The notes under the pieces are model-generated. The model had not been told where the DNA came from. It made no database searches and saw only the letters and a list, made by a program, of their open reading frames with translations. A stretch of 64,000 bases of DNA from an uncultured Bacteriovoracaceae bacterium (GTDB lineage: Bacteria; Bdellovibrionota; Bacteriovoracia; Bacteriovoracales; Bacteriovoracaceae): contig OY968777.1 in the NCBI GenBank assembly GCA_963695255.1, forward strand, positions 109,409-173,408, given 5' to 3'. Numbering within the stretch: the first letter of the stretch is position 1; each line of letters opens with the position of its first letter. The position numbers were made by a program, and so were the translations under genes. Shown one piece after another: positions 1-64,000 of this stretch.

Positions 1-645
1 TGGCTGAGATCTTTTCATCAAGATAGTTATCACTATTTCGTTCAAACAGAGAGTATGAAGAGGCTTGCTGAGATGGTCTTAAATACTACTAAAAATATTG
101 CTGTTCGGGCCTTTCACCCAAATTTATCCATTGTTGAACAGAGAGAACGTAATACTAAGTCTCATCAATTTGTTTATGTGGCCTCTGGTAACAAGCATAA
201 GAACTTTGAAAAGTTACTCGACGCCTGGCTAATCTTAAAAGGTGAAAAGCTTTCTCCCACGCTTTCTCTGATCATATCGCCCATTATAGATTTGGGTCTT
301 CTCAAATTATTGAAAAAACGAGTCCAGCAAGAAGGGCTTGAGATTGAAATTATCACTCAAATAACAAGACAAGGACTTCTTGAGACTCTCTCAAATGCTC
401 AATGCCTCATCTATCCTTCGCTCAATGAATCTTTTGGCCTCCCTTTAGTAGAGGCTTTTTATTTTAAGATTGATATTATTGCGTCTGAAAGGGACTATGT
501 AAGAGACGTCTGTATTCCAGTAGAGACTTTTGATCCCAACTCCGCCGTTTCTATCGCTCGGGCGATCAAACGATATCTAAACGTGGAAGACTCACCGAAA
601 GCAATATTATCCCCTAACGACTTTGTCCGTACTTTTTTTGTCTAG
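1..645 (+). CDS. Glycosyltransferase family 1 (GT4-type), C-terminal part; the 5' end lies outside the window
   Basis: Frame 1 is open from base 1, with no stop before the first ATG at 55. The product carries the GT-B C-terminal signature NESFGLPLVEAF. Only about 200 aa are visible, against roughly 350-400 aa for the family. Confidence 0.7.
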   Translation, partial: WLRSFHQDSYHYFVQTESMKRLAEMVLNTTKNIAVRAFHPNLSIVEQRERNTKSHQFVYVASGNKHKNFEKLLDAWLILKGEKLSPTLSLIISPIIDLGLLKLLKKRVQQEGLEIEIITQITRQGLLETLSNAQCLIYPSLNESFGLPLVEAFYFKIDIIASERDYVRDVCIPVETFDPNSAVSIARAIKRYLNVEDSPKAILSPNDFVRTFFV

Positions 646-1464
646 GCTCATTTCCTTTAAATTGACCAATTTTTTTCCTCTAGAAACCCCAAAGGAGGAA
701 GCCAAAAACTGCCTGGCAGCATTATCAATTCTCCCGTATAAACGATTCCAAGACTCCCCCGGCCGTCCTGAAAAAGAAGTGACGTGATAATAATGCCCCT
801 CATAAGGATGAGGTGAGTGAGCAAAGTAATAATTTGAGACACAACACCGATTAGCATTCACACGAACTTGATTCACAGAGTGCCAAGAGTCTTTATTCGT
901 TTCCATCACGATAAGTCGATTAAACCTGCTTTCAATTTCCAACGGTCTTTTGACCTTTCTATCCCAGAGCTCAAAATTTCCGCCATTTGAAAGCTCCCAT
1001 CCCGGGGTAATATAATATAAGAGATTGAGCTTTCGGTATGCACTACGATCCATGTTATGGCTGTTATCAATATGAGGATTTAAAAAATCGCCCTTGCCCA
1101 TCATGGAGATACCACCAGCGTATAGAAGAGGGTCCGCCCCAAGATCTTTTATCCCTGTTAACTCTTGGATCTTATTGATGACTTCTTTTGATTGAAAAGC
1201 ATTAGTCACATCTGAAATCAAGGGTTCAATTTCATTTAGCTTGGCAAAGGTTTTTTTTCTCTCGCGAAACGAACTCTGCTGATTCCAAATTTCTTTTGAT
1301 TGGGGAAAGCAGTCATAAATTTTTTGAGCAAGTGGGACTGACAGAAGATCATCGACGATAAAAAACCGAGTTGGAACTAAATTTTTTTGGCCCCATTGGT
1401 TTCTAACCTTATCTTTAGCAAAATCTAATCGCTCTAAAATTTCAGATGAAATTTCTTGTTGCAT
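607..1464 (-). CDS. 2OG-Fe(II) oxygenase superfamily protein
   Basis: 285-aa ORF with candidate HxD...H iron triad (NPHIDNS ... DSWHSV). Its 3' end overlaps the GT1 gene convergently by 39 nt. Confidence 0.6.
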   Translation of the reverse strand: MQQEISSEILERLDFAKDKVRNQWGQKNLVPTRFFIVDDLLSVPLAQKIYDCFPQSKEIWNQQSSFRERKKTFAKLNEIEPLISDVTNAFQSKEVINKIQELTGIKDLGADPLLYAGGISMMGKGDFLNPHIDNSHNMDRSAYRKLNLLYYITPGWELSNGGNFELWDRKVKRPLEIESRFNRLIVMETNKDSWHSVNQVRVNANRCCVSNYYFAHSPHPYEGHYYHVTSFSGRPGESWNRLYGRIDNAARQFLASSFGVSRGKKLVNLKEMSLDKKSTDKVVRG

Positions 1465-1533
1465 ATTTTCTCCATTCTTCTTTGAAATTTAAAACTTTTT
1501 TTAGCCAACGCCAAGGGCTCTATCTCTTTGAAA

Positions 1534-3201
1534 TTATCGTAATTCAATTTTTTCAGTAGCAATTTCGAGAAGGGCCTTGCGATGAGAGACAATGAGCATA
1601 ATGCAGTTTGGGGATATTGCCTTAAGGGCCTTCATGATAGTTTGCTCTGTTGCAAAATCAAGGTTTGATGTAGCTTCATCGAGAAGAAGAATTTGGGGTT
1701 TCCGTAGGAAGGCCCTCGCCATTGAGATACGCTGGAGCTGGCCACTTGAAAGGTTATCTCCCTGTTCATCCACACGAAGGGAGGTCCAGTTTTCTTTGAG
1801 AGCGAATTCATTTAAATCAACTAATGCAAGGGCCTCTTCCATCTCGGTGTCTTTCACTGTGTGGGCAGCAAAGTGACCAAAAAGTAAATTTTCTTTCAAT
1901 GTTCCCTCTATAATATAAGGGACTGGCCCGACGTAGCCAAAATGGTGATAGACATCTACCCCCAGTTTTTCAATAGAAATTTGATTATAGAGAATTTGCC
2001 CTTCGCTTGGTCTAAGAAATCCTGCTGCCAATGACATTAATGTGCTTTTACCGACTCCAGAGGGACCAGTTATTACAAGTGCTTTTCCTTGCTTCACATT
2101 TGCAGATATTTTGGAAAAAAGAAGCTTCGAATTTTGATTATAACGATAGGCAATTTCCCTGATCTCTAAAGATTCTAAATTCTCTAGAATTACTCCATCC
2201 TGCGGACCTTTGGTAATCACCTTGAGACTTTGTCGAGGCACTTCAAACCATCGAACTAAAATTTCTAAAGATGGAAAGTTAAGCTTCAGCTCGCTAAGCA
2301 CGCTGTAGACTTCCGCCGATGACTGAACAAAACGGACAAAAAGAAATAAAAAGCTGACAAAAATTGCAGAACTTAGAAAATCAAATTCTTTATTTAGAAA
2401 TGCCAAAAAAGCGATAACAGCTGTCCCTATTGCCGCGGGAAGTCCGAGTCTGTAGGAAGTTTGAGCAACATAACCCATGAAGACTTGCTGGTAACGTTCT
2501 AAAGTTTCACTCGCTCTTAATTGTTCCTGTTCAATCAAGCCACAGATATTGAGGTAAAAATTATTTTTAATCCCGTTGATCAATGTTTCGTTTGTCTTAA
2601 GCCACTGGCTAGAAACGCTATGTCCCTCAGCATGGCGAATTTTTAAGAAGAAATGGACTGGAAGAAGCAAGATTATTAGAGCGCTGACTCCTGCTAAAAT
2701 TAAAAACCATGATTGGAATGCCAGGATGATTGCTAGAATGAATGAAGTTGCGGCCCCGATGACAAAGAAATTGAGATTTAGCAAGGCCATGCTGGCACGA
2801 TTGACTTCATCAGAGAAAAGAGAGACCACTTGGCCCATCGAGACTGCTGGTCCTGCATCTAGTGCCCTCGCCAAAATCTGTTTTCTTTTTGTTTTGGCAA
2901 ATGACTGTGAGGCAAGACGTGAGAGATAGACTTTATAGCCCTGACACAGCCCTTTTGCCGACCCCGCTATCACCAACAAAATCAGAGAAATGAATTCTAC
3001 GCTCAGACCAAAAGTTGGGAAAAATGGAACAGTAGGAGTCAGAAATCCCAGTCCTTGGAGAAAGAACTGCAATACATAGGCAAATAGTAAGTCAACCACT
3101 GCGGTTAGTAGCCCCAGAAGAATTGAAGCAATAACAATAGTTTTGACTTCTCGCTCGAGAAATCGCCAAACAAGCGAGCATTGCGAGATAAGACGAGACA
3201 T
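1534..3201 (-). CDS. ABC exporter, fused permease/ATPase (MsbA/PglK type)
   Basis: The N-terminal half is hydrophobic with multiple TM segments. The C-terminal half has Walker A GPSGVGKST, ABC signature LSSGQLQR and Walker B LLLDEATSNLD. Confidence 0.85.
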   Translation of the reverse strand: MSRLISQCSLVWRFLEREVKTIVIASILLGLLTAVVDLLFAYVLQFFLQGLGFLTPTVPFFPTFGLSVEFISLILLVIAGSAKGLCQGYKVYLSRLASQSFAKTKRKQILARALDAGPAVSMGQVVSLFSDEVNRASMALLNLNFFVIGAATSFILAIILAFQSWFLILAGVSALIILLLPVHFFLKIRHAEGHSVSSQWLKTNETLINGIKNNFYLNICGLIEQEQLRASETLERYQQVFMGYVAQTSYRLGLPAAIGTAVIAFLAFLNKEFDFLSSAIFVSFLFLFVRFVQSSAEVYSVLSELKLNFPSLEILVRWFEVPRQSLKVITKGPQDGVILENLESLEIREIAYRYNQNSKLLFSKISANVKQGKALVITGPSGVGKSTLMSLAAGFLRPSEGQILYNQISIEKLGVDVYHHFGYVGPVPYIIEGTLKENLLFGHFAAHTVKDTEMEEALALVDLNEFALKENWTSLRVDEQGDNLSSGQLQRISMARAFLRKPQILLLDEATSNLDFATEQTIMKALKAISPNCIMLIVSHRKALLEIATEKIELR

Positions 3202-3258
3202 AAGGGACGACCTGCCGCGAAATAATATTGTGTAAGCTTATTCGCAAATGTATGCTCT

Positions 3259-4218
3259 GTGGAGCTTTTAGGGGGCTTATTGCCAGAAAAGAAACAAAAA
3301 CTTGTTTTATTTGGTGCTTCCGGACTGTTGGGAATCAATTGGCTCGCACGGCCTTCAAGTCTTTTTCATATTACTCCTATTTATAATCGCAATCCTATCT
3401 CCTTTGAGGGCGCTCGAAGTTTTGATCTTAGCAAGTCACCAGAGGATATTAAAAACTTCCTTCACAGTGCCTCACCCGACATTATTGTGAACGCGACAGG
3501 CCTAACAAATGTAGAGCACTGCGAGAGATGTCCAGCTCAAGCCGAGGAGCTTAATGTTTTTAATGCTAAGTTCCTCTGTGAAATGGCGCTCGAGCTGGGT
3601 ACCTATCTAGTTCATATTTCTACGGATCACTTTTTTAATAACAAATCTGACTTTGCACGCGCTACTGAAACATCGCCAGTAAGCCCAGTAAACCACTATG
3701 GACGTACAAAGCTTATAGCCGATGAATTCATATCAAGAAAAAACCCCCATGCCATGATTGTTCGAACTAATTTTTTTGGGATAGGTCACTCTCATCGAAA
3801 ATCATTTTCCGATTGGATCATTTCATCACTTCGTTCTCAGAAAGAAATCCATATGTACAAAGACGTTAGATTTTCTTCGATTTATGTTCAACGACTCATT
3901 GATCTCTTGGAACAGCTTATTATAAAAAAAATTAGAGGCCCGCTCAATATTGTCTCTGATGATAAGGTATCGAAACTAGAGTTTGCTCGTTTGCTAGCAG
4001 AAGTTTTTGATCTTCCACAAGCACTGATCTTTCCTTCTCTCTACAGTGAGAACTCAGCTGGGATTCCAAGACCGTCAGATATGGCCCTAGATAATAGACT
4101 TCTTACTAATATTTTGCCATTTGCGGCTGATACCCTTAAAAATGATTTCATTCGTTTAAGAGCAGATGAGGAACGAAAATTGGCCAAAACAATAGATCAT
4201 ATCTTTGGCAAACGGTAG
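3259..4218 (+). CDS. NAD(P)-dependent sugar-nucleotide reductase/epimerase, RmlD-like
   Basis: N-terminal Rossmann motif LFGASGLLG and catalytic YGRTK (YxxxK). Length 319 aa. The GTG start is taken from the ORF track, so the exact start is uncertain. Confidence 0.65.
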   Translation: MELLGGLLPEKKQKLVLFGASGLLGINWLARPSSLFHITPIYNRNPISFEGARSFDLSKSPEDIKNFLHSASPDIIVNATGLTNVEHCERCPAQAEELNVFNAKFLCEMALELGTYLVHISTDHFFNNKSDFARATETSPVSPVNHYGRTKLIADEFISRKNPHAMIVRTNFFGIGHSHRKSFSDWIISSLRSQKEIHMYKDVRFSSIYVQRLIDLLEQLIIKKIRGPLNIVSDDKVSKLEFARLLAEVFDLPQALIFPSLYSENSAGIPRPSDMALDNRLLTNILPFAADTLKNDFIRLRADEERKLAKTIDHIFGKR

Positions 4219-4222
4219 CATT

Positions 4223-5404
4223 ATGATTCCGTACGGAAAGCATGAAATAGATGAATCTGACATTCGAGAAGTCGTCTCTGTGCTTCGATCAGATTTTCTT
4301 ACTCAAGGCCCAAAGGTCCAAGAATTTGAGAAAATGCTTGCATCTTACGTCGGGGCGAAATACGCAGTGGCCATGTCTTCGTGGACATCAGGTCTTCATA
4401 TGGCGTGTATTGCCATAGGTCTTGAGCCTGGGCAACGACTTTTAACTTCCCCGATATCTTTTGTTGCAAGCTCAAACTGTGCCTTCTATGTGGGTGCCAC
4501 TCCTGAATTCTGTGATATAGAGCCTCGTACTATAAATCTGTCACCAACTAGCTTAGACAAAATGCTTGAAGAGGCCAAAGGAGATATCAAGGTAGTAATA
4601 CCTGTTCATTTTGGAGGACTTGCATGTGATATGCCTTCGATTCAAAAAATTACTCAAAAGCATGGAGCAGTTGTCGTTGAAGATGCGGCGCATGCGCTTG
4701 GTGCAAAGTATGCAAATGGTAAACTTGTAGGAAACTGCGAATACTCACTCATGACGGGTTTTTCCTTCCACCCTGTCAAAGGAATCGCTTGTGGTGAAGG
4801 AGGAATGATAACGACTAATTGTTTGAAGACTTATAAACAATTACTCAGAATTCGTGGTCATGGCATCAATAAAAATGGAGATGAACTTATCTCTAAAAAT
4901 GATGCTTACTATCACGGTAAGCCTAACCCGTGGTACTACGAGATGCAAGAACTTGGCTATAACTACAGAATTACTGACATCCAAAGTGCCCTCGGTGTTT
5001 CACAACTTCGAAGGATCGATACCTTTCTTGCCAATAGATGCTTACTCGCTCAGCGCTATGACGAAATATTCTCTGAAATTTCTTCAATAATACCTATCCA
5101 AAAGAACCTAAGAAATCACAGTAGTAATCATCTTTACGTCGTTAAGATTCAATTCGAAGAATTGGGAATAGATCGGTTTCAATTTATTACCGAAACAAGG
5201 CGTAGAGGTGTGCAGACCCATGTACATTACATACCAATTCCAATGCAGCCGTATTACACCGCAAAGGGATATAGTTTGAATAAGCTTCCAAATGCTTTGA
5301 GTTATTACAAAACGTGCGTTACTTTGCCGATATTTTCGTCGATGTCGCATGCCCAGCAGGATTTTGTAGTGGAGACTGTATTGGAAGCATTAAATATCAA
5401 TTAG
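4223..5404 (+). CDS. pseC: DegT/DnrJ/EryC1-family PLP aminotransferase, PseC-like (UDP-4-amino-4,6-dideoxy-N-acetyl-beta-L-altrosamine transaminase)
   Basis: N-terminus MIPYGKHEIDESDIREVVSVLRSDFLTQGPKV. PLP-lysine context FSFHPVKGI. SSNHLYVV and HVHYIPIP blocks match PseC as I recall it. I chose the ATG at 4223 (just after the upstream stop at 4218) over the track start at 4205. Confidence 0.75.
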   Translation: MIPYGKHEIDESDIREVVSVLRSDFLTQGPKVQEFEKMLASYVGAKYAVAMSSWTSGLHMACIAIGLEPGQRLLTSPISFVASSNCAFYVGATPEFCDIEPRTINLSPTSLDKMLEEAKGDIKVVIPVHFGGLACDMPSIQKITQKHGAVVVEDAAHALGAKYANGKLVGNCEYSLMTGFSFHPVKGIACGEGGMITTNCLKTYKQLLRIRGHGINKNGDELISKNDAYYHGKPNPWYYEMQELGYNYRITDIQSALGVSQLRRIDTFLANRCLLAQRYDEIFSEISSIIPIQKNLRNHSSNHLYVVKIQFEELGIDRFQFITETRRRGVQTHVHYIPIPMQPYYTAKGYSLNKLPNALSYYKTCVTLPIFSSMSHAQQDFVVETVLEALNIN

Positions 5405-6302
5405 CTTTTTTCGGCCATAGTCTTGGATCTATGAGTCGCTCATCATTGAGCTGTAGGCTATCCCAGTCTAATCCATAGTCTCTTTTAACGTCGTCTTTGA
5501 TAAAGACCTTCGCAATATCGGAAAAATGCGCGGGCGTATTTACGCCAATGACGCACTTGCTTATGATATGAGATTGTGAAAAATACCACGCAAGACACAA
5601 CTCTAACGGTGAAAGTGTATTTTGCTCAATAGTATTCTCAAGCTTTTTGAAATGGTCTCTGTAGTTAGATAAATATTCGGGAAGTTTGGCAATTGACTGA
5701 AGTAACAAACCCTGTAGAAAGAGTGAACGGCCATGAAACTCCACGCCCCTATCAACAAGAGCTGAGACTTGCTTACACTTTGCAAAACGCTGGTCGATAT
5801 AACTGGATGGGCACTGCACCAAATCTGGCGTCACATAGGTTAAAACTTTAAATAGCTCCTCGGGGCTATAAACAGAAATGCCAATGCCTACTACATCAGA
5901 ATCTCTCTTAAGATCAATTAAAGCTTCTCCCCATTCCTTTCCGTGTCCACTATTGAAGACTTCTGCGTTGTGTAATAACAGAGATATCTTTCCCTCACCA
6001 AGTCTGCGCCTAGATTGATTTAGGGCCGACTTGAGAAAGGAAAGAGGTCTTTCACTCCTACAGCTTCTTGGATCAACCTTTGTAATAATTTTGAACTTTT
6101 CCCGCAATCGAGTGGCCTTAAGAACTTTTCCTATTTGTAACTCACTTTCGCCATAGGCTTGTGCGGTATCGAGTTGCCAAACACCAAGTTCATGAGCATT
6201 TTTAATAATGACTTCAATATCTCGGTAGAGTGTCTGGCCTAAACTATTTGTAACACCGTAACTTAGGCCAAATTGAGCAGTTCCCAATATAAAGTTTTTC
6301 AT
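5397..6302 (-). CDS. Aldo/keto reductase family oxidoreductase
   Basis: Start region MKNFILGTAQFGLSYG and TAQAYGESE are typical AKR motifs. I prefer the internal ATG at 6302 to the longest-ORF start at 6338. Confidence 0.7.
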   Translation of the reverse strand: MKNFILGTAQFGLSYGVTNSLGQTLYRDIEVIIKNAHELGVWQLDTAQAYGESELQIGKVLKATRLREKFKIITKVDPRSCRSERPLSFLKSALNQSRRRLGEGKISLLLHNAEVFNSGHGKEWGEALIDLKRDSDVVGIGISVYSPEELFKVLTYVTPDLVQCPSSYIDQRFAKCKQVSALVDRGVEFHGRSLFLQGLLLQSIAKLPEYLSNYRDHFKKLENTIEQNTLSPLELCLAWYFSQSHIISKCVIGVNTPAHFSDIAKVFIKDDVKRDYGLDWDSLQLNDERLIDPRLWPKKAN

Positions 6303-6437
6303 TAATCCAACATTGTTTTTTTTGAACCTTATAGGCAAATGATAACGATTTGAGTATCAAAGAGTTATTATCAACCAATTCATCGTGATATAGGCCAAAA
6401 TATAAAAAACACATCCGGTAAAAGCCTAAAGTCCGTT

Positions 6438-8063
6438 ATGCCTAAAGGTGTTCGTCTTACTGAGATTTTGGCCATTATGAGTATCGTCTGGCCATGTTTT
6501 TACCTAGGCGCTTTTTTTTATTATGGACATAGCCCCGCTACTGATAATAATACGCTTTGGCTTGGAACTGCTCTTAGCTTAATCAATATCGTAGCATTAT
6601 ATTGGTTTCGAAATTTAGCTATTTTTCCTTTTGCGGTAATTTTTTCGACTATAAATATTATCCATTTCTTGCCTAGGATTTTAGGTTACCTCGTTTTATC
6701 AAAAGGTTCACGAGAAGGAATGTTCATTCTGTTCCCAATCAGCTGGAGCAGAGAGGTGATCAATTACGGACTGCTATACGTTATTATCGGGAGCATTTGC
6801 TCTTTATTGGGAATTTGGCTCGCCGACTTGTTGATAAGAAAAATACGAACATCTCGAAACCGGGAAACTCCCCTCAAAAGAGCCTGGTTTAATACGCCTT
6901 CCGTATTCTCATCTATATGCGTAACACTTGTTGTCTACTCAGTATCAGTATACTTTGTTTTGTTCTCTGGCCTAAGCGCAAGTTCAAATTGTTTCCCCGA
7001 GTTGAAATTCAAGTGGCTTATTCATCTTTTTAGTGAAGATACGTTAACTTTGCTTTTTCTCACCATCTTTCTTGTAATGACAGGGATAAAGCGAAAACAC
7101 CGGATTTTCTATTTAGGGCTAATATTTACCTATTTACTCTACACGTTCGCACTAGGTTCTAGAGCAGGTATTCTTAGACTTGCGTTAATGGCTATTGCGA
7201 TAATCAGCGCACACTACGGCAATGCCAAAATTAATGTCCTAAGATCCGTAAAGTATGGTCCGCTATTGATTATCATAATTTTATTGTCTTTTCCCATAGG
7301 GAGCTGGTTTAGAACACTCAAAGCCGACCATTGTGAGAATCGAGCCGACACGAACTATGACCAAAATAAATCAGCTATTAAGTTTGACCCAAAAAATCCC
7401 ACCCATACGCTAGAAGGCGGGAAGTTTATTAAGCAAGGTTCCTTTAATACTTTTTATCTAAATAAACGAGAAGGGGCTGATGCAAATAAACTAAGGATTC
7501 CCCCTTCAATAACCAAACCTTTAGATCGCTTAGGAATGCTGGACTATCCTATTGGCATACTTTCCGCTTCTAATATTAATCAAAATATAAAGAAGCAGTA
7601 TTTTAGTATTAAGTATTTATTTAAAACAGTCGTGAACAATTTGCTACCTGGAACACCATTTCCCGGATATGAGGTTATGAGTGCTCGGATTCTACCTATG
7701 TTATATAGAGGCCTATCTTTCGAGCACATTGAAGCTAATTACTTATCTGAAATGTACTCTTTATGGGGATTATCTTATCTACTTGCCGGGTATTCCGGTG
7801 GTCTTATTTTAATTTTTGTTAGCTCAATGGCCTTGGTATTCTTTCGAAATGCGTATAGATGTCTTTTGCCAGAATTCGTTGTATTTATAGATGGAATCTT
7901 TTTTTGGCATGTTTTGATTGGATGCTATTACCTTACCCAGGGGATCGACTACGCAATAGTTACAAGCGTCATGGTTTCGATTCAGGGCTGTGTTTTATTT
8001 ATCATGATTAAGATGTTTTCAATAATAGAATGTAAATTTCGTAATTCATTACAAGCTAAATAG
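6438..8063 (+). CDS. Polytopic inner-membrane protein, possible O-antigen/capsule polymerase (Wzy-like)
   Basis: 541 aa with many hydrophobic segments and a large hydrophilic loop around residues 290-400. Very AT-rich (30% GC at 7021-7080), as is usual for wzy genes. No diagnostic motif recognised. Confidence 0.4.
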   Translation: MPKGVRLTEILAIMSIVWPCFYLGAFFYYGHSPATDNNTLWLGTALSLINIVALYWFRNLAIFPFAVIFSTINIIHFLPRILGYLVLSKGSREGMFILFPISWSREVINYGLLYVIIGSICSLLGIWLADLLIRKIRTSRNRETPLKRAWFNTPSVFSSICVTLVVYSVSVYFVLFSGLSASSNCFPELKFKWLIHLFSEDTLTLLFLTIFLVMTGIKRKHRIFYLGLIFTYLLYTFALGSRAGILRLALMAIAIISAHYGNAKINVLRSVKYGPLLIIIILLSFPIGSWFRTLKADHCENRADTNYDQNKSAIKFDPKNPTHTLEGGKFIKQGSFNTFYLNKREGADANKLRIPPSITKPLDRLGMLDYPIGILSASNINQNIKKQYFSIKYLFKTVVNNLLPGTPFPGYEVMSARILPMLYRGLSFEHIEANYLSEMYSLWGLSYLLAGYSGGLILIFVSSMALVFFRNAYRCLLPEFVVFIDGIFFWHVLIGCYYLTQGIDYAIVTSVMVSIQGCVLFIMIKMFSIIECKFRNSLQAK

Positions 8064-9372
8064 TTCTTCTGAATACTGGTTTAATAGGTGGCCCATGGAG
8101 AAACTTTTTATACCCAGAAGTTAGAGCGTCCTTATAAACTTCCAGAGTCTGCTTCCATGCTTTGCAAAAGAATTGAATATCGTTCTCATTATGGCTAAAG
8201 CAAGGAACAAAGCTCCCTTGGAAAAGCACACCACGCTTTATCATTTCTTGTAGTACTAAAGTTTTTAAGCCGAGACAGATTTGTCCGGCGGCGTCTCTAA
8301 AGTTAAAGGTTATCATCCAATGGTCGTCTGAAATGTCAATATAGTTTTCAAGTTCAGCAGATTCTGTACAATATTTAACATTCTTAAGTAGGGACGCACC
8401 AATAGAATGATTATGCTTGATTACATCATGACGCTTAAACTCCTCAATTGTTGCAATGAGTGCCGCCAATGAATGAGTCTCACCACCATGAGTGGTAGAA
8501 ATAAGAAACAATTTTTCAGCACCTATATTCGTGATACCCCCGATATCCATTACTTCTCGTTTCCCAGTTAAAGCGCAAGCTGAAAAACCATTGGCAATTC
8601 CTTTTCCCCAAGTAGCAAGGTCTGCATCGTACTTGTATTTAGTCATACATCCTGGAAAATCTACCTTAAATCCCGTAACCATCTCGTCACATATGAACAA
8701 AGCACCAAAACGATGACTTATCTCTATCATCGCTCGAAGATTTTTCATCTCATTGAGACGCCCTGGTTTTTGAGGCTCTGATATGACTCCAGCTATTCTT
8801 CCTGGAAACTGTTCAAATAATTTTTGAAGAGAATCTGGTGACTGCGAATTATAAGTTAAGGATAGTTTTGATACTTCTTGAGGTATTCCTAAAGGACATT
8901 CAGTTTGTGAAATAAACCAATCATCAAAAGAGTAAAAGGGATGATCGCTTGGAAAAGCAACCATGTCGCGCTTTGTATAGGCCCTAGCTACCTTAAGCGA
9001 AGCAGTAGTCGCAGTAGAGCCATTTTTGCAAAACTTAACCATCTGATGTTGAGGAATGAGTGACAAAAAAGTCTCGGCTGCTTCCCGTTCAATGTATGAT
9101 GGACGCTGAAAATTCACGCCTTTATCGAGCTCTGCCTTTACCTTGTTCAATACGCTCGGGAATGCATGGCCTAAGCTAATAGAAGTAAGCCCCATCGAGC
9201 AGTCAAGAAACTTATTACCATCTAAGTCCCAAACGTAGGCACCTTTCCCTTTTGAAATAGCAGCAGGCGACTCAGCGGGAAATTGGTCATCGCCTTTAGA
9301 ATATGTGTGGCAACCTCCGGGTATTAGCTGATGAATAGCGTCGCGGTAGGCAACAGATTTTTGATAATCCAC
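8056..9372 (-). CDS. Class III PLP aminotransferase (glutamate-1-semialdehyde aminomutase-like)
   Basis: 438 aa. Blocks LDCSMGLTSISLGH, FICDEMVTGF and WGKGIANGF (PLP lysine) fit the class III fold. Confidence 0.75.
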   Translation of the reverse strand: MDYQKSVAYRDAIHQLIPGGCHTYSKGDDQFPAESPAAISKGKGAYVWDLDGNKFLDCSMGLTSISLGHAFPSVLNKVKAELDKGVNFQRPSYIEREAAETFLSLIPQHQMVKFCKNGSTATTASLKVARAYTKRDMVAFPSDHPFYSFDDWFISQTECPLGIPQEVSKLSLTYNSQSPDSLQKLFEQFPGRIAGVISEPQKPGRLNEMKNLRAMIEISHRFGALFICDEMVTGFKVDFPGCMTKYKYDADLATWGKGIANGFSACALTGKREVMDIGGITNIGAEKLFLISTTHGGETHSLAALIATIEEFKRHDVIKHNHSIGASLLKNVKYCTESAELENYIDISDDHWMITFNFRDAAGQICLGLKTLVLQEMIKRGVLFQGSFVPCFSHNENDIQFFCKAWKQTLEVYKDALTSGYKKFLHGPPIKPVFRRTI

Positions 9373-9438
9373 AATATTTATCCTAAAATTAAAAATTATA
9401 ATTAAACATTTTACTATTGGATTGAATACAAACCCTCT

Positions 9439-10968
9439 GTGAATTCCCTTCCATACAACAGTATTCCTGTAATATATAGCCGTATTAAAGAGCAGGCCAA
9501 AAGCTTTGCTAGTGGATGCAGCTCGCTGGCAGATCTAAAATTTGGTCACTTTTCTTATGGAAAAGACATAAGTCGACGCGTTGCCCAAATATTCATTCAA
9601 CGGAACTTTTCATACCTTGTTAATACCAACTCTGAAAATCAAAGTGTCGGTGCCGAGAGGAAATCAACCAGCTCATCGGATAAAATTTTTTATCGCCCTG
9701 GCCTTGGGAGGTATATATTAACCAATAAGGAAGTTTGCAGGCAATGTATTCGTTTTGTAGTCTTGTGGACCTTAATGTTTCGGCGGATACTAAGCAGCCT
9801 CGCCACGCAAGGGAACTCTTCATCCGTTTCAATATTGGATTCCGATATTGAGCCTCTAATAGGTTCTGAAGATATATCGGATTTTGTTGACTTAGAGCTT
9901 ATTAAGTCTATTGGGATAGCCGGCCCTTTGATCGCCAAGTCCCCTCGCTCTCAATTTCGAAGTAAAGAGGTGATATGTAACCGAGACCCCATAGCCTGTA
10001 TTTTGAAAGAAACTAGCTTCAGTCGTCTGCGAAAACTACGATTGATTGCCATGCATTTAATGGCCCTGTGTAGCTATTTTAAAATTGTATTTCTTGATAA
10101 GCGCTGCTCTCTACTTGCAGCGGACTTCTCGAAGATAGCTGTTTATCAGTGCTTGGATAGACTAAAATTAATAAACTTTGTTGTTAAGACCAATGCTGAC
10201 TTTGATGATCAACCAATGTGGTTCGCAGATATATCAAAAAACCTCAGAAGCGTATTTGTTTGGTATTCTACTAACTGCCTACCTATTCATTTTAAAAAGG
10301 AATTATCTAGTACTGCGCTCATAGCTAATTTTCCTCAGTACTCTTTTCTAGCATTTGACGAGAGTTATGTTTGGAATTCCTGTCAAAAGAATTGGCTTGA
10401 GAAACTTGGCTATGAAGGAAACACCCTGCATATAGGAGGCATGCCTTTTAAATTTCAAACGAACCAGAATCATTGCGCAAAAACCATGAAGCCTTCACTT
10501 GTGATATTTGATGTTACACCGGCCAAAGAAAGTTTTTTACGCTCAAGAATTATTGGACCTGATGCTTATAATTTTTATAGTTACGCGAATTCAAAACAGT
10601 TGCTTCTAGATATCTTTGAAGTTACTAAAAAAATTTCTGAAGATATCAGAATTGCAATGAAACCTAAGCGCTCCTACTCCGAGATACACGACACAAGATA
10701 TCGACAATTCATCCGGTCACAGACCTGGCTCAACATCGAGGCACATGATTCCAATATTTTAGAGCTGATAGGTAAGTCGTCGCTTGTAATCTGTACGCCA
10801 TTCACATCCCCATATTTTTTGGCGAAAAAACTGGGAGTCCCCACAGTTTTCTATGACCCCACAGGTATAATAGAATTATTGGATGAACAAAGCAGCTTCC
10901 AACTAGTCCAATCCAAGCCTGAACTTTTGGAGTGGATAACCGAAAGTCTAAAACGAACGCTCGGCTGA
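9439..10968 (+). CDS. Polysaccharide-biosynthesis protein with PFTS motif; putative GT-B-like transferase
   Basis: 509 aa. The C-terminal block SSLVICTPFTSPYFLAKKLGVPTVFYDPTG contains a literal PFTS motif and looks like a GT-B C-terminal lobe. I recall a family named for this motif but cannot verify it here. GTG start. Confidence 0.4.
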   Translation: MNSLPYNSIPVIYSRIKEQAKSFASGCSSLADLKFGHFSYGKDISRRVAQIFIQRNFSYLVNTNSENQSVGAERKSTSSSDKIFYRPGLGRYILTNKEVCRQCIRFVVLWTLMFRRILSSLATQGNSSSVSILDSDIEPLIGSEDISDFVDLELIKSIGIAGPLIAKSPRSQFRSKEVICNRDPIACILKETSFSRLRKLRLIAMHLMALCSYFKIVFLDKRCSLLAADFSKIAVYQCLDRLKLINFVVKTNADFDDQPMWFADISKNLRSVFVWYSTNCLPIHFKKELSSTALIANFPQYSFLAFDESYVWNSCQKNWLEKLGYEGNTLHIGGMPFKFQTNQNHCAKTMKPSLVIFDVTPAKESFLRSRIIGPDAYNFYSYANSKQLLLDIFEVTKKISEDIRIAMKPKRSYSEIHDTRYRQFIRSQTWLNIEAHDSNILELIGKSSLVICTPFTSPYFLAKKLGVPTVFYDPTGIIELLDEQSSFQLVQSKPELLEWITESLKRTLG

Positions 10969-12296
10969 TGAAGCTTTATATTCTTTTGATGAACTCTATT
11001 TCTCTTGAAGCAAGGCGTAGGCTAGGTCTATTTTTTAGCACTGCAGATAGAGTTTCAGCATACCTATTACTTCCATTAGTTTTGTGTTCTGAAGTCATTA
11101 ACAATCAGTCTTGGTCCGCATACTTGAATATTGGAAAAACTGTCAACGTAATCACAATTTTAGTGGCCCTTTGTCTTACTTTTAACTTGGCAAAGCCAAA
11201 GGCATGGCTAGCTTTCGTGCTTATTTTTTTTTGCGTAGCAACTGGTAGACACAACAGTCTCTTTTCAGGCTCATATATTGTAATGAAATGCCTTTTATAC
11301 GCTGGGGCGAGTGCGGCCCTTTTTATTCAGCGACCTCTTTTGATATCTCGGCAGTTTTTATTTATCAGCATGGCATCAACGCTTATGATGCTATTGCAAG
11401 TATTAGGTATAGGGGAATGGACATTATGGCTAACAACTCATGGGGCTTATGCAGACGGCCTCCAGCACTCTAAAGAATTGGTTCCTACGCTTTTTATTTC
11501 CAAAGAGAGTCTTAATTCTTCGTTTTTACAAGGTAGGCCATCTGGTTTTTTGCATTCAAATCAATTTGCCTCATTAGTCTGTATTGCCTCAATTGCGTAC
11601 TACTACCTTGTTCCTCCAACTAAAAATCGGCTACTGGCATTTATTCCATATGCAGGATTTGCAGTATTGCTATTGGCAAAGGTTGTACTTTTAAGTGTTA
11701 TTGCTATGTCAGTACTTGCATTTGGGTTAATAAAGGCGAAGCTCAGGCACTTAGTAGGAAAAATCATAATAGGCTATTTCCTCTGCATGATAATATATTA
11801 TATATTTTTTCCTGGCATCGTCAGTCAATACACAGGAGCTTATACGTTTTCAGCAAGTTTCTATTCTCGCATTTATGATATTGTAAACACGGTGCAACCT
11901 AACCGGATAGATAAAAACCCCTTACAAGCCAATATTTTGGAAAAAGTTGAGAAAAGTATAGGGCAACACGAATCAAGTAAAATAGCCCATGTTAAGCAAA
12001 TTTCTGGAATAAGCCAGTTATTGAAGGATTGGCAGTTAAATTTTTCGGTCATTCTACTATGTTTGTATATTTTTATAAAGCGCTGGCAGACAGGAATTCA
12101 GACCAATGCTATTTTAACAAATAGGGCACTAATTTATTTAGTAGGGGTATCTAGCTTTTTAATAGCCGCACCGTTTTTATATGCTCCTTCATTTTGGTTT
12201 TTTATGGGAATAGGTTTCTCGCCATTCTTTGCTAATAGTGAAAGAATGAATAAAAGGACTGTCCCTTGCTTAAGCATAACGAAAGTCGCTGGGTAA
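10968..12296 (+). CDS. Polytopic membrane protein, O-antigen polymerase/ligase-like
   Basis: About 10 or more hydrophobic segments. The ATG at 10968 overlaps the upstream stop (TGATG). No diagnostic motif. Confidence 0.4.
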   Translation: MKLYILLMNSISLEARRRLGLFFSTADRVSAYLLLPLVLCSEVINNQSWSAYLNIGKTVNVITILVALCLTFNLAKPKAWLAFVLIFFCVATGRHNSLFSGSYIVMKCLLYAGASAALFIQRPLLISRQFLFISMASTLMMLLQVLGIGEWTLWLTTHGAYADGLQHSKELVPTLFISKESLNSSFLQGRPSGFLHSNQFASLVCIASIAYYYLVPPTKNRLLAFIPYAGFAVLLLAKVVLLSVIAMSVLAFGLIKAKLRHLVGKIIIGYFLCMIIYYIFFPGIVSQYTGAYTFSASFYSRIYDIVNTVQPNRIDKNPLQANILEKVEKSIGQHESSKIAHVKQISGISQLLKDWQLNFSVILLCLYIFIKRWQTGIQTNAILTNRALIYLVGVSSFLIAAPFLYAPSFWFFMGIGFSPFFANSERMNKRTVPCLSITKVAG

Positions 12297-12297
12297 T

Positions 12298-12819
12298 ATG
12301 CAGCTTCAATTTGCTATCCAGACATCTCGATTTAGTTTGAAAACCCTTCATCCAGAAGATGTCACGCCAATCTATCTTAATTGGTTTAAGGAAGTCGAAG
12401 TTAGGAAATATATCCTAGCAGCGAACAGCATCAAAAATCTTGAATGTTTAAAACGCTTTGCTAAAAACAATTTAGATAGTGAACAATCGCTTCTACTCGG
12501 GATTTTTACTAAAGTGGGGAACAAACATATCGGAAACATCAAATTCGAGCCCATCGATATTAAGACAAAGGAATCAACCTTAGGAATATTGATTGGCGAT
12601 TTAGACTGGAGGGGAAAAGGTGTGGCGAGAGAGGTGATACGAGGAGCAATGAAAAGTCTATCAGACACGTTAGGCATTACCAGGTACTTACTAGGAGTAG
12701 ATTTAGGCAATACTGCCGCCTATAAGGCCTATACAAAGTTGGGCTTTTTAGAAATTGGAAGGTATCATTCCGGTGCTATCAAAATGGCATTTTCATATGA
12801 AATAGAGAAAAACACATGA
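12298..12819 (+). CDS. GNAT-family N-acetyltransferase (possible PseH-like role)
   Basis: 173 aa. The block WRGKGVAREVIRGAM matches the acetyl-CoA binding motif Q/RxxGxG/A, and the length is RimJ/RimL-like. Confidence 0.65.
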   Translation: MQLQFAIQTSRFSLKTLHPEDVTPIYLNWFKEVEVRKYILAANSIKNLECLKRFAKNNLDSEQSLLLGIFTKVGNKHIGNIKFEPIDIKTKESTLGILIGDLDWRGKGVAREVIRGAMKSLSDTLGITRYLLGVDLGNTAAYKAYTKLGFLEIGRYHSGAIKMAFSYEIEKNT

Positions 12820-14384
12820 AAAGTTCAACGATAAATTTTATAAAAAGTGTGTTCACAGAAGATCAAAGAAATTCTGTTGCAGCATTATTTGATAATAAAA
12901 AAAAACTCTTTGATAAAGAGGAGCTGAATCGAATCCACTTGGCGATTAGAGGAAGCAAATCCGTTTGTAGAGATAATTTTATTACAGAGGTTTATAAAGA
13001 GTTTTATTCGTCGCATTCAAACTCGACAATCGTTCCAGACTTGACTGTTCCCCACGTTGAGTCTTGGGTACCGTATGTAAAAGGTAAAACCTCTATAGGG
13101 GTATACAATTTTTTTGCGGCTAATTATGGTCTCAAAGAGCCAATTTATTTTAGAGCCATAATTTTAGACTCCACCGGGCCATGTCATATTGATAGTTGGA
13201 TCCTATGTATGGATGAGGTTCGTCATATTCAGTTCGAGGATGAGGTCAGTAAAGAAGACGGGGTTATACTCCTTCAGGCATTCCATCCTCGAATAAAAGT
13301 GATTAGTAATCAACTTCGCTACTTTGGTTTTTATCACGGAACAGATGGCGCCTTAGCGGCCGGCGTACACTCATTTCCGATGGCCTCGAAAACCGGTTAT
13401 TTTGATAAGGTTGGAACCGGATATCGGAGTTTATCTGATAAAAACGAACCTCTTCATTATTGGAATTTTTCCCAACATTCTATTCCGTTGGAACCAGATG
13501 ATAGTTACGAAAAGATGACTTGCTTTAAAAATACGATCCCTTTGTGGGGCAATGGTTTTTTAGTAAATCGAGATGCCAAAGGATGCATTAATTCAATATG
13601 GCATGACGCACCAACGGTGCATTCGAACCCTAAAAAAGAGTCTTTTGATAAAGCCTCTGGCCCTGTACTGAGTGTGTTCACAGTACCATATTTTGAAATT
13701 TTTGCCCCCGAGATTTTAATTTACGACAATCAGATAGGTTTTTCTTCGCAAAAGATTTCAATTGAGATTTATTCTAAAGATAAGTTACTGGCAGACATAT
13801 TTTTAGATTTGCCTTTGGAAAAACTCAATTCATTCAATCTTAAGGAGCTATTCGCTGACAAAAACATCGCAGGGAATGTTGATGTTGTGGTCAAATTTGA
13901 CTCTGATTTTTCTGAATTTTATTCGAACCCGGCATGTTTTTTACAAATTTATTATCAAAAATCGTCTGGTCAAAAAGCTGATCAAGTCCATAGTTCACAT
14001 ACTGTAGGGCCCGCTAATGATCCATTTTTTAAACCCAAAAATTACCGATGCAAAAAGTTTGCACCTCTATTCATAAATAAATCATTAGCAGAAGAATGCC
14101 TTTATAGCATTATCAATTGGGGGCCTGAAAAATCCAACCCCACAGCACCGCTGAAGATTAGAATCATCACTGATAAAGGTGAAGAAATTATTGCAAAAAG
14201 AAAAGTTCCAGATAAAGGGGTACTAACAATTTCCTCTAGGGAGTTTGAGCCTGAACTTTATGGGAAAATTGATAGTTTTGCCATATTTCAAATTGAGCAT
14301 GAAGCTACTAACTTTTCTGCCAATTGGTTTATTGTTGATAGCAAGCGAGAGCACCTCGCAACTGACCATTTTACTGGAGGCTAG
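12816..14384 (+). CDS. Hypothetical protein (522 aa), no recognisable domain
   Basis: Long ORF translationally coupled to its neighbours: an ATGA overlap with the GNAT gene at 12816-12819, and a stop 3 nt before the NeuB-like start. Soluble-looking, His/Trp/Phe-rich, ends in DHFTGG. Confidence 0.5.
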   Translation: MKSSTINFIKSVFTEDQRNSVAALFDNKKKLFDKEELNRIHLAIRGSKSVCRDNFITEVYKEFYSSHSNSTIVPDLTVPHVESWVPYVKGKTSIGVYNFFAANYGLKEPIYFRAIILDSTGPCHIDSWILCMDEVRHIQFEDEVSKEDGVILLQAFHPRIKVISNQLRYFGFYHGTDGALAAGVHSFPMASKTGYFDKVGTGYRSLSDKNEPLHYWNFSQHSIPLEPDDSYEKMTCFKNTIPLWGNGFLVNRDAKGCINSIWHDAPTVHSNPKKESFDKASGPVLSVFTVPYFEIFAPEILIYDNQIGFSSQKISIEIYSKDKLLADIFLDLPLEKLNSFNLKELFADKNIAGNVDVVVKFDSDFSEFYSNPACFLQIYYQKSSGQKADQVHSSHTVGPANDPFFKPKNYRCKKFAPLFINKSLAEECLYSIINWGPEKSNPTAPLKIRIITDKGEEIIAKRKVPDKGVLTISSREFEPELYGKIDSFAIFQIEHEATNFSANWFIVDSKREHLATDHFTGG

Positions 14385-14387
14385 ATT

Positions 14388-15368
14388 ATGAAGAAAGTCT
14401 ATATTATTGCTGAATTGGCCCAGAGCTATGAGGGTGATCTTGGCTTGGCGAAGAAGTTGGTCAAAGCTGCAGCTTGCAGCGGTGCAGATGCTGTTAAATT
14501 TCAAATTTTTGAATATGATGAACTATGTACTAGTGACTACGAGCATTGTGAGCTTTTTAAATCGTTAAAAATGAGTATCTCTGAATGGTCTGAAGTTATT
14601 GACTTAGCGTTAAAACTAAAAGTTGATTTTCTTGCAGATATTTTTGGGACGAAGACTTTGGATTGGATATCAAAAAAGCCTATCGCTGGCATAAAAATTC
14701 ACGGTTCAGATGTCAAAAACTTGCCTCTTCTCAAAAAGCTTCAAGGTTTCAAGAAAACTGTTTATCTTTCGGTTGGTGGTAGCCATATCAATGAGATAAC
14801 TAATGCTATCGAAATTATTGGAACAAAAGATGTAGTGTTAATGTCCGGGTTTCAAGGTGAACCGAATGTTGAGTCCGACGTCGAATTAGAAAAGATAAGG
14901 ATCTTAAAGCAAAAATTTAAGCTTAAAATAGGATATGCTGATCATATAGATGCAAATGATAGCTTAGCTATGCAGCTTCCTAGTTTTGCTGTGATTGCCG
15001 GTGCGGATGTTATCGAAAAGCATATCACTCTCGAGCGAAATTTCTTACAGCTTGAGGATTCCATATCTGCACTAAACCCGGAAGAGTTTCAAAGAATGTG
15101 TGAGAGTATTCGTAAAATCCAAAAATTTAACTGGTCGAAAGAATTTGAACTCGGCGATCGAGAAAGGAAATATAGGCTGGATACGAAAAAGGTTATTGTT
15201 GGTAGTCGAGACCTTAAAAAAGGTGACTTGATTACAGACGAAAGCCTATGCTTTCTTCGAGTAAAAGACAGACCGGAAGAGCTACTCGATATCAATGACA
15301 TCCTAGGAAAGAAAGTCACCAAAGATTTGCCGCAGTATGAACCATTTACAAAAGAACATCTTCGATGA
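14388..15368 (+). CDS. NeuB-family nonulosonic/sialic-acid synthase, divergent
   Basis: N-terminus IIAELAQSYEGDLGLAKKLVKAAACSGADAVKFQ follows the NeuB pattern, but the usual AEIG-NHNG is replaced by AELAQSYEGD. There is a C-terminal SAF-like tail (VIVGSRDLKKGDLITDESL). Confidence 0.7.
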   Translation: MKKVYIIAELAQSYEGDLGLAKKLVKAAACSGADAVKFQIFEYDELCTSDYEHCELFKSLKMSISEWSEVIDLALKLKVDFLADIFGTKTLDWISKKPIAGIKIHGSDVKNLPLLKKLQGFKKTVYLSVGGSHINEITNAIEIIGTKDVVLMSGFQGEPNVESDVELEKIRILKQKFKLKIGYADHIDANDSLAMQLPSFAVIAGADVIEKHITLERNFLQLEDSISALNPEEFQRMCESIRKIQKFNWSKEFELGDRERKYRLDTKKVIVGSRDLKKGDLITDESLCFLRVKDRPEELLDINDILGKKVTKDLPQYEPFTKEHLR

Positions 15369-16096
15369 AATTAGTTGCAGCTTTAGCTTGTCGAGTAAAT
15401 TCGAAACGGCTTTATGCGAAGCCCTTACAACTGCTGGGTGAGTCAAGCATACTAGAGCTTATCATCGAGAAACTCCGTAAGTGCCCTCTAATTGACGAAA
15501 TTGTTTTAGCAATCAGCGATAGAGACGAGAATAATATTTTCGAAGATATTGCAAAAAAATTAGACATTCCATTTGTCAGAGGAAGTGACCAAGATGTGCT
15601 CAAAAGACTTATTGATGCGTGCGAGCTCGTTGATGGAGACCAAGTATTTCGGGTTACAACTGAATCACCGTTTTTCTACCTTGAAGGGCTTGAAAGCGCG
15701 GTAAAGTCCCATAACGCCCTTCGTGCCGATTATAGCACCTACGGAAAATTACCTGATGGAAGTTCTTTTGAAATAATCTCGTTAACTGCTCTAAAGAAAT
15801 CTCACGAAGAGGGGGAAGATAGGCATCGTAGCGAGCTTTGCACATTGTATATGAATGAAAATCCCGACAAATTTTCATTTAATATTCTCACACCCCCTCT
15901 AGAGGTCCAACGCCCTGATTACAGACTAACCATTGATTACCCAGAGGATCTCATTTTATGTAGGAAAGTCTACGCCCTACTCGATGGTGAAGTGAATCAG
16001 CTCAGTAATATAATTAAGCTATTGGATAATAATAAGCAGTTAGTTGAGTCCGTAAGTAATCTTACGGATGATGCATACATAAAATTTTATCATTAA
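15365..16096 (+). CDS. Acylneuraminate-cytidylyltransferase-family protein, SpsF-like
   Basis: N-terminus AALACRVNSKRLYAKPL parallels the ARxGSxRLPGK motif of the CTP_transf_3/SpsF family. ATGA overlap with the NeuB-like gene. Confidence 0.6.
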   Translation: MKLVAALACRVNSKRLYAKPLQLLGESSILELIIEKLRKCPLIDEIVLAISDRDENNIFEDIAKKLDIPFVRGSDQDVLKRLIDACELVDGDQVFRVTTESPFFYLEGLESAVKSHNALRADYSTYGKLPDGSSFEIISLTALKKSHEEGEDRHRSELCTLYMNENPDKFSFNILTPPLEVQRPDYRLTIDYPEDLILCRKVYALLDGEVNQLSNIIKLLDNNKQLVESVSNLTDDAYIKFYH

Positions 16097-16160
16097 GCTG
16101 CTGCAACAGTCACGTGCTTTACTTTACTCCAAAACAATTCAAGGCCAGAAGGTTCATCGC

Positions 16161-16709
16161 ATGAGGTTTTTTTATCATTTTTTCCGATTAATATTTGTCG
16201 ATCTAATAAATAGCTACCGCTTTTTCCGCATGACATCTAGTTTTGGAGCGGGATCGACGATTCGTGGAATACGGAACATCAATATCGGCGAAGGCTTTTC
16301 TCATGGCCGTTTTTGCGAATTCTATTCCCAGAGTGAAAACTCTGTTTTATCGATTGGCAGTAATGTCGCTTTGAACTCTTTCGTACATATTAATGCTGAT
16401 TTCGGATCAATTGTCATAGGCAATAATGTCTTAATTGGTCCAGGAGTTGTCATTCGTTCTTCAAACCATCAGTTCTCTAACCCAACAATTCCAGTAAGAG
16501 AACAAGGCCATGAACCTGGCAAGGTGATTATAGAAGATGGGGTGTGGATAGGTGCCAATGCAATAATATTACCTAATGTTATTATTGGAAAGAATTCGAT
16601 CATTGGTGCCGGTAGTGTAGTAACAAAAAGTATCGACAGCAATATAATAGCCGCGGGCTCTCCAGCCCGATATATTAAAAATCGCGCGAGCAAGCTACCT
16701 ATGTTTTAA
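16161..16709 (+). CDS. Hexapeptide-repeat (left-handed beta-helix) acetyltransferase
   Basis: Imperfect [LIV]-G-x4 repeats: IGNNVLIGPGVVI, IEDGVWIGANAIILPNVIIGKNSIIGAGSVV. Confidence 0.75.
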   Translation: MRFFYHFFRLIFVDLINSYRFFRMTSSFGAGSTIRGIRNINIGEGFSHGRFCEFYSQSENSVLSIGSNVALNSFVHINADFGSIVIGNNVLIGPGVVIRSSNHQFSNPTIPVREQGHEPGKVIIEDGVWIGANAIILPNVIIGKNSIIGAGSVVTKSIDSNIIAAGSPARYIKNRASKLPMF

Positions 16710-17567
16710 TATTGTGCTCAACCAGATACCCTTTTCATCCATACTACTATATCGAAAAATAAGGGCATCAATATAAAATGCTATTTTTATAAACTTCCAT
16801 CGACAAGATAAAGAATAAAGCTTGAAAAGTATTTTAGTGTATATACTCGGACGAATAGCGCCGACATTTCCAAATTGCATAATATCGGATTGGCGAAGTT
16901 CTAAGCTTTCTCCCAGTTGTTCAAAAGTCTTAAGATTAAAAAATAATGTGTGCGGGAAAACGTCGTCTTTGAAGGAATCATCTCGGCAGGGAGTTTCTAT
17001 ATACACCATTCCATCTTTTTTTAAAGCTGGAACGACTAGCCGAAGGAAATTTAAAGGATTTTCGACATGCTCGAGAACATGGTTTAAAAAAATAAGGTCG
17101 TAGTTAGCCAGTTTCAATTGCTCTATTTGTACAGACCTAACTTTACACTCTCCTAAATCTTGAATGCGAGAGGCTGCAGAGGGATCTGGTTCTACAAAGT
17201 CATATAGTAATTCAGAATTCTTATTAAATTTGCTGAGCCAATAGAAGATATCACCTTGCCCCGGCCCAATCTCCAAAACCTTCGTGAGTTTTCTCTTGGG
17301 CACCGAACCCAGGACCTTCCTTACTCTGATACGGGCTTGATTTCTATTATGGACCTTCAGCTCAATACTTTGTTCTTTTGATCCAGACCAATAGTTACCG
17401 TTTTTATAAAATTCATCTAGAACAGTTTGAGCTCTTACTGGATAGGCCCAACCCAGGCAACATTTTTTGCAATTTCTGATATGGGTAAAACCTAAAGGAT
17501 TCTTCGACGAAGGATATTTTTTCTCGGTGTGATGTATTTCAGAACATAATGGACAGGTCTGAATCAT
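16695..17567 (-). CDS. Class I SAM-dependent methyltransferase with N-terminal Cys4 zinc ribbon
   Basis: CPLC...CKKC at the N-terminus. SAM motif I VLEIGPGQGD and post-I/II blocks DLIFLNHVLEHVENP. Sits next to pseI, consistent with a Pse-associated methylase. Confidence 0.7.
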   Translation of the reverse strand: MIQTCPLCSEIHHTEKKYPSSKNPLGFTHIRNCKKCCLGWAYPVRAQTVLDEFYKNGNYWSGSKEQSIELKVHNRNQARIRVRKVLGSVPKRKLTKVLEIGPGQGDIFYWLSKFNKNSELLYDFVEPDPSAASRIQDLGECKVRSVQIEQLKLANYDLIFLNHVLEHVENPLNFLRLVVPALKKDGMVYIETPCRDDSFKDDVFPHTLFFNLKTFEQLGESLELRQSDIMQFGNVGAIRPSIYTKILFKLYSLSCRWKFIKIAFYIDALIFRYSSMDEKGIWLSTILKHR

Positions 17568-17618
17568 CGTTTCTCCTTGCCTTATATTATAAAAGATCGG
17601 TCAAAAAATTACAGTAAT

Positions 17619-18661
17619 TCAAAGGACATCGCTAAACTGTAATGGACTACCCTTATTTAGTTTTCGTTTTGCTTTAGAACCTATCAATCTATCTAACCAT
17701 TTAGGTTCGAGCCCAAAACCAGGACGAATTACACGGATATTTTTAGAAGAAAGCAATTCACCCTTTTCAATATTTTCAACTACGTATAGCGAGCGTCTAA
17801 AAGTTTTTTTATCTTCCGACACCGTCAATGGATAGCGTACTTCGCCCAGAGAACTGTAAGCTCGGCTGCATTCGCTTGCCATCAAAGTAAACTCAGATGG
17901 CTCAAGCGAGAATGAAGAATCGACTCCTCCATCTTTCCGATCTAAGCAAAAATGCTTTTCAATAACTCTAGCACCCAAAGCAGTGGCGGCGACTGGTACG
18001 CCTATTCCGGTAGTATGATCTGACAATCCCGTCATACATTCAAACATTGTTGCCATATGGGGAATAGTTTTAAGATGAGCGTCACTAGGACTCGCTGGAT
18101 AAGCACTGGTACATTTCAATAGTACTAGTTGAGTGCAGCCATGTCTTTTCAGAAACTCAACAGATTCTACAATTTGGGAAAGAGTCGTGGCCCAGTTGAC
18201 ATTAGAACGGGTTTTTTAGTTTCAGCAACTCTCTTTAAAAGCGCCCTATCGGTATTTTCGAACGATGCTATCTTGTAAATAGCACAATCGAGTTCTTCTA
18301 GAAAATCTACCGCTGTTATATCGAACGGAGAGCTAAATGGTATTAGAGATAGCTCTCTCGCATAATCGAATATTTTTTGATGCCACTCCCATGGAGTATG
18401 AGCTTTTTGATATAAATCATGTAGGTCATATCCATTCCACAGCGAATCCTTATCCTGAATTTTATAACAATTGGGGATCGTCATCAAGTCAGCAGTGTAC
18501 GTTTGAAGCTTTATCGCGTCCGCTCCAGAATCAGCCGCTGCTTTCACAATCTCCAGCGCACGCTCTAAGCTTTGGTTGTGGTTACCAGACATTTCAGCAA
18601 TCAAGAAAGGTCTGGTTTCTTTTCCAATTTTTTTGTCAAAAGGGAGATGAATATCTTGCAC
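17619..18661 (-). pseudogene. pseI: Pseudaminic acid synthase PseI (NeuB family), interrupted by a 1-nt frameshift
   Basis: The N-terminal ORF (18167-18661) reads FLIAEMSGNHNQSLERALEIVKAAADSGADAIKLQTY ... KKPVLMSTG and then goes out of frame. The next frame continues TTLSQIVESVEFLKRHGCTQLVLLKCTSAYPASP ... through the SAF domain (17619-18119). The frames join if one base is added at 18187-18193 (minus-strand actgggccacg). Confidence 0.85.
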
Positions 18662-18749
18662 TTAGAATTCCTTTCTTTCTTAAACTCAATCAGCCTTGAA
18701 CAATCGCCTAAAAGATGGTCTTTTTCAATGGTTTGAAATGAAGTCAGCT

Positions 18750-19798
18750 ATGGAAAAAATCAAAAAAACTCGCATCTCGTTTAGAGTTGATTCATCCTCT
18801 TCTATGGGCCTGGGCACCTTATGCGCTGTCTCACACTCGCTAAACAATTCCAACAGTACGACACTTCAATTCATTTTTTTTGTCGTAAGTCTCAAACCGA
18901 CTCAAATTATCTTGTGACTGATTCAGGCTTCGAACTCATTGAGCTCCCAGCTCTCAATATAGATGAGGAATGCCTGTTTCTCGTCTCAATTCTTGATAGT
19001 CATGGGACAGATCTTCTTGTGATCGATCACTATGACTATCTAGTAAAACACGAAACGCTTCTTCGAAAATCTCAACCTGTTCTATGTTTTGATGATACAG
19101 TTATTAGCCATAATTGCGACTTTCTAATCAACCAGCATTTTTTTTGCAAGGCCTCTCTATTTGATGACAAATTGCCATCCGGATGCAAGGTTTTCTGTGG
19201 ACCCCAATATGCTCTCATTAGAGATGATTTTCGCGAAAGTAAGTTGAGGGTGGTCAATAACACAGCCAAGGACGTAACTATTTTTGTAAGTCTGGGCGCC
19301 ACCGATAACCTAAACCTTCTTCCTAAAGTTATCCAAGTGATTGAGGAAACCTTTGTGGATGAAAGGCCTCAAATACAAATCGCAACGAGCTCCTCCAACG
19401 CGGAGCTCGTATCTCTTGAATTCCTCATCGAGCAATCCACTCTTGATATCACTCTCTCAATCGATTCTCCAAGAATTGGGGATATGATGAAAAACTCCAA
19501 TCTGGCCGTGATTGCAGGCGGCTCACTGACTCTTGAAACCTTCTATATGGAAGTCCCATCGATCGTAATACAAACTGCCCAAAATCAGTCAAAGATTGTC
19601 GCCTTCTTAGAGCAGAAAGGTCTTGCTCTTACAATTGATGGCCAAGCGAAAAACTTTTCCTACAACCTAAAAGAGCACTTACGTAAATTCTTCGATCCCA
19701 GCGTTCGCAAACAATTTCAAAAAAAACTCAATCAACTTTTTCATGAGCACTCTCAAGTGGGAGACCTCATTGTTGAAGAATTGGGGATTCAAGTTTGA
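18750..19798 (+). pseudogene. pseG: PseG (UDP-2,4-diacetamido-2,4,6-trideoxy-beta-L-altropyranose hydrolase), interrupted by a 1-nt frameshift near the N-terminus
   Basis: Frame 0 gives MEKIKKTRISFRVDSSSSMGLG. Frame 2 continues (G)HLMRCLTLAKQ ... ATSSSNAEL. Joined, these recreate the conserved FR-DSSS-IG-GH-RC-LA N-terminal motif. Frame 2 has a stop at 18788-18790, so no in-frame start can supply that motif. Confidence 0.8.
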
Positions 19799-20358
19799 AA
19801 ATTGCATTTTTAGGCAACTACTCATCTCAAAAAAGAATTATCCAGGAGCTTGAAAAATTTGGAAGAGTTTCCAGTTTTTCTCTGAAAATTGAGCCGAACT
19901 TACTCGCTCAATTTGATCTTATTATTTCTTATGGCTATCGGCATATTCTCACCGAGGTACATCTTGCTCATTGCTCACGGCCACCTTTAAATTTGCATAT
20001 CTCATATCTTCCTTTTAATAAAGGGGCCCATCCTAATTTTTGGGCATGGTACGAGGGAACGCCCCATGGAGTAAGTATTCACCATATAGATGCGGGAATC
20101 GATACTGGTGACTTGGTCTATCAGGATAAATGCGAGTTCGAGAAAGGAACCACACTTTTAAAGTCTTATCTTCTATTGAAAAAAAACATCGAAGAGCTTT
20201 TTTGTAAACATGTTGAGGATGTTGTGAGGTTTAATTACAAAAGTATACCTCAAAGAGAAGAGGGAACCTTTCACAAAGTCTCGCACCTTCCTCATTTTCA
20301 GGGTGGATGGGATCAAACCATCGAAAGTATTCGAAACCAAATTTCTAGCCAAAGATAA
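19795..20358 (+). CDS. Formyltransferase-domain protein (Fmt N-terminal-domain-like)
   Basis: 187 aa. PLNLHISYLPFNKGAHPNFWA and HHIDAGIDTGDLV match the N...H...D formyltransferase core. ATGA-type overlap with pseG. Confidence 0.65.
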   Translation: MKIAFLGNYSSQKRIIQELEKFGRVSSFSLKIEPNLLAQFDLIISYGYRHILTEVHLAHCSRPPLNLHISYLPFNKGAHPNFWAWYEGTPHGVSIHHIDAGIDTGDLVYQDKCEFEKGTTLLKSYLLLKKNIEELFCKHVEDVVRFNYKSIPQREEGTFHKVSHLPHFQGGWDQTIESIRNQISSQR

Positions 20359-20370
20359 ATTTAACTGCTT

Positions 20371-20398
20371 AGGTCGCCAGCACTTGCGTTGGCGGCCT
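20371..20398 (+). terminator. Strong stem-loop after the formyltransferase gene, without a U-tract
   Basis: aggtcgccagc / gttggcggcct forms 11 bp (2 G-U) around a 6-nt loop. It separates the pse block from the next operon. The missing T-tract makes the terminator role uncertain. Confidence 0.3.
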
Positions 20399-20480
20399 TA
20401 GAAAAGAGAGTCTCTCTTGAGTCTTTTCATTTAGCACAAATAACCTTAGTTTAAGCTCAAACAGATGAACGGAGAGGGTT

Positions 20481-21488
20481 TTGAAACTTCGCGTCGGTAT
20501 CTTAGGATACGGCTATATGGGAGAAATACGCCGCCGCGTGCTTCAAGAAATCCCTAAAGTTGACTTGGTTGCCATTTGTGAGGCAAACGAATCCAAGCTC
20601 TTGCATGAAGAACCGATTAAGGTTTGCCGAACCCCCGCGGATTTTTGGCAAACAGGGCTAGATGCCGTTTTTGTCTGTACACCTAATAATTTAATTCCCG
20701 ACCTGGCAGTCGAGGCCCTATCACGAGGTCTCCATGTATTTTGTGAAAAACCTCCAGGAAAAAACTACGAGGATATTTTGCGGATTAGGGCCAAGGAGCT
20801 AGAATCTCCAGGTAAAAAATTAATGTTTGGCTTTAACCATCGCTACCACCCAGGAATTTTGAAGGCAAAAAAATTGATTGATAGTGGGCAATTTGGAAAA
20901 TTGCTTTGGCTGCGTGGCGTATATGGCAAGTCGGGCGGCAAAAATTATGCAAAATCCTGGAGGAATAAAAAGGACGTCGCTGGAGGTGGAATTCTATTAG
21001 ACCAGGGGATTCACATGCTCGACCTGTTCAATCTCTTTGCAGGTGGCCTGGAAGAAGTGAAGGCAATGGTCACTGAAAGTCACTGGAAGTTTGGAATCGA
21101 AGACAATGCCTTTGTAATTTTGAAAAATCGGGATAATGTTCACGCAATGCTTCATTCTTCTGCAACCCAGTGGAAGCACACTTTTGAATTAAATATTGGT
21201 CTCGAGCTCGGACAACTGATCATTCAAGGCCTTTTGTCGAAAAGCGGAAGCTATGGACGAGAAACCTTGGTCATTAGGAAAAGACAGTTTGAAGATGAAA
21301 GTGAGGCGGTGGGCAATCCGATGGAGCAAATTGTGTATTTTGACAAAGATGACTCTTGGCGCATAGAAGTCGAAACGTTTGTAGATGCGATAGAGCATAA
21401 TCGCGAAATTAAAGGAAGCTCGTCTCAAGAGGCCCTTGCCGTCATGAAACTTGTCAGAGATGCCTACCAAAGCTCTGAAAACGGATAA
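20481..21488 (+). CDS. Gfo/Idh/MocA-family NAD(P)-dependent oxidoreductase
   Basis: N-terminal Rossmann VGILGYGYMG, EKP motif (HVFCEKPPG), 335 aa. TTG start preceded by ggagag. Confidence 0.8.
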   Translation: MKLRVGILGYGYMGEIRRRVLQEIPKVDLVAICEANESKLLHEEPIKVCRTPADFWQTGLDAVFVCTPNNLIPDLAVEALSRGLHVFCEKPPGKNYEDILRIRAKELESPGKKLMFGFNHRYHPGILKAKKLIDSGQFGKLLWLRGVYGKSGGKNYAKSWRNKKDVAGGGILLDQGIHMLDLFNLFAGGLEEVKAMVTESHWKFGIEDNAFVILKNRDNVHAMLHSSATQWKHTFELNIGLELGQLIIQGLLSKSGSYGRETLVIRKRQFEDESEAVGNPMEQIVYFDKDDSWRIEVETFVDAIEHNREIKGSSSQEALAVMKLVRDAYQSSENG

Positions 21489-21492
21489 TATC

Positions 21493-22449
21493 ATGGAAAA
21501 CTACATCATCCACTCAGATATCGATGGGAGAAAAATTAAGCCTGCCGATGCTTTTTTGTATTACAAGGAACTCACACAAAAAGACGTTCAGGAAAGATTC
21601 AAAAAATTAGAAGCATCGAATTGTCCAGCATGTGAGGCCAAAGATTTTGGTCATCCTTTTGACTCAATGGGGATCCCCTACGGCCAATGCTCCAATTGCT
21701 TGACGGTCTATGCCACCTCTCGACCCTCAGAAGATGATATTGAGCAATTTTATTTAAATTCTCCTGCTCGATCGTTTTGGGGTGATGTGATTTGGAAAAA
21801 CTCGGAAGAAGAGAGGATCCAAAAAATCCTAACTCCTTTGGTTGATTGGATAGCAAGAGAGTATTCCCAAAAAGAGAAAAACCAAGGTCTCGAGCTCGCA
21901 ACACTTAACGCTACTCATCCTGTGCTGCAAAATCTATTACAAAAACAGCAGTTTACTTGTAGAGATAAAAGACCTTATTACGAGAACCAGGAGGGCCCAG
22001 CTACCGCCAATGTTGACGGAGTTGTGCTGATTGACACGCTTGATAGAGCTCATCAACCAAGCAAGCTTTTGCAACAAGCATCTTCTTTTCTAAAAGAAAG
22101 GGGGAAGGTCCACCTCACATTCACCCTCTCAACAGGGATTGATTTTCTTGAGCTAGGCCAGCATCATCCCCAGCTTTTTCCTCCGGATCGCCTCAACTGT
22201 TTGAGCTACGAAGGGGCCTGCCAGCTTTTCGAAAAAAATGGGTTCACTATTGAAGAATTCAGCACTCCCGGTGTTTTGGACCTTCAATATCTGGAGCAAA
22301 ATGTTCAAAAAATTCATTCTCCATCCTTAAAATATCTTTTGGAAAAGAGAAACTCTGAGTTCGAAAAAAAGCAAACAATTGAATTTTTACAAAAAAACAA
22401 ACTGAGCTCTCTTGCAAGAGTTCAACTCAAAAAAGGACGCTCTCTATGA
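21493..22449 (+). CDS. Zinc-ribbon protein with degenerate class I methyltransferase fold
   Basis: CPAC...CSNC ribbon. The later block DGVVLIDTLDRAHQPSKLL...GKVHLTF resembles methyltransferase motifs II-III. The motif I position reads LELATLNATHP, with no glycines. I prefer the ATG at 21493 to the track start at 21451. Confidence 0.45.
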   Translation: MENYIIHSDIDGRKIKPADAFLYYKELTQKDVQERFKKLEASNCPACEAKDFGHPFDSMGIPYGQCSNCLTVYATSRPSEDDIEQFYLNSPARSFWGDVIWKNSEEERIQKILTPLVDWIAREYSQKEKNQGLELATLNATHPVLQNLLQKQQFTCRDKRPYYENQEGPATANVDGVVLIDTLDRAHQPSKLLQQASSFLKERGKVHLTFTLSTGIDFLELGQHHPQLFPPDRLNCLSYEGACQLFEKNGFTIEEFSTPGVLDLQYLEQNVQKIHSPSLKYLLEKRNSEFEKKQTIEFLQKNKLSSLARVQLKKGRSL

Positions 22450-23054
22450 CCTATGCGGAAAAATATTTCGAGCAAGTTCAGGCCATCGCAAAGAACATTG
22501 ACTTAGAAAAAGTGGAGGCCATGTTGTCGACTCTTTTAAAGACGAGAGAAAATGAGGGTAGAGTTTTTTTTCTCGGCGTCGGGGGGAGTGCTGCCAATTG
22601 CACTCATGCGGTCAATGACTTCCGTAAGATTGGTGGAATTGAGTGCTATAGCCCCGTTGATAATGTGGCCGAACTCACAGCGCGAACAAATGATGAAGGC
22701 TGGGAAACCGTTTTTAAAGAATATCTCAAAACCAGCAAACTGAGCTCCAAAGATGCTGTTTTCATCTTCAGTGTTGGTGGTGGTAATAAAGAAAAAAATG
22801 TCAGCGCTAATCTCGTTTTTGCTATGGATTATGCCAAAGAAATTGGTGCTAAAATCCTTGGAATTGTCGGTCGAGACGGGGGCCATTGCAAAAAAATTGG
22901 CGATAATGTCATTGTGATTCCAACTCAAAGTCAAGATACCATCACGCCTCACGCTGAGGCCTGGCAAGCTGTGATTTGGCATATGTTGGTCTCCGATCCA
23001 CGCATGATGGTGATGTCCAATAAATGGGAATCCATTGAAAAGGCCTCTCTGTGA
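22446..23054 (+). CDS. SIS-domain sugar-phosphate isomerase (GmhA/PtmF-like size)
   Basis: 202 aa. FFLGVGGSAANCTHAVNDF matches the SIS phosphosugar-binding loop. ATGA overlap with the upstream gene. Confidence 0.75.
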   Translation: MTYAEKYFEQVQAIAKNIDLEKVEAMLSTLLKTRENEGRVFFLGVGGSAANCTHAVNDFRKIGGIECYSPVDNVAELTARTNDEGWETVFKEYLKTSKLSSKDAVFIFSVGGGNKEKNVSANLVFAMDYAKEIGAKILGIVGRDGGHCKKIGDNVIVIPTQSQDTITPHAEAWQAVIWHMLVSDPRMMVMSNKWESIEKASL

Positions 23055-23829
23055 TAGACCTTGCTCGCTCTAAGCGGCTGAGAGATGCTTTCAGAAATCG
23101 GGACCAAGTGTTTTCAACATGGACCTCGATCCCTTCCGCTCAAATCGCTGAGGCCTTTACTTTTGTTAATGCCGATTGTGTCTCGATTGATATTGAGCAT
23201 GGAACGGCCAGCTTTGAAGACTGTCAGAGGATTATTGCTGCGGCACAGTCTAATGGACAGTGCTGCCTGCCCAGAATCTCCTACCACTCTATGGAAATGA
23301 TCAAACGTCTCTGCGATTCTGGAGCAGATGGAGTGATTGTTCCCATGGTCGAGACCTGTGAACAGGTTGAAAATCTAATTCAATGGTTAAAGTACCCCCC
23401 TGTTGGCAATCGTAGTTTTGGTATTAACCGTGCACAAAGTTATGGACTAGGCTTCGACGAGTATGTCTCAGCATGGAATCAGTCGTCGTCTCTCATTTTG
23501 CAAATTGAATCTATTCAGGGCGTGCAAAACATAGATGCCCTGCTTTCTTATGAAGAAGTTGATGGAGTCATGGTAGGCCTTATGATCTTTCCGGAAGCCT
23601 AGGAGTGCCCGGCAAGATCAATCACCCCACTGTTATTGAGGCGGCCAACCATGTCGTTGCACAGGCGAAATTAAAGGGCAAGACAAGTGGAACCCAAATC
23701 TCTCGGCCTACGCGTGAGAACCTGGCATTGACCAAGGCCCAAGACTACAACTTTATTGTTCTCTCTTCAGATATTTTTCTTTTATGGGAATGGGCAGAAA
23801 GAATAAATCATCTGATTTCTTTAGAGTAG
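23051..23829 (+). pseudogene. HpcH/HpaI-family (class II, pyruvate-dependent) aldolase, interrupted by a 1-nt frameshift
   Basis: Frame A ends ...EEVDGVMVG-LMIFPEA*. The next frame reads (P)YDLSGSLGVPGKINHPTVIEAANHVV..., which is the conserved G-P-x-DL-S block of the family. Restored by one extra C at 23578-23579 (ggcctt to ggccctt). Confidence 0.75.
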
Positions 23830-23833
23830 CACC

Positions 23834-24472
23834 ATGTACAGCCGTGAAAAATTCAAAGTCATTGTGCTCGATTTTGACGGTGTGATTATCGAGTCGAATC
23901 ATATAAAGCATAACGGTTTTGAAAAAATTTTTAGACCCTATGCGAATCAGTTTGATCAGATTTGGGAATATCACCTTTCTCATCCCGCGACACCACGTTC
24001 TGAAAAATTTGATTTTATTCTGGCCAATCTTCTTCCCGAGCTCTCTCCATCAATCAAAAGCGAATGGCTCCAAGAATTTCATGAGCTGACCTACGATGCG
24101 ATTCTCCAATCCAGTTTTGTACCGGGGGCCTTGGAGTTTTTAGAAAAATATTCCAAAATGGTCCCAATGTATCTTGCCTCTGCGACACCTCAAGAAACAC
24201 TCAATTCAATTCTAAAGTTCAGAGAGCTCAAGCGATATTTTCGAAAAATTTTTGGTGCCCCTTCAAACAAAGCTCGCATCTTAGAACAAATCGTATCGGG
24301 CTGTTCGATTCCCTCCCGAGAGCTTCTTTTTATCGGAGATGCGATGACTGATCTTCTGGCCTCCCAGCAGGCAAAGACTTCATTTTTGGGGCGTGACAGT
24401 GGGGACCCTTTCCCTAAAGCAACTATCGTCAAAAAAGACTTTATAGAAATTGATCAATACCTAGAGTCTTAA
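23834..24472 (+). CDS. HAD-superfamily phosphatase (subfamily IA-like)
   Basis: Motif I VIVLDFDGVIIES and motif IV FIGDAMTDL. 212 aa. Confidence 0.8.
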   Translation: MYSREKFKVIVLDFDGVIIESNHIKHNGFEKIFRPYANQFDQIWEYHLSHPATPRSEKFDFILANLLPELSPSIKSEWLQEFHELTYDAILQSSFVPGALEFLEKYSKMVPMYLASATPQETLNSILKFRELKRYFRKIFGAPSNKARILEQIVSGCSIPSRELLFIGDAMTDLLASQQAKTSFLGRDSGDPFPKATIVKKDFIEIDQYLES

Positions 24473-24482
24473 AGGAATAAAT

Positions 24483-25259
24483 ATGAGCTATCTTGAAAAA
24501 ATGTTTAATCTTGAAGGAAAAGTGGCGGCCATCACAGGAGCAGGCGGTATGCTTTGCGGTGAGATGGCGAAAGGCCTTGCCCGTACCGGGGTAAAAATCC
24601 TCGTGCTCGATCAAAGAAAAGAAAAGGCCGACGCTGTCGTCAAAGAGATTGAATCCAATGGTGGAGAGGCCTTTCCCCTCGCCCACCAGGCCACTGAAAA
24701 GGAAAGCTTCGAAGAAGCTCTGAAAGTTTGTCTAAAACAATATGGCAAATGTGATGTTTTAATTAATGGTGCGGGCATAAACGCACCAACTCCCTTGCTG
24801 GAGATTTCAGAGCAAGAATGGGATGAAATTCTCGCTGTCCATTTGAAAGGCACTCTTTTTGGATGCCAGGTTTTTGGAAAAATGATGCTAGAAAAAGGCG
24901 GTGGATCCATCGTTAATATGAGCTCGGCTTCCGCTGGCCCTCCTCTTTCAAAAGCTTTTGCGTACTCCGTCGCTAAATCGGGAATTCACAACTTAACACA
25001 AAACGTGGCTAGAGAGTGGGCGAGCGCGGGAGTTCGCGTTAATGCACTCCGGCCTGGTTTTTTTCCAACGGAGTGGAGCCAAAAGCATTTTATCGACGAA
25101 AAACGCAAAGAAGCGATTTGGGGACACACCCCTGCAGGGCGATACGGAAGGCCAGACGAGCTTTTGGGTGCTGTTTTGTGGCTTTGCTCGGATGCGGCGA
25201 GCTTTGTCACCGGTTCAGAGGTCACTGTGGATGGCGGATTTTCTTGTATGACGATTTAG
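24483..25259 (+). CDS. Short-chain dehydrogenase/reductase (SDR)
   Basis: ITGAGGMLCG cofactor motif, NGAG, catalytic YSVAKSG (YxxxK). Confidence 0.85.
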   Translation: MSYLEKMFNLEGKVAAITGAGGMLCGEMAKGLARTGVKILVLDQRKEKADAVVKEIESNGGEAFPLAHQATEKESFEEALKVCLKQYGKCDVLINGAGINAPTPLLEISEQEWDEILAVHLKGTLFGCQVFGKMMLEKGGGSIVNMSSASAGPPLSKAFAYSVAKSGIHNLTQNVAREWASAGVRVNALRPGFFPTEWSQKHFIDEKRKEAIWGHTPAGRYGRPDELLGAVLWLCSDAASFVTGSEVTVDGGFSCMTI

Positions 25260-25275
25260 AATAAAAGGAAAAAGC

Positions 25276-26025
25276 GTGCAGAAAACAATTGTTGTCACCG
25301 GAAGCTCCCAGGGGATCGGCCGGGTTCTCGTTGAACAGTTTGCCAAAAATGGCGATCAAGTCATTGCCTGTGCCCGAAAAGGAAATGAATGGAGTCAAAA
25401 CATTCCTGCAAATGTTAAATTTTTTGAATTTGACCTCACGAAGCGCAACTCTCACTTCCAACTTGTCGAAGAGGCAATCAAATGGAGCGGAAAAATTGAT
25501 GTCTATATCAACAACCTGGGACTTTCTGCCTGGATGCCGCTTCAAGAAATTGATGAAGACTTTGCGAAAAAGATGATTGAAACCAATTTGTTAAGTGCTC
25601 TTTGGGGCTCACAGGCCTTTGCAGAAAAAGCGAGCAAAGACTCGTGCCTTATTAATATTTCCAGCCTAGCGGGCAAGCGAGGCTCGGCCAACAATGGACT
25701 CTACTGCGCCTCAAAATTTGCGGTCAATGGCCTCACTCAATCATTGGCAAAAGAGCTGGGCCCTCGAGGAATCCGGGTCAATGCGGTTTGCCCTGTTTAC
25801 ATAAAAACTCATAATTTGCTTGAGGCCCTCGAAGATAAGAACTCCCCTACTGCGGGTGGAGACACTGATCAATATTTCGAGAATTTTTCTCAATCCCAAA
25901 CAGCGCTCAAGCGGCTTCCTTTGGCAGAGGAGATTGCATCCACTTGTCTCTTTCTCGCGTCCCAAGCCGCATCGGGGATCACCGGCCAGTGCCTAAACGT
26001 TGATTGCGGAGTCATGCCCCAATGA
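25276..26025 (+). CDS. Short-chain dehydrogenase/reductase (SDR)
   Basis: VTGSSQGIGR, NNLG, catalytic YCASKFA. GTG start after aaagga. Confidence 0.85.
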   Translation: MQKTIVVTGSSQGIGRVLVEQFAKNGDQVIACARKGNEWSQNIPANVKFFEFDLTKRNSHFQLVEEAIKWSGKIDVYINNLGLSAWMPLQEIDEDFAKKMIETNLLSALWGSQAFAEKASKDSCLINISSLAGKRGSANNGLYCASKFAVNGLTQSLAKELGPRGIRVNAVCPVYIKTHNLLEALEDKNSPTAGGDTDQYFENFSQSQTALKRLPLAEEIASTCLFLASQAASGITGQCLNVDCGVMPQ

Positions 26026-26800
26026 TCGCTGGTCAAAAAATTGCTGCTATTATCCCTGCGCGAATGGGCTCCTCAAGGTTTCCAGGGAAGCCTTTGGTGA
26101 AAATTCTTGGACTGGCAATGATTGAACATGTGCGAAGAAGGGCCCTTCGAATGGATTTCATCGATGAAGTTATTGTCGCAACTTGTGATCAAGAAATCCA
26201 AACACTTGTCGAATCTCATGGTGGCCGCGTTATTATGACATCAAACACGCACGAACGGTGTACGGATCGAATTGAAGAGGCCGCTCGCCAACTCTCTGCA
26301 GAGATTATCGTCAATATTCAAGGTGATGAGCCGATGGTCGCAGAGGACGCCATTCGTAGAGTCATCGAACCTTTTGAAAATGCAAAATCGCTCAACTGTA
26401 GCTGCGTTATCTATCCCATCACTGAGGACCTTGAATTTCATAGTGTGAATATTGTGAAAACAGTCTTGTCGTTAGAGAAAAAAATTCTTTATTTTTCTCG
26501 GCCCCCATCCCTTCAAATACCAGGAGCTCTGGAACAAAGATTTTTAAGCAATCAGGGATTATGGCCTTTCGAAAAAAATTCTTGCATCAATTTTCAACCT
26601 TGCACGAAGGCCCGCTTGAGCAATCTGAATCGGTAGACATGCTTCGAGTTCTTGAAAATGGAGGAGAAATCCAGGGAGTGCTCTCTGATTTTGAAAGCAA
26701 AGGAGTCGATACACCGGAGCAAGTTGAGATGATTGAAAAACTCATCAAAAACAACAGTGAAGAATATAGAATCTACCAAGAGATTGCTCATGATATCTAA
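26022..26800 (+). pseudogene. KdsB/NeuA-type CMP-sugar-acid cytidylyltransferase, interrupted by a 1-nt frameshift
   Basis: N-terminus IAAIIPARMGSSRFPGKPL and IVNIQGDEP are KdsB-family motifs. The reading ...ILYFSR-PPSLQ... leaves the family pattern. The next frame gives (A/P)PIPSNT...SGIMAFRKKFLHQFSTLHEGPLEQSESVDMLRVLENGGEI. Restored by one extra base at cgg/ccccc, 26499-26506. Confidence 0.75.
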
Positions 26801-27725
26801 AAAAGTGGCCGTTTGCTCTCGAACTTTTTCCAAGCATCAAGTTTTGAGAGCAGAAACACTCGCACTTTTTTCAAATGTGAAGTTTAATGATGACGGACTT
26901 GCTCTCTCTGAAGAAAGTCTGGTGAATTTTCTTGAAGACTGCGTTGGTTGCATCATCGCTCTTGAGCCTATGCAGCGAGATGTTTTGGCAAAACTTCCTG
27001 CCCTAAAGTTTCTTTCAAAATACGGAGTCGGTCTTGATAATCTCGATCTAGAGGCAATTAATGATTACTCTGTTCACCTAGGACATACCGCAGGGGTAAA
27101 TAGACGTTCCGTAAGTGAGTTGGCCCTTGCCCTTATTCTTAATTGCTTAAGAAAAATTTCTCTTCACGACCGAGAAGTGAAGCAAGGAAATTGGAAAAAT
27201 AAAGGTGGGCAAACCCTTTCGGGAAAAAACATAGGAATTATCGGCTTCGGCAGAATAGGTCAGGATTTCGCAAAAATCGTAAAGGGATTCGGAACGTCTA
27301 TTCAAGTCTACGATACTGAAGACAAAGAGCTGGAGGCTAAAGCGCTCGACTGTAAAGCTACCTCACTGCCGGAACTTTTAGAGTCCAGTGATATCATCAC
27401 TCTTCATGTCCCCTTCCAACCCAGTACGCATAACCTTATCGCTGAGAACGAACTTAATCTCATGAAAAAAAATGCCATTCTCATTAATACTTCCCGCGGA
27501 GGCGTTGTCGATGAAACCGCTCTCTTCCAAGCACTCAAGCTTGAAAAGATTGCGGCAGCAGCGTCTGATGTTTTTGTAAATGAACCATTAAACGCTACAT
27601 CCCCCCTGCTCCAACTTGATAATTTTACCGCGACACCACATATTGGAGGAAGCTCCGATGAGTCTATTCTGGCAATGGGTCGGGCCGCCATTTCAAACTT
27701 GAAACATTTATTTGAAGAGTCTTAA
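26790..27725 (+). CDS. D-isomer-specific 2-hydroxyacid dehydrogenase family (PGDH-like)
   Basis: NAD motif GIIGFGRIGQDFA; catalytic-region blocks INTSRGGVVDE and TPHIGGSS. The ATG at 26790 overlaps the upstream stop region. Confidence 0.8.
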   Translation: MISKKVAVCSRTFSKHQVLRAETLALFSNVKFNDDGLALSEESLVNFLEDCVGCIIALEPMQRDVLAKLPALKFLSKYGVGLDNLDLEAINDYSVHLGHTAGVNRRSVSELALALILNCLRKISLHDREVKQGNWKNKGGQTLSGKNIGIIGFGRIGQDFAKIVKGFGTSIQVYDTEDKELEAKALDCKATSLPELLESSDIITLHVPFQPSTHNLIAENELNLMKKNAILINTSRGGVVDETALFQALKLEKIAAAASDVFVNEPLNATSPLLQLDNFTATPHIGGSSDESILAMGRAAISNLKHLFEES

Positions 27726-27727
27726 CA

Positions 27728-28648
27728 ATGAGCCCCCTTTCTTTTGCTTTAATTGTTCCAACCAAAGATCGACCTGAGGATCTCAAAAAGCTTCTTCGAT
27801 CTATCCAAGGACAGACCCGCAGACCTGAACATATTATTATTGTCGACGGATCAGATCATCCGGTCCATGACCTTGTAAATGGGTTTAAAGACCTCGAAAT
27901 TCAATACATTCCAGTAAGGCCACCTTCGCTTCCCAAACAGAGAAATGTTGGACTCAAAAATGTTCCGTCCAATATCAAGTGGATAGGCTTTTTAGACGAC
28001 GATCTTGTGCTTGAAAACTCAACCCTCGCATCCTTAGAAGATTTTCTAAAAGGATGCCCTTCCTCTGTCCAGGGATGTGGGCTGAGCATCATCAATCAGC
28101 CTTCAGCAAAAGGAAAATTCTTCAATCGTTTTTTTCTTCTCGACGACGGTCCTGGAAAAATTACATCATCAGGTTTTCCCAGCGAGATCCCTTTTTCTCC
28201 AGAAAACTCTATTCAGGTGGATTGGCTCTACGGTGGCGCCACCTTTTGGTCGAAAGCCGTGATCGAAACAACACATTTTGATGAGTGGTTCAAGGGAACT
28301 GGCTACATGGAAGATGTTGATTTTTCTTATCGTGTCTCACGGGAACATGAGCTTATGATTTGCTCAAGCGCAAAGTGCCACCACTTTCATCACCCGATCA
28401 AAGAAGAAAAGTTTCAAAGCATTGGAAAGTGGCAGCTGACCTCTTGGTGGTATTTTGTCCAGAAACATGGGTCATTTTCTCTCATTGCTTTTCTTTGGAG
28501 TGCTACAGGAATTTTGCTGAGAAATACCCTGGCGATGCTGATAACGGGATTTTCACGTTCTTATCGCCTGAAAGTCAGGGGAAACCTTCAAGGACTTCTC
28601 TCAATCTTCACCGGTGCCTACATCAAAGAAAAAGGCTTTCAAAAATGA
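27728..28648 (+). CDS. Glycosyltransferase family 2
   Basis: LIVPTKDRPEDLKKLL...IIIVDGSD and FLDDD (DxD) are GT-A signatures. Confidence 0.75.
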   Translation: MSPLSFALIVPTKDRPEDLKKLLRSIQGQTRRPEHIIIVDGSDHPVHDLVNGFKDLEIQYIPVRPPSLPKQRNVGLKNVPSNIKWIGFLDDDLVLENSTLASLEDFLKGCPSSVQGCGLSIINQPSAKGKFFNRFFLLDDGPGKITSSGFPSEIPFSPENSIQVDWLYGGATFWSKAVIETTHFDEWFKGTGYMEDVDFSYRVSREHELMICSSAKCHHFHHPIKEEKFQSIGKWQLTSWWYFVQKHGSFSLIAFLWSATGILLRNTLAMLITGFSRSYRLKVRGNLQGLLSIFTGAYIKEKGFQK

Positions 28649-28658
28649 TAGTGAAAAG

Positions 28659-29366
28659 TTAAATTTTAAAGCCCGCTGCAAGAGCATCGTTATAGAACAT
28701 TTTGACTGTCTCCAGAGAAAACTCTTCGAGATCCTTGCCGAGATTCGAAAGCTTGGACAAAATATCTGGGCCTACTGTAATCACATCACATCCCATCTCA
28801 TTAGCCTGAATGATATTGAAAAGTTCTCTTGGGGAGGCCCACAAAAGTTCTGCATTTTCTTCTTTCCGAGTTATGGCCAGGGCCTCTTTCATGAGAGGAA
28901 CCGGATCTTTGCCAGTATCTGCAATCCTTCCTGCAAATACTGAGACATAAGCACCAGGGGTACCTTTAAGGGCCTGAACTGTTTCGCGAACCTGGTTTAA
29001 AGTGAAGAGTGCTGTAACATTGAGTTTAATTCCTGCTTGCGTGAGATCTGTAATCAACTCATAAGAATAGATCTTTTTGGTATTCATTACCGGAATCTTT
29101 ACGTAGACATTTTCTCCCCAACTTTTGATCTCAAGCGCCTGTTCCTTCATGGCCTGAAAATCATCTGCAAAGACTTCAAAAGAAATAGGAAGATGAGGTA
29201 TTTTTTCTAAAACCTCTTGAGCGAATTTGCGGTAGTCGGAAATACCGGCCTTCTTCATCAGCGTAGGGTTTGTTGTGAGACCAGAAATATGAGGTTTAGA
29301 GGCGAGCTCAACCATTTCGGAAACTTTGGCCCCGTCAGCAAAAATTTTAACTTTCAATTGTTTCAT
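28659..29366 (-). CDS. Transaldolase/fructose-6-phosphate-aldolase-family protein
   Basis: 235 aa. GLTTNPTLM and the Schiff-base lysine context VYVKIP are typical of the short transaldolase family. Confidence 0.75.
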   Translation of the reverse strand: MKQLKVKIFADGAKVSEMVELASKPHISGLTTNPTLMKKAGISDYRKFAQEVLEKIPHLPISFEVFADDFQAMKEQALEIKSWGENVYVKIPVMNTKKIYSYELITDLTQAGIKLNVTALFTLNQVRETVQALKGTPGAYVSVFAGRIADTGKDPVPLMKEALAITRKEENAELLWASPRELFNIIQANEMGCDVITVGPDILSKLSNLGKDLEEFSLETVKMFYNDALAAGFKI

Positions 29367-29496
29367 AAAAAACCTCGTTGATGGCGCGTCAAAAATGCGC
29401 TCGAATATCGCTTTGAAGGTGTCTAAAATCTCATGCTATGTCAAAGTTAAGAAAGTTTCTTCGGAGCCAAGAATTATATCACAAACTCTATAGACT

Positions 29497-31083
29497 TCAC
29501 TGAGAATCCTTACAAAACAAGGAAAGGCCCTCCTCACTGATGGGAGAAATGTAAGTCTCAATAAAGCTTTGAGTAGTAGAATTCAAAATTTGTCTGTCCT
29601 CCTCCGAAAGACTGTCGATCTGGCTAAAGGCATTCTGCAAACTTTCCTCATCCCAAACAATCCATTTGTTGGCCTTAAGGGCAAAGAGCGGGTCAAAGTT
29701 AAATGCACTTTTAATCTGATAATGGAGAACTGGCCTTCCCAGTTTAAGTGCTTCGAGAGCGACAGTACTTCCCCAATACAAAACTCTATCGCAATCTCTT
29801 AGGTCATCAAGCAATTCGTTTTGATCACCGAAGGTCACGTTTGGAATATCACCATATGAGTACTCTCCTGTATCAATTTTATCCAAGGGAAGTGTCGGAT
29901 GAGCGCGAATAACGAACCTGTACGAGGGAAACTTATCAGCAACATTCAAAACAAACCGGACCATACTTGAAACAGCATAAACCCCCTCAAGTGCAACAAG
30001 GACAGTTTTTCTCTGTTTCGTGAGCAAGCTTTTTAAATTGAAAAGATAGTCATACCGGAGCGAGCTGCTGCTGAATATCTCTGTTCTAAAATATCCCCCC
30101 CATTTTTTTAATAACTCTGCATTAAGGTTTCCTAAAGTTAGAATGCGATGAGGGGTAGGAGTATATTGGACCTCATCTTGAGAGAGAAACATGTTCACCG
30201 ACGCTAATGGCATCACAGAATGCTGATAACCAATCGTCAGAGTTGAAGGCGAATAATTTTCGAAGGCAAGCAAACCCTGTTTTTCCCAAGGATTATTTTC
30301 AAATGTGTAGATGTAGGTTTCTATGTTGAACTCTTCACCCAAGTTTTTCATCGCTTGATGGTAGAGAAGGCTAAAGATCGTGTTAGGGTCTAGCAGCTCT
30401 GAACGATAGAAAGTCGCTAAGTTTTTTGTCCGCTCGAAAGGCAGACCGACCATTTCTGCTTTTGGTTGCATTTTCAGATGAGAAAAAATCTTAAAACCAC
30501 AACTCAGCAGATCTCTAAATCCAAGAAAAAGAAAAAAAGAACAAGACTCTGGCAGCTCTCTCAGAGCTAAGGATTTCCTAAAGCAGGCACTTGGGTCAAA
30601 AATAGTAAGGACCGCTTTATTTTTTTTCTCTTTAAGAAATGACTTCAGTCCAGGAAAAAACGGATCTTTAAAAGACTGGTCGTTGATAGAAGAATTGAAT
30701 ATAACCGTTTTTAGGACTGTGATTTTTTTTCCGTGGTAGCGCTGTTTTAACCGCTTTTTTTTTCCGAAATGCAAGGCCCTAGTCAAGACCACCCTTAAAA
30801 AGCATTGAAGAAACTGCTTTGAAAAACGAAGTATATTTTTGAAAAGAGGTGGTGCGTGCAAAGGCTGCTCATCAAGATTCTCGAAATTTTGCAGATGGAA
30901 TCTATTTTTTGATGAAAACCAGAAGGCCTGCCAAACTTCATCTCGAGGAAAAGCACGGCTCACCCGGTCCACGAAGGCCTGATATTTCCGAATAGGCCTC
31001 AACTCTAGCGGCTCTTGTTGGCTTTCTTGAGTAATTTTCATCGATCTCCCACCCATAGGCGTTTCAGAACTCAAAATTTTCAA
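29497..31083 (-). CDS. Hypothetical protein, GT-B-like C-terminal lobe (possible glycosyl or nonulosonate transferase)
   Basis: 528 aa. The C-terminal pattern KTVLVALEG...FVIRAHPT...DRVLYWGSTVALEALKLGRPVLHY resembles a Rossmann-type transferase. The start is uncertain (31083 or the internal ATG at 31041). Confidence 0.4.
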   Translation of the reverse strand: MKILSSETPMGGRSMKITQESQQEPLELRPIRKYQAFVDRVSRAFPRDEVWQAFWFSSKNRFHLQNFENLDEQPLHAPPLFKNILRFSKQFLQCFLRVVLTRALHFGKKKRLKQRYHGKKITVLKTVIFNSSINDQSFKDPFFPGLKSFLKEKKNKAVLTIFDPSACFRKSLALRELPESCSFFLFLGFRDLLSCGFKIFSHLKMQPKAEMVGLPFERTKNLATFYRSELLDPNTIFSLLYHQAMKNLGEEFNIETYIYTFENNPWEKQGLLAFENYSPSTLTIGYQHSVMPLASVNMFLSQDEVQYTPTPHRILTLGNLNAELLKKWGGYFRTEIFSSSSLRYDYLFNLKSLLTKQRKTVLVALEGVYAVSSMVRFVLNVADKFPSYRFVIRAHPTLPLDKIDTGEYSYGDIPNVTFGDQNELLDDLRDCDRVLYWGSTVALEALKLGRPVLHYQIKSAFNFDPLFALKANKWIVWDEESLQNAFSQIDSLSEEDRQILNSTTQSFIETYISPISEEGLSLFCKDSQ

Positions 31084-31128
31084 GTACCCTGCTCATTGTC
31101 AACACGACCTCTTAACATTGGAGCTTCC

Positions 31129-32256
31129 ATGCCGATTTTGGCATGTGCGATCATTTCTTTCATGATCACTTGCTTGGCCATCCCAAGTATTATTCGAGTG
31201 GCGGACTTGAAGTCACTCTATGATGAACCAGGGGAAAGAAAGTCTCATAGTAAAAACGTGCCGACCCTGGGCGGTCTGGCCATGTTTGCGGGTGTTTTTT
31301 TTTCGATCTCAATCTCTTCCCCTACCTCTGTATTCATGAATTTGCAGTTCATACTATGCGCATTGCTTGTGCTGTTTTTCATAGGGCTTAAAGATGACAT
31401 TATCCCTATTTCTCCACTCAAAAAACTGCTCTCTCAAGTGGTGGCGTCTTTTATCCTGATTCATTTTGCCGAAGTGAGGTTGACTAGCTTTTATGGAATT
31501 TTTGGACTTTACGAAATCTCTTTAGAAGCAAGCTATTGCCTCTCATTCATGACCATCATTACAATTATCAATGCTTTTAACCTGATCGACGGAGTTGATA
31601 CCCTTGCTTGCTCTATTGGAATTATCATTTCTCTGACTTTTGGTCTGTGGTTTTATGCTGTGGGCTCTTTGGAAAATGCAATAATTGCCTCCTCGCTTTT
31701 TGGTAGCCTCGTTGGAGTTTTTATTTACAATAAATCACCGGCAAGAGTCTTCATGGGGGACACTGGATCTCTTATGCTAGGCCTACTCTCGTCAGTACTG
31801 GCGATTCGTTTTATTGAATTGGCAAGAACCTATGTGACGGAAAATCACCCTTTGGCCATCAACTCTGGCCCAGCTGTTGCTTTTGGAATTCTCATCATTC
31901 CTCTGTTCGATACGCTTCGAGTTTTTCTCCTTAGAATTATAGGTGGCCGCTCTCCGTTTTCAGCTGACCAGGAACATCTTCATCATGTCCTTCTGTCTAT
32001 TACCAATTCTCACATGAGAACAAGCCTGATTCTCTCTCTAGTCAATATTGCGTTCGTTATTTTTGTGGTTACTTTTCAAGACGTACGAGGAGATTTGCTA
32101 CTAAGCTATGTTCTAGGAATCTCATTTGTTTTGACGTGGCTGCTCGTAAAATGGAGAAACAGAAAAATTTTACAGATCACAAAGGACATGGAGCAACAAA
32201 CTACGCTGAAGACGACGATAGAAAACGAAAAGCACCAATTTGATGACCTCCACTAG
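31129..32256 (+). CDS. WecA/WbpL/MraY-family polyprenyl-phosphate HexNAc-1-phosphate transferase (initiating transferase)
   Basis: Multi-TM protein with NAFNLIDGVDTLA and VFMGDTGSLMLG signature blocks. ATG at 31129 preceded by ggag. Confidence 0.85.
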   Translation: MPILACAIISFMITCLAIPSIIRVADLKSLYDEPGERKSHSKNVPTLGGLAMFAGVFFSISISSPTSVFMNLQFILCALLVLFFIGLKDDIIPISPLKKLLSQVVASFILIHFAEVRLTSFYGIFGLYEISLEASYCLSFMTIITIINAFNLIDGVDTLACSIGIIISLTFGLWFYAVGSLENAIIASSLFGSLVGVFIYNKSPARVFMGDTGSLMLGLLSSVLAIRFIELARTYVTENHPLAINSGPAVAFGILIIPLFDTLRVFLLRIIGGRSPFSADQEHLHHVLLSITNSHMRTSLILSLVNIAFVIFVVTFQDVRGDLLLSYVLGISFVLTWLLVKWRNRKILQITKDMEQQTTLKTTIENEKHQFDDLH

Positions 32257-33358
32257 ACTTTCCATAGCATTTTTTCTTACGGAGTTTGCGGAAGGGGGAC
32301 TCGAACGGAACATCCTCAATTTGGCCAACTGGATGGGCAAGGCAGGACATGCTGTCTATCTTTACGCTGCACCTGAGCATCCTCTCTTGAAAGATATTTC
32401 CCCATGCCACTTTAAAATTATTTCTTTTTATAAAAAGGGTCGGCACTTTCCATTAGAAAACATTTATCAGCTGAGTCGGAGTTTAAAAAAACTTAAAATC
32501 CATCATCTTATCACAAGTACGAACCGCGATATCGAGCTATTGGTGTGGACAAAAGCTTTCTGTGGAAAAAAAGTTTATTGTCACTATCTTCAACAAATGG
32601 AGATTGGGGTTAGCAAACGAGATCTCTTCCACCAAATTAAGTATTCTTTTCTCGACACTTGGTTCACGCCACTTCACTGGTTGAAAGAACAATTGATTGA
32701 AAAGACAAAGCTTAAAAAATCTCAGGTAAAAATCTTACCTCTGTGTGTTGAAACCCAACGGTTCACTCAGATTAAACAAAAGCATCATCTTAGCGAAACC
32801 ATCGTTATAGGCGTTGTGGCACGCATTGACCCTCTTAAAGATATCCCTACGGCCATCAAGGCCTTTCATAAGCTTCATCATCGAAGTGAGAATCTTCTAC
32901 TCAAAATAGTTGCAGCAGCACCGCCCCATGGGTCAGAACATTTCGAGTACTACAAAATGCTTCTTGATTCGGCTAGCTCTGGCCCTATGGCAGAAAGAAT
33001 TAAATTTCATTCGCCCAGTACAAAGATTGAGGACCTCTTCCAATCGCTTGATCTGTTTTTGATGCCTTCTTTGGCCGAAACATTTGGGATGGTCACTGTT
33101 GAGGCAATCTTGTCTGGGATTCCGGTCATAGGGGTAAATCGATGCGGAACAGCTGAAATCCTAAAACATGGCCGTTTTGGAAAACTTTATGAACCAAAAA
33201 ATGAGATAGGCCTTGCTGAGCTCATAGAACAGTGGTTAGACAATCCTCGCCCACAGTGGAGCAAGACAGCTATGGCACGAGAATTTTTTAAGAAAACATA
33301 TAGCTCTGAGAGAATGGTTTGTGAGATAGTAGAACGATTGAGACTGATTCAGAAATGA
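32243..33358 (+). CDS. Glycosyltransferase family 1 (GT4-type)
   Basis: N-terminal GGLERNILNLANW and C-terminal PSLAETFGMVTVEAILSGIPVIG (E-x7-E). Confidence 0.8.
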   Translation: MTSTRLSIAFFLTEFAEGGLERNILNLANWMGKAGHAVYLYAAPEHPLLKDISPCHFKIISFYKKGRHFPLENIYQLSRSLKKLKIHHLITSTNRDIELLVWTKAFCGKKVYCHYLQQMEIGVSKRDLFHQIKYSFLDTWFTPLHWLKEQLIEKTKLKKSQVKILPLCVETQRFTQIKQKHHLSETIVIGVVARIDPLKDIPTAIKAFHKLHHRSENLLLKIVAAAPPHGSEHFEYYKMLLDSASSGPMAERIKFHSPSTKIEDLFQSLDLFLMPSLAETFGMVTVEAILSGIPVIGVNRCGTAEILKHGRFGKLYEPKNEIGLAELIEQWLDNPRPQWSKTAMAREFFKKTYSSERMVCEIVERLRLIQK

Positions 33359-34305
33359 CATATTCTCCTCTTATTTCAATCGGACTTTGCACCTACAACT
33401 CTTGTCTCTACCTCGAGGAGCAACTCAAAAGCCTGGAAGACCAAGACTACCCTAACCTAGAATTAGTCGTTGTCGACGACCAATCGCTCGATGAAACGTG
33501 GGACTTACTAAATCATTTTAGAAAAAAAGCAGACATACCAACACACCTCTACCGCAATAACTCGAATCTCGGACTCAACTCCAGCTTTGCGAAGGCCTTC
33601 GAGCTCTGCTCGGGCGAATTTATCGCTCCATGTGATCATGATGATATATGGTTTAGTAAAAAAATCTCGACGCTTTACCGAGAAATTGGCGATAGAGATG
33701 CAATTTTTTGCGACTCAGAGTATATCAATGCTTCAGGAAAAAAATTGGGAAGGGCCCGCTCGAACGACTATAACCTCAAATCCATCAATAACCCCAAGGA
33801 GCTCATCTTCTCAAATATTGTTTCCGGTCATGCCCTTCTTTTTGACCGTAGACTCAGAGAAAAGTGCCGGCCTTTCGATTCTCAGTTTTTCTATGATTGG
33901 TGGCTAGCTTTTGGCGCGGCAAACTCTAAAGGAATCGCATACCACCCAGAAGTCTTAGTAAGCTACAGGATTCATGAGAAAAACGTCTCACGCCCTCTTC
34001 AGAAACAAAGTCGAAAATATGATAGCATTGAAAAAAATCAAAAACGGATGAGAATCTTTTGCAATATGATCAAGGCAGAGTTCACGGGCCCAGAGGAAAA
34101 AGAATTTCTCAAAAGTCTCCTCACTTTTTATCAGGAAAAACACCAGAGTTTCTTTTTTAATTTTAAGCACTTTTTTTTTCTTTTTCGCTACCGAAAATCA
34201 CTCTACGCACTTTTATCAAAGAGTAGACTTAAAAAAATCTATATTATGTTCAAAGACGCGATGGGGCTTAAATTCAAAATTTGGTGCGCTCAACTCTCAC
34301 AATAG
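33355..34305 (+). CDS. Glycosyltransferase family 2
   Basis: ISIGLCTYNSCLYLEEQLKSLEDQDYPNLELVVVDDQSLDET and CDHDD (DxD). ATGA overlap with the upstream GT1. Confidence 0.8.
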   Translation: MTYSPLISIGLCTYNSCLYLEEQLKSLEDQDYPNLELVVVDDQSLDETWDLLNHFRKKADIPTHLYRNNSNLGLNSSFAKAFELCSGEFIAPCDHDDIWFSKKISTLYREIGDRDAIFCDSEYINASGKKLGRARSNDYNLKSINNPKELIFSNIVSGHALLFDRRLREKCRPFDSQFFYDWWLAFGAANSKGIAYHPEVLVSYRIHEKNVSRPLQKQSRKYDSIEKNQKRMRIFCNMIKAEFTGPEEKEFLKSLLTFYQEKHQSFFFNFKHFFFLFRYRKSLYALLSKSRLKKIYIMFKDAMGLKFKIWCAQLSQ

Positions 34306-34385
34306 AACTAATATTTTTATCCCGGAATTTTTTATCATGCTTGATTCAGATTGAAGTCTCTATAAAAGTGTATAAAATGATTTCC

Positions 34386-35198
34386 CTATTCCCTCGAGCT
34401 TTCATCTAGTTGATTCCTGCATTTATTTCTTACTAAATCCCAAAGGCTGCTATATTTAATAAACGTTGAGAAACCACTACCAATCGAAATAATAAGTCCC
34501 CGAGCGCCGTCTAAAAAACCTAATTTAAAAAAATAAAATTTTATGAAAGCAGCAAATGGATTAAAAATAAGTGAAAAAAAAGAGAATTTTCGTCCTCTCT
34601 GTAAAAGCTCCTTTGCCCCATAGGCCCCGTACCCGCACATTTTTTGAAAATAGATTTCAAGGTCTGGATAGCTATTGTGATGGATGTCAGACTGAAAACT
34701 AAAAGTCCGATATTGTGGAGGGCATATGATGCCTTCATGGAGAATGCGATTATTGAAGCTGCAGACATGTTTATTAAACAACCGAGTGACTCTTCCCGGA
34801 TACCATCCTGTATGACGAATCCAGCGACCTAAAAAATAGGTTTTTCTAGGGAAACAACCTGCGGCCACTTCGTCTAGGGAAGACGTAAGTGTCTCAACAA
34901 CTTCTTGAGAAAGAGATGAGCTACACCATTCATCTGCATCAAGCCAAAAAATCCAATCGTTACTTGCCTGACTAATTGCAAATTTTTTTTGATTCACAAA
35001 GCCGCTCCATTCCCGTTGTAAGAAGCGGACATTGGAATATTCTCTAGCTATTTTTTCTGTATCGTCTTCACTATAAGAATCTACAACGATGATTTCTTTC
35101 AACCACTGAAGAGACTGTAGGCACTTCCTGATATTTTTTTCTTCATTTTTGCAAATCACGATTGCAGATAATGCAATATTATTCAATTCTTGACCCAT
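34386..35198 (-). CDS. Glycosyltransferase family 2 (WaaE/KdtX-like)
   Basis: LSAIVICKNEEKNIRKCLQSL...IIVVDSYSEDDT and LDADE (DxD). Confidence 0.8.
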   Translation of the reverse strand: MGQELNNIALSAIVICKNEEKNIRKCLQSLQWLKEIIVVDSYSEDDTEKIAREYSNVRFLQREWSGFVNQKKFAISQASNDWIFWLDADEWCSSSLSQEVVETLTSSLDEVAAGCFPRKTYFLGRWIRHTGWYPGRVTRLFNKHVCSFNNRILHEGIICPPQYRTFSFQSDIHHNSYPDLEIYFQKMCGYGAYGAKELLQRGRKFSFFSLIFNPFAAFIKFYFFKLGFLDGARGLIISIGSGFSTFIKYSSLWDLVRNKCRNQLDESSRE

Positions 35199-35788
35199 AC
35201 AACCCGTGCTTGTGAAGCGGCCTTGAGATAGTCGGAAAGGTTCTGTTCAGTTTGTAATTTACCTTCTCTGAGAAATAAATCATACCACTTTGAGGTCTTT
35301 TCAACCGATGTCGAGACATTCCACAATGGAAACCAGCCCAACTCAGATTCTGACTTCGCGCAATCAAGCTTTAAATTAGTTGTTTCATGTAAATCAGTTG
35401 CCTTTTCTGAAACCTGATAGCTTATAGCTGGGAAGAAATTTTTGGCAAGCTTCGCCATTTGAACCACTGAAATGCAATCCCGAATTCGTGGTCCGAAGTC
35501 CCAAGAACAGGCCATACTCACTTCTTTCTCCCATAATTTTTGGCCGACGAGTAGATAACCAGACAATGGCTCAAGAACATGTTGCCAAGGTCTGATAGAA
35601 TGAGGAGACCGTAAAAAAGCACTCTTTCCCGTGGAGGCGGAGCTGATGAGATCGGTGATAATTCTATCTTTGGAAGGATGTTTAATGACTTTAAGAAGCA
35701 ATCTAAGATCAAAATTTTCATGAGATAATAGAAAAAATAATATAAATCCTAAAGAAATTTTCAAAAAAATCTTTAGTAACAGAGTCAT
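35183..35788 (-). pseudogene. CDP-glucose 4,6-dehydratase (RfbG-like), 5'-truncated remnant
   Basis: Family similarity (KDRIITDLI...IRPWQHVLEPLSGYLL...WDFGP...HETTNLKLDCAKSESELGWFP...KWY) begins only about 40 codons into the ORF. The roughly 200-aa Rossmann N-terminal half is absent, and the first about 40 codons look unrelated. The start abuts the pseudo-tRNA. Confidence 0.65.
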
Positions 35789-35806
35789 AACAGACCTGAA
35801 ATTTTT

Positions 35807-35880
35807 TGGTTACAAGGATAGGATTCAAACCTATGACCTTCGAATTATGAGGACGAGCATTCTTTCTTGAAATCCTTGTC
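35807..35880 (-). pseudogene. Degenerate copy of the initiator tRNA-fMet gene (pseudo-tRNA or att-like direct repeat)
   Basis: Minus-strand RNA sense: GACAAGGATTTCAAGAAAGAATGCTCGTCCTCATAATTCGAAGGTCATAGGTTTGAATCCTATCCTTGTAACCA. Positions 23-76 align with the tRNA at 37530-37606 at 46/52 identity plus a 3-nt deletion in the anticodon stem. The D-arm is unrelated. The T-loop C is changed (TTCGAAT to TTTGAAT). Confidence 0.7.
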
Positions 35881-36054
35881 CTCCTTGCATATTTTTGATT
35901 AGCTCATTGCTATCCTTGCACAAATTGTCCAGATTTGGAACAGCTGCATCATTTGGCGATAGAATGGCCATGCTTCTCTATTTGCAAAATAAGCGAATTT
36001 AACCAAGCCCGAATTCAGGGTTGAAATTGGAAAGTCATTTTGCATCGGTATTTT

Positions 36055-36537
36055 TTAGGCAAAAATCCAAACCCACCAAAATCTTAAACCCACCATGAAC
36101 CCGACAGATAGCAAAACAATTCCAAAGAACTGAAAAAATGCGAATAAAACATTTTCTGTTTGAAAATTATAGAGTCGAAAGCAGTTTCTCTCTTTTACAT
36201 GAGCCATCTCTATCACATTTCCATCAAAGTCTAAGCATGAAACTAAGAATAACTCTGAGTCTGTAAGCTCACTGGGATTCACTCCTTTTTGAATTTTATC
36301 AGACGCTTCAAATACAGCCAATTCTAGACTCTCAGCTTCTGTAAGGTTTTCAGAAAACGGCAACCTTAATTTATTCTTTGCAAAGTAAGTTTTAATAGAG
36401 AGAAGCGCGGTGTCGTACCTTGTGCTTGCTTTGATGGCTTTATAGGGAATATCGATAGCCAAAAAAATGACTAAGAGTACTATTAGGACTGAAAAACTTA
36501 TGTAAAGTTTGAACCCTAGTTTTTTCTGTCGTTTCAC
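36055..36537 (-). CDS. Hypothetical membrane protein (160 aa)
   Basis: ORF with one N-terminal and one or two C-terminal hydrophobic segments. No recognisable domain. Lies between the tRNA and the pseudo-tRNA. Confidence 0.4.
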   Translation of the reverse strand: MKRQKKLGFKLYISFSVLIVLLVIFLAIDIPYKAIKASTRYDTALLSIKTYFAKNKLRLPFSENLTEAESLELAVFEASDKIQKGVNPSELTDSELFLVSCLDFDGNVIEMAHVKERNCFRLYNFQTENVLFAFFQFFGIVLLSVGFMVGLRFWWVWIFA

Positions 36538-36561
36538 AGCGCGATCCTGATTTAATTTTTA

Positions 36562-36813
36562 TTATTTAGATTCAATAAAATATATCATTGATTCTTTTCC
36601 AGAAACGTCCCTAATCACTTTGACTATAACGTTCTTTGATTCTCCAATTTGGACAAAATAGTCTACCGTACAAGCATGACTACAAACCTTGCATTTGAAT
36701 TTTTTTGTTAGTGCATATCCTATCTGTCTTTTTTGACTTAAAATGTTGTGCCCATATTCAAGAATCCCTTCGGTGCAACAGCCAGTGGTAGGGAAAATGG
36801 ATTCAACTTTCAT
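36562..36813 (-). CDS. Hypothetical small Cys-rich protein (83 aa)
   Basis: ORF with CC...CxxCxxxC cysteines, 24 nt upstream of the 160-aa ORF on the same strand. Confidence 0.35.
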   Translation of the reverse strand: MKVESIFPTTGCCTEGILEYGHNILSQKRQIGYALTKKFKCKVCSHACTVDYFVQIGESKNVIVKVIRDVSGKESMIYFIESK

Positions 36814-37529
36814 TTTTTCCTGATTTGTTTACAACCAAATAGTCTTGTCTCGCTATCTTCGACATATGCGCAACAGAATAAAAACAATTGAATTTTCGAA
36901 GCGATAAGCTTGCCACGGGCGGAAGGACTTTATTACTCTCATCGCCGAAGACACATACATACCTTTCGAGTTCATTTTTAACCTGAGGAATATATGGAGT
37001 GCTGAGTCTATTTTTTAGCTCTCAATAATCGTCACAGCTTTTCTGTTTAATGTCTTTAATTCTTAAACTTTAAATAAAAGGAATCAGTTGGCTTTTGATA
37101 ATGCTTCAGTCGTATTGAAGTGAGCATTTCCTCGTCGTCCGCTTTTTTACCCAACAACTCGCCAACCCTTGACGCGATATCGCACTAAGCGCCGATGCCT
37201 CACGACCCCACTTTATCTTTTCAGCCCGATATTAGTATTCACTTGGTTTGACATCAGCATCTTTTTTTCAGCTAAAAACTTCGCTTCTCCTAGTTCCTGT
37301 GGAGTCCATCAATCGAATTCGCCACTTTCCATTTGGTAATTCGCTTGGTCCGGCATACTACTTTTAGGACCATGTCTGCAAGAGAATCCCCTCATTTTTT
37401 GGGTAGTGAAAGAATGGGAAATATTCAAAATAGTTAGACAGAAAATGGCTACGATTGAATTTTTATTCCAAATAACCGTTATTTGAACCGCATCATATTT
37501 TTTAGTTTGTTAATTCTCAGATATTTTTT

Positions 37530-37606
<77 letters not shown>

Positions 37607-37621
37607 TCAGAGTTGAGCCAA

Positions 37622-37651
37622 TTTGTAACCCGTGAGAACTACTCCTGTCAA
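37622..37651 (-). promoter_or_regulatory. Sigma70-type promoter candidate for tRNA-fMet
   Basis: Minus strand has a perfect TTGACA (37651-37646), an 18-nt spacer, then TACAAA (37627-37622). The -10 element ends 15 nt upstream of the mature tRNA 5' end. Confidence 0.5.
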
Positions 37652-37770
37652 ATATCTGAGGTGAGCTTAGATCCATCCTTGCCTCTTTGTGACTAATTTC
37701 TAAAGACGATTTTTCTTTTAGCCGAATGAGTGAAAAGTGATCAATACGAGAAAAATACGAGGAAGCCTTG

Positions 37771-38091
37771 ATGAATTTCTTTAAACAAAACAAACAAATC
37801 CTGACTATTAAACTCGATATTTCAAATCTTAATCCTCAGCAGATTCGTCTCATCAAAAATATAAACTCTTTGCTCGTTTTTCTCTCAGAAGCTGAAGAGG
37901 AAGCAGAGTTTTTTGAAGCAAGCTCAGACCTTGTGAAACGGGTCGCAAATCTCATTCAGCAATCTAGTTTTGCCGAGTCTCAGAAATCACAACCCGCTCA
38001 AATTAATTACGCCGATCAGGCGATCGAGTTTTCTGTTGACACCCTTTTAGAGGAATTGAAGACTCAAAAGCTTTCCTACTACGACCACTAG
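37771..38091 (+). CDS. Hypothetical protein (about 106 aa)
   Basis: ATG preceded by aggaag. The sequence is non-repetitive and protein-like. Its last 89 nt overlap the 3' end of rluB convergently, which lowers confidence in one of the two ends. Confidence 0.4.
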   Translation: MNFFKQNKQILTIKLDISNLNPQQIRLIKNINSLLVFLSEAEEEAEFFEASSDLVKRVANLIQQSSFAESQKSQPAQINYADQAIEFSVDTLLEELKTQKLSYYDH

Positions 38092-39088
38092 AACTCGGTC
38101 GTTCTGCCTTTTTTTCTAGCTTTTTTTCTGGCCTTGGAGTCTCACTCGCTCTCGTCTTCTCTAAAACTTCAGGTTTATCACCCTCGCTTTCTTTTTCTTT
38201 TTCACTGCCAATCTGCAATGTCGCGTAATAGTTTTCTTTTCGGTAGGCCCGGTATTTCGGGTGGGATGCAGTCTCAGAGGTTTTTCTTCTTTTGGAAGGT
38301 GAAATACTCTTTTTAGGCGATTCAAATACCCTTCCCGCTGTTTTCACTTGGTAAATCACATCCCCCTTAGAGGTCATTCCTAAGGCGGCCAAAATTTGTT
38401 TTTTGGTCAAAAAATCAAACTTTCCCGGGGCCAAATTTCCAATATTGAGCTCTCCAATTGCCATTCGCCTGAGTTTATCGATTGTTAAACCCAGCTCTTC
38501 GCAAAGCCTCCTGATCTCTCTGTTTTTTCCTTCCTTCAACTTTATTTCAAGCCAGGTTTTATGAGGGAGAAACTTCAAGATTCGTACCGAGCTTGGCTCC
38601 AAGTAACCCACGGGAGAGTGAATTCCTCGCCTTAGTCTTTTGAGCAGCTCAGAATCCACATGACCAAAGACTTTAACCTCATAGGTCTTCTCAATCTCAT
38701 ACTTGGGGTGAAGAATTTTTTGTGTGAACTCTCCGTCATTTGTAAACAGAAGAAGCCCCTCAGAAAGATAGTCCAATCGCCCTACGGGATAGAGACGCGC
38801 TCCTAGCTTAGGAAGATACTCCATGACAGTGGGGCGCCCCTCTGGGTCGGAAACAGTCGTTACGCAGCCGCGCGGTTTATGAAAAAGAATGTAGAGGTGC
38901 TGAGTCGCCCGCGGGTCGACAAGCTTTCCTTGGACCGCAATGACATCTTCTTCGATATCAACTTTGGTACCGAGAGTTTTTACAATTTGATTATTAACTC
39001 GAACAAGACCTGCAGTAATCAGCGTTTCCGCTTTTCTACGAGAAGTGACCCCCGCATCTGCGATGGCCTTTTGAAGACGCACTAACAT
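38003..39088 (-). CDS. rluB: 23S rRNA pseudouridine synthase RluB-type (S4 domain, RsuA/RluB catalytic domain, basic tail)
   Basis: N-terminal S4 domain LQKAIADAGVTSRRKAETLI. Catalytic GRLDYLSEGLLLFTNDG. Lys/Arg/Glu-rich C-terminal tail. Confidence 0.85.
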   Translation of the reverse strand: MLVRLQKAIADAGVTSRRKAETLITAGLVRVNNQIVKTLGTKVDIEEDVIAVQGKLVDPRATQHLYILFHKPRGCVTTVSDPEGRPTVMEYLPKLGARLYPVGRLDYLSEGLLLFTNDGEFTQKILHPKYEIEKTYEVKVFGHVDSELLKRLRRGIHSPVGYLEPSSVRILKFLPHKTWLEIKLKEGKNREIRRLCEELGLTIDKLRRMAIGELNIGNLAPGKFDFLTKKQILAALGMTSKGDVIYQVKTAGRVFESPKKSISPSKRRKTSETASHPKYRAYRKENYYATLQIGSEKEKESEGDKPEVLEKTRASETPRPEKKLEKKAERPSSSGRSRKAFESSIPLKGCQQKTRSPDRRN

Positions 39089-39133
39089 AAAACACTCCTT
39101 TCTACCTCGCGGCAGTATGGATGTGGGTATAGC

Positions 39134-40129
39134 CTATTCGAATTCGGGATTCAAGCTGGACTGAATTTTATCTAGAGCTTCCGTCATTGCGGGATTGGGA
39201 AGAATCTCATCATCGAGCGAAAACCCATCAGCATCAGAAAATGCTAAGAAATCTGCTCTTTTAAGAGGACAAACAGAGGCCGCAAGATTCTGCTCGGCCA
39301 CATCTTTTTGCACAATATGTTGTTCTAGGAGATCAAAGGCCGAAATACGTTCACCATCTTCACTTCCTTTCCCGGATCCGGATCCGGCCCCCAGCCTCAG
39401 CTCCTTGGTGAAATTGGTATCTGCTCCAATCGCTTTAATGTCCGCAGATAACTCATCAATCTCGTCAAGTTCATCAAAGTGAAAATCTTTTCCATCACTC
39501 TGCTCTGTGATCTCTTTAATATCAGTGGTTGCAAGAGAGCTCGCGACGGCCAACTCTTCAAGCTCATGCATGGCCGGAAGATCTTCTAAGGACTTTAGAT
39601 TAAAAATCTCGAGGAATTCTGAAGTCGTCCCGTAGAGAGAGGAGCGTCCCATCTCTTCCGAGCGGCCAATAACTCTCACAAGGCGTTTATCCATTAGCCC
39701 GCGAATATAATGAGAACTATCAACGCCTCGAACTTCCTCAATATCTATCTTAGAAACAGGCTGGCGATAGGCAATCATCGCCAAAACTTCCAAGGCCGTT
39801 TCATTGAGTTGTAGGGTTTTGATTTTATAGAATGATTGCACAAATCCACTGAAGCTTGGCTTGGTGCGAAACTGAAAACCGAGAGCAACTTCTTGCAACC
39901 TTAGCCCATGGTGCTTTTGTTCGTATTCGGCCTGGAGACGCTCGATTGATTCCTGTAGAAGGGTTAAAGGAATATCATTGTCGATATGAGACTTGATAGT
40001 TTCAACCGAAATGGGTCGCTCGCTCATAAAGATGAGCGTTTCGATAGCGCCACAAAGCGTCTCGTCATTAAGTCCAGTGCGTGCTTTCCAAGATTCTTCT
40101 ATATCTGGAGTGTCTTCATGCTCACTCAA
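39134..40129 (-). CDS. scpB: Segregation and condensation protein B with a long acidic C-terminal extension
   Basis: AIETLIFMSERPISV and ALEVLAMIAYRQPVSKIDIEEVRGVDSSHYIRGLMDKRLV are ScpB winged-helix blocks. About 130 extra acidic residues follow. ATGA-type overlap with scpA. Confidence 0.85.
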   Translation of the reverse strand: MSEHEDTPDIEESWKARTGLNDETLCGAIETLIFMSERPISVETIKSHIDNDIPLTLLQESIERLQAEYEQKHHGLRLQEVALGFQFRTKPSFSGFVQSFYKIKTLQLNETALEVLAMIAYRQPVSKIDIEEVRGVDSSHYIRGLMDKRLVRVIGRSEEMGRSSLYGTTSEFLEIFNLKSLEDLPAMHELEELAVASSLATTDIKEITEQSDGKDFHFDELDEIDELSADIKAIGADTNFTKELRLGAGSGSGKGSEDGERISAFDLLEQHIVQKDVAEQNLAASVCPLKRADFLAFSDADGFSLDDEILPNPAMTEALDKIQSSLNPEFE

Positions 40130-40980
40130 ACTGTTGCCCCTAGGTCTTCTGTTTCATCCTGGTCAAAACCATCAGCGTTGTCCACGTCAAAATCGGCCAA
40201 AGACTGAAGAACTTCGATATAAATTTCGGCTAAGGCCTTGTTTTGAAAGAGTCTCACTCTTTGGAGCCGTCCTAACTCCAATAAAGAGATAAAGGTCATC
40301 ACCTTGCTCAGTCGCTCAAGCTTTGGATCAAGGGTGGGGTCAATGGGAATTTGCTTCAACAGCTCATCAAACTGCACCCGCTGTCCCTCGGTCAGTAATT
40401 CTTTGAGTTCTAAAAGCTTTTGGCGAATTGAGACCCGGTCTTTTTGGATCACAGTTGTTTTGCGAAGTGAGCGCTTGAGGGATTCCAACATCGCCTTGGC
40501 CAGCAGATCAGAATCCATTGTGGGTAAGAAATAATCCGTAATTTCCTTTCTGCGAATCTTTGGCCGCGTAAAAACGTGATCGCCTTTCCTCGGAAGCTCC
40601 CATAAACATTTTCCCAAATGCTGAAGCTTTTCTAAAAGTAAAAGCCGCTCGATTAGCTCTTCTCGCTTCGTAAAAAGCATTTTTTCAGGCGCGCCGTTTT
40701 GATGCTCATCTGCTAATTCTTTCAACTCGGCAGTCAGCTCATTTTCCACCAAGCAAGAATTCGATTTTATATAGAGCAGAGAAGCGGCCAAATAGAGATA
40801 TTCGCCAGCAATATCAAAATTCAGTGCGCGCATTTTTTGCAAATAAGAAAGGTATTGCTGGGTGATTTCGTTAATATCAATTTCCGAAATTTTGAGGTCT
40901 TGCTTTTGGATTAAGTGAAGAAGAAGAGCAAGAGGTCCATCAAATTGGTCGAGCTGAACCTGAATTTCCTGTGCGTCCAT
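40126..40980 (-). CDS. scpA: Segregation and condensation protein A
   Basis: FDGPLALLLHLIQKQDLKISEIDINEITQQYLSYL is the canonical ScpA N-terminus. Sits directly upstream of scpB. Confidence 0.9.
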   Translation of the reverse strand: MDAQEIQVQLDQFDGPLALLLHLIQKQDLKISEIDINEITQQYLSYLQKMRALNFDIAGEYLYLAASLLYIKSNSCLVENELTAELKELADEHQNGAPEKMLFTKREELIERLLLLEKLQHLGKCLWELPRKGDHVFTRPKIRRKEITDYFLPTMDSDLLAKAMLESLKRSLRKTTVIQKDRVSIRQKLLELKELLTEGQRVQFDELLKQIPIDPTLDPKLERLSKVMTFISLLELGRLQRVRLFQNKALAEIYIEVLQSLADFDVDNADGFDQDETEDLGATV

Positions 40981-41006
40981 TGGGAAAGCATAGCAAACGA
41001 GTTTGA

Positions 41007-41678
41007 CTAAGCAAAAAGAGAAAGGAAAAAATTAACGATGCCTGAGGCCAGGGCGAATGCCGGCGCCAGAATATAGCCTAAAGTTGAAATTCCCAAATAA
41101 GACAATGCGATTACAGCGATAAAAATCACAGGCGTAAACTTCTCGAGAGACTCGTAGCTTCTCGTTGCTTGAGGAGAAAGAAATGAGCTTATCATTCGAG
41201 AACCATCAAGCGGGGGGAGAGGAATGAGGTTAAAAAATCCCAGCAAGAAATTAATAAAAATTCCATATTCCAACATTTGCAGGGCCATAATCGCAAAATC
41301 ACTCTGAGCACCACTTGTTTGAATCATGGCAAAAACCATCGCAAAAATAGTCCCAATTAGGATATTAGAAAGCGGTCCCGCAAAGCTGACCCAAAATAGC
41401 CCCCAGCGATAATTTGTGAACTGGCGAGAATCGATCGGTACAGGTTTGGCCCAACCAATCACTGGAAAATGGGTCACAACGCCAATAATAGGGATTAAAA
41501 GTGTTCCGATGGGATGGTAATGAACCGCCGGATTGAGGGTCATGCGCCCCTGAAGATAGGCCGTTTTATCGCCAAATTGGTACGCCATCCAGGCATGAGC
41601 AGCTTCATGAAAGACAATCGCCACTAAAAGGCCTGGAAAAGATTTGGCTATCTCAAAAAATATGGCCGATAAGTCCAT
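41007..41678 (-). CDS. Site-2 protease family (peptidase M50) membrane metalloprotease
   Basis: HEAAHAWMA (HExxH) in a TM segment and NLIPLPPLDGSRM (NxxPxxxLDG). Confidence 0.85.
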   Translation of the reverse strand: MDLSAIFFEIAKSFPGLLVAIVFHEAAHAWMAYQFGDKTAYLQGRMTLNPAVHYHPIGTLLIPIIGVVTHFPVIGWAKPVPIDSRQFTNYRWGLFWVSFAGPLSNILIGTIFAMVFAMIQTSGAQSDFAIMALQMLEYGIFINFLLGFFNLIPLPPLDGSRMISSFLSPQATRSYESLEKFTPVIFIAVIALSYLGISTLGYILAPAFALASGIVNFFLSLFA

Positions 41679-41777
41679 GATGGAAAAGAATTATGCGACG
41701 ACCTGTGCATTGTCGAGGTTTTTTACGGAGCACTCTCAAAGTTGTCATCTCCTCGGAACACCAGGATAATTTTTGAG

Positions 41778-42710
41778 ATGACTCATTATCTTAACTTACT
41801 AGGATTTCTTTTTTTCCTGAATATTGCCGCATGCTCCATTTTTGCCCAGAGCTTAGGGACTCAAGAAGTCTTCACGGCCCTTCTTCCTGAGGGAGCAATT
41901 ATTTGGGAAGTTGGGAGTAATACTCCGGTCAAAATTCCAAGAGCAATCCTGGTAGAGGTTTATCCAGAGGCCGACGCCCGAGGATTTCAATATCTCAAAA
42001 CTAAGGACAAAAATAAAAAATACCGGGCACGCCTGACTGATCTTGTTCATATCGACCAGGTCTCAGATCTCAAGGAAAGACCTGAGCTCTACCAAGAGTA
42101 CAGACCTTTGGCATCTCATCGCTCTGATTTATGGGAAAAGCTCTATGGTTCTGTGCAAATTCAGCTTCACACTCAAAATTATGGCGGGGAAATTATCCAG
42201 TCTTTTAATTCCGCTTATTCTGAGGCGAGCGGACAAGGATTGCGATTCAGTGGGCTACATTATTTTGGTTGGGGACAGGCCTTCATGGCGGGTGTAAATT
42301 TTAATTACGAACAGGCCAGTTATGAACAAGCAGGTCAAAAACTTTTGGATTATAAATCCTTTTCTTTGGGCCCAAGCTTTGACTACCGTTTTTTTGCACC
42401 GGAAGACATCAATTTTCATCTCGCGCTTCATGGCCAATTTGCTTTTTTTTCCCGGTATGATCCTCTTGAGACTTTGGTGGCCAGCGAAGAGGACCAAAAC
42501 AATCAAACCGGCTCTGTAAGAACGGCCCTAGAAATGAGCTTTGCAGTCCACTTTCCCTGGAGAACCGATGAGACAATTTTAGGAATGAACATCAGGCGCC
42601 AGTGGCCTGGTCTCACTGACCTCTCCAGCTATGGAGAACCTTTCAGGCCAGAAGACACAATTGGAATTTTTGTAGCACACAGATTTGGGGAGGTTTGGTC
42701 TGTTCATTAA
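41778..42710 (+). CDS. Secreted/outer-membrane hypothetical protein
   Basis: Signal-peptide-like MTHYLNLLGFLFFLNIAACSIFAQS. Aromatic-rich alternating stretches (SLGPSFDYRFF, FHLALHGQFAFF) and a C-terminal aromatic residue region. The track start at 41742 (TTG) is possible. Confidence 0.55.
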   Translation: MTHYLNLLGFLFFLNIAACSIFAQSLGTQEVFTALLPEGAIIWEVGSNTPVKIPRAILVEVYPEADARGFQYLKTKDKNKKYRARLTDLVHIDQVSDLKERPELYQEYRPLASHRSDLWEKLYGSVQIQLHTQNYGGEIIQSFNSAYSEASGQGLRFSGLHYFGWGQAFMAGVNFNYEQASYEQAGQKLLDYKSFSLGPSFDYRFFAPEDINFHLALHGQFAFFSRYDPLETLVASEEDQNNQTGSVRTALEMSFAVHFPWRTDETILGMNIRRQWPGLTDLSSYGEPFRPEDTIGIFVAHRFGEVWSVH

Positions 42711-42711
42711 G

Positions 42712-43821
42712 ATGGCCTTGCTCTCTGGCCTACTCCTATCATTTCATTCCCGAGGCGAGGCCCTCGAAGGAGTCGTCACTGTTTTAGAAACGGCACTCTT
42801 TAGCGGTCGAGATTTAGGCCAACCTATTGATGATCGCCCAGTCGTAGAAAGAAAAAGAAGAGGCGAGAAAGTGACCCTTCATCCTTTCTACTTGCGAGAG
42901 GAACAATTTCGCGAACAACAGACCAGGGACTTTTCGTTTGAAGAATATGAACGCCGCTATCCAGATCAATTTTTAGCAGTCGATGAAAAGATTTATGCTG
43001 AAGAATTACTCGATCCTCAATATTATGTCGTTCTCGATAGTCGCGGTCGCAAGGCCTTTATAAAACGCTCCCATATTTATGTGTACTTCAAAACTCCGCG
43101 AGAGTTTGATCAAACTGTTCACAATCTAAAAACTGATCCCACCGACTACCGCTTACCAGAACCTCTACGTCCAGAGACCTACCCATTTGTAGCGCTCGAA
43201 AAAAAGCAAACCTATATGGGACATCTTCTTCTTGGCGCCGGGACAAGCTCTACGAAATCTTATCCATACGAATTAAGCGGTGTAGACGAACAAAGAAAAG
43301 CAAAGTTTCATGGACAACTCGCTTGGCACAAGGCACCCGCCTGGAGCAAAGAAGGGAATTTTTTATGGGGTGCCGCTGTGGCCTTTGAATCCTGGAATCA
43401 AGAATACCGCTTTGAGGGGACCGATCGTTTTGCCAGAGAGTCTTGGCTTGAACTCTCAATCGGCCCGTCGTTTTATTACAATCCTATTTTAGAAAATCGC
43501 TACCGCCTGGGGATTCTCACCCAGTTCTACTTGCCGCTTATTATGCAAAATGAAATATCTCAAACAGATAGTAGCGGGTTAGGCGATGTCCGAAAATTTA
43601 AAACCTGGGCGCCTTCGGCCCATCTCGGTGTTTTATTTGAGATCAAAGAAGCTATAGGGATTCTAGATTTTGCTATAGGGCCATCAATTAAAGTGAGACT
43701 TCCATCCCAGGTGAACAGTGATGAAAGTGCAGTTGTTCCCAGCTTTTGGAATGACCAACCCTACGAACAAAGCCTGAGTGTTGAAATCAGTTTTTTGGCC
43801 GGCCTGCAGGCAAGAATGTAG
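42712..43821 (+). CDS. Secreted/outer-membrane hypothetical protein, distant paralog of the preceding gene
   Basis: Signal peptide MALLSGLLLSFHSRGEA. Shares the S-[LI]-GPSF-Y motif with the upstream product. The ATG lies 1 nt after the upstream stop. Confidence 0.55.
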   Translation: MALLSGLLLSFHSRGEALEGVVTVLETALFSGRDLGQPIDDRPVVERKRRGEKVTLHPFYLREEQFREQQTRDFSFEEYERRYPDQFLAVDEKIYAEELLDPQYYVVLDSRGRKAFIKRSHIYVYFKTPREFDQTVHNLKTDPTDYRLPEPLRPETYPFVALEKKQTYMGHLLLGAGTSSTKSYPYELSGVDEQRKAKFHGQLAWHKAPAWSKEGNFLWGAAVAFESWNQEYRFEGTDRFARESWLELSIGPSFYYNPILENRYRLGILTQFYLPLIMQNEISQTDSSGLGDVRKFKTWAPSAHLGVLFEIKEAIGILDFAIGPSIKVRLPSQVNSDESAVVPSFWNDQPYEQSLSVEISFLAGLQARM

Positions 43822-43909
43822 CGCTGATTTTTTGAGAGCGATTTTTTTTTAGACTTTTTTTTCACCCTCCGAAAGGCCTTATATCGCGACACTTACCACG
43901 GAGGGTTCT

Positions 43910-44134
43910 ATGTCGATCAATAAAGCCGCAGATTTTTCTATGCAAGACGTCTTATTTCAAAAGCTCGCCAATCAGTGGTTTGCTATCACTGAGAAAGATG
44001 GAGAGGTTTTATTCTCAACACTTCCCAAAGGCCTAGACCCTAAGACTGACTTAATAGCCATCTATAAAGTTTTAGAAGAACGAGAAATTATGAAGCCTTT
44101 TGAAATCAACCCTAAGCTTGAACAGGCCATTTAA
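43910..44134 (+). CDS. Hypothetical small protein (74 aa)
   Basis: ATG preceded by a strong SD (ggaggg, 6 nt upstream). No recognisable domain. Confidence 0.5.
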   Translation: MSINKAADFSMQDVLFQKLANQWFAITEKDGEVLFSTLPKGLDPKTDLIAIYKVLEEREIMKPFEINPKLEQAI

Positions 44135-44136
44135 TT

Positions 44137-44316
44137 TTGGCCGCCCCAAAATATAAAGAAGGCCCAGTCAAAAACCGACCGGGACAGTCTGCTAATGCAC
44201 ATGCGACTGATAAGCAAAGAATAAAAGAGTTGGTTGCCTTTCTAGAAGAGGCCGCCAAAGAACCTGAACGCGCAAAAAAAATGGCAAAGATTCTAGAAAA
44301 TTTTCTTAAAAAATAA
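44137..44316 (+). CDS. Possible small helical protein (59 aa), TTG start
   Basis: The translation LAAPKYKEGPVKNRPGQSANAHATDKQRIKELVAFLEEAAKEPERAKKMAKILENFLKK looks more protein-like than the 108-aa Phe-rich ORF on the opposite strand. There is no ATG and no clear SD. Confidence 0.25.
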   Translation: MAAPKYKEGPVKNRPGQSANAHATDKQRIKELVAFLEEAAKEPERAKKMAKILENFLKK

Positions 44317-44529
44317 TCATAACCAACCAAACCAATCAGACATAAGAAAAAAAATTTCGCAAAGGGGAAAATTTTTCTCATGTCTTTGGAAAATACTCCG
44401 AACAGTTTCATAGGTTTTTCAACAAAACCCTTGAGCATGGAGTTGCTTGCGAATTTTTGACCAAGAGGAACTTGGAATCAAATTTTCGATTTTCAGTGGA
44501 TGAGCTGGGTGCAACTCTTTGGAGGGGTT

Positions 44530-45363
44530 ATGGGATTTCGGATTAACACAAATGTTGCGTCTTTGTCTGCGCAACGCTCGGTTGGCAAAGTCAATCAAGA
44601 ACTTGGGGACAATTACAACAAATTGAGTTCGGGTACACGGATCACTAAGGCCGCCGACGATGCAGCGGGTTTGGCCATTAGTGAAAAGCTAAAAGCAAAC
44701 ATCCGCTCATCTCGTCAAGCAGAACGAAATGCTAACGACGGTATTAGCATGATTCAGGTTGCTGAAGGTGGACTCAATGAAACTCAAAGTATCTTAACTC
44801 GCCTACGCGAACTTAGTATCCAAGCGGCATCAGATACGATTGGAGATACTGAGCGCGAGTTTACGAACCTTGAATACCAAGCACTTCTTCAAGAAGTTCA
44901 GCGGATTTCAGAAGTGACTCAGTTTAATGGAACTAGCTTGTTAAATGGTGAAGGTGATAAACTTGATTTTCAAATTGGTATCTACAATGATGATTTTCAA
45001 GACCGAATCACTTATGATGCCGGACAAATTGACGCCACTGTGGACAGTCTTGGAGTTGATGGACTTGCAGTAGACTCAAAAGAGGGTGCTCAATCAAGCT
45101 TGGAAAATTTAGATAGCGCGATTTCTAAATTAAGTGGGCAGAGAGCAACTCTTGGCGCTCTGCAAAACAGACTAAACTCGACGACCAATAACTTGCAGAT
45201 TAGCCAAGAAAACCTAAGTGCTGCCAACAGCCGGATAAGAGATGTCGACTACGCTGCAGCAACTGCAGAAGGTGCAAAATTGGGGATTCTCCAATCTGCC
45301 GGAACATCTGTTCTTTCTCAGGCAAACCTCAGCGGGCAAAATGCTCTACGACTTCTCGGCTAA
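44530..45363 (+). CDS. fliC: Flagellin (short, 277 aa)
   Basis: MGFRINTNVASLSAQRSV...LSSGTRITKAADDAAGLAISEKL N-terminal domain and ...LSAANSRIRDVDYAAATAEGAKLGILQSAGTSVLSQAN C-terminal domain. ATG at 44530 preceded by ggagggg. The track start at 44500 is unlikely. Confidence 0.95.
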   Translation: MGFRINTNVASLSAQRSVGKVNQELGDNYNKLSSGTRITKAADDAAGLAISEKLKANIRSSRQAERNANDGISMIQVAEGGLNETQSILTRLRELSIQAASDTIGDTEREFTNLEYQALLQEVQRISEVTQFNGTSLLNGEGDKLDFQIGIYNDDFQDRITYDAGQIDATVDSLGVDGLAVDSKEGAQSSLENLDSAISKLSGQRATLGALQNRLNSTTNNLQISQENLSAANSRIRDVDYAAATAEGAKLGILQSAGTSVLSQANLSGQNALRLLG

Positions 45364-45386
45364 TTATTATCTTTGAAACTTTTACT

Positions 45387-45421
45387 GGGACCTCTTCGTT
45401 TATAGGAGGGGGTCTCTTTTA
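45387..45421 (+). terminator. Rho-independent terminator of fliC
   Basis: gggacctcttc / gagggggtctc forms 11 bp (3 G-U) around an 8-nt loop, followed by TTTT. It begins 24 nt after the fliC stop. Confidence 0.7.
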
Positions 45422-46508
45422 AACTGGCCGACTTAATTGCTACCAATAATTTTAACGACTTAAAGTTTTTTATCTTTTTCAGCTCCTTGCAGCCACTGCT
45501 ACCCATATGCAGTGCTCTACTAAATGTCCTAAATGCCAGAGTCCAGAATTCTCACCTTGTGGGTGGTTTACTCGCAAGAGTGACAGTAAAAAAATTCGGC
45601 GATTCCGTTGTAATAGTTGCAAAAAAACCTTCTCCACTGCCACTTTTGATCCTTGCTACCGTCAGCGGAAGCGCAAGAAAAACCACATGGTGAAAAATCT
45701 TCTATGCTCTGGAGTATCCCAGAGACGAGCTGCAATGATATTAAATCTCAACCGGAAAACGATTGAAAGAAAACTGAAGTTTCTGGCACGAATGGCGCGA
45801 CTAGAGCAGAAAGAATTTTTAGAAAATTCCGAGTTCATGGAAATTGAGCTAGATGATCTGATCACCTCTGAGCATACGAAATGCAAACCACTTTCGGTAA
45901 CTGTCGTTGTACAATCAAAAACTAGAGCAATATTGGCGTTGAAGGTTTCCTCCATGCCTGCATTTGGATATCTAGCCGCAATCTCTCGCGAAAAATATGG
46001 ATATCGCCCAGATCATAGAAAAAGGGGCATTCGTAGCGTTTTAACGAAAATTCAAAAAAGGGTTTCCAAGAATGCCATCATCAAAACCGACGACCATAGA
46101 TTCTATCCTCCAGAAATCAAAGAGCTCCTGCCACATGCACACCACGTAAAATACTTGGGAGCAAAATCAACCATTGCCGGACAAGGAGAGCTCAAAAAAT
46201 TGATTAGAGATCCTCTTTTTAGTATTAACCATACCCTTGCGATGTTGAGGGCAAACATCAATCGCCTAGTTCGTCGGACTTGGTGCACGACCAAAAAGGC
46301 CTCTGCTCTCCAAGATCATCTCGACCTTTATGTTAGTTTTCATAATCAACAACTCATCTAGGTCTTCATGCTATTAAAATCTACACTAAATCATTCCATC
46401 GATACCGGTAGTTCTGGTATTAACAAAATTTTCTAAAGGTAAAAAACAGGCAGAAACTTACGGCCAAATCCAGTCCACGTTGCAACAACCTAAGGGGCCA
46501 GTTTAAAA
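45417..46508 (+). mobile_element. IS-like element (about 1.09 kb) bounded by 13-bp perfect inverted repeats
   Basis: TTTTAAACTGGCC (45417-45429) and GGCCAGTTTAAAA (46496-46508) flank the single transposase ORF. The match continues imperfectly for about 10 more bp inward. No target-site duplication found. Confidence 0.5.
45507..46361 (+). CDS. IS1/IS1595-like transposase (zinc ribbon, HTH, DDE-type domain)
   Basis: N-terminus CPKC...CNSC, then HTH-like GVSQRRAAMILNLNRKTIERKL. Catalytic-domain-like blocks ELDDLITSEH, IIKTDDHRFY, and SINHTLAMLRANINRLVRRTWCTTKK, which parallels the IS1 IERHNLNLRQ...RL-R-T segment. The third acidic position reads N. Confidence 0.6.
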   Translation: MQCSTKCPKCQSPEFSPCGWFTRKSDSKKIRRFRCNSCKKTFSTATFDPCYRQRKRKKNHMVKNLLCSGVSQRRAAMILNLNRKTIERKLKFLARMARLEQKEFLENSEFMEIELDDLITSEHTKCKPLSVTVVVQSKTRAILALKVSSMPAFGYLAAISREKYGYRPDHRKRGIRSVLTKIQKRVSKNAIIKTDDHRFYPPEIKELLPHAHHVKYLGAKSTIAGQGELKKLIRDPLFSINHTLAMLRANINRLVRRTWCTTKKASALQDHLDLYVSFHNQQLI

Positions 46509-46544
46509 CCTTTACGTTTTCGCCCATTTGTGATTAGTTGAGCG

Positions 46545-47312
46545 ATGGAGCTCAGAACTATGGGAAATACGCTATCTTCGAGCTGCTCACCTGAGGGCAG
46601 ACCACCCCAAAAGACCTGGGAAAAAGATTTTACTTACCTCTATTCAAACCCTTATGCCGATCGGCTTAAGCAAGACTTTTCTGATTTTGTTTTAAGTGAC
46701 TCAGAAGGAGAGGCCTATCATGGACATTGGAGACAGCAAGTTTTTAAACGTCCCCAGGATACAAAACTGGTGCTGGAAATTGGTAGCGGACATGGACATT
46801 TTCTTGAACATATGGCGAATTCAAATCTCGAGAGTTTAATTATTGGATTGGACTACCGGTTCAAACGCAGTTTTTTCTTGGCCAAAAAGCTTCAAAAAAA
46901 TCAAGAAATTTTAGACCGAATGAGATTTTTAAGGGCCAGGGCCGAGCGCCTCGCCTTTCTTTTCGGGAAACACGAAATTGACGAAATCTATCTTCTCTTT
47001 CCAGATCCATGGCCAAAGGCGCGGCATCAGAAAAAGCGCCTCTTTTCTCAAATGTTTCTGGATGCCTGTGCGAGGGTGTTAAAACCGAACGGAAAAGTGT
47101 TCGTTAAAACGGATCACCTTGGATACTTCGAGCATATGCAAACTGTGCTAGGCCAAAACACATCATTTCAGCAATGTTTTGTGACTAAAGACCTTTATTC
47201 GGACAAGAATGAGCATTTCTTGCAAACTTTTCAAACCAAATTTGAAAACATTTTCTTAACACAAAAGCTTCCCATCTACGGATTTGAACTTCAAATTCTG
47301 CAGACTCAGTAG
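46545..47312 (+). CDS. trmB: tRNA (guanine46-N7)-methyltransferase
   Basis: LEIGSGHGHFL (SAM motif) and LFPDPWPKARHQKKRL, the TrmB signature. The start could be the internal ATG at 46560. Confidence 0.85.
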   Translation: MELRTMGNTLSSSCSPEGRPPQKTWEKDFTYLYSNPYADRLKQDFSDFVLSDSEGEAYHGHWRQQVFKRPQDTKLVLEIGSGHGHFLEHMANSNLESLIIGLDYRFKRSFFLAKKLQKNQEILDRMRFLRARAERLAFLFGKHEIDEIYLLFPDPWPKARHQKKRLFSQMFLDACARVLKPNGKVFVKTDHLGYFEHMQTVLGQNTSFQQCFVTKDLYSDKNEHFLQTFQTKFENIFLTQKLPIYGFELQILQTQ

Positions 47313-47327
47313 CGAAGGCCAGTTCTT

Positions 47328-49175
47328 ATGAATTTTGAACAGGCCCTGAACACGATTCGAGATGCTTCTATTGTGGAAGTGATTGGCAATTACCTTTCAT
47401 TAGAACGCAAGGGGCAAAACTTTGAGGCCATTTGCCCGTTTCACAGTGACTCTCATCCCTCACTCAAAGTCAGTGACACAAAAGGCATCTATAAATGCTT
47501 TGCCTGTGGGGCGGCCGGGGATTCTCTTAAATTTGTCATGGATTTTTCAGGAGTTGAGTTCCGCGAGGCCGTCAAAGAAATCGGTGAAAAAATCGGAATT
47601 CAAATTGAAGACTCCGAAAAAACCATCGATCCAAAATCTGCTCATGGTTATGAGCTCAATGAGGAATATACCAAATGGTGTTTTGAATTTGCCAGAAACA
47701 CAGATGGACAAAAATTTCAGCAATTTTTAAAAGACAGAAATTTAAGCTTGGAAATCGCTAATAGATTTTCCCTAGGTCTAGCACCAAAAGATGGGGGATT
47801 TGCCCAGACCCTGAAGGGCAATCCGGGTAAACTCACGATCGCTTTGGACTTGGGGTTATGCAAGAAAGGCAACTACGGCCTTTATGACACTTTTCGAGAT
47901 AAAATTATTTTTCCAATTCACAATCAATGGGGAAGGGTTTGCGGATTTGGCTCTCGGCAAATCGGTGAAAATCAGGGCCCTAAATATATTAATTCTTCAG
48001 ACTCTTTTCTCTTTAGTAAAAAATCGGTGCTTTATGGATTGCCCTTGGCCAAAAAGGCCATAAGGCAGTCCCAAAAAATGTATCTGGCCGAAGGGTATAT
48101 GGATGTCATCGCTTTTCATTCGGCCGGAATCGAAAATGTAACTGGGATTTTGGGAACGGCCCTCTCTTTTTCGCATCTCAACAACTTAAAACGTATCGAC
48201 GAGGTAGACATTATTCTGGCAATGGATTCAGATAAGGCCGGAGACACGGCCGCTGAGAAGGCCTTGAGTTTACTTCTCTCCCAAAAAAATTATCCCAAAA
48301 GGGTGGACTGGCTACCCCATAAAGATCCCGATGCTTTTTTGCAAGCTCAAGGCAGCGCAGAATTTCTCAAACGATTAAACAGCTCGAAACCCTTAATCGA
48401 CCTATTGTTGGAAAATGAGGCCAAAAACTGCGCCGGAAAAGACGTTCAACAAAGATACCAATGTCTGCAGCGGTGTTTTAAAATTATTGAACCGGTAGAA
48501 AACCCAATTTTCTTAGGTGAATATCTCGCACGTTTGAAGCTTTTATTGGGACTATCGGCCTCGTTAGAAGAAATTAAAAGAGACTTCTTTCACTCTAAAA
48601 GTAAGACCGGTCATGCAGCAGCGGTTCCCAAACAAAAGATTGCCTATCCTCAAAAGAAACCCATCAAGGGCGCACCTAAAGCAGAAATCCCAAAAAGTGA
48701 AAAACTCCTATTTCTCAACGCTTTGGAGTTTCCCACGCTTATTCCTCTTTGGAGGAAGTCTGGACTCTTTAAATTTCTAGAGCACTCTGGTATAAGGGAA
48801 GGATTGGATCGAATCGAGGCGCTTTTTTTTGAGGTGGACGAGCTGGAGTTTAAAAGCTGTTTAAAAGAAGGGTTAGCAAAAGATTCACTGGGTGATGAAG
48901 TCGATCGCTTAATTTTCGGACAATATTATCAAATTGGCGAGAAGATAGAGAATAACGAGGCCCAGAAAGACAAAATGCTGGAAGACTATTCTCGAAGAGT
49001 CTTGAGCGATTGGTTAAAACTCAAAAAAGCACATACGATTAAAGAATTGGGACCAGGTCTTGGAGAACAAGGTCTTCAAAAAGTGCAGAGAATCGAGACC
49101 CTACTTAGAAATCTACGAGATCAAACCGTTGTAGAAGAACTTTTAAAAACTGGCCCTAGTGCCATAGAGAGGTAG
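47328..49175 (+). CDS. dnaG: DNA primase
   Basis: Zinc-binding [14 protein letters not shown]...[11 protein letters not shown] and [14 protein letters not shown]...[13 protein letters not shown]. Confidence 0.95.
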
Positions 49176-49177
49176 AC

Positions 49178-50920
49178 ATGTCGGCCGTAACTTCATTTTT
49201 TAAGTCAAAAGTGTTTGAAAAGCTTTTACTGAAAGGGAAAGACCAGCAAACTCTTAGCTACGAAGAAATCAATGATGCCATTCCAGCTGAAGTCGTAGAA
49301 ATCAAAGATGTCGATCTTATCTTGAGCAAACTTGATGAAAATCGAATTGCCATCAAGGCCGACGAGCAAGACGACGAAGAAGCGGAGAAGATGTCGGCCG
49401 TCGAGTTTATTGAAGAAACTTTAAGCGCCGAAGATGAACAAGAACTACGTTCTTCCTCCAGTGATCCTGTGAAGCTTTATCTTAAAAAAATGGGTTCCGT
49501 GGCCCTTCTCACTGGTGAAGGTGAAGTCCGAATTGCAAAGCAAATTGAAGAAGGTGAAAAGGAGATTATTTTATCCTGCCTATCTTCCAGTCATGCTTTG
49601 CGAGAAATTATTCGGCTAAAAGAAAAAATTCTCCAAGCTGAAAATCAAAATGAATTTGTGAAGCAACTCGTTCGTGGACTTGATGATGAATCGACTGTCG
49701 ACCAGATTCATAAAACACGGGATAAAATTTTTCATACCGTCGATGAACTCAAAACTCTTTTTGATGACATCACGAAAGATGACGGAACTTTGGCCAAGAT
49801 GAGTGCTAAACAAAAGAAGCAATTTGAAAAGGTGGGCGATAGCTTAGTTGAGCTGACATTTAACCGCAAAATCATTAATAGTTTCGTTGAACCAGTAAAA
49901 AGTTATTTTCTCCAATTTAGTGAGCTCTTTGAACAACAAGATCGAATCTATAAATTTCTAGAGATAGAAACAGAAGAGCAATATAAAAAACTTTACGAAC
50001 GAGTAATGGATGATGATGCTTTTAAACGAAAGCTCGCCAGAAAGCTCTATACGAATGACTCAAAAATTGAGCAGCTCATTCGAAACCAAGAAGATATTCT
50101 TCGGAAATTGAGAAGACTCTCCATCGATGCGGGAATGGCCCATGAGGATATCGAACGGGTTTACCGAATCATAGAGACAGGCGAAGAAAAAGCAGACTTG
50201 GCAAAGTCCCAATTAGTAGAGGCCAACCTCCGGCTTGTCGTCTCTATTTCAAAAAAATACACCAACCGCGGATTGCAATTTTTGGATTTGATTCAAGAAG
50301 GCAATATTGGACTGATGAAAGCAGTCGATAAATTCGAGTACCGGCGAGGTTACAAATTTTCGACATATGCGACTTGGTGGATTCGCCAAGCAATTACTCG
50401 GGCAATAGCGGACCAAGGGAGAACCATTCGAATTCCTGTGCACATGATTGAAACGATTAATAAACTGGCCCGAACATCGAGACAGCTGGTTCAAGAGTTA
50501 GGACGTGAGCCCAAGCCCGAAGAGATTGCGGAGCGAATGGAGCTTTCAGTCGATAAGGTCAAAAAGGTTTTCAAAATTTCCAAAGAGCCAATTTCGCTAG
50601 AAACTCCTATCGGAGAAGAAGAAGATAGTTCTTTAGGAGATTTCATCGAAGATAAAAAGATTATTTCACCGCAAGACGCTGTCATGAGTGTGACGCTTTC
50701 CGAGCAGACTCGCTCAGTGCTTTCAACTTTGACCCCTCGAGAGGAAAAGGTTTTGAGAATGCGCTTTGGGATTGGTGAAAAGTCAGACCATACGCTCGAA
50801 GAAGTTGGCCAAGATTTCTTCGTCACTCGAGAGCGGATTAGGCAAATTGAGGCAAAAGCATTGAGAAAATTAAGGCACCCCTCTCGCTCGAAGTTACTCA
50901 AAAGCTATATCGATAATTAA
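49178..50920 (+). CDS. rpoD: Primary RNA polymerase sigma factor (sigma70)
   Basis: Region 2 [44 protein letters not shown]. Region 4 [30 protein letters not shown]. Starts 2 nt after the dnaG stop. Confidence 0.95.
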
Positions 50921-50922
50921 GT

Positions 50923-53900
50923 ATGGAATTTGTTTCTCAGATCTGGCCCGCGATTGAGGATAAGGCCAAGCAATATTTTTCCTCAGAGCTTATCCGCAAG
51001 GGCAAAGATCTTTTGGACAGCGCGCGCCTGAGTATTTCTTTTAAGAAAGGGCGGCTGGGAAGTTTCTTTGTCATATCCGGGCTCATTTCAGATGGAGTTT
51101 CTGTTGATACCAAGCTCAAGGGCAAATCCGCTGATGGTGGTGATCAAAAAATAGAAGGTCACTGCAGCTGCGTCGAGTGGAGCAAAGAAAACCATTGCCG
51201 ACACATGACTGCTTTGTTTTTGAAATTTGTCTTAGATGAGCATTTTGAAGACGGCATTTCTCCGCTTAAAAAAGACCCTTCCGCGGAGGGGATCCAGCAG
51301 GCCTTAAAAAACACGCAATCAGTTCATGTTAAGGATTTCGGGACACTTGTCTTTCAGGCAAACCGTCTTATGAACGCTCCTTTTAATGGGAGCTTTGTTA
51401 ACCTTCAGTACTTATTGACGAGTGGAAAGTTAACTCATTTTCCCCTTGGAAAACCATGGGAAGGCCAGTTGCAGATTCGGCTGATTGAGCGACCAACAAA
51501 AAATCTTAATCCCGATTTCTATGGACCAAACCATCGCCTTTGCAGATTTGCCTGGATTGATGGCAAGGGCGATTTGCGAGAGAAAATTTCTCTTTTTGAT
51601 TATTTTCATCTTTTTGATTGGGAAACCGGAGAGGTTTTCCAGCTACCTCCTGAAATCCAGGGATTTATAAAAAAAATAAAGGCCCCTCAGGTTCAATATG
51701 GGATTGAAGACTTTATCCGTCTGACATGGCCTATTGTTCGAAGCGAAAAGGCCAATCTTTTGCTAGAGGGTCGAGCACTGGTTGTGCAACCCGAAGAGAC
51801 CTTAAAGCTTGATCTAGCAATTCTTGATAGTAGTCGAAAAAATTTCTTTCGTTTTGAACTCGGGTTGAAAGACTCTGAGAATTTAAACTATGCGTTTCCA
51901 GAAGTTTTTTCTTTGTTTTGTTTTCACAAGGGTTTATTGAGTTTTTTCTCAAACCGGACGGAGATGAACCAGTTCGTGAAGAGTGCCCTCAGTTACCTTA
52001 ATGATGCAGGGAACTTCGAAAAGACGTTTTCCCCTAGCAAGGAAAAAGACTACGCGACTGATTGGTTACAGTTTCTTAAACAAGAAGAAGATATTCCCGT
52101 TTATGATCATGGAAAGCTTTATAAGTTAAGTAAACAAACGATTGTTTCATTTTTTACTGAGATTCAAAAACTTTTTAGTACAGGACCATTTCGTAGCTCA
52201 GAAAAAAGTGCTGACAACCGAAGCTATATTTTAGAAGTTCCTCAGAACGTGGTTCATGAGCATCTTGCAACTTTATTTGAGAGCTTCAAAACAATCGGCG
52301 TTGAGCTAACTTTCCGGCGCAAACAAGTTCATAGCTGGCAGGCAAGCCCTGTTTTAGAACGAAAAAACTCTCAACTGGGATGGTTTGATCTCACAATGAA
52401 GATCTCTGAACAAGATCGTGAAGTCTTGCGAAATTTATCTCCAGATAATGTTTTAGTGGAAACGTCACAGGGCCTTGTGATGTTGAGCGATGAGCAAAAA
52501 GGCCTCGTCAAAATCTTGAAGCGCTATCAAAAATTTGATGGTGAAGAGCAAAAAGATTCCGAAGGCCAAGTTTTTAATTTAACTTTGAACCGCGCCCGTA
52601 TTTTCGAACTCTTTGAGCTTGAGCGGCTTGGTATCCAGGGCGCACTTACTGATGAAGAGCGTGAGATTTGCCGTCAGCTCTCAAATTTAGAAGAACTGCC
52701 TAACTATGAAACGCCTGTGAGGTTTCAGAAACTGGCCAGGTCTTATCAAAAAACCGGTCATCGGTGGCTTAGGTTTTTATATGAATCCCGTTTTGGGGCC
52801 TGTCTGGCAGATGACATGGGTCTCGGTAAAACTCTTCAAGTCATTATGTTGTTGGATGATCTCAAAGAAAAATTCAAAAGGGTGCTCATTGTTTGTCCCG
52901 TTTCCATTATTTCCAATTGGGAATCAGAACTCAAAAAGTTTTCCGATTTTGAGGCCGAGCTCTATTACGGAGAAGGTCGGGTTCTGAGCTGGGATAAAAA
53001 AATAGTCATCACCAGCTATGGAATTATGAAAAAAGAGGTGGACGATATTTGGTCCAAGCAAAATATCGATATCGTCATTTTTGACGAAATACAGCAGCTC
53101 AAAAATATTAAATCAATGGGCGCGCAAGCTGCTCGAAGAATTAACGCCCAATTTAGGGTTGCCCTTACGGGAACTCCTGTAGAAAACGATCTCATGGAGT
53201 TCTATAATATCTTGGACCTTTGCATTCCGGGAATCTGGGGCGACCTTACTGGTGCTCGATCCAAAAACAGCCAGAAAGCGAGACTTTTGGCGCGAAAAAC
53301 GGCGCGGCCTTTTATCTTACGAAGGACCAAAGAAAAGGTTTTGTCCGAATTACCAGAGAAGGTCGAACAGCATGTTTACCTAGACTTCTCTCCTCAAGAA
53401 AAACAACGCTATCAGCAACACCTTATTGATATTCGAGAGACTCTTCAGAGTGCTGAAAAGAAAAGCTATTACGGAATGGTGCTGAGAAGTCTGCTTGAGC
53501 TGCGGAAAATGTGTTTGTGGCAACCAGGACCTGAAATCCTGAGCACTAAAATTGATTATCTCATGGAAAATCTTGAACAGTTGCTTGAAGAAGGGCATCG
53601 CTCAATCATTTTCTCTCAGTTTACAAGCTATCTCGATGTCATTCAGAAGCGCTTTGAACAGCGCAAATGGAAATACGCCAGAGTTGATGGCCAGCAATCA
53701 CTTGCAAAACGGGCAGAGCAAATTGATAACTTTCAAAAGGGTGGACCTCCTTTGTTTTTAATTAGCTTAAAGGCCGGTGGTGTGGGTCTCAACCTAACGG
53801 CCGCAAGTTATGTGTTCATAATGGATCCGTGGTGGAATCCTGCAGTCGAAAACCAGGCAATCGATAGAGCGTATAGAATAGGCCAGAAAAACAAAGTGAC

Positions 53901-54063
53901 AGTTTACCGACCGCTTATTAAAGATTCTGTCGAAGAGAAAGTTTTGATTCTTCAAGATGAGAAACGAAAACTTTTTGATGATCTCATGAATCCTACAAAA
54001 GACGACAGTTTCTATGATGGAAAGCTAAGTAAAGACGATTTTCAGCATCTGCTCAGCGAATAA
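50923..54063 (+). CDS. SNF2-family ATPase/helicase with N-terminal SWIM zinc finger
   Basis: SWIM CSCVEWSKENHCRHMTAL. SNF2 motifs LADDMGLGKT, FDEIQQLKN, LTGTPVEN, and SLKAGGVGLNLTAASYVFIMDPWWNPAVENQAIDRAYRIGQ. Starts 2 nt after the rpoD stop. Confidence 0.9.
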   Translation: MEFVSQIWPAIEDKAKQYFSSELIRKGKDLLDSARLSISFKKGRLGSFFVISGLISDGVSVDTKLKGKSADGGDQKIEGHCSCVEWSKENHCRHMTALFLKFVLDEHFEDGISPLKKDPSAEGIQQALKNTQSVHVKDFGTLVFQANRLMNAPFNGSFVNLQYLLTSGKLTHFPLGKPWEGQLQIRLIERPTKNLNPDFYGPNHRLCRFAWIDGKGDLREKISLFDYFHLFDWETGEVFQLPPEIQGFIKKIKAPQVQYGIEDFIRLTWPIVRSEKANLLLEGRALVVQPEETLKLDLAILDSSRKNFFRFELGLKDSENLNYAFPEVFSLFCFHKGLLSFFSNRTEMNQFVKSALSYLNDAGNFEKTFSPSKEKDYATDWLQFLKQEEDIPVYDHGKLYKLSKQTIVSFFTEIQKLFSTGPFRSSEKSADNRSYILEVPQNVVHEHLATLFESFKTIGVELTFRRKQVHSWQASPVLERKNSQLGWFDLTMKISEQDREVLRNLSPDNVLVETSQGLVMLSDEQKGLVKILKRYQKFDGEEQKDSEGQVFNLTLNRARIFELFELERLGIQGALTDEEREICRQLSNLEELPNYETPVRFQKLARSYQKTGHRWLRFLYESRFGACLADDMGLGKTLQVIMLLDDLKEKFKRVLIVCPVSIISNWESELKKFSDFEAELYYGEGRVLSWDKKIVITSYGIMKKEVDDIWSKQNIDIVIFDEIQQLKNIKSMGAQAARRINAQFRVALTGTPVENDLMEFYNILDLCIPGIWGDLTGARSKNSQKARLLARKTARPFILRRTKEKVLSELPEKVEQHVYLDFSPQEKQRYQQHLIDIRETLQSAEKKSYYGMVLRSLLELRKMCLWQPGPEILSTKIDYLMENLEQLLEEGHRSIIFSQFTSYLDVIQKRFEQRKWKYARVDGQQSLAKRAEQIDNFQKGGPPLFLISLKAGGVGLNLTAASYVFIMDPWWNPAVENQAIDRAYRIGQKNKVTVYRPLIKDSVEEKVLILQDEKRKLFDDLMNPTKDDSFYDGKLSKDDFQHLLSE

Positions 54064-54067
54064 GGCC

Positions 54068-55090
54068 ATGTCTGCAAATGTTTATAAGTTCGCACCAGAT
54101 CTTCAGACTTCTCTGTTTTTCTCTTCTCGAGATTTTTTTAAATTCATTGGCCCATCTTTTTTCCTCCTCTATGACCAATCCATTCCACCGGAGCATTTGA
54201 GAACTTACATAAATAGCGCCCAGGAGAGCTTGGCAGTTGAAGGAAACCAAGACTGCAAAGATCTAAAAAGTGCGCAAAAAATCTGGGATTTTTTTGTAAA
54301 GCATAAAATCAAACGCAATCACCAGATCGTTATTTTAGGAGGCGGCGGAGTCGGTGACCTCTGCGCTTTTGCCTGTTCACTTTATCACAGAGGAGTGCCC
54401 TTCAATATAGTACCAACCACACTATTGGCGATGCTAGACAGCTGCTTTGGTGGAAAAACAGCGATTAATTATCAGGGCGCAAAAAATATTCTTGGAACTT
54501 TTTCGCTACCCAGTAGCATTTTTATAGACATCAACTTTCTGGCCACACTACCGGAAAGAATTTTCTTAAGTGGGCTGGGTGAGATCAACAAATATCTCTC
54601 ACTTGAGCAATTTCCATTTCAATTGCGCTCTTATGTCGACCGTGATCCGGACATGTTGGCCAAGACCATTCAAAACTGCCTTGAAATCAAATACGAGCTC
54701 TGCAAGACTGATCTCTACGATCAAAAAGGAATTAGAGAAAAGCTTAATTTGGGTCACACTGTGGGCCACGCTCTAGAAGTTCTAGAATCTCAGCAGGTCT
54801 TTTTTTATCACGGTGAGGCCGTGTTTTGGGGCCTTCTCGCCGAGCGATTTCTTGAATCTCCAGAAAATGCAGCGATAGAGCTCATTAATAACGAACTAGA
54901 GTCTTATTATTTCCAGTACCTGAGCTTTCAGCAGATAACAATTTCGGAAATTTCATTTTCTGAGCTTTGGCCTATTATGCAAAAAGATAAAAAAATAGGC
55001 AGGTTGGCTGGAGTCGAGTCGCTGGAAAAAAAATGGATTAAGTTTCAAGAAGCAGTTGTTCAATTTGCTCGCTCACCTGCGAAACACTAA
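54068..55090 (+). CDS. aroB: 3-dehydroquinate synthase family (sugar-phosphate cyclase superfamily)
   Basis: ILGGGGVGDLCAFA, PTTLLAMLDSCFGGKTAINYQGAKNILGTF, and LNLGHTVGHALE...HGEAVFWG. Assignment within the superfamily was not verified. Confidence 0.65.
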   Translation: MSANVYKFAPDLQTSLFFSSRDFFKFIGPSFFLLYDQSIPPEHLRTYINSAQESLAVEGNQDCKDLKSAQKIWDFFVKHKIKRNHQIVILGGGGVGDLCAFACSLYHRGVPFNIVPTTLLAMLDSCFGGKTAINYQGAKNILGTFSLPSSIFIDINFLATLPERIFLSGLGEINKYLSLEQFPFQLRSYVDRDPDMLAKTIQNCLEIKYELCKTDLYDQKGIREKLNLGHTVGHALEVLESQQVFFYHGEAVFWGLLAERFLESPENAAIELINNELESYYFQYLSFQQITISEISFSELWPIMQKDKKIGRLAGVESLEKKWIKFQEAVVQFARSPAKH

Positions 55091-56012
55091 TTCCGGAAAG
55101 ACCATCTTTTTGAATCCAATCCGATAGACACCTGACTCGCGTCCCTAAAGGACTCCAACGCTGAGCAAACATTGGCCTTTCTTTTGGATATAAACCAACC
55201 ACTCTTTTGTTTAAAAGCGCGGCCAAGTGAATAGGACCAGTGCTGACTGATAAAAACAAATCACAGCGAGCATGAATGACGTTTATTAAATCCCCTAGTG
55301 AAGTGTGTCCCATAAGATTTTCGACGCCTGGGTGGCAGAGAAGTTCAGGACATCTCTTCTCAAGAGATTTTTGATCGTCGAGAGTTCCAGTCATTATAAA
55401 ATGATAGGAATGTTGCCTCTCTTTAATAAGTTCTAAGTACGAACTGAGCGGCCATTCTGCTGCACTTCCTTTTGAACAAGGATGAAAAAATACAGTCGGT
55501 TTTTTTGGATTGAGTTCTGCCTTTTGTTCGCTAGGCAGTCCCTTGAAACAAACGGTGCCCACCAAATCCCCAATTTGAGGCGGAATGGCCTGAGCACCAG
55601 CCATTGGATGAAGCGGTCTTAAAAATTCAAAATTAAGCTGGGCCTCATGAAGCTGAGAGTTTTTCCGAGAAAAAAAAAGCAACCGATTACAACGCCACCA
55701 ATGAAATAGACGGTGGGCCGTTCCTACTCGCATTGATAAACCGGCATCCGCGCAAATTTTGGCAACAGCTCGATTGGGAAAAACGTGAAGTACGCAGTCA
55801 ATTTGGAGTTTGCGAAGCGAATTCTCGTTGAAGTCTTCTAAATCAATAATCTCGTCAACGGCCAGACAACGCTCTAAGACAGGTCTCGTATAACGTTTTC
55901 CTAAAAAAACGATTCTAACCTGAGGTAGAATTTTTTTTAAATGGGCAGCTAGCGGAAGCGTAAGGAGAACATCTCCAAGGTTATCGGTCCTGGATAAAAG
56001 CAGTGAATTCAA
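55038..56012 (-). CDS. Glycosyltransferase family 9 (LPS heptosyltransferase-like)
   Basis: N-terminus LLLSRTDNLGDVLLTLPL, C-terminus GPIHLAAALN. 324 aa. Confidence 0.7.
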   Translation of the reverse strand: MNSLLLSRTDNLGDVLLTLPLAAHLKKILPQVRIVFLGKRYTRPVLERCLAVDEIIDLEDFNENSLRKLQIDCVLHVFPNRAVAKICADAGLSMRVGTAHRLFHWWRCNRLLFFSRKNSQLHEAQLNFEFLRPLHPMAGAQAIPPQIGDLVGTVCFKGLPSEQKAELNPKKPTVFFHPCSKGSAAEWPLSSYLELIKERQHSYHFIMTGTLDDQKSLEKRCPELLCHPGVENLMGHTSLGDLINVIHARCDLFLSVSTGPIHLAALLNKRVVGLYPKERPMFAQRWSPLGTRVRCLSDWIQKDGLSGISVSQVSEQIEQLLLET

Positions 56013-57103
56013 AGATTCAAAGTTTCCAGAGTCGCAGCTATAATTCTATCCTGATCAGATTTTGATAAATAAGGATGCATGGGAAGGCTCACACATCGCC
56101 GAGAAATCTTTCTGGCGATTGGAGTCGCTTCGCCATCGACTTCTAAATAAGACAAAGCGGGTTGCTCTTGAAGCAAACTAGGATAATGAACCGAAGTGGG
56201 GATCGTTTTTTGACTCATTTGAGCAACAAAACCCTGCCGGTCTTCCACTTCAATTGTGAACTGAGCATAAACATTGCTGTGACCACTGGGATTTTTTTGG
56301 AAAGAAATTTTTCCTTCAAATGCTTTTTGATAAATGCTCGCAACTTCTTCTCTTTGTTTTATTTCTTGAGGAAAGATTGCCAGTTTTTCTAACAATATTG
56401 CGGCCTGGAGAGAATCCATGCGAGAGTTGAGTCCTAGGCGAGTGTGATGATAGCGACCCTCCTGTCCATGATTTCGCAATTGCCTCAGCTTGTTTGCCAA
56501 ATCATCATCGTTAGTAAAGCAGGCCCCGCCATCTCCATAACATCCCAAAGGTTTAGCGGGAAAAAAACTAGTCACACCAATGGCCCCAAAAGAGCAAGAA
56601 CGCCGCTTATTAACCGTCGCTCCAAAGCTCTGGGCACCATCTTCGACTAGGGCCAAGTTGTGCTTTTCTGCAATTCGCTCGATCTTACCCATATCGGGAC
56701 ACAGCCCATAGAGGCTGACGGGCATTATGGCCTTGGTTTTAGAGGTAATGGCCGCCTCGATGAGAGATTCCTCAATATTGTATGTTTCTGGGTTTATATC
56801 TACAAAAACTGGCGTTGCACCCATAAGGGCAGGCATCTCCGCTGTAGCAAAAAAACTGAAACTCGGCATGATGATCTCATCACCTGCTCCGATACCTAAG
56901 GCCAGCAAACTCAGAGTAATGGCGTCACTCCCATTACCGGTGGCGACGCAATTCGAAACACCGACAAACTCTGCCAGCCTATTTTCGACTTCCGTCACTT
57001 CGGGCCCTAAGATGTATTGACCATGTTCCAAGACAGACTGGATTCGGTGATTCACCTTATCTTGGATAATTTTGTACTGAGCTATTAAATCTATAAATTG
57101 CAT
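56009..57103 (-). CDS. DegT/DnrJ/EryC1/StrS-family sugar aminotransferase
   Basis: MQFIDLIAQYK..., GDEIIMPSFSFFATAE, and the PLP-lysine context FFPAKPLGCYGDGGA. Confidence 0.85.
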   Translation of the reverse strand: MQFIDLIAQYKIIQDKVNHRIQSVLEHGQYILGPEVTEVENRLAEFVGVSNCVATGNGSDAITLSLLALGIGAGDEIIMPSFSFFATAEMPALMGATPVFVDINPETYNIEESLIEAAITSKTKAIMPVSLYGLCPDMGKIERIAEKHNLALVEDGAQSFGATVNKRRSCSFGAIGVTSFFPAKPLGCYGDGGACFTNDDDLANKLRQLRNHGQEGRYHHTRLGLNSRMDSLQAAILLEKLAIFPQEIKQREEVASIYQKAFEGKISFQKNPSGHSNVYAQFTIEVEDRQGFVAQMSQKTIPTSVHYPSLLQEQPALSYLEVDGEATPIARKISRRCVSLPMHPYLSKSDQDRIIAATLETLNL

Positions 57104-57112
57104 TTTCTTAGT

Positions 57113-58717
57113 TTAAAAGAAAATCCCCGAAAAACAAATCCAGACCGCACCAACAGCTGCCACTAATCCAAATGACAGAGCGATATCTTTTTTGACAGCG
57201 GGGCTAAAATTAATTTTCTTAGTCCTGTCATAGGTCACTTTTGATAAATCTTTGGTGCTAGGAGCAGTCATAAGACTCACCACCACGAGAATGGTCGAGC
57301 AAATAATAAAGAGAAAGATAGCAAAATGAAGAAAGTTCAAATCAGCATACCAATGCAAAAAACCTGAAAGCTTCGCTTTGTTAATTTCTAAAGGAATTCG
57401 TCCCATACCAAGAACAAAGCCTGAAAGTAATGAGGCCATCGCGCCAGTTTGGTTGAGGCGTTTGAAAAAGAGACCAAGTAGAAATACCGCCGCAATTGGT
57501 GGAGAAATATAGGCCTGAACACTTTGTAAATAATTATAGAGGTCACTTGAGATATATTCCATAAACGGAATCCATGCAATTCCAATCAAAACCAAAATAG
57601 CAGTGGAAGATTGTCCAAAAATAATGAGCTCTTTTTCACTCGCTTTAGGTCGCCACTGCTTATAAAAATCGTAAGTCACTAGAGTCGAGCAAGAGTTAAA
57701 AACTGAAGAAAGAGAACTCATAAGTGCTGCTAATAAACCGGCCAACACTACGCCTTTCAGTCCTATAGGCATAACACCTGTGATGATCGCAGGAAGAGCG
57801 TGGTTGGGATCTTCTAAATCAAGGAGCCCTTTTGACGCCATCGCGGTAGCTAGTATGCCTGGCAAAACGAACAAAAAAAGCGGAAGAATCTTCAAAAAAC
57901 CTGCAAAGATTGAGCCTCTCCTGGCCTGAGTAATGTTTTTGGCCGAGAGAACTCGCTGCACTACATACTGATCAGTACACCAATACCAGACAGCTAGGAT
58001 TGGCGCCCCAAAGATAATTCCAGTCCAGGGAAAATCGGGATGATTGATAGACTTCCACATATTAAAAAAACCGTCGGGAACAGTTGCGACAACTTCGGTC
58101 ACACCGCCTAACTTGAAAATCGAAATTCCCGTGACCGCGAGCGAGCCAAACAACATAATAAACATCTGAATCATGTCAGTATAAATAACGGCCCTCAATC
58201 CACCAATGACGGTGTAAATTCCGGTGACCACCACCACCACCCCAGCACCCATCCAAAAGTCGACACCCACGGCCTCAAATATCTTTGCACCTGCAAAAAT
58301 AGTCACTGCAATTTTTGTGAGAACATAAGCGATAACTGAAATAACAGAGAGGTAGGTTCGAGCAGAGCGACCATAGCGGATGTCGAGAAACTCAGGCATC
58401 GTCGTCACACCGCTATTAATATAGAACGGCACAAAGACCCAGCCCAATAATAAGAGAATTAATGATGCAAGAATTTCAAAATGCCCAACTGCTAATCCAC
58501 CTCTGGCGCCAGCACTAGCAAGGCCAACAAGATGCTCCGAACCAATGTTTGAAGCAAAGAGCGAAGCACCAATTAAAAACCAGGGAAGATTCCGTCCGGC
58601 CAAGAAATAGTCTTCTGATTCACCTTTACGTCCCCCGCGGCTAACATACCAGGCCAGACCAAAAACGAACGCAAAGTAGGCAAAAATAATAGACTGATCG
58701 AGGGTTCCAAGATTCAT
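57113..58717 (-). CDS. Sodium:solute symporter family transporter (SGLT-like)
   Basis: 534 aa with about 13-14 TM segments. ASNIGSEHLVGLAS matches the SSF signature region. Confidence 0.85.
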   Translation of the reverse strand: MNLGTLDQSIIFAYFAFVFGLAWYVSRGGRKGESEDYFLAGRNLPWFLIGASLFASNIGSEHLVGLASAGARGGLAVGHFEILASLILLLLGWVFVPFYINSGVTTMPEFLDIRYGRSARTYLSVISVIAYVLTKIAVTIFAGAKIFEAVGVDFWMGAGVVVVVTGIYTVIGGLRAVIYTDMIQMFIMLFGSLAVTGISIFKLGGVTEVVATVPDGFFNMWKSINHPDFPWTGIIFGAPILAVWYWCTDQYVVQRVLSAKNITQARRGSIFAGFLKILPLFLFVLPGILATAMASKGLLDLEDPNHALPAIITGVMPIGLKGVVLAGLLAALMSSLSSVFNSCSTLVTYDFYKQWRPKASEKELIIFGQSSTAILVLIGIAWIPFMEYISSDLYNYLQSVQAYISPPIAAVFLLGLFFKRLNQTGAMASLLSGFVLGMGRIPLEINKAKLSGFLHWYADLNFLHFAIFLFIICSTILVVVSLMTAPSTKDLSKVTYDRTKKINFSPAVKKDIALSFGLVAAVGAVWICFSGIFF

Positions 58718-58724
58718 AGCTTTC

Positions 58725-58766
58725 TATCTCCACACGTCAACTTTCATGAGCGTTTTAGTGGAGATA
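58725..58766 (-). promoter_or_regulatory. Hairpin that pairs the symporter Shine-Dalgarno sequence
   Basis: Minus-strand UAUCUCCAC (58766-58758) is perfectly complementary to GUGGAGAUA (58733-58725). The second arm contains the GGAG located 10 nt upstream of the symporter ATG. Loop of 24 nt. Confidence 0.4.
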
Positions 58767-58799
58767 ACCTATGCGATGGGTCGGGTTTTGGGAAATAAT

Positions 58800-60158
58800 T
58801 TAAGCGGCAGGCACTAGTTTTTTGTACTTTTCGGTCCAGTACCCCCAATCTTTTTCGGGCCAATAGCTTTTCGCCTCCTCAAGGTAGTGAGGAAGCTTTT
58901 CCAAGTAATGAGACTTGAAGAGGGCCCCAATAATTGCGCGATGCACGTGAAAATTTTTAACACCACTTGCTATCAGATCTAGGCCTTTTTGAATGATCTG
59001 CTCCGATGGAAGTTTTGGGAGCTGCAATAAAAACTCTCCAACCTTGAAGTCATTTTGCTGTCTATCATCTGGTGAGTAACGAGAAAGGAAAAAGCCAATT
59101 TCCGACTCCATTTGATACTGATAAAGCGTTTCAATGATAGGCAAAATAAAGCCAACTTCTCCCGGACAAGAGACCACGATCTTTCGAAAAGCATTGATCG
59201 CATCCGCTGATTTTTCCTCGATAAGATAATGCTTACCGCAAACAAACAGTCCGGCCGCTATGTAGCGAGTCAGCTCTTCTGTTCTTTCTTCCGAATCAGT
59301 GAAAATTTCATAGTACTCGCTAATTTCTTCATAGCTTTTTGTGATGACGGCAAGGCGGATGACCGAGGCCAGTCGCTCTGGATTAGCTGGAAAATATCGT
59401 GCTAAATTTTTTACAATCGCATAAGCATCTTCGTAGCGCTCATCTTTCATCAAAAGATCAAAAAGACCGACCTGGCATTTATAATGAATATGGTTAAAGG
59501 AGAGTCCGTCTTTAAAGCACTCCATCGCTTTCGTTTTTTTATCCCGAAAATGTTCAACCTGACCTTTATAATAATAAGCAAGCGAGGGCCGCGCCTCTAG
59601 CTCCAAAGCTTGATCAAAAATTCGATCTGCTTTATCAGCATCACCCGCGAATAAGGCCTTTTTTCCTTCTTCGATTGTTTGGGTGTATTTGCTGGGATGC
59701 AATTTTAATATCGTCGCATTGATTAAATTTTCTTCCAGGCTTTGCAGAGTATATGGCTTCAAAATAAAAGCATCCACATCCTCTTCTGCCGCCCGCGCCA
59801 CTGCAGCTTGAGAGAGATTAGCGGTAATCAAGACCAAGACGTCTTTTTGTTCTTCATTGTCCTGATTGAGGAGATTTTTACTTTCTTTATCTGCTCGATA
59901 GCTTCGAAAAAGATCGAAGCCCGAACCGCCGCGGAGAAAATAGTCGCTAAGAATTAAGCGAGGACCCTTTTGCTCGATAATTTCTTCACCCTGATGAAAG
60001 CTACTGCACATCTGGATCAGACTCATTTTGGCACCGAGATCGACCAAGGTCTTCGCTAAACGTTTTCTTGAAGCAGAACTCTTATCGACGATAAGAATTG
60101 GGACATCTTTCACAAAATCTCTAAACAATTTTCTTTTTTCTTTTTGCGAGTATTTCAT
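58800..60158 (-). CDS. Response-regulator receiver domain protein with helical-repeat (TPR-like) C-terminal region
   Basis: Receiver blocks VPILIVDKSS...LILSDYFL...DAFILKPY. The long alpha-helical C-terminal part has TPR-like periodicity. The ATG at 60158 overlaps the upstream stop (ATGA), so I prefer it to the track start at 60233. Confidence 0.65.
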   Translation of the reverse strand: MKYSQKEKRKLFRDFVKDVPILIVDKSSASRKRLAKTLVDLGAKMSLIQMCSSFHQGEEIIEQKGPRLILSDYFLRGGSGFDLFRSYRADKESKNLLNQDNEEQKDVLVLITANLSQAAVARAAEEDVDAFILKPYTLQSLEENLINATILKLHPSKYTQTIEEGKKALFAGDADKADRIFDQALELEARPSLAYYYKGQVEHFRDKKTKAMECFKDGLSFNHIHYKCQVGLFDLLMKDERYEDAYAIVKNLARYFPANPERLASVIRLAVITKSYEEISEYYEIFTDSEERTEELTRYIAAGLFVCGKHYLIEEKSADAINAFRKIVVSCPGEVGFILPIIETLYQYQMESEIGFFLSRYSPDDRQQNDFKVGEFLLQLPKLPSEQIIQKGLDLIASGVKNFHVHRAIIGALFKSHYLEKLPHYLEEAKSYWPEKDWGYWTEKYKKLVPAA

Positions 60159-60922
60159 AGTCCACTCGCTTTTTTCAGAAAATCGTTGATTTGCTCGCGG
60201 TGATTCTGAATCCCCTCGAGAACTTCTCTCCAATTATCAAGATCAGAATGGTCAAACTTCAGATAGGTCAAAAACTGCCCAGATTCTTCTTCATCATCCT
60301 CTCTCTCATCTGGTTCGCACTCAACAATCTGTACAGTTCCCGTGCTCTCAAAGTCTTTCTCGAATGGTCCCTTGATTCCTGCGCAATAGCGCTCCCCGAC
60401 TCTTAGAGCTTTGCTGCACAGAAAAAAAATCCCATCTGTTTCCGCTTCAAAAAAATCACAGGGAATTAATTTTTCCCCACTTTTTATCTCTAGTCGAATC
60501 CCTTGTTGCTGAAAAGAATCAGTACCGACGATTTTCTTTAGAAGCCCTTGTTCTTGACCTATCTTGACAAGAAATTTTGCCAAAACCTCTAGTTGAATCG
60601 GCTTATGAAAAAGGCCATCGGCCCCCAGCCTTTTCATATCGGATTCGTCCAAAGCTTGATCGCCACTTAAAACAAAAACTTTTGGTGAGATACTACTCGC
60701 TGCTAAAATTTCCGGAAGGAAGGACTTGGCATTTGATCTCTTAAGATGAAAGTCACTTAAAATAATATGAATATCACGAGAGGCAATAATTCTCTTCGCC
60801 TCTTCGACAGTTTCGCATGCTAAAACCCTGGCGCCCATATCTTCAAAAAACAGTTCAATTATATTCTTAAAATCAGGATCGTCTTCTAAAACGAGAATCG
60901 TTCTACCGATAAAACTTGTCAT
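60155..60922 (-). CDS. Response regulator: receiver domain plus a C-terminal PilZ-like domain lacking canonical motifs
   Basis: TILVLEDDPDF...IHIILSDFHL...GLFHKP form the receiver. The C-terminal roughly 110 aa is beta-rich and ends in QINDFLKKASGL, similar to the C-terminus of the upstream 728-aa protein. I do not see RxxxR or DxSxxG. Confidence 0.6.
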   Translation of the reverse strand: MTSFIGRTILVLEDDPDFKNIIELFFEDMGARVLACETVEEAKRIIASRDIHIILSDFHLKRSNAKSFLPEILAASSISPKVFVLSGDQALDESDMKRLGADGLFHKPIQLEVLAKFLVKIGQEQGLLKKIVGTDSFQQQGIRLEIKSGEKLIPCDFFEAETDGIFFLCSKALRVGERYCAGIKGPFEKDFESTGTVQIVECEPDEREDDEEESGQFLTYLKFDHSDLDNWREVLEGIQNHREQINDFLKKASGL

Positions 60923-60926
60923 AAAA

Positions 60927-63113
60927 TTATCCCTTCGCTGCTTTAAAAAAATTATTAATGTTTGCCTGTTTTTCTTGATAGAGATTCATAATCTGGTCCA
61001 TTTGCTCAGTCTTTGAATCAATAAGGTCAATGCATAAGAGATCTAATTTTCCGTCAGGGGTGACTTCTATAACATTCCCATGACACAGATTTGAGAGCTT
61101 TTGATTATTATAGCTAAACTGGATACTTACGGAGACTTTTTCGTCTTCTGAAAAAAAATCGCTTTCGGTTTCCACGAATAATTGATTTTCATAAAAATCA
61201 TTAAATGCGCAAATGCATTTTAATTTTTTGATATCTTTGCTCCGATCTTTTTTTACTAAAAGAATCTGCATTGTCCCAGACTCAAGGGAGATATTGAGTT
61301 CCTCTTCGATAGAGGGAGTTTGAGTATCCGGTTTATTTGGGGCCCTCAGAGGGATAACTTTCCCTTCATTTTGTTCATCTAAACGCGGTTGTTCTAAGGA
61401 TTGGTTACGTTTGCGACTTTCACGCTCACCTTTTTCAAAAAACGAGCCAGCAGGATTACCAGCACTTTCATTTCCATGCTCCAGTTTTCCCCGGTATTTT
61501 GAAGGACCTAAGTTTTCACCATGGTCGCTTCCTCGATTATGATCCCCTTGATCTTCTCGACCATGCTCTAGCCTTCCCTTATATTTTGATGGGCCTAAAT
61601 CATCAGAGGAAATCTCCCCTCCGTATTGCCCGCCTCGGTTATCTTCTTGGGATTTTTCCCGTTTGGATTCATTATCTTCTTCTTGTTGGTGTTCCAACTT
61701 TCCCTTATATTTTGATGGACCTAGGTCATCAGAGGAAACCTCACCTCCGTATTGTCCACCTTGGTTTTCATCTTGAAATTTTTCACGTTTGGATTCGCTA
61801 TCCTCTTCCTGTTGATTTTCTAGCTTTCCCTTATAGTTGGCCGGACCTAGCTCATCAGGAGAAACCTCTCCCCCATAATGTCCGCCTTGATTCTCTTCTT
61901 GGAATTTCTCTCGCTTGGATTCGCTATCCTCATCATTTTTTTGATGTCCTAGCTTTCCCCTATAATGAGAAGAGTCGGGATTCAAGGGACCTTGTTCGCC
62001 AACCTTACCAGTTTGAGAAGTGCTTTGCGCCTCTTCATCAGAGTTCTTTCCCCTCATATTGGTATCGAATCTATCAGACTCATAATGAGACCGATTACCA
62101 CTCTCTGCTTCTGCGACTTCGTCGCCCTCAAATTGTTGATCGGCAGATTTCGACTCTTTTTCTTTCTTAAATTTTACGTGTTGCTCTAGCTGGTCTTGAA
62201 TTAGATCTCTTTTGGTTTCAGCAAAGTCCGAATTCTCTGCCACATGTAATTGGTCTTGGTCCCAAAATAGTCGAAAATGCCTTACATCACCCTCTTTAAA
62301 ATAAAGACCAGGTTTGCTTCCTGAAAAAACCCACTGCTTTTCTTTCCATTGGAACTCTGGCCTATTACCTTGGAAGTACCAACTGCCTTCCTCTTCACCC
62401 ATGAATTGTTCAAAAAATCCTTCCTTGGGCCACCACTTCCAAAGTTCTCCAGAAGAAGGTGCCTTTGTCTCAACTTCTACCCATTGCCCATTCATTGGGC
62501 CGGGCGCACTGAAGCGCACAAGATAGTTTCTTAGTATTTTTTTAGCATCCATTTTTTTTTCTAGTAGAAAGATGTCCGAAGAAATTTCGAGGGGACTACA
62601 AAACACGACATTTTCTTTTGTCCCGATTGATTTTGAAGGATCACGAGAGGCACCAGAAGACTGACCAACTGAAGTTTTTTCTGAAGGATCACCCGGGCCG
62701 TCTGAGCTTTCGTCGACTTTTAAAGTTCTTATCCAAAAATCGAACTTAAACTTCAAGGATTTAAAAGGAATATCTGGTTTTAGGATATCCTGGCACTGAA
62801 ACTTCATGAGTGCCTTTTGAACTTTTTCATTTGGAATGTGATTGAAACCCGCTACTTTTACAGATCCGTTTTTGATTTGCTTTTTATGTGTTTTTAGAAA
62901 ATTGAGTACTCCAACCAAATTTTCCTTATTGTGGATCTCAAAGATGACAATTCCGCCCCCATACATACTTAAAACTTGCTGGGCCTCGGCTGGCTGAGAG
63001 AGATGTTCGTATTGGATACTTTCGACAGTATCAAAGTGGGCCATAACTTGTTGAACAACCGGCGTTTTTTGATTCACCTTTAAAAAGATGATGTTAACTT
63101 CTTTACCGGCCAT
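60927..63113 (-). CDS. Hypothetical 728-aa protein with a central acidic/Gly-rich tandem-repeat region
   Basis: The long ORF starts after aagggg and ends 4 nt before the next gene. The centre holds five copies of LGPSKYKGKLE-(acidic)-SKREK-Q-(D/E)N-GG-YGGE-SSDD. The C-terminal domain ends NINNFFKAAKG. Confidence 0.6.
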   Translation of the reverse strand: MAGKEVNIIFLKVNQKTPVVQQVMAHFDTVESIQYEHLSQPAEAQQVLSMYGGGIVIFEIHNKENLVGVLNFLKTHKKQIKNGSVKVAGFNHIPNEKVQKALMKFQCQDILKPDIPFKSLKFKFDFWIRTLKVDESSDGPGDPSEKTSVGQSSGASRDPSKSIGTKENVVFCSPLEISSDIFLLEKKMDAKKILRNYLVRFSAPGPMNGQWVEVETKAPSSGELWKWWPKEGFFEQFMGEEEGSWYFQGNRPEFQWKEKQWVFSGSKPGLYFKEGDVRHFRLFWDQDQLHVAENSDFAETKRDLIQDQLEQHVKFKKEKESKSADQQFEGDEVAEAESGNRSHYESDRFDTNMRGKNSDEEAQSTSQTGKVGEQGPLNPDSSHYRGKLGHQKNDEDSESKREKFQEENQGGHYGGEVSPDELGPANYKGKLENQQEEDSESKREKFQDENQGGQYGGEVSSDDLGPSKYKGKLEHQQEEDNESKREKSQEDNRGGQYGGEISSDDLGPSKYKGRLEHGREDQGDHNRGSDHGENLGPSKYRGKLEHGNESAGNPAGSFFEKGERESRKRNQSLEQPRLDEQNEGKVIPLRAPNKPDTQTPSIEEELNISLESGTMQILLVKKDRSKDIKKLKCICAFNDFYENQLFVETESDFFSEDEKVSVSIQFSYNNQKLSNLCHGNVIEVTPDGKLDLLCIDLIDSKTEQMDQIMNLYQEKQANINNFFKAAKG
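61445..61990 (-). repeat. Imperfect in-frame tandem repeats (periods 129, 126, 126, 87 bp) inside the 728-aa ORF
   Basis: The plus-strand landmark ttccc(t/c)tat recurs at 61487, 61574, 61700, 61826 and 61955. All periods are multiples of 3. Confidence 0.85.
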
Positions 63114-63191
63114 AATTGATGTGCCCCTTCCCAGGTCTTCATCGGCAAAAAAGAGCGTTCAACTAAAATTGTAGAGTTTTCAAGGAAATTT

Positions 63192-64000
63192 TTAGAGACA
63201 TTGCCGGAAATAGGAAATTGTACGCTCTAGTCCATCTCTCAATTCAGTTTTTGGAACCCAATCAAGGTGCTCTTTAGCAGAACTGATATCAGGTCGGCGC
63301 TGAAGAGGATCATCGCTCGGAAGGGGGTGATGTGAACGCTCAATTTTTTTGTCTAAAAGCGACTCAATTTCTTCGGCCAACTCTAGAATTGTAAACTCAT
63401 GGGGATTGCCAATGTTAATTGGTCCTACCAATCCGAGATCCACTCGACTGTTCATCAGCAGTTTCAAAGCTGAAACAGTATCGTCGACAAAACAAAAACT
63501 TCGCGTCTGTGTTCCATCTCCGAAGATAGAAATTGGCGCGCCCGATAAGGCCTGCATAATGAAATTCGAGATGACCCTGCCGTCTTTAGGATTCATTAAT
63601 GGTCCATAAGTATTGAAAATCCGTGCGATTTTTACGTCAACTCCCCACTGCCGGAAGGCCTCGGAACAGAGGGTTTCACCAATCCGCTTTCCTTCATCAT
63701 AGCAGGCACGGATTCCCAGTGGATTGACGTTCCCCCTGTAGCTCTCCGGCTGAGGAGAAATTTTGGGATCACCATAGATTTCGCTCGTGGAAGCAAAAAG
63801 AACTCGCGCTTTTTCCTGCTTAGCAAATTGCAGCACGCTCTTAGTACCTAAATAGCAAGTATCGAGAGTGAAAAATGGGTCCTTTTGATACTTTGGAGGA
63901 GAGGCCGGACAGGCCAAGTGATAAATCTGGTCGATGTCATCGGGCAGTGAACTTTCGACTGCAGGATCTCGACCGATCGAGCTCACCTCCATTTCCTTAA
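63192..64000 (-). CDS. UDP-glucuronate decarboxylase / NAD-dependent sugar epimerase-dehydratase (UXS/ArnA-C-like); the 5' end lies outside the window
   Basis: DQIYHLACPASPPKYQKDP, ASTSEIYGDP and RACYDEGKR (YxxxK) are UXS-type blocks. The N-terminal Rossmann GxxGxxG part is missing, so the gene continues past 64000. Confidence 0.8.
   Translation of the reverse strand, partial: KEMEVSSIGRDPAVESSLPDDIDQIYHLACPASPPKYQKDPFFTLDTCYLGTKSVLQFAKQEKARVLFASTSEIYGDPKISPQPESYRGNVNPLGIRACYDEGKRIGETLCSEAFRQWGVDVKIARIFNTYGPLMNPKDGRVISNFIMQALSGAPISIFGDGTQTRSFCFVDDTVSALKLLMNSRVDLGLVGPINIGNPHEFTILELAEEIESLLDKKIERSHHPLPSDDPLQRRPDISSAKEHLDWVPKTELRDGLERTISYFRQCL

Follow-up and report, generated by a model that had tools for sequence, protein, structure and literature searches.

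In a window of 64,000 nucleotides (the whole stretch of DNA analysed here) from an uncultured Bacteriovoracaceae bacterium, four genes of a glycan locus are each interrupted by a frame break of one base. The locus thereby raises the question of whether the organism is losing the synthesis of pseudaminic acid and of a sugar acid or whether the interruptions lie in the sequence record. We consider it most likely that the four breaks are one-base consensus errors of an assembly that was itself probably built from long reads, and not mutations of the organism.

Four frame breaks in the glycan locus

A first-pass annotation had described four frame switches in this locus, each one base short and located in a short run of G or C, and all four are present in the sequence where it placed them (Table 1). 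The runs at sites 1 to 4 are GGG, GGG, CC and CCCCC. Every run lies at a GGCC or 2 nt away from one, and one extra base per site is needed to fuse the frames. Site 1, seen by three-frame reading and placed at genome position 127598 by frameshift-aware alignment to the orthologue of the relative G003, reads on the plus strand as a GGCC at 18189-18192 and a C run at 18191-18193. The GGG of site 2, found by three-frame reading, lies 2 nt past a GGGCC at 18806-18810.

Table 1. Broken genes and their break sites (window positions)
Feature	Gene or product	Position	Strand	Details
Site 1	pseI (pseudaminic acid synthase)	18189-18193	minus	one-base deficit at GGGCC, minus-strand CTGGGCCAC
Gene, two pieces	pseI	17619-18661	minus	N-terminal 18167-18661, C-terminal 17619-18119
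Site 2	pseG	18812-18814	plus	one-base deficit at GGG (CTGGGCAC)
Gene, split in window	pseG (UDP-2,4-diacetamido-2,4,6-trideoxy-beta-L-altropyranose hydrolase)	18750-19798	plus	
Site 3	HpcH/HpaI-type aldolase	23576-23579	plus	one-base deficit at AGGCCTT (three-frame reading, frameshift-aware alignment)
Gene, two pieces	HpcH/HpaI-family aldolase	23051-23829	plus	23051-23602 and 23605-23829
Site 4	KdsB-like cytidylyltransferase	26500-26506	plus	one-base deficit at GGCCCCC (three-frame reading, frameshift-aware alignment)
Gene, two pieces	CMP-sugar (KdsB-like) cytidylyltransferase	26004-26800	plus	26004-26636 and 26561-26800

Each broken gene carries a single lesion, with profile matches that continue on both sides of it and with conserved motifs. 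The two pieces of pseI match positions 2-142 (216 bits) and 167-327 (210 bits) of the NCBIfam profile TIGR03586 (PseI), each half alone scoring below the cut-off of 340 bits, and in Pfam they match NeuB at 1-121 and 146-239, plus SAF; the open frame of the C-terminal piece extends to about 18166. The aldolase matches Pfam HpcH_HpaI at 5-150 of 221 positions and the NCBIfam HpaI-like profile at 3-170 of 249, and its two halves are seamless and in the same frame in 17 metagenome loci. The cytidylyltransferase matches Pfam CTP_transf_3 at 1-202 of 217 and NCBIfam NF009905 at 2-197 of 243, with both halves in the same frame in 7 metagenome loci. Three-frame reading and the Pfam and NCBIfam profiles revealed neither in-frame stops nor larger deletions in the four genes.

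Frame breaks across the genome and their GGCC context

The first-pass annotation had also held that such breaks are confined to 8.4 kb. Within the window this is correct: its remainder yielded no other break, with homology covering 33.6 of the 64 kb, and none of ten further ORFs scanned for split domains was split (six of the ten have no Pfam family). The claim does not extend to the genome. We searched ORFs from 2.8 of the 3.44 Mb of G003, a relative at the family level, against the 2.48 Mb genome by tblastn, which covered 1.18 Mb. This census recovered sites 1, 3 and 4 and, beyond these, about 22-25 HSP pairs that are adjacent and collinear but lie in different frames, compared with one pair in the wrong order and none on the wrong strand as controls. 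A frameshift-aware scan of alignment ends added site 2 and three weaker candidates (controls 0-1). Together, the two approaches yielded about 25-30 additional single-base frame breaks elsewhere in the genome, and we estimate that 50-130 gene-splitting consensus errors exist in the whole of it. An ab initio census with a 7-state, 3-periodic Markov HMM found three of the four sites in the genome, but also 310 ordinary gene junctions of similar geometry, and it was set aside as too unspecific.

Among the genes split elsewhere are pheT, sufC, ftsA, hemL, clpA and trmFO, named after the NCBIfam assignments of their orthologues. For ftsA, sufC, pheT and trmFO the genome yielded no other match of similar score; for hemL and clpA a weaker second match is present. 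A cell could hardly live with a split pheT. Outside the locus, deficits and surpluses are about equally frequent, whereas all four locus breaks are deficits.

We examined the sequence context of the breaks, and GGCC was the most enriched of all 256 4-mers within 10 nt of them (12 of 26 sites versus 2.9 expected, p = 8.5e-6). Of the 22 sites outside the locus, 8 have a GGCC no more than 6 nt away, compared with 10% of random covered positions. The motif is over-represented in the genome; because it is not avoided, no GGCC restriction system is indicated. The genome encodes a single cytosine-5 DNA methyltransferase, for which M.HaeIII was one of many similar matches in a PDB comparison that extended over the catalytic domain only, so that no specificity is readable from it.

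The four locus breaks lie at 10-40 times the detected genome average, which is about one break per 47 kb of covered sequence. The first-pass annotation had put the chance of such a cluster at about 0.01, a figure that leaves out the genome-wide background of breaks. In simulations, the probability of at least four breaks falling in 8.4 kb was 0.003, 0.026, 0.16 and 0.55 for 27, 50, 80 and 120 breaks genome-wide, respectively, so that the cluster is only marginally unusual against this background, with P 0.03-0.55 according to how many breaks the genome really has. A locally raised GGCC content as the source of the cluster was ruled out: the locus holds 53 GGCC in 8.3 kb, a normal density (one per 168 bp genome-wide), and the local density of breaks is above the genome average even so. 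GC skew places the origin at about 562 kb and the terminus at about 1700 kb. A coverage gradient was likewise discarded: the interval of 1.2-1.7 Mb is somewhat richer in breaks, but on average their distance from the origin exceeds the uniform expectation by only about 1.3 SE, and the glycan locus lies away from the terminus.

Independent contigs from run ERR12040027

Logan contigs of run ERR12040027, the only further data set found, provided an independent reading of some of these sites. The interior of contig L009 reads GGGG at site 2, which places a frame-restoring G inside pseG; there the gene is a single ORF of 349 aa (L009:562-1611) without a stop, and its product matches TIGR03590 (PseG) at positions 2-279 of 280 with 208.5 bits (cut-off 153.55). 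The same contig begins at site 1 with a run one base longer and ends 4 nt past site 3, where it reads GGCCCTTA versus GGCCTTAT in the window; at these two sites its evidence consists of 2-4 bases at contig tips. Contig L011 starts at site 4 with a garbled tip, in which 3 nt are missing just upstream and the C5 run is the same, and L154 starts at a break in a uvrD-like gene (genome 2034436). Contig L153 lacks the surplus G of the assembly at genome 253407 and has A7 versus A6 in the assembly at genome 246822, inside a tRNA methyltransferase gene.

Overall, all three breaks that are spanned by a Logan contig (site 2 and genome positions 253407 and 246822) read intact there, and no break was reproduced. 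At four breaks a contig ends, and of the 12 contig ends, 9 have a GGCC within 5 nt. A HaeIII-type library artefact was ruled out, the ends not falling exactly at GG|CC.

Over 28 kb, 9 SNPs separate the Logan contigs from the assembly, most of them transitions (6 of 7 in L154), and the run may represent a slightly different strain. Its intact alleles would then be no proof that the genes are intact in the assembled one. Six of 12 queries returned no Logan contig, among them pheS, chosen as a way to the pheT break; short contigs or differing start-codon calls are the likely cause. A literature search returned no publication on the run accession. The GTDB species set holds no sister strain, since every relative in it is of a different genus and shares 30-38% identity in DnaG, and no near-identical strain was found in the JGI metagenomes (best match, 73% amino-acid identity).

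Weighing the explanations

The reading that we favour, consensus error, would involve a process acting genome-wide on a single-contig assembly and giving both missing and extra bases. Such errors would concentrate at or beside GGCC, above all where a further G or C extends the motif. In PacBio and ONT bacterial assemblies, G/C homopolymers that are 1 bp short and gene-splitting indels have been described, with hundreds of extra CDS (PMC11649196). The breaks reported here resemble such long-read indels in being single-base changes at short G/C runs that turn genes into two adjacent ORFs, in hitting essential genes genome-wide and in being at odds with independent data. They differ in that the runs measure only 2-5 nt and the errors follow GGCC, not run length. 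With modification-linked base-calling errors in native-DNA nanopore assemblies they share the concentration at one short palindromic motif genome-wide, at which contigs made from the reads likewise break; the genome also has a cytosine-5 DNA methyltransferase. The GGCC effect may stem from base modification or from some other motif-specific base-calling problem, and the local excess may reflect chance or a reduced coverage of a glycan island peculiar to the strain. The first-pass annotation had named local homopolymer under-calling in a long-read assembly as one of its two readings, without deciding between them. The evidence favours this reading, although the breaks also occur genome-wide and in core genes and are not purely under-calls: elsewhere surpluses match deficits in frequency, and what the sites share is GGCC, not the length of the run.

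Its other reading, genuine decay, would here mean that some or all of the four deletions are real, that pseudaminic-acid and sugar-acid synthesis was recently lost and that the intact sequences of ERR12040027 come from a sister or co-occurring strain. We regard this as unlikely. Several neighbouring glycan-synthesis genes are interrupted, as in the decay of surface-glycan genes in niche-restricted bacteria; glycan loci are often variable and dispensable, the density of breaks in the locus is far above the genome average, the natural-looking SNPs between the Logan contigs and the assembly suggest that two strains may exist, and no contig contradicts site 4. Decay of that kind would not, however, be expected to leave lesions that are all alike, one in each gene, nor to place them at the motif that marks the breaks of the assembly in essential genes; none of the four genes has a further lesion, a stop codon or a more extensive deletion. 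The genome-wide census, which the first-pass annotation had itself proposed as a test against decay, hit core genes (pheT, sufC, ftsA, hemL, clpA and trmFO) as well, and the pseG break, the only one of the four that an independent contig spans, is absent from that contig. At the other three sites, the contig ends point to ambiguity among the reads and not to a clean allele.

Far less probable is a heterogeneous population in which both run lengths coexist, as a glycan switch resembling phase variation that arises at a mutational hot spot linked to GGCC; one allele would then have entered the assembly and the other the k-mer contigs. Two abundant alleles would give the pattern seen at 7 of 7 frame-break sites examined, at which Logan contigs end or differ, and phase variation classically targets glycan genes; in the slipped-strand systems of Campylobacter, Haemophilus and Neisseria, it is likewise G/C tracts in pse and other glycan genes that change in length by one base. 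Known phase-variable homopolymer tracts measure about 8 nt or more, however, and the runs of 2-5 bases seen here are far below the tracts known for useful slippage rates, which bears out the remark of the first-pass annotation that they are too short for phase variation. Moreover, the same changes affect pheT, sufC, ftsA and further genes with essential or housekeeping roles, in which on/off switching would be senseless, and the differences elsewhere include an inserted G that is not in a homopolymer. We give slightly less credence still to a GGCC-directed process, for example a lesion associated with a methyltransferase or nuclease and its ±1 repair, that makes real, coexisting and heritable on/off variants; the glycan locus would then be a hot spot because switching of surface sugars is tolerated or favoured. 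Programmed recoding, in which ribosomal −1 frameshifting or transcriptional slippage would restore the proteins, fits the same −1 type of correction being needed at all four local breaks but can practically be dismissed, given that sites 1-4 have no slippery heptamer or long homopolymer, that relatives, the Logan contig and the metagenome loci (17 and 7) have plain single ORFs instead, and that both shift directions occur elsewhere in the genome.

Taken at face value, the breaks would signal an apparent loss of pseudaminic-acid and sugar-acid synthesis with an altered surface or flagellar glycan, and they would inflate pseudogene counts. They are probably a problem of data quality and not of gene decay, and the genome record should be polished or its split ORFs distrusted. 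Errors that follow GGCC may point to a base-calling problem specific to that motif and possibly linked to methylation. The genes for PseI, PseG, the aldolase and the cytidylyltransferase are most likely intact in the bacterium itself.

Frame breaks in the glycan genes

Reading of the ORF listing and of all three frames of the window showed that conserved genes of the glycan locus (~8.4 kb) resume in frame at four places only when one extra base is supplied (see the table). In pseG, HLMRCLTLAKQF is read one frame on from the conserved FRVDSSSSMGLG block. Relatives encode their PseI orthologues in one ORF each (345-369 aa), and in metagenome relatives the two halves of the aldolase and of the cytidylyltransferase are contiguous, in the same frame and within a single ORF at 17 and 7 loci, respectively. 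Because of these frame readings and the single ORFs of relatives, the first-pass annotation was right about the sequence itself: all four frame breaks are present, and each is a deficit of exactly one base at a short G/C run. GGCC is found at, or within 2 nt of, every one of the four sites.

The operon that holds the aldolase and the cytidylyltransferase is tightly packed; its SIS gene, together with the neighbouring aldolase, has relatives chiefly on marine metagenome contigs (52-73% identity). A second NeuB-family synthase, intact, is encoded 3 kb upstream of pseI and scores 176 and 137 bits, under the NeuB and PseI equivalog cut-offs.

Features of the window and genome discussed in the text (window coordinates unless marked as genome)
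Feature	Coordinates	Strand	Details
Site 1, pseI	GGCC 18189-18192; C run 18191-18193 (both plus-strand)	minus	switch at CTGGGCCAC; frame reading
pseI fragment	18167-18661	minus	NCBIfam PseI profile 2-142; Pfam NeuB 1-121
pseI fragment	17619-18119	minus	NCBIfam PseI profile 167-327; Pfam NeuB 146-239
Site 2, pseG	18812-18814		switch at GGG, 2 nt past a GGGCC; three-frame reading
Site 3, HpcH/HpaI-type aldolase	23576-23579		AGGCCTT; ...DGVMVG, then PYDLSGSLG... in another frame
Site 4, KdsB-like cytidylyltransferase	26500-26506		GGCCCCC; ...KILYFSR, then (x)PIPSNTR... in another frame
Second NeuB-family synthase	14388-15368		intact
Glycan operon	20481-28648		oxidoreductase, methyltransferase-like protein, SIS isomerase, aldolase, HAD hydrolase, two SDRs, KdsB-like cytidylyltransferase, 2-hydroxyacid dehydrogenase, GT2
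Adjacent large ORFs	9439-12296; 41742-43821		four ORFs: 509, 454, 322, 378 aa
GGCC instances	18189; 23576; 26500		
Breaks outside the window	genome 487868; 1024204; 1302373; 1631620; 2084832; 2223536; ~20 more		single-base
SNP tract	genome 2034672-2036643		7 SNPs (6 transitions), contig L154 vs assembly
Cytosine-5 DNA methyltransferase	genome 1889428-1890435; L155:1363-2526	minus (L155)	387 aa; outside the window

Frame breaks across the genome

The genome is a single contig of 2,483,271 bp with 42% G+C, in which the window occupies positions 109409-173408. Frame tracking with an ab initio HMM was dropped because it did not tell frameshifts from ordinary gene junctions. We turned to a homology census, for which a complete family-level relative supplied 2.8 Mb of sequence; the ORFs translated from it were searched against the genome with tblastn. 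Of the genome, 1.18 Mb was covered by homology at E < 1e-8; within the window the figure was 33.6 kb. The census recovered sites 1, 3 and 4 as adjacent collinear HSP pairs in different frames, together with ~22-25 further frame-break sites outside the window; control pairs in the wrong order or on the wrong strand numbered 1 and 0, respectively. Each switch was placed and typed by frameshift-aware alignment, according to which one-base deficits are about as frequent as surpluses at breaks outside the locus. A scan of the ends of 1098 genes detected site 2 weakly and added three new candidates (0-1 on reversed sequence). Neither approach revealed an additional break within the window, 33.6 kb of which was covered by homology, so the proposed confinement to the locus stands for the window and fails genome-wide. 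The four large adjacent ORFs elsewhere in the window match no Pfam family at E <= 0.001 and overlap by 25-37 nt in each pair, so homology does not exclude a frame break there.

The genome-wide census, which the first-pass annotation had called for, showed that housekeeping genes are also affected. Genes split elsewhere include ftsA, clpA, hemL, sufC, pheT and trmFO (NCBIfam names, from orthologues), as well as a uvrD-like helicase, speA, a dehydrogenase E2 subunit, several sensor kinases and others. For ftsA, sufC, pheT and trmFO, the genome yielded no other copy with a similar score, and hemL and clpA each have one weaker second match. The phenylalanyl-tRNA synthetase beta subunit gene pheT is split at residue ~250 of 810. 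It is difficult to see how a cell could live with pheT, sufC and ftsA split, so some of the frame breaks in the record, at least, must be errors, and the whole record needs polishing.

Independent contigs and the GGCC context

Exact-protein look-ups identified the Logan contigs of run ERR12040027, which are independent of the assembly, as the only other data set found with this organism. Contig L009 spans window positions 18189-23582 and carries GGGG in pseG, vs GGG in the window, resulting in a 349-aa ORF above the PseG equivalog cut-off. Its ends fall exactly on sites 1 and 3, where the terminal bases (2 and 4 nt, respectively) show the longer run. L011 starts at site 4, where its tip is garbled, and is therefore uninformative for that site. 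L153 lacks the extra G of the assembly at genome 253407 (in an mtgA-like gene, and also detected by the census) and has A7 vs A6 at genome 246822 inside a tRNA methyltransferase gene, a break that the census missed, and L154 begins 8 nt past the uvrD-like break at genome 2034436. In total, contigs spanned three of the seven frame-break sites examined, all three intact, the remaining four were contig ends, and none of the seven breaks was confirmed. Nine of 12 contig ends lie <=5 nt from GGCC. Ambiguity of the reads at such motifs, settled differently by the two methods of consensus building, would be expected to leave this pattern.

Over 28 kb, 9 SNPs separate the contigs from the assembly; most are transitions, and the run may therefore hold a slightly different strain. 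Seven of the SNPs lie within 2 kb in L154, followed by none in the next 6 kb, which looks like a strain mixture or a recombination tract.

No 4-mer was more enriched than GGCC within 10 nt of the 26 sites (12 observed vs 2.9 expected, p = 8.5e-6), and GGCC lies within 6 nt of 8 of the 22 break sites outside the locus, compared to 10% of random covered positions. Genome-wide, GGCC is over-represented, with 14,767 sites (3x the mononucleotide and 1.7x the second-order Markov expectation), whereas other 4-bp palindromes are near 1.0; its density is not raised in the locus relative to the genome. The genome has only one cytosine-5 DNA methyltransferase gene, and no obvious restriction gene was seen among the neighbouring ORFs.

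Clustering and origin of the breaks

In the covered sequence, the census detected ~1 break per 47 kb. With a margin for genes that were not covered and for terminal breaks that escaped detection, we estimate 50-130 breaks genome-wide. The first-pass annotation had put the chance of four breaks within 8.4 kb at ~0.01, a figure not upheld by a scan simulation with the genome-wide background: the probability of at least four in any 8.4 kb was 0.026, 0.16 and 0.55 for 50, 80 and 120 breaks, and that of at least three was 0.12 for the census itself. The clustering is thus at best marginally significant. If the clustering has a real cause, it may be that a strain-specific glycan island was less deeply covered; the locus has 44-46% G+C, above that of the genome, and the best matches of its genes lie outside the family. 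Ori-ter position does not account for the cluster.

We consider it likely that the breaks are consensus indel errors of a probably long-read assembly, which would include a motif-linked component at GGCC. Gene-splitting indels and G/C runs one base short are documented in PacBio/ONT bacterial assemblies (PMC11649196), and gene-splitting indels at G/C runs are likewise what we see here. Of the two readings offered earlier, this one is favoured over genuine decay, which is improbable even for some of the sites, as all lesions are of one kind and lie at GGCC, the motif that marks breaks in essential genes, and pseG is intact in the ERR12040027 contigs. Phase-variation-like heterogeneity is very improbable, since the runs are too short for classical phase variation, as had been pointed out, and housekeeping genes are also involved. 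Programmed recoding, which would require a slippery site that is missing here and a conserved break that is not conserved, can practically be dismissed.

The breaks exist in the record and, most likely, are consensus errors of the assembly and not a biological feature. Until the record is polished, the pseI, pseG, aldolase and cytidylyltransferase genes are best annotated as probably intact.

Follow-up and report, generated by a model that had tools for sequence, protein, structure and literature searches.

The question raised by this locus is which sugar is made by an operon that has the layout of a Kdo-type pathway and is assembled from parts unlike those of the canonical one. In the window (the whole 64,000-nucleotide stretch analyzed here, from an uncultured Bacteriovoracaceae bacterium), 10 genes at positions 20481-28648, all on the plus strand, overlap or almost abut. 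The reading that we favor, with moderate confidence, is that this operon, together with a convergent transaldolase gene and a gene for a 514-aa GT-B protein, is one copy of a widespread cassette predicted to make a Kdo-family, non-amino 2-keto sugar acid, which would be activated with CMP and passed to dedicated glycosyltransferases in a large surface-glycan island.

Gene content and organization

The genes are as follows.

20481-21488 (+): GFO, Gfo/Idh/MocA NAD(P) oxidoreductase, first cassette gene (PF22725, 4e-23; PF02894; PF01408)
21493-22449 (+): ZMT, four-Cys zinc ribbon plus class I methyltransferase-like fold (Methyltransf_23 PF13489, weak, 9e-7)
22446-23054 (+): SIS, stand-alone sugar-phosphate isomerase, 202 aa (SIS_2 PF13580, 1.5e-9)
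23051-23829 (+): ALD, HpcH/HpaI-type class II (metal-dependent) pyruvate aldolase (HpcH_HpaI PF03328, 3e-20)
23834-24472 (+): HAD, HAD-IA-type phosphatase, COG0546-like (HAD_2, PF13419/PF00702)
24483-25259 (+): SDR1, classical short-chain dehydrogenase (PF13561, 3e-51)
25276-26025 (+): SDR2, classical SDR (PF13561, 2e-48)
26022-26800 (+): CYT, KdsB-family CMP-transferase (CTP_transf_3 PF02348, 2e-40)
26790-27725 (+): 2HA, D-isomer-specific 2-hydroxyacid dehydrogenase (PF02826, 9e-61)
27728-28648 (+): GT2 glycosyltransferase, last operon gene (PF00535)
28659-29366 (-): TAL, convergent transaldolase (TAL_FSA, 2e-45; TIGR02134, 342 against a cut-off of 282)
29497-31041 (-): candidate dedicated glycosyltransferase, 514 aa, GT-B fold (AF2 model and Foldseek)

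Pfam-type domain matches agree with the 10 families and the gene order given in the initial annotation, and the tight coupling and convergent downstream transaldolase that it described were likewise recovered. With starts compared to independent gene calls (the ZMT start at 21493 matches the call on contig L084), the junctions comprise gaps of 4, 4, 10, 16, and 2 nt and overlaps of ATGA, GTGA, ATGA, and 11 nt; the TAL stop lies 10 nt from that of GT2. Promoter-like and terminator-like signals inside the operon were not above chance.

Frameshifts in ALD and CYT

As the sequence is given, two genes are frameshifted, as had been reported. ALD reads as 23051-23602 plus 23605-23829, with its C-terminal part in a different frame, and CYT as 26004/26022-26636 plus 26561-26800, both pieces of which match KdsB models. 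The breaks are 1-nt deletions at 23577/23578 (GGCC^(C)TT) and near 26500 (CGG^(G)CCCCC), respectively, and one inserted base restores each full-length protein, with end-to-end alignment to homologs (23 of them for the repaired, 259-aa ALD). Counting those in an upstream NeuB and PseG, four one-base deletions fall within 8.4 kb.

Such clustering within a surface-glycan island could mean that the operon is decaying or phase-variable, with all four frameshifts real and the pathway switched off in the strain sequenced; phase variation and loss during culture are common among surface-glycan genes. We consider this quite unlikely, since GGCC underlies four of the four deletions although GGCC±1 makes up only 3% of the window, and the runs involved (2 to 5 bases) are too short for classical slipped-strand switches. 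Moreover, in an independent assembly of run ERR12040027, whose contigs are otherwise near-identical (1 SNP in 5.1 kb), the missing base is present at each of the two sites that could be checked. At the ALD lesion, contig L084 reads GGCCCTTA, which is the predicted repair, and Logan contig L085 begins at the CYT lesion and has the downstream frame APIPSNTRSS.... All six ERR12040027 contig ends fall on GGCC sites, a pattern typical of read errors tied to a sequence motif. The ALD and CYT frameshifts are therefore probably sequencing (consensus) errors, and the organism probably carries an intact operon.

Conservation and two architectures of the cassette

Seeding with the aldolase gave 225 relatives in species-representative genomes, among whose loci the 52 flanked by 6 kb or more on both sides form the well-flanked set. 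CYT is present in 47 of these 52 loci, the SDR pair in 44, and the full GFO/ZMT/SIS/HAD/CYT/2HA set in 25. An independent ZMT-seeded metagenome scan found ALD in the same order in 22 of 23 informative loci and KdsA in none of the 23. Both seeds return the order GFO-ZMT-SIS-(TAL)-ALD-HAD-(SDR-SDR)-CYT-2HA, of which locus L001 is the best example (10 genes, identical order, 32-75% identity). Hosts include Omnitrophota, Planctomycetes, Chloroflexi, Elusimicrobia, Bdellovibrionota, Proteobacteria, Firmicutes, and one methanogen, and among the carriers without LPS are a Methanomicrobiaceae archaeon, Chloroflexi, and Eubacteriales. The transaldolase and the 514-aa protein belong to the conserved set as well. 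We found no description of the cassette in the literature.

This conservation bears on the idea that a capsule-type, KpsU-like CMP-Kdo synthetase merely sits beside sugar-acid catabolic genes (an HpaI/GarL-like aldolase and KduD-like SDRs). CYT does exceed KdsB cut-offs, and ALD and SDR1 have catabolic enzymes as their nearest characterized relatives, but the order repeats in at least eight phyla, in glycosyltransferase-rich loci and with translationally coupled junctions, and ALD and the SDRs score far under every catabolic equivalog cut-off. Chance juxtaposition is thus barely conceivable, being effectively ruled out by the conserved order.

Two architectures can be distinguished. In type A, to which the present operon belongs and of which ZMT is the hallmark, KdsA and NeuB are absent within 10 kb, the SIS-TAL-ALD-HAD block is contiguous in almost all loci, and the SDR pair is missing as a pair from only a few. 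In type B (Leptospira, Legionella, Flavobacteria, and SAR11), a bona fide KdsA (with CBS, and with or without KdsC) takes the place of GFO/ZMT/SIS/TAL/HAD/2HA, while ALD is kept: the type B aldolase is orthologous (53% median identity) and adjoins the bona fide KDO8P synthase. KdsA is complementary to that six-gene set and not to ALD. The cassette does recur as a unit in different phyla, and the SIS-ALD-HAD-CYT quartet singled out in the initial annotation occurs together in 26 of the 52 well-flanked genome loci and in almost all ZMT-seeded metagenome loci; the conserved core is rather ALD plus the KdsB-like CYT (plus the SDR pair).

Functional assignment of the cassette proteins

Repaired CYT exceeds the cut-offs of three KdsB models (NF009905, 285.7 against 255; NF003952, 264.6 against 193; TIGR00466, 164.3 against 155.2). 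It shares 38-41% identity with CMP-Kdo synthetases of solved structure, Escherichia coli KpsU being the top PDB match (1gq9; E value of 1.6e-45, 37.7% identity). This KdsB-level similarity agrees with the CMP-activated ulosonic acid proposed at the outset, and a 2-keto sugar acid activated with CMP is the very likely end product. That this acid is new or unassigned seems fairly probable; against this, CYT, which exceeds the TIGR00466 cut-off (if by only 9 bits), may be nothing other than a CMP-Kdo synthetase.

A nonulosonic-acid locus of the Pse type, containing two NeuB genes, lies directly upstream of the operon.

14388-15368: NeuB, upstream of the operon
17619-18661 (-): second NeuB, upstream of the operon

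This locus also holds PseG, formyltransferase, DegT aminotransferase, and a second CTP_transf_3 gene. The earlier remark that no NeuB partner is present thus applies inside the operon but not to its immediate surroundings. The cassette might accordingly be an accessory module of this Pse/Leg pathway, feeding or modifying a NeuB-made sugar, and NeuC-like and CTP_transf_3 genes do occur near the cassette in locus L002 and a few others. We judge this very unlikely: a NeuB homolog lies within 10 kb in only 3 of 82 loci, the conserved set has no aminotransferase, and KdsB models give CYT 286 bits whereas PseF gives only 39. A likeness of SIS and SDR to the legionaminic acid enzymes PtmF/PtmA is an unlikely reading for a cassette without aminotransferase or NeuB, >90% of whose loci are NeuB-free within 10 kb.

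In ALD, the invariant residues His50, Arg75, Glu153, and Asp179 coincide with the YfaU active site, and the pyruvate-aldolase catalytic set is intact. Of the two catabolic groupings considered initially, citrate lyase beta does not apply; ALD groups with HpaI/YfaU/GarL (PDB profile matches, E value of ∼1e-40), though at only ∼28-30% identity and far under their equivalog cut-offs. The setting of ALD is glycan loci.

SIS and HAD are, as had been claimed, not orthologs of KdsD and KdsC. SIS lacks CBS domains, did not match KdsD in the NCBIfam search, and is distantly GmhA-like (top NCBIfam match gmhA, 49 bits against a cut-off of 209; top PDB matches phosphoheptose isomerases, E value of ∼1e-8), with 55-75% identity among type A loci. 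HAD (top PDB match 2ah5, E value of 1e-6) co-varies with SIS and TAL; a KdsC/YrbI type was ruled out because KdsC models gave nothing, and a genuine KdsC homolog occurs in type B loci instead.

GFO falls far under every NCBIfam equivalog cut-off, is 46-62% identical across loci, and always adjoins ZMT, to which it is naturally fused in frame in P0196. ZMT matched no NCBIfam family and lacks the Gly-rich SAM loop; its invariants are C44/C47/C66/C69 and the motifs EFSTPGxLD and FLQxNxLSSxxR. The closest full-length Foldseek analogs of its AF2 model (pLDDT 90.9) are the sugar C-3-methyltransferases KijD1/TcaB9/MtmC (TMq ∼0.5). 2HA, also under all NCBIfam equivalog cut-offs, co-varies with GFO/ZMT and is nearest to short (type III) phosphoglycerate dehydrogenases (PDB 1wwk, 209 bits; next match, 158 bits). 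SDR1 is the best-conserved cassette protein (53-75% identity across phyla) and is nearest to sugar-acid SDRs, namely, mannonate oxidoreductase, gluconate 5-DH, and KduD (NF006132, 263 bits, under the cut-off of 281); SDR2 (46-62% identity elsewhere) always pairs with it.

TAL is the predicted functional counterpart of the transaldolase set between SIS and ALD in other loci. In two Bdellovibrionales MAGs (L008 and L020), the cassette has a homolog of it (49-53% identity) next to it, and in other phyla a TalC/MipB-like gene lies within it. All cassette transaldolases have Phe in the YVSxFxGR motif, which we take to mark the transaldolase rather than the FSA type. GT2 homologs (29-50% identity) follow the cassette in ∼15 other loci, and homologs of the 514-aa protein flank it in ∼45 of 82, in both architectures. 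Pfam and PDB sequence searches with the latter gave no match, and only sub-threshold matches were seen to TIGR04326, TIGR04396, and the BFO_1060 glycosyltransferase model. Its AF2 model (pLDDT 91.6) retrieves only generic GT-B structures in Foldseek (TM 0.4-0.59), and by this modeling it is a GT-B protein of a so far undescribed family.

Proposed pathway

In the type A route that we propose, TAL and the GmhA-like SIS would supply a phosphorylated aldose, by LmbR/LmbN logic, and ALD would condense this aldose with pyruvate (or hydroxypyruvate), yielding a 2-keto(-3-deoxy) acid phosphate. HAD would release the free acid, the optional SDR pair could epimerize one carbinol via oxidation and reduction, CYT would form the CMP-sugar, and GT2 and/or the GT-B protein would transfer it; GFO, ZMT, and the PGDH-like 2HA may tailor the sugar or provide the keto-acid partner. 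We give the chain-building role of ALD somewhat less than an even chance. That an HpcH aldolase replaces KdsA, as first suggested, is unproven, because type B keeps ALD beside a bona fide KdsA, a coexistence that fits a synthase role badly. This aldolase-first route also leaves 2HA without an obvious substrate, and one type A locus (L120) has no ALD.

The main, tentative alternative is oxidative. Transaldolase and SIS would assemble the phosphate of a higher aldose (octose 8-P, in the manner of LmbR/LmbN), GFO would oxidize C1 to the aldonate, 2HA would oxidize C2 to the 2-keto acid, and HAD would dephosphorylate it; ALD would then act as a tailoring enzyme in a step shared by the two architectures, inverting, e.g., C4 (or C3) of the 2-ulosonic acid by retro-aldol/aldol, before the SDR pair and CYT act. 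The five-enzyme front end would correspond in function to the KdsA/KdsC of type B, which explains both the strict complementarity of KdsA(+KdsC) with GFO/ZMT/SIS/TAL/HAD/2HA and the presence of ALD in types A and B alike. Under this scheme, 2HA has a natural substrate, a phospho-2-hydroxyacid, in line with its top PDB match and with the membership of 2-ketogluconate reductases in its family; the KdsB-like CYT would suit an eight-carbon product, the transaldolase type of TAL fits, and the related Leptospira "sru" locus has an annotated 6-phosphogluconolactonase (10.1101/771931). However, a class II pyruvate aldolase acting as an epimerase in nucleotide-sugar biosynthesis has no precedent, the gene order (with SIS-TAL-ALD-HAD contiguous and 2HA at the far end) is unlike the reaction order, and ZMT is given no role. 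The product would also be 3-OH in type A and 3-deoxy in type B, even though ALD and the SDRs are orthologous.

In an unlikely variant, 2HA and HAD would turn 3-phosphoglycerate into hydroxypyruvate, to which ALD would join the SIS/TAL-derived aldose, giving a 3-hydroxy-2-ulosonic (Ko-like) acid. The proximity of 2HA to 3-phosphoglycerate dehydrogenases, the small-substrate, phosphoglycolate-phosphatase-like character of HAD, and the HpcH-family "hydroxyketoacid aldolases" (6r62 and 7nuj) among the PDB relatives of ALD point this way. Yet 2HA occurs without HAD in some loci (L056, L057, L075, and L157), HAD tracks SIS/TAL instead, and KdsA plus ALD in type B is left without account.

Comparison with known systems

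Precedents exist for two parts of the proposed scheme: LmbR/LmbN for a transaldolase with a GmhA-like isomerase (PMC5854111) and EpaA/EpaB for an SDR-cytidylyltransferase module that epimerizes and then activates (PMC12053666).

Operon composition and genomic setting

The operon at positions 20481 to 28648 comprises ten + strand genes, and domain and profile matches bear out the family names that the initial annotation had given them. These genes and their neighbors are listed below under the short names used throughout.

Features of the operon and the adjoining glycan island
14388-20358: Pse-type nonulosonic-acid module, directly upstream of the operon
14388-15368: NeuB, in the upstream module
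15365-16096: second CTP_transf_3 gene of the region, in the upstream module
17619-18661, - strand: second NeuB, split at 18189, in the upstream module
Upstream module: PseG (TIGR03590, 178 bits against a cutoff of 154)
Upstream module: hexapeptide acyltransferase and methyltransferase
19795-20358: formyltransferase, in the upstream module
Upstream of the operon overall: acyl- and methyltransferases, including those of the module, and a DegT aminotransferase
GFO, operon gene 1, + strand: Gfo/Idh/MocA oxidoreductase
ZMT, operon gene 2, + strand: 4-Cys zinc-ribbon protein with a weak methyltransferase-like match
SIS, operon gene 3, + strand: 202-aa SIS isomerase with an SIS_2 domain only, lacking CBS
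ALD, operon gene 4, + strand: HpcH/HpaI aldolase
HAD, operon gene 5, + strand: HAD phosphatase
SDR1 and SDR2, operon genes 6 and 7, + strand: two classical SDRs
CYT, operon gene 8, + strand: CTP_transf_3 cytidylyltransferase matching KdsB models
2HA, operon gene 9, + strand: D-2-hydroxyacid dehydrogenase
GT2, operon gene 10, + strand: family 2 glycosyltransferase
TAL, 28659-29366, - strand: convergent transaldolase
GT-B partner, 29497-31041, - strand: 514-aa Pfam-less protein
Further downstream: a WecA-like GT4-family gene and three more glycosyltransferases

The tight spacing described earlier was confirmed, with overlaps of 4 to 11 nt or gaps of 2 to 16 nt at the junctions, and a promoter and terminator scan within the operon gave signals at chance level only. 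The transaldolase gene is indeed convergent, its stop codon lying 10 nt from that of GT2. The first 36 kb of the window (1 to 36 kb) form a single large surface-glycan island. It is literally true, as had been stated, that no NeuB partner lies inside the operon, but a Pse-type nonulosonic-acid pathway sits next door. A tRNA-Met (CAT) at 37530 to 37606 (- strand), the sole RNA gene returned by Rfam and tRNA scans of the window, marks the downstream edge of the island; housekeeping genes (pseudouridine synthase and ScpB) lie beyond it.

Frameshifts at GGCC sites

Two operon genes had been described as frameshifted, which holds for ALD and CYT in the window sequence but biologically probably reflects sequencing error. 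The lesions, at 23577/78 in ALD and near 26500 in CYT, are each a single-base deletion, and one inserted base yields proteins that align end to end with their homologs. Two more one-base deletions occur in the island, in the second NeuB (~18189) and at the N terminus of PseG (18812). A GGCC motif underlies all four deletions (18189, 18812, 23578, and ~26500), while GGCC±1 makes up 3% of the window. Three Logan contigs (L083 to L085), assembled independently from run ERR12040027, agree with the window over 8.4 kb except for one SNP, and the extra base is present at both lesion sites that they span: contig L084 has an extra G at 18812, restoring the PseG N terminus, and the ALD site reads GGCCCTTA, identical to the predicted repair. 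All six contig ends fall on GGCC, three of them at the NeuB, ALD, and CYT lesions.

Because GGCC is found at every lesion and every contig end, and because the independent contigs carry the extra base, the ALD, CYT, NeuB, and PseG lesions are probably motif-specific read or consensus errors rather than gene decay; for the CYT and NeuB sites, which lie beyond the read-through of the contigs, we infer the same artifact. The error site is perhaps methylated. GGCC occurs 323 times in the window, against 117 sites expected from base composition (a 2.8-fold excess) and 196 from a second-order Markov model, while CCGG, GCGC, and CGCG occur as often as expected. A GGCC-insertion test flagged NeuB, the normal SIS/ALD junction, one doubtful site at 35219, and no others; a generic junction-based frameshift detector was swamped by ordinary overlapping gene junctions. 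At 34386 to 35788 (- strand), a base inserted at GGCC 35219 would merge a Pfam-less 201-aa ORF with the downstream 270-aa GT2 into a 474-aa ORF; the site represents a fifth error or else a 16-nt overlap of the ordinary kind between genes.

Conservation of the cassette

The repaired ALD has >3,800 database relatives, the best of which are 52 to 63% identical and about 260 aa in length. The cassettes nearest to that of the window are found in Bdellovibrionota MAGs. One locus from an uncultured source (L001) retains all ten genes in order at 32 to 75% identity, and a Thermodesulfobacteriota MAG (L002) keeps the order except that a transaldolase gene sits between SIS and ALD. A scan employing one genome per species retrieved 225 aldolase relatives. 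The ORFs of 82 loci were clustered, and the window proteins were scored against these loci by tblastn; the ORF families derive from simple ORF calling and single-linkage clustering, and the tblastn tables provide the more robust counts. For counting, we used the 52 loci flanked on each side by 6 kb or more. CYT was present in 47 of these 52 and the SDR pair in 44; SIS, HAD, and CYT occurred together in 26 of the 52 aldolase-seeded loci, and 25 carried the full GFO/ZMT/SIS/HAD/CYT/2HA set. Cassette carriers include Omnitrophota, Planctomycetes, Elusimicrobia, Chloroflexi, Thermodesulfobacteriota, Bdellovibrionota, Alpha- and Gammaproteobacteria, Eubacteriales, Aminicenantes, and one Methanomicrobiaceae archaeon.

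As an independent control, a metagenome scan was seeded with ZMT, the most cassette-specific protein; ALD was retrieved in the same order in 22 of 23 informative loci and KdsA in none (0/23). The SIS-ALD-HAD-CYT quartet singled out in the initial annotation is thus conserved elsewhere, across phyla. On plasmids, tblastn with an Ensifer-type ALD returned only 35% paralogs, and no cassette relative was found in viral contigs. A full-text literature search returned no paper describing the cassette. A Leptospira preprint (10.1101/771931) reports genes upstream of rfb that track serogroup and merely lists their annotations, namely, HpcH aldolase, phosphoheptose isomerase, 6-phosphogluconolactonase, and CMP-Kdo synthetase. 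A paper on the Geobacillus flagellin island contains none of the cassette genes.

Two cassette architectures

The loci fall into two architectures. Type A, that of the window, has the order GFO-ZMT-SIS-(TAL)-ALD-HAD-(SDR-SDR)-CYT-2HA. Type B has the order KdsA-CBS-(NanM-like MT)-ALD-SDR-SDR-CYT, with KdsC in some loci, and is carried by Leptospira noguchii, Legionella, Flavobacteria, Methylobacter, SAR11, and Syntrophales. By its NF003543 score (334 bits; cutoff, 242), the type B KdsA is a true KDO8P synthase; it is essentially mutually exclusive with GFO, ZMT, SIS, TAL, HAD, and 2HA, while ALD and CYT occur in type A and type B alike. Identity among ALD sequences is 59 to 69% for loci of one type and 53% across the two types; for CYT, the corresponding values are about 54% and 36%. 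Among type A loci, eight lack the SDR pair (L017, L045, L052, L067, L112, L142, L145, and L164). Three loci (L056, L057, and L075) keep GFO, a ZMT-like gene, and 2HA and lack SIS, TAL, and HAD.

The co-varying units are therefore {SIS, TAL, HAD}, {GFO, ZMT, 2HA}, and {SDR, SDR}, together with a universal pair, {ALD, CYT}. Given these locus-specific losses, the exclusivity of KdsA, and the occurrence of ALD and CYT in both types, the quartet does not stand as the conserved core; by co-variation, that role falls to ALD and CYT. The comparison poses a testable question, namely, why a pyruvate aldolase is present where KdsA already is.

Three further observations concern individual loci. Locus L120 (11013 to 14468) stands alone among the type A loci seen in lacking ALD; its order is GFO-ZMT-SIS-TAL-HAD-SDR-SDR, with CYT upstream, and it could offer a natural test of what ALD does. 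In Leptospira noguchii serovar Panama (L048, 10775 to 15029), an IS element (rve integrase, 12100 to 12915) lies between SDR1 and SDR2 and is adjoined by a PhyH-like dioxygenase fragment; the type B cassette may be inactive or remodeled in that strain. In Flavobacteria- and Methylobacter-type cassettes, KdsA is preceded by two conserved proteins of about 270 aa, families f22 and f27 (for example, L031, 630 to 1457; L059, 6980 to 7783), neither of which has a Pfam or NCBIfam match.

Aldolase and cytidylyltransferase

ALD belongs to PF03328 (73 bits), which places it in the TIM-barrel aldolase family. An alignment of 24 sequences shows no variation at His50, Arg75, Glu153, or Asp179, and these residues line up with the active site of YfaU; from these features, ALD is predicted to be a genuine class II pyruvate aldolase. 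Its N-terminal fragment scores below the HpaI, GarL, and RhmA equivalog cutoffs (80 to 86 bits against 369 to 441), and the full-length protein is ~28 to 30% identical to YfaU and GarL. A citrate-lyase-beta type was rejected, as all matches were to HpaI, YfaU, or GarL.

The repaired CYT passes KdsB cutoffs (NF009905, 285.7 against 255; TIGR00466, 164.3 against 155.2), the latter by only 9 bits. The best PDB match is KpsU (E value of 1.6e-45; 37.7% identity), and identity to Coxiella KdsB is 41%, with KpsU and Coxiella KdsB 45% identical to each other. In identity, the CYT clade stands at much the same distance from KdsB/KpsU (38%) and from type B CYT (36%), against 45% between KdsB and KpsU. 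From this threshold-level similarity, CYT is predicted to be a KdsB-family CMP-transferase. The type B CYT of L048 falls below all KdsB cutoffs, and CYT itself scores 38.8 bits on the PseF model (cutoff, 205.7). The text of PMC3149649 contains no residue list for the Kdo-binding site of KdsB.

Other cassette enzymes

In NCBIfam, SIS matched GmhA models (49 bits, far below the cutoff) and gave no KdsD match; by profile, it is distantly GmhA-like and not KdsD-like. A5P isomerases consisting of an SIS domain only exist, so SIS may still have A5P isomerase activity. HAD matches HAD-IA models (COG0546 type) with no KdsC match in the profile search; some type B loci encode a genuine KdsC-family protein (TIGR01670, 121 bits; cutoff, 107). 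2HA is closest to short phosphoglycerate dehydrogenases (1wwk, 209 bits; next match, 158 bits).

The TAL of the window is a TIGR02134 transaldolase, and the copies embedded in cassettes elsewhere are TalC/MipB-like. Window and embedded copies alike have Phe at a diagnostic position where FSA aldolases have Tyr, a difference that we take to separate the two activities, and the cassette TALs are on this basis transaldolases. The possibility that TAL is an FSA-type aldolase yielding A5P from glycolaldehyde was rejected on the same residue.

GFO and ZMT are always adjacent, and a metagenomic protein of 528 aa (P0196) joins, in frame, the C-terminal half of a Gfo/Idh/MocA oxidoreductase of the cassette type to a complete ZMT domain. 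This natural fusion indicates that GFO and ZMT act together. The structural model of ZMT (pLDDT 90.9) predicts a class I MTase fold together with a zinc ribbon, with the sugar C-3-methyltransferases KijD1, TcaB9, and MtmC as best full-length structural analogs. The Gly-rich SAM loop (motif I, E/DxGxGxG) is absent from ZMT; the window protein reads LELATLNATH, and the family consensus is IADxNTxxxGY.

In about 45 of 82 loci, covering type A and type B, the cassette has a homolog of the GT-B partner next to it. The protein has no Pfam match (a 12-member scan gave nothing significant) and no PDB profile match, so no CAZy family can be assigned; sub-threshold matches were to Leptospira O-antigen and Tannerella BFO_1060 glycosyltransferase models only. 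An AF2 model (P0123; pLDDT 91.6) gave 273 PDB matches at E values of ≤1e-3, all top ones GT-B enzymes, and predicts a GT-B fold with two Rossmann-like domains. The 514-aa protein is the best candidate for the dedicated transferase.

Proposed pathway

Taken jointly, the gene content makes it fairly probable that the end product is a CMP-activated, non-amino, Kdo-family 2-keto sugar acid, often O-methylated or O-acetylated, formed independently of KdsA and NeuB in type A and moved by cassette-linked glycosyltransferases. The sugar is taken as non-amino because the conserved set lacks an aminotransferase; the recurrence of NanM-like, FkbM-like, and hexapeptide genes points to frequent O-methylation or O-acetylation. 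Its carbon chain may be C8, C9, C10, or longer. By analogy with EpaA/EpaB, the SDR-SDR-CYT block would epimerize the free acid, which a dedicated CMP transferase would then activate.

For the earlier steps, we tentatively favor the route of the initial annotation, without holding it to be probable: TAL and SIS would supply an aldose phosphate, ALD would add pyruvate to it, and HAD would dephosphorylate the product. This order is favored by the contiguous SIS-TAL-ALD-HAD block, the co-variation of SIS, TAL, and HAD, and the straightforward chemistry of the ALD family. The complementarity with KdsA is accounted for by an alternative that, considered singly, is rather unlikely, in which TAL, SIS, GFO, 2HA, and HAD would make the 2-keto acid oxidatively (ketose-P to aldose-P to aldonate-P to 2-keto-aldonate-P to free acid) as the counterpart of the type B KdsA/KdsC, and ALD would act later, in a step common to both types such as a retro-aldol/aldol inversion at C4. 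It also supplies a substrate for 2HA, but an aldolase role of this kind is without precedent. Rough weighing leaves pyruvate addition by ALD and the oxidative front end about equal, and a variant with hydroxypyruvate as the donor of the ALD step takes most of the remaining probability.

Significance

On microbial surfaces, the outermost and immunologically decisive positions are occupied by CMP-activated keto sugar acids (Kdo, sialic, legionaminic, and pseudaminic acids). To our knowledge, all known routes to them employ PEP-dependent synthases. Judged from its sequences, the cassette probably encodes a CMP-ulosonic-acid pathway that relies on new enzymology and probably leads to a new product. 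A bolder version is quite conceivable, although we stop short of calling it likely: a hitherto undescribed cross-domain route whose ulosonic acid is built or remodeled by a class II pyruvate aldolase instead of a PEP-dependent KdsA/NeuB synthase, giving an uncatalogued CMP-sugar (candidates are a stereoisomer of Kdo, a 3-hydroxy acid resembling Ko, or a "higher" ulosonic acid of C10/C11) that is possibly carbon-modified by the GFO-fused ZMT and installed by a new GT-B family.

If true, the cassette would extend the described routes by one that uses different enzymology and probably yields a new sugar; carriers, at least 225 species-representative genomes by their aldolase relatives, span Leptospira, Legionella, SAR11, anammox-related Planctomycetes, candidate phyla, and one methanogen. 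It would also give a gene handle on unexplained CMP-linked alpha-keto acids detected by mass spectrometry, such as the unassigned ones, higher-carbon acids among them, that a 2026 SugarBase preprint reports with no genes attached. In Leptospira LPS loci, it would provide a serovar-linked marker, and as biocatalysts it would offer a sugar-acid-forming class II aldolase, a KdsB paralog with altered specificity, and a new GT-B family.

Comparison with known pathways

The closest parallel is the Kdo pathway (KdsD, KdsA, KdsC, and KdsB/KpsU), with which the cassette shares the formal sequence of isomerase, C3 addition giving a 2-keto acid, phosphatase, and CMP transfer, as well as a CYT that is KdsB-family at threshold and 38 to 41% identical to solved enzymes. 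Of the four pathway enzymes searched for, KdsB was found and KdsA, KdsD, and KdsC were not: neither DAHP_synth_1 nor NeuB occurs in 20481 to 28648 or in type A loci, with KdsA confined to type B; SIS is GmhA-like and lacks CBS; and the phosphatase is of HAD-IA rather than YrbI type. The cassette further differs in adding four oxidoreductases, a methyltransferase-like protein, and a transaldolase, in occurring also in organisms without LPS, and in that a real KdsA coexists with the aldolase in the sister architecture.

Nonulosonic-acid pathways (a NeuB/PseI/LegI synthase with NeuA/PseF/LegF, or the Kdn-9-P synthase and phosphatase) likewise give a CMP-activated alpha-keto sugar acid for surface glycans, and the cassette of the window physically adjoins a Pse-type locus. 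However, a PEP-dependent NeuB-type synthase, an aminotransferase, and an acetyltransferase are lacking from the cassette, and CYT is of KdsB rather than NeuA/PseF type; neither a NeuB-type synthase nor a NeuA/PseF/LegF-type transferase was found within the module, and in 79 of 82 loci no NeuB lies near the cassette. EpaA/EpaB (and Ela/Aci) modules epimerize nonulosonic acids in Acinetobacter (PMC12053666), where an SDR and a dedicated CTP_transf_3 enzyme turn an ulosonic acid into its activated epimer, in parallel to SDR-SDR-CYT; the likeness is drawn by analogy. EpaA is a cytidylyltransferase-aldo/keto-reductase fusion acting on Pse, and no aldolase is involved.

In lincosamide biosynthesis, the transaldolase LmbR and the GmhA-like isomerase LmbN produce an octose 8-phosphate (PMC5854111). 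At the family level, this pairing of a dedicated transaldolase with a GmhA-like isomerase, followed by a phosphatase (LmbK) and a nucleotidyltransferase (LmbO), resembles the cassette, but the Lmb pathway leads to GDP-octose without an aldolase or keto acid. With HpaI, YfaU (RhmA), and GarL, ALD shares the fold, metal ligands, and catalytic Arg/His, and its expected chemistry would be the interconversion of a 4-hydroxy-2-oxo acid with pyruvate and an aldehyde. The cassette aldolases differ from these enzymes in forming a tight clade of their own (47 to 69% identity), with scores a quarter of the equivalog cutoffs, and in residing in glycan biosynthesis loci rather than catabolic operons.
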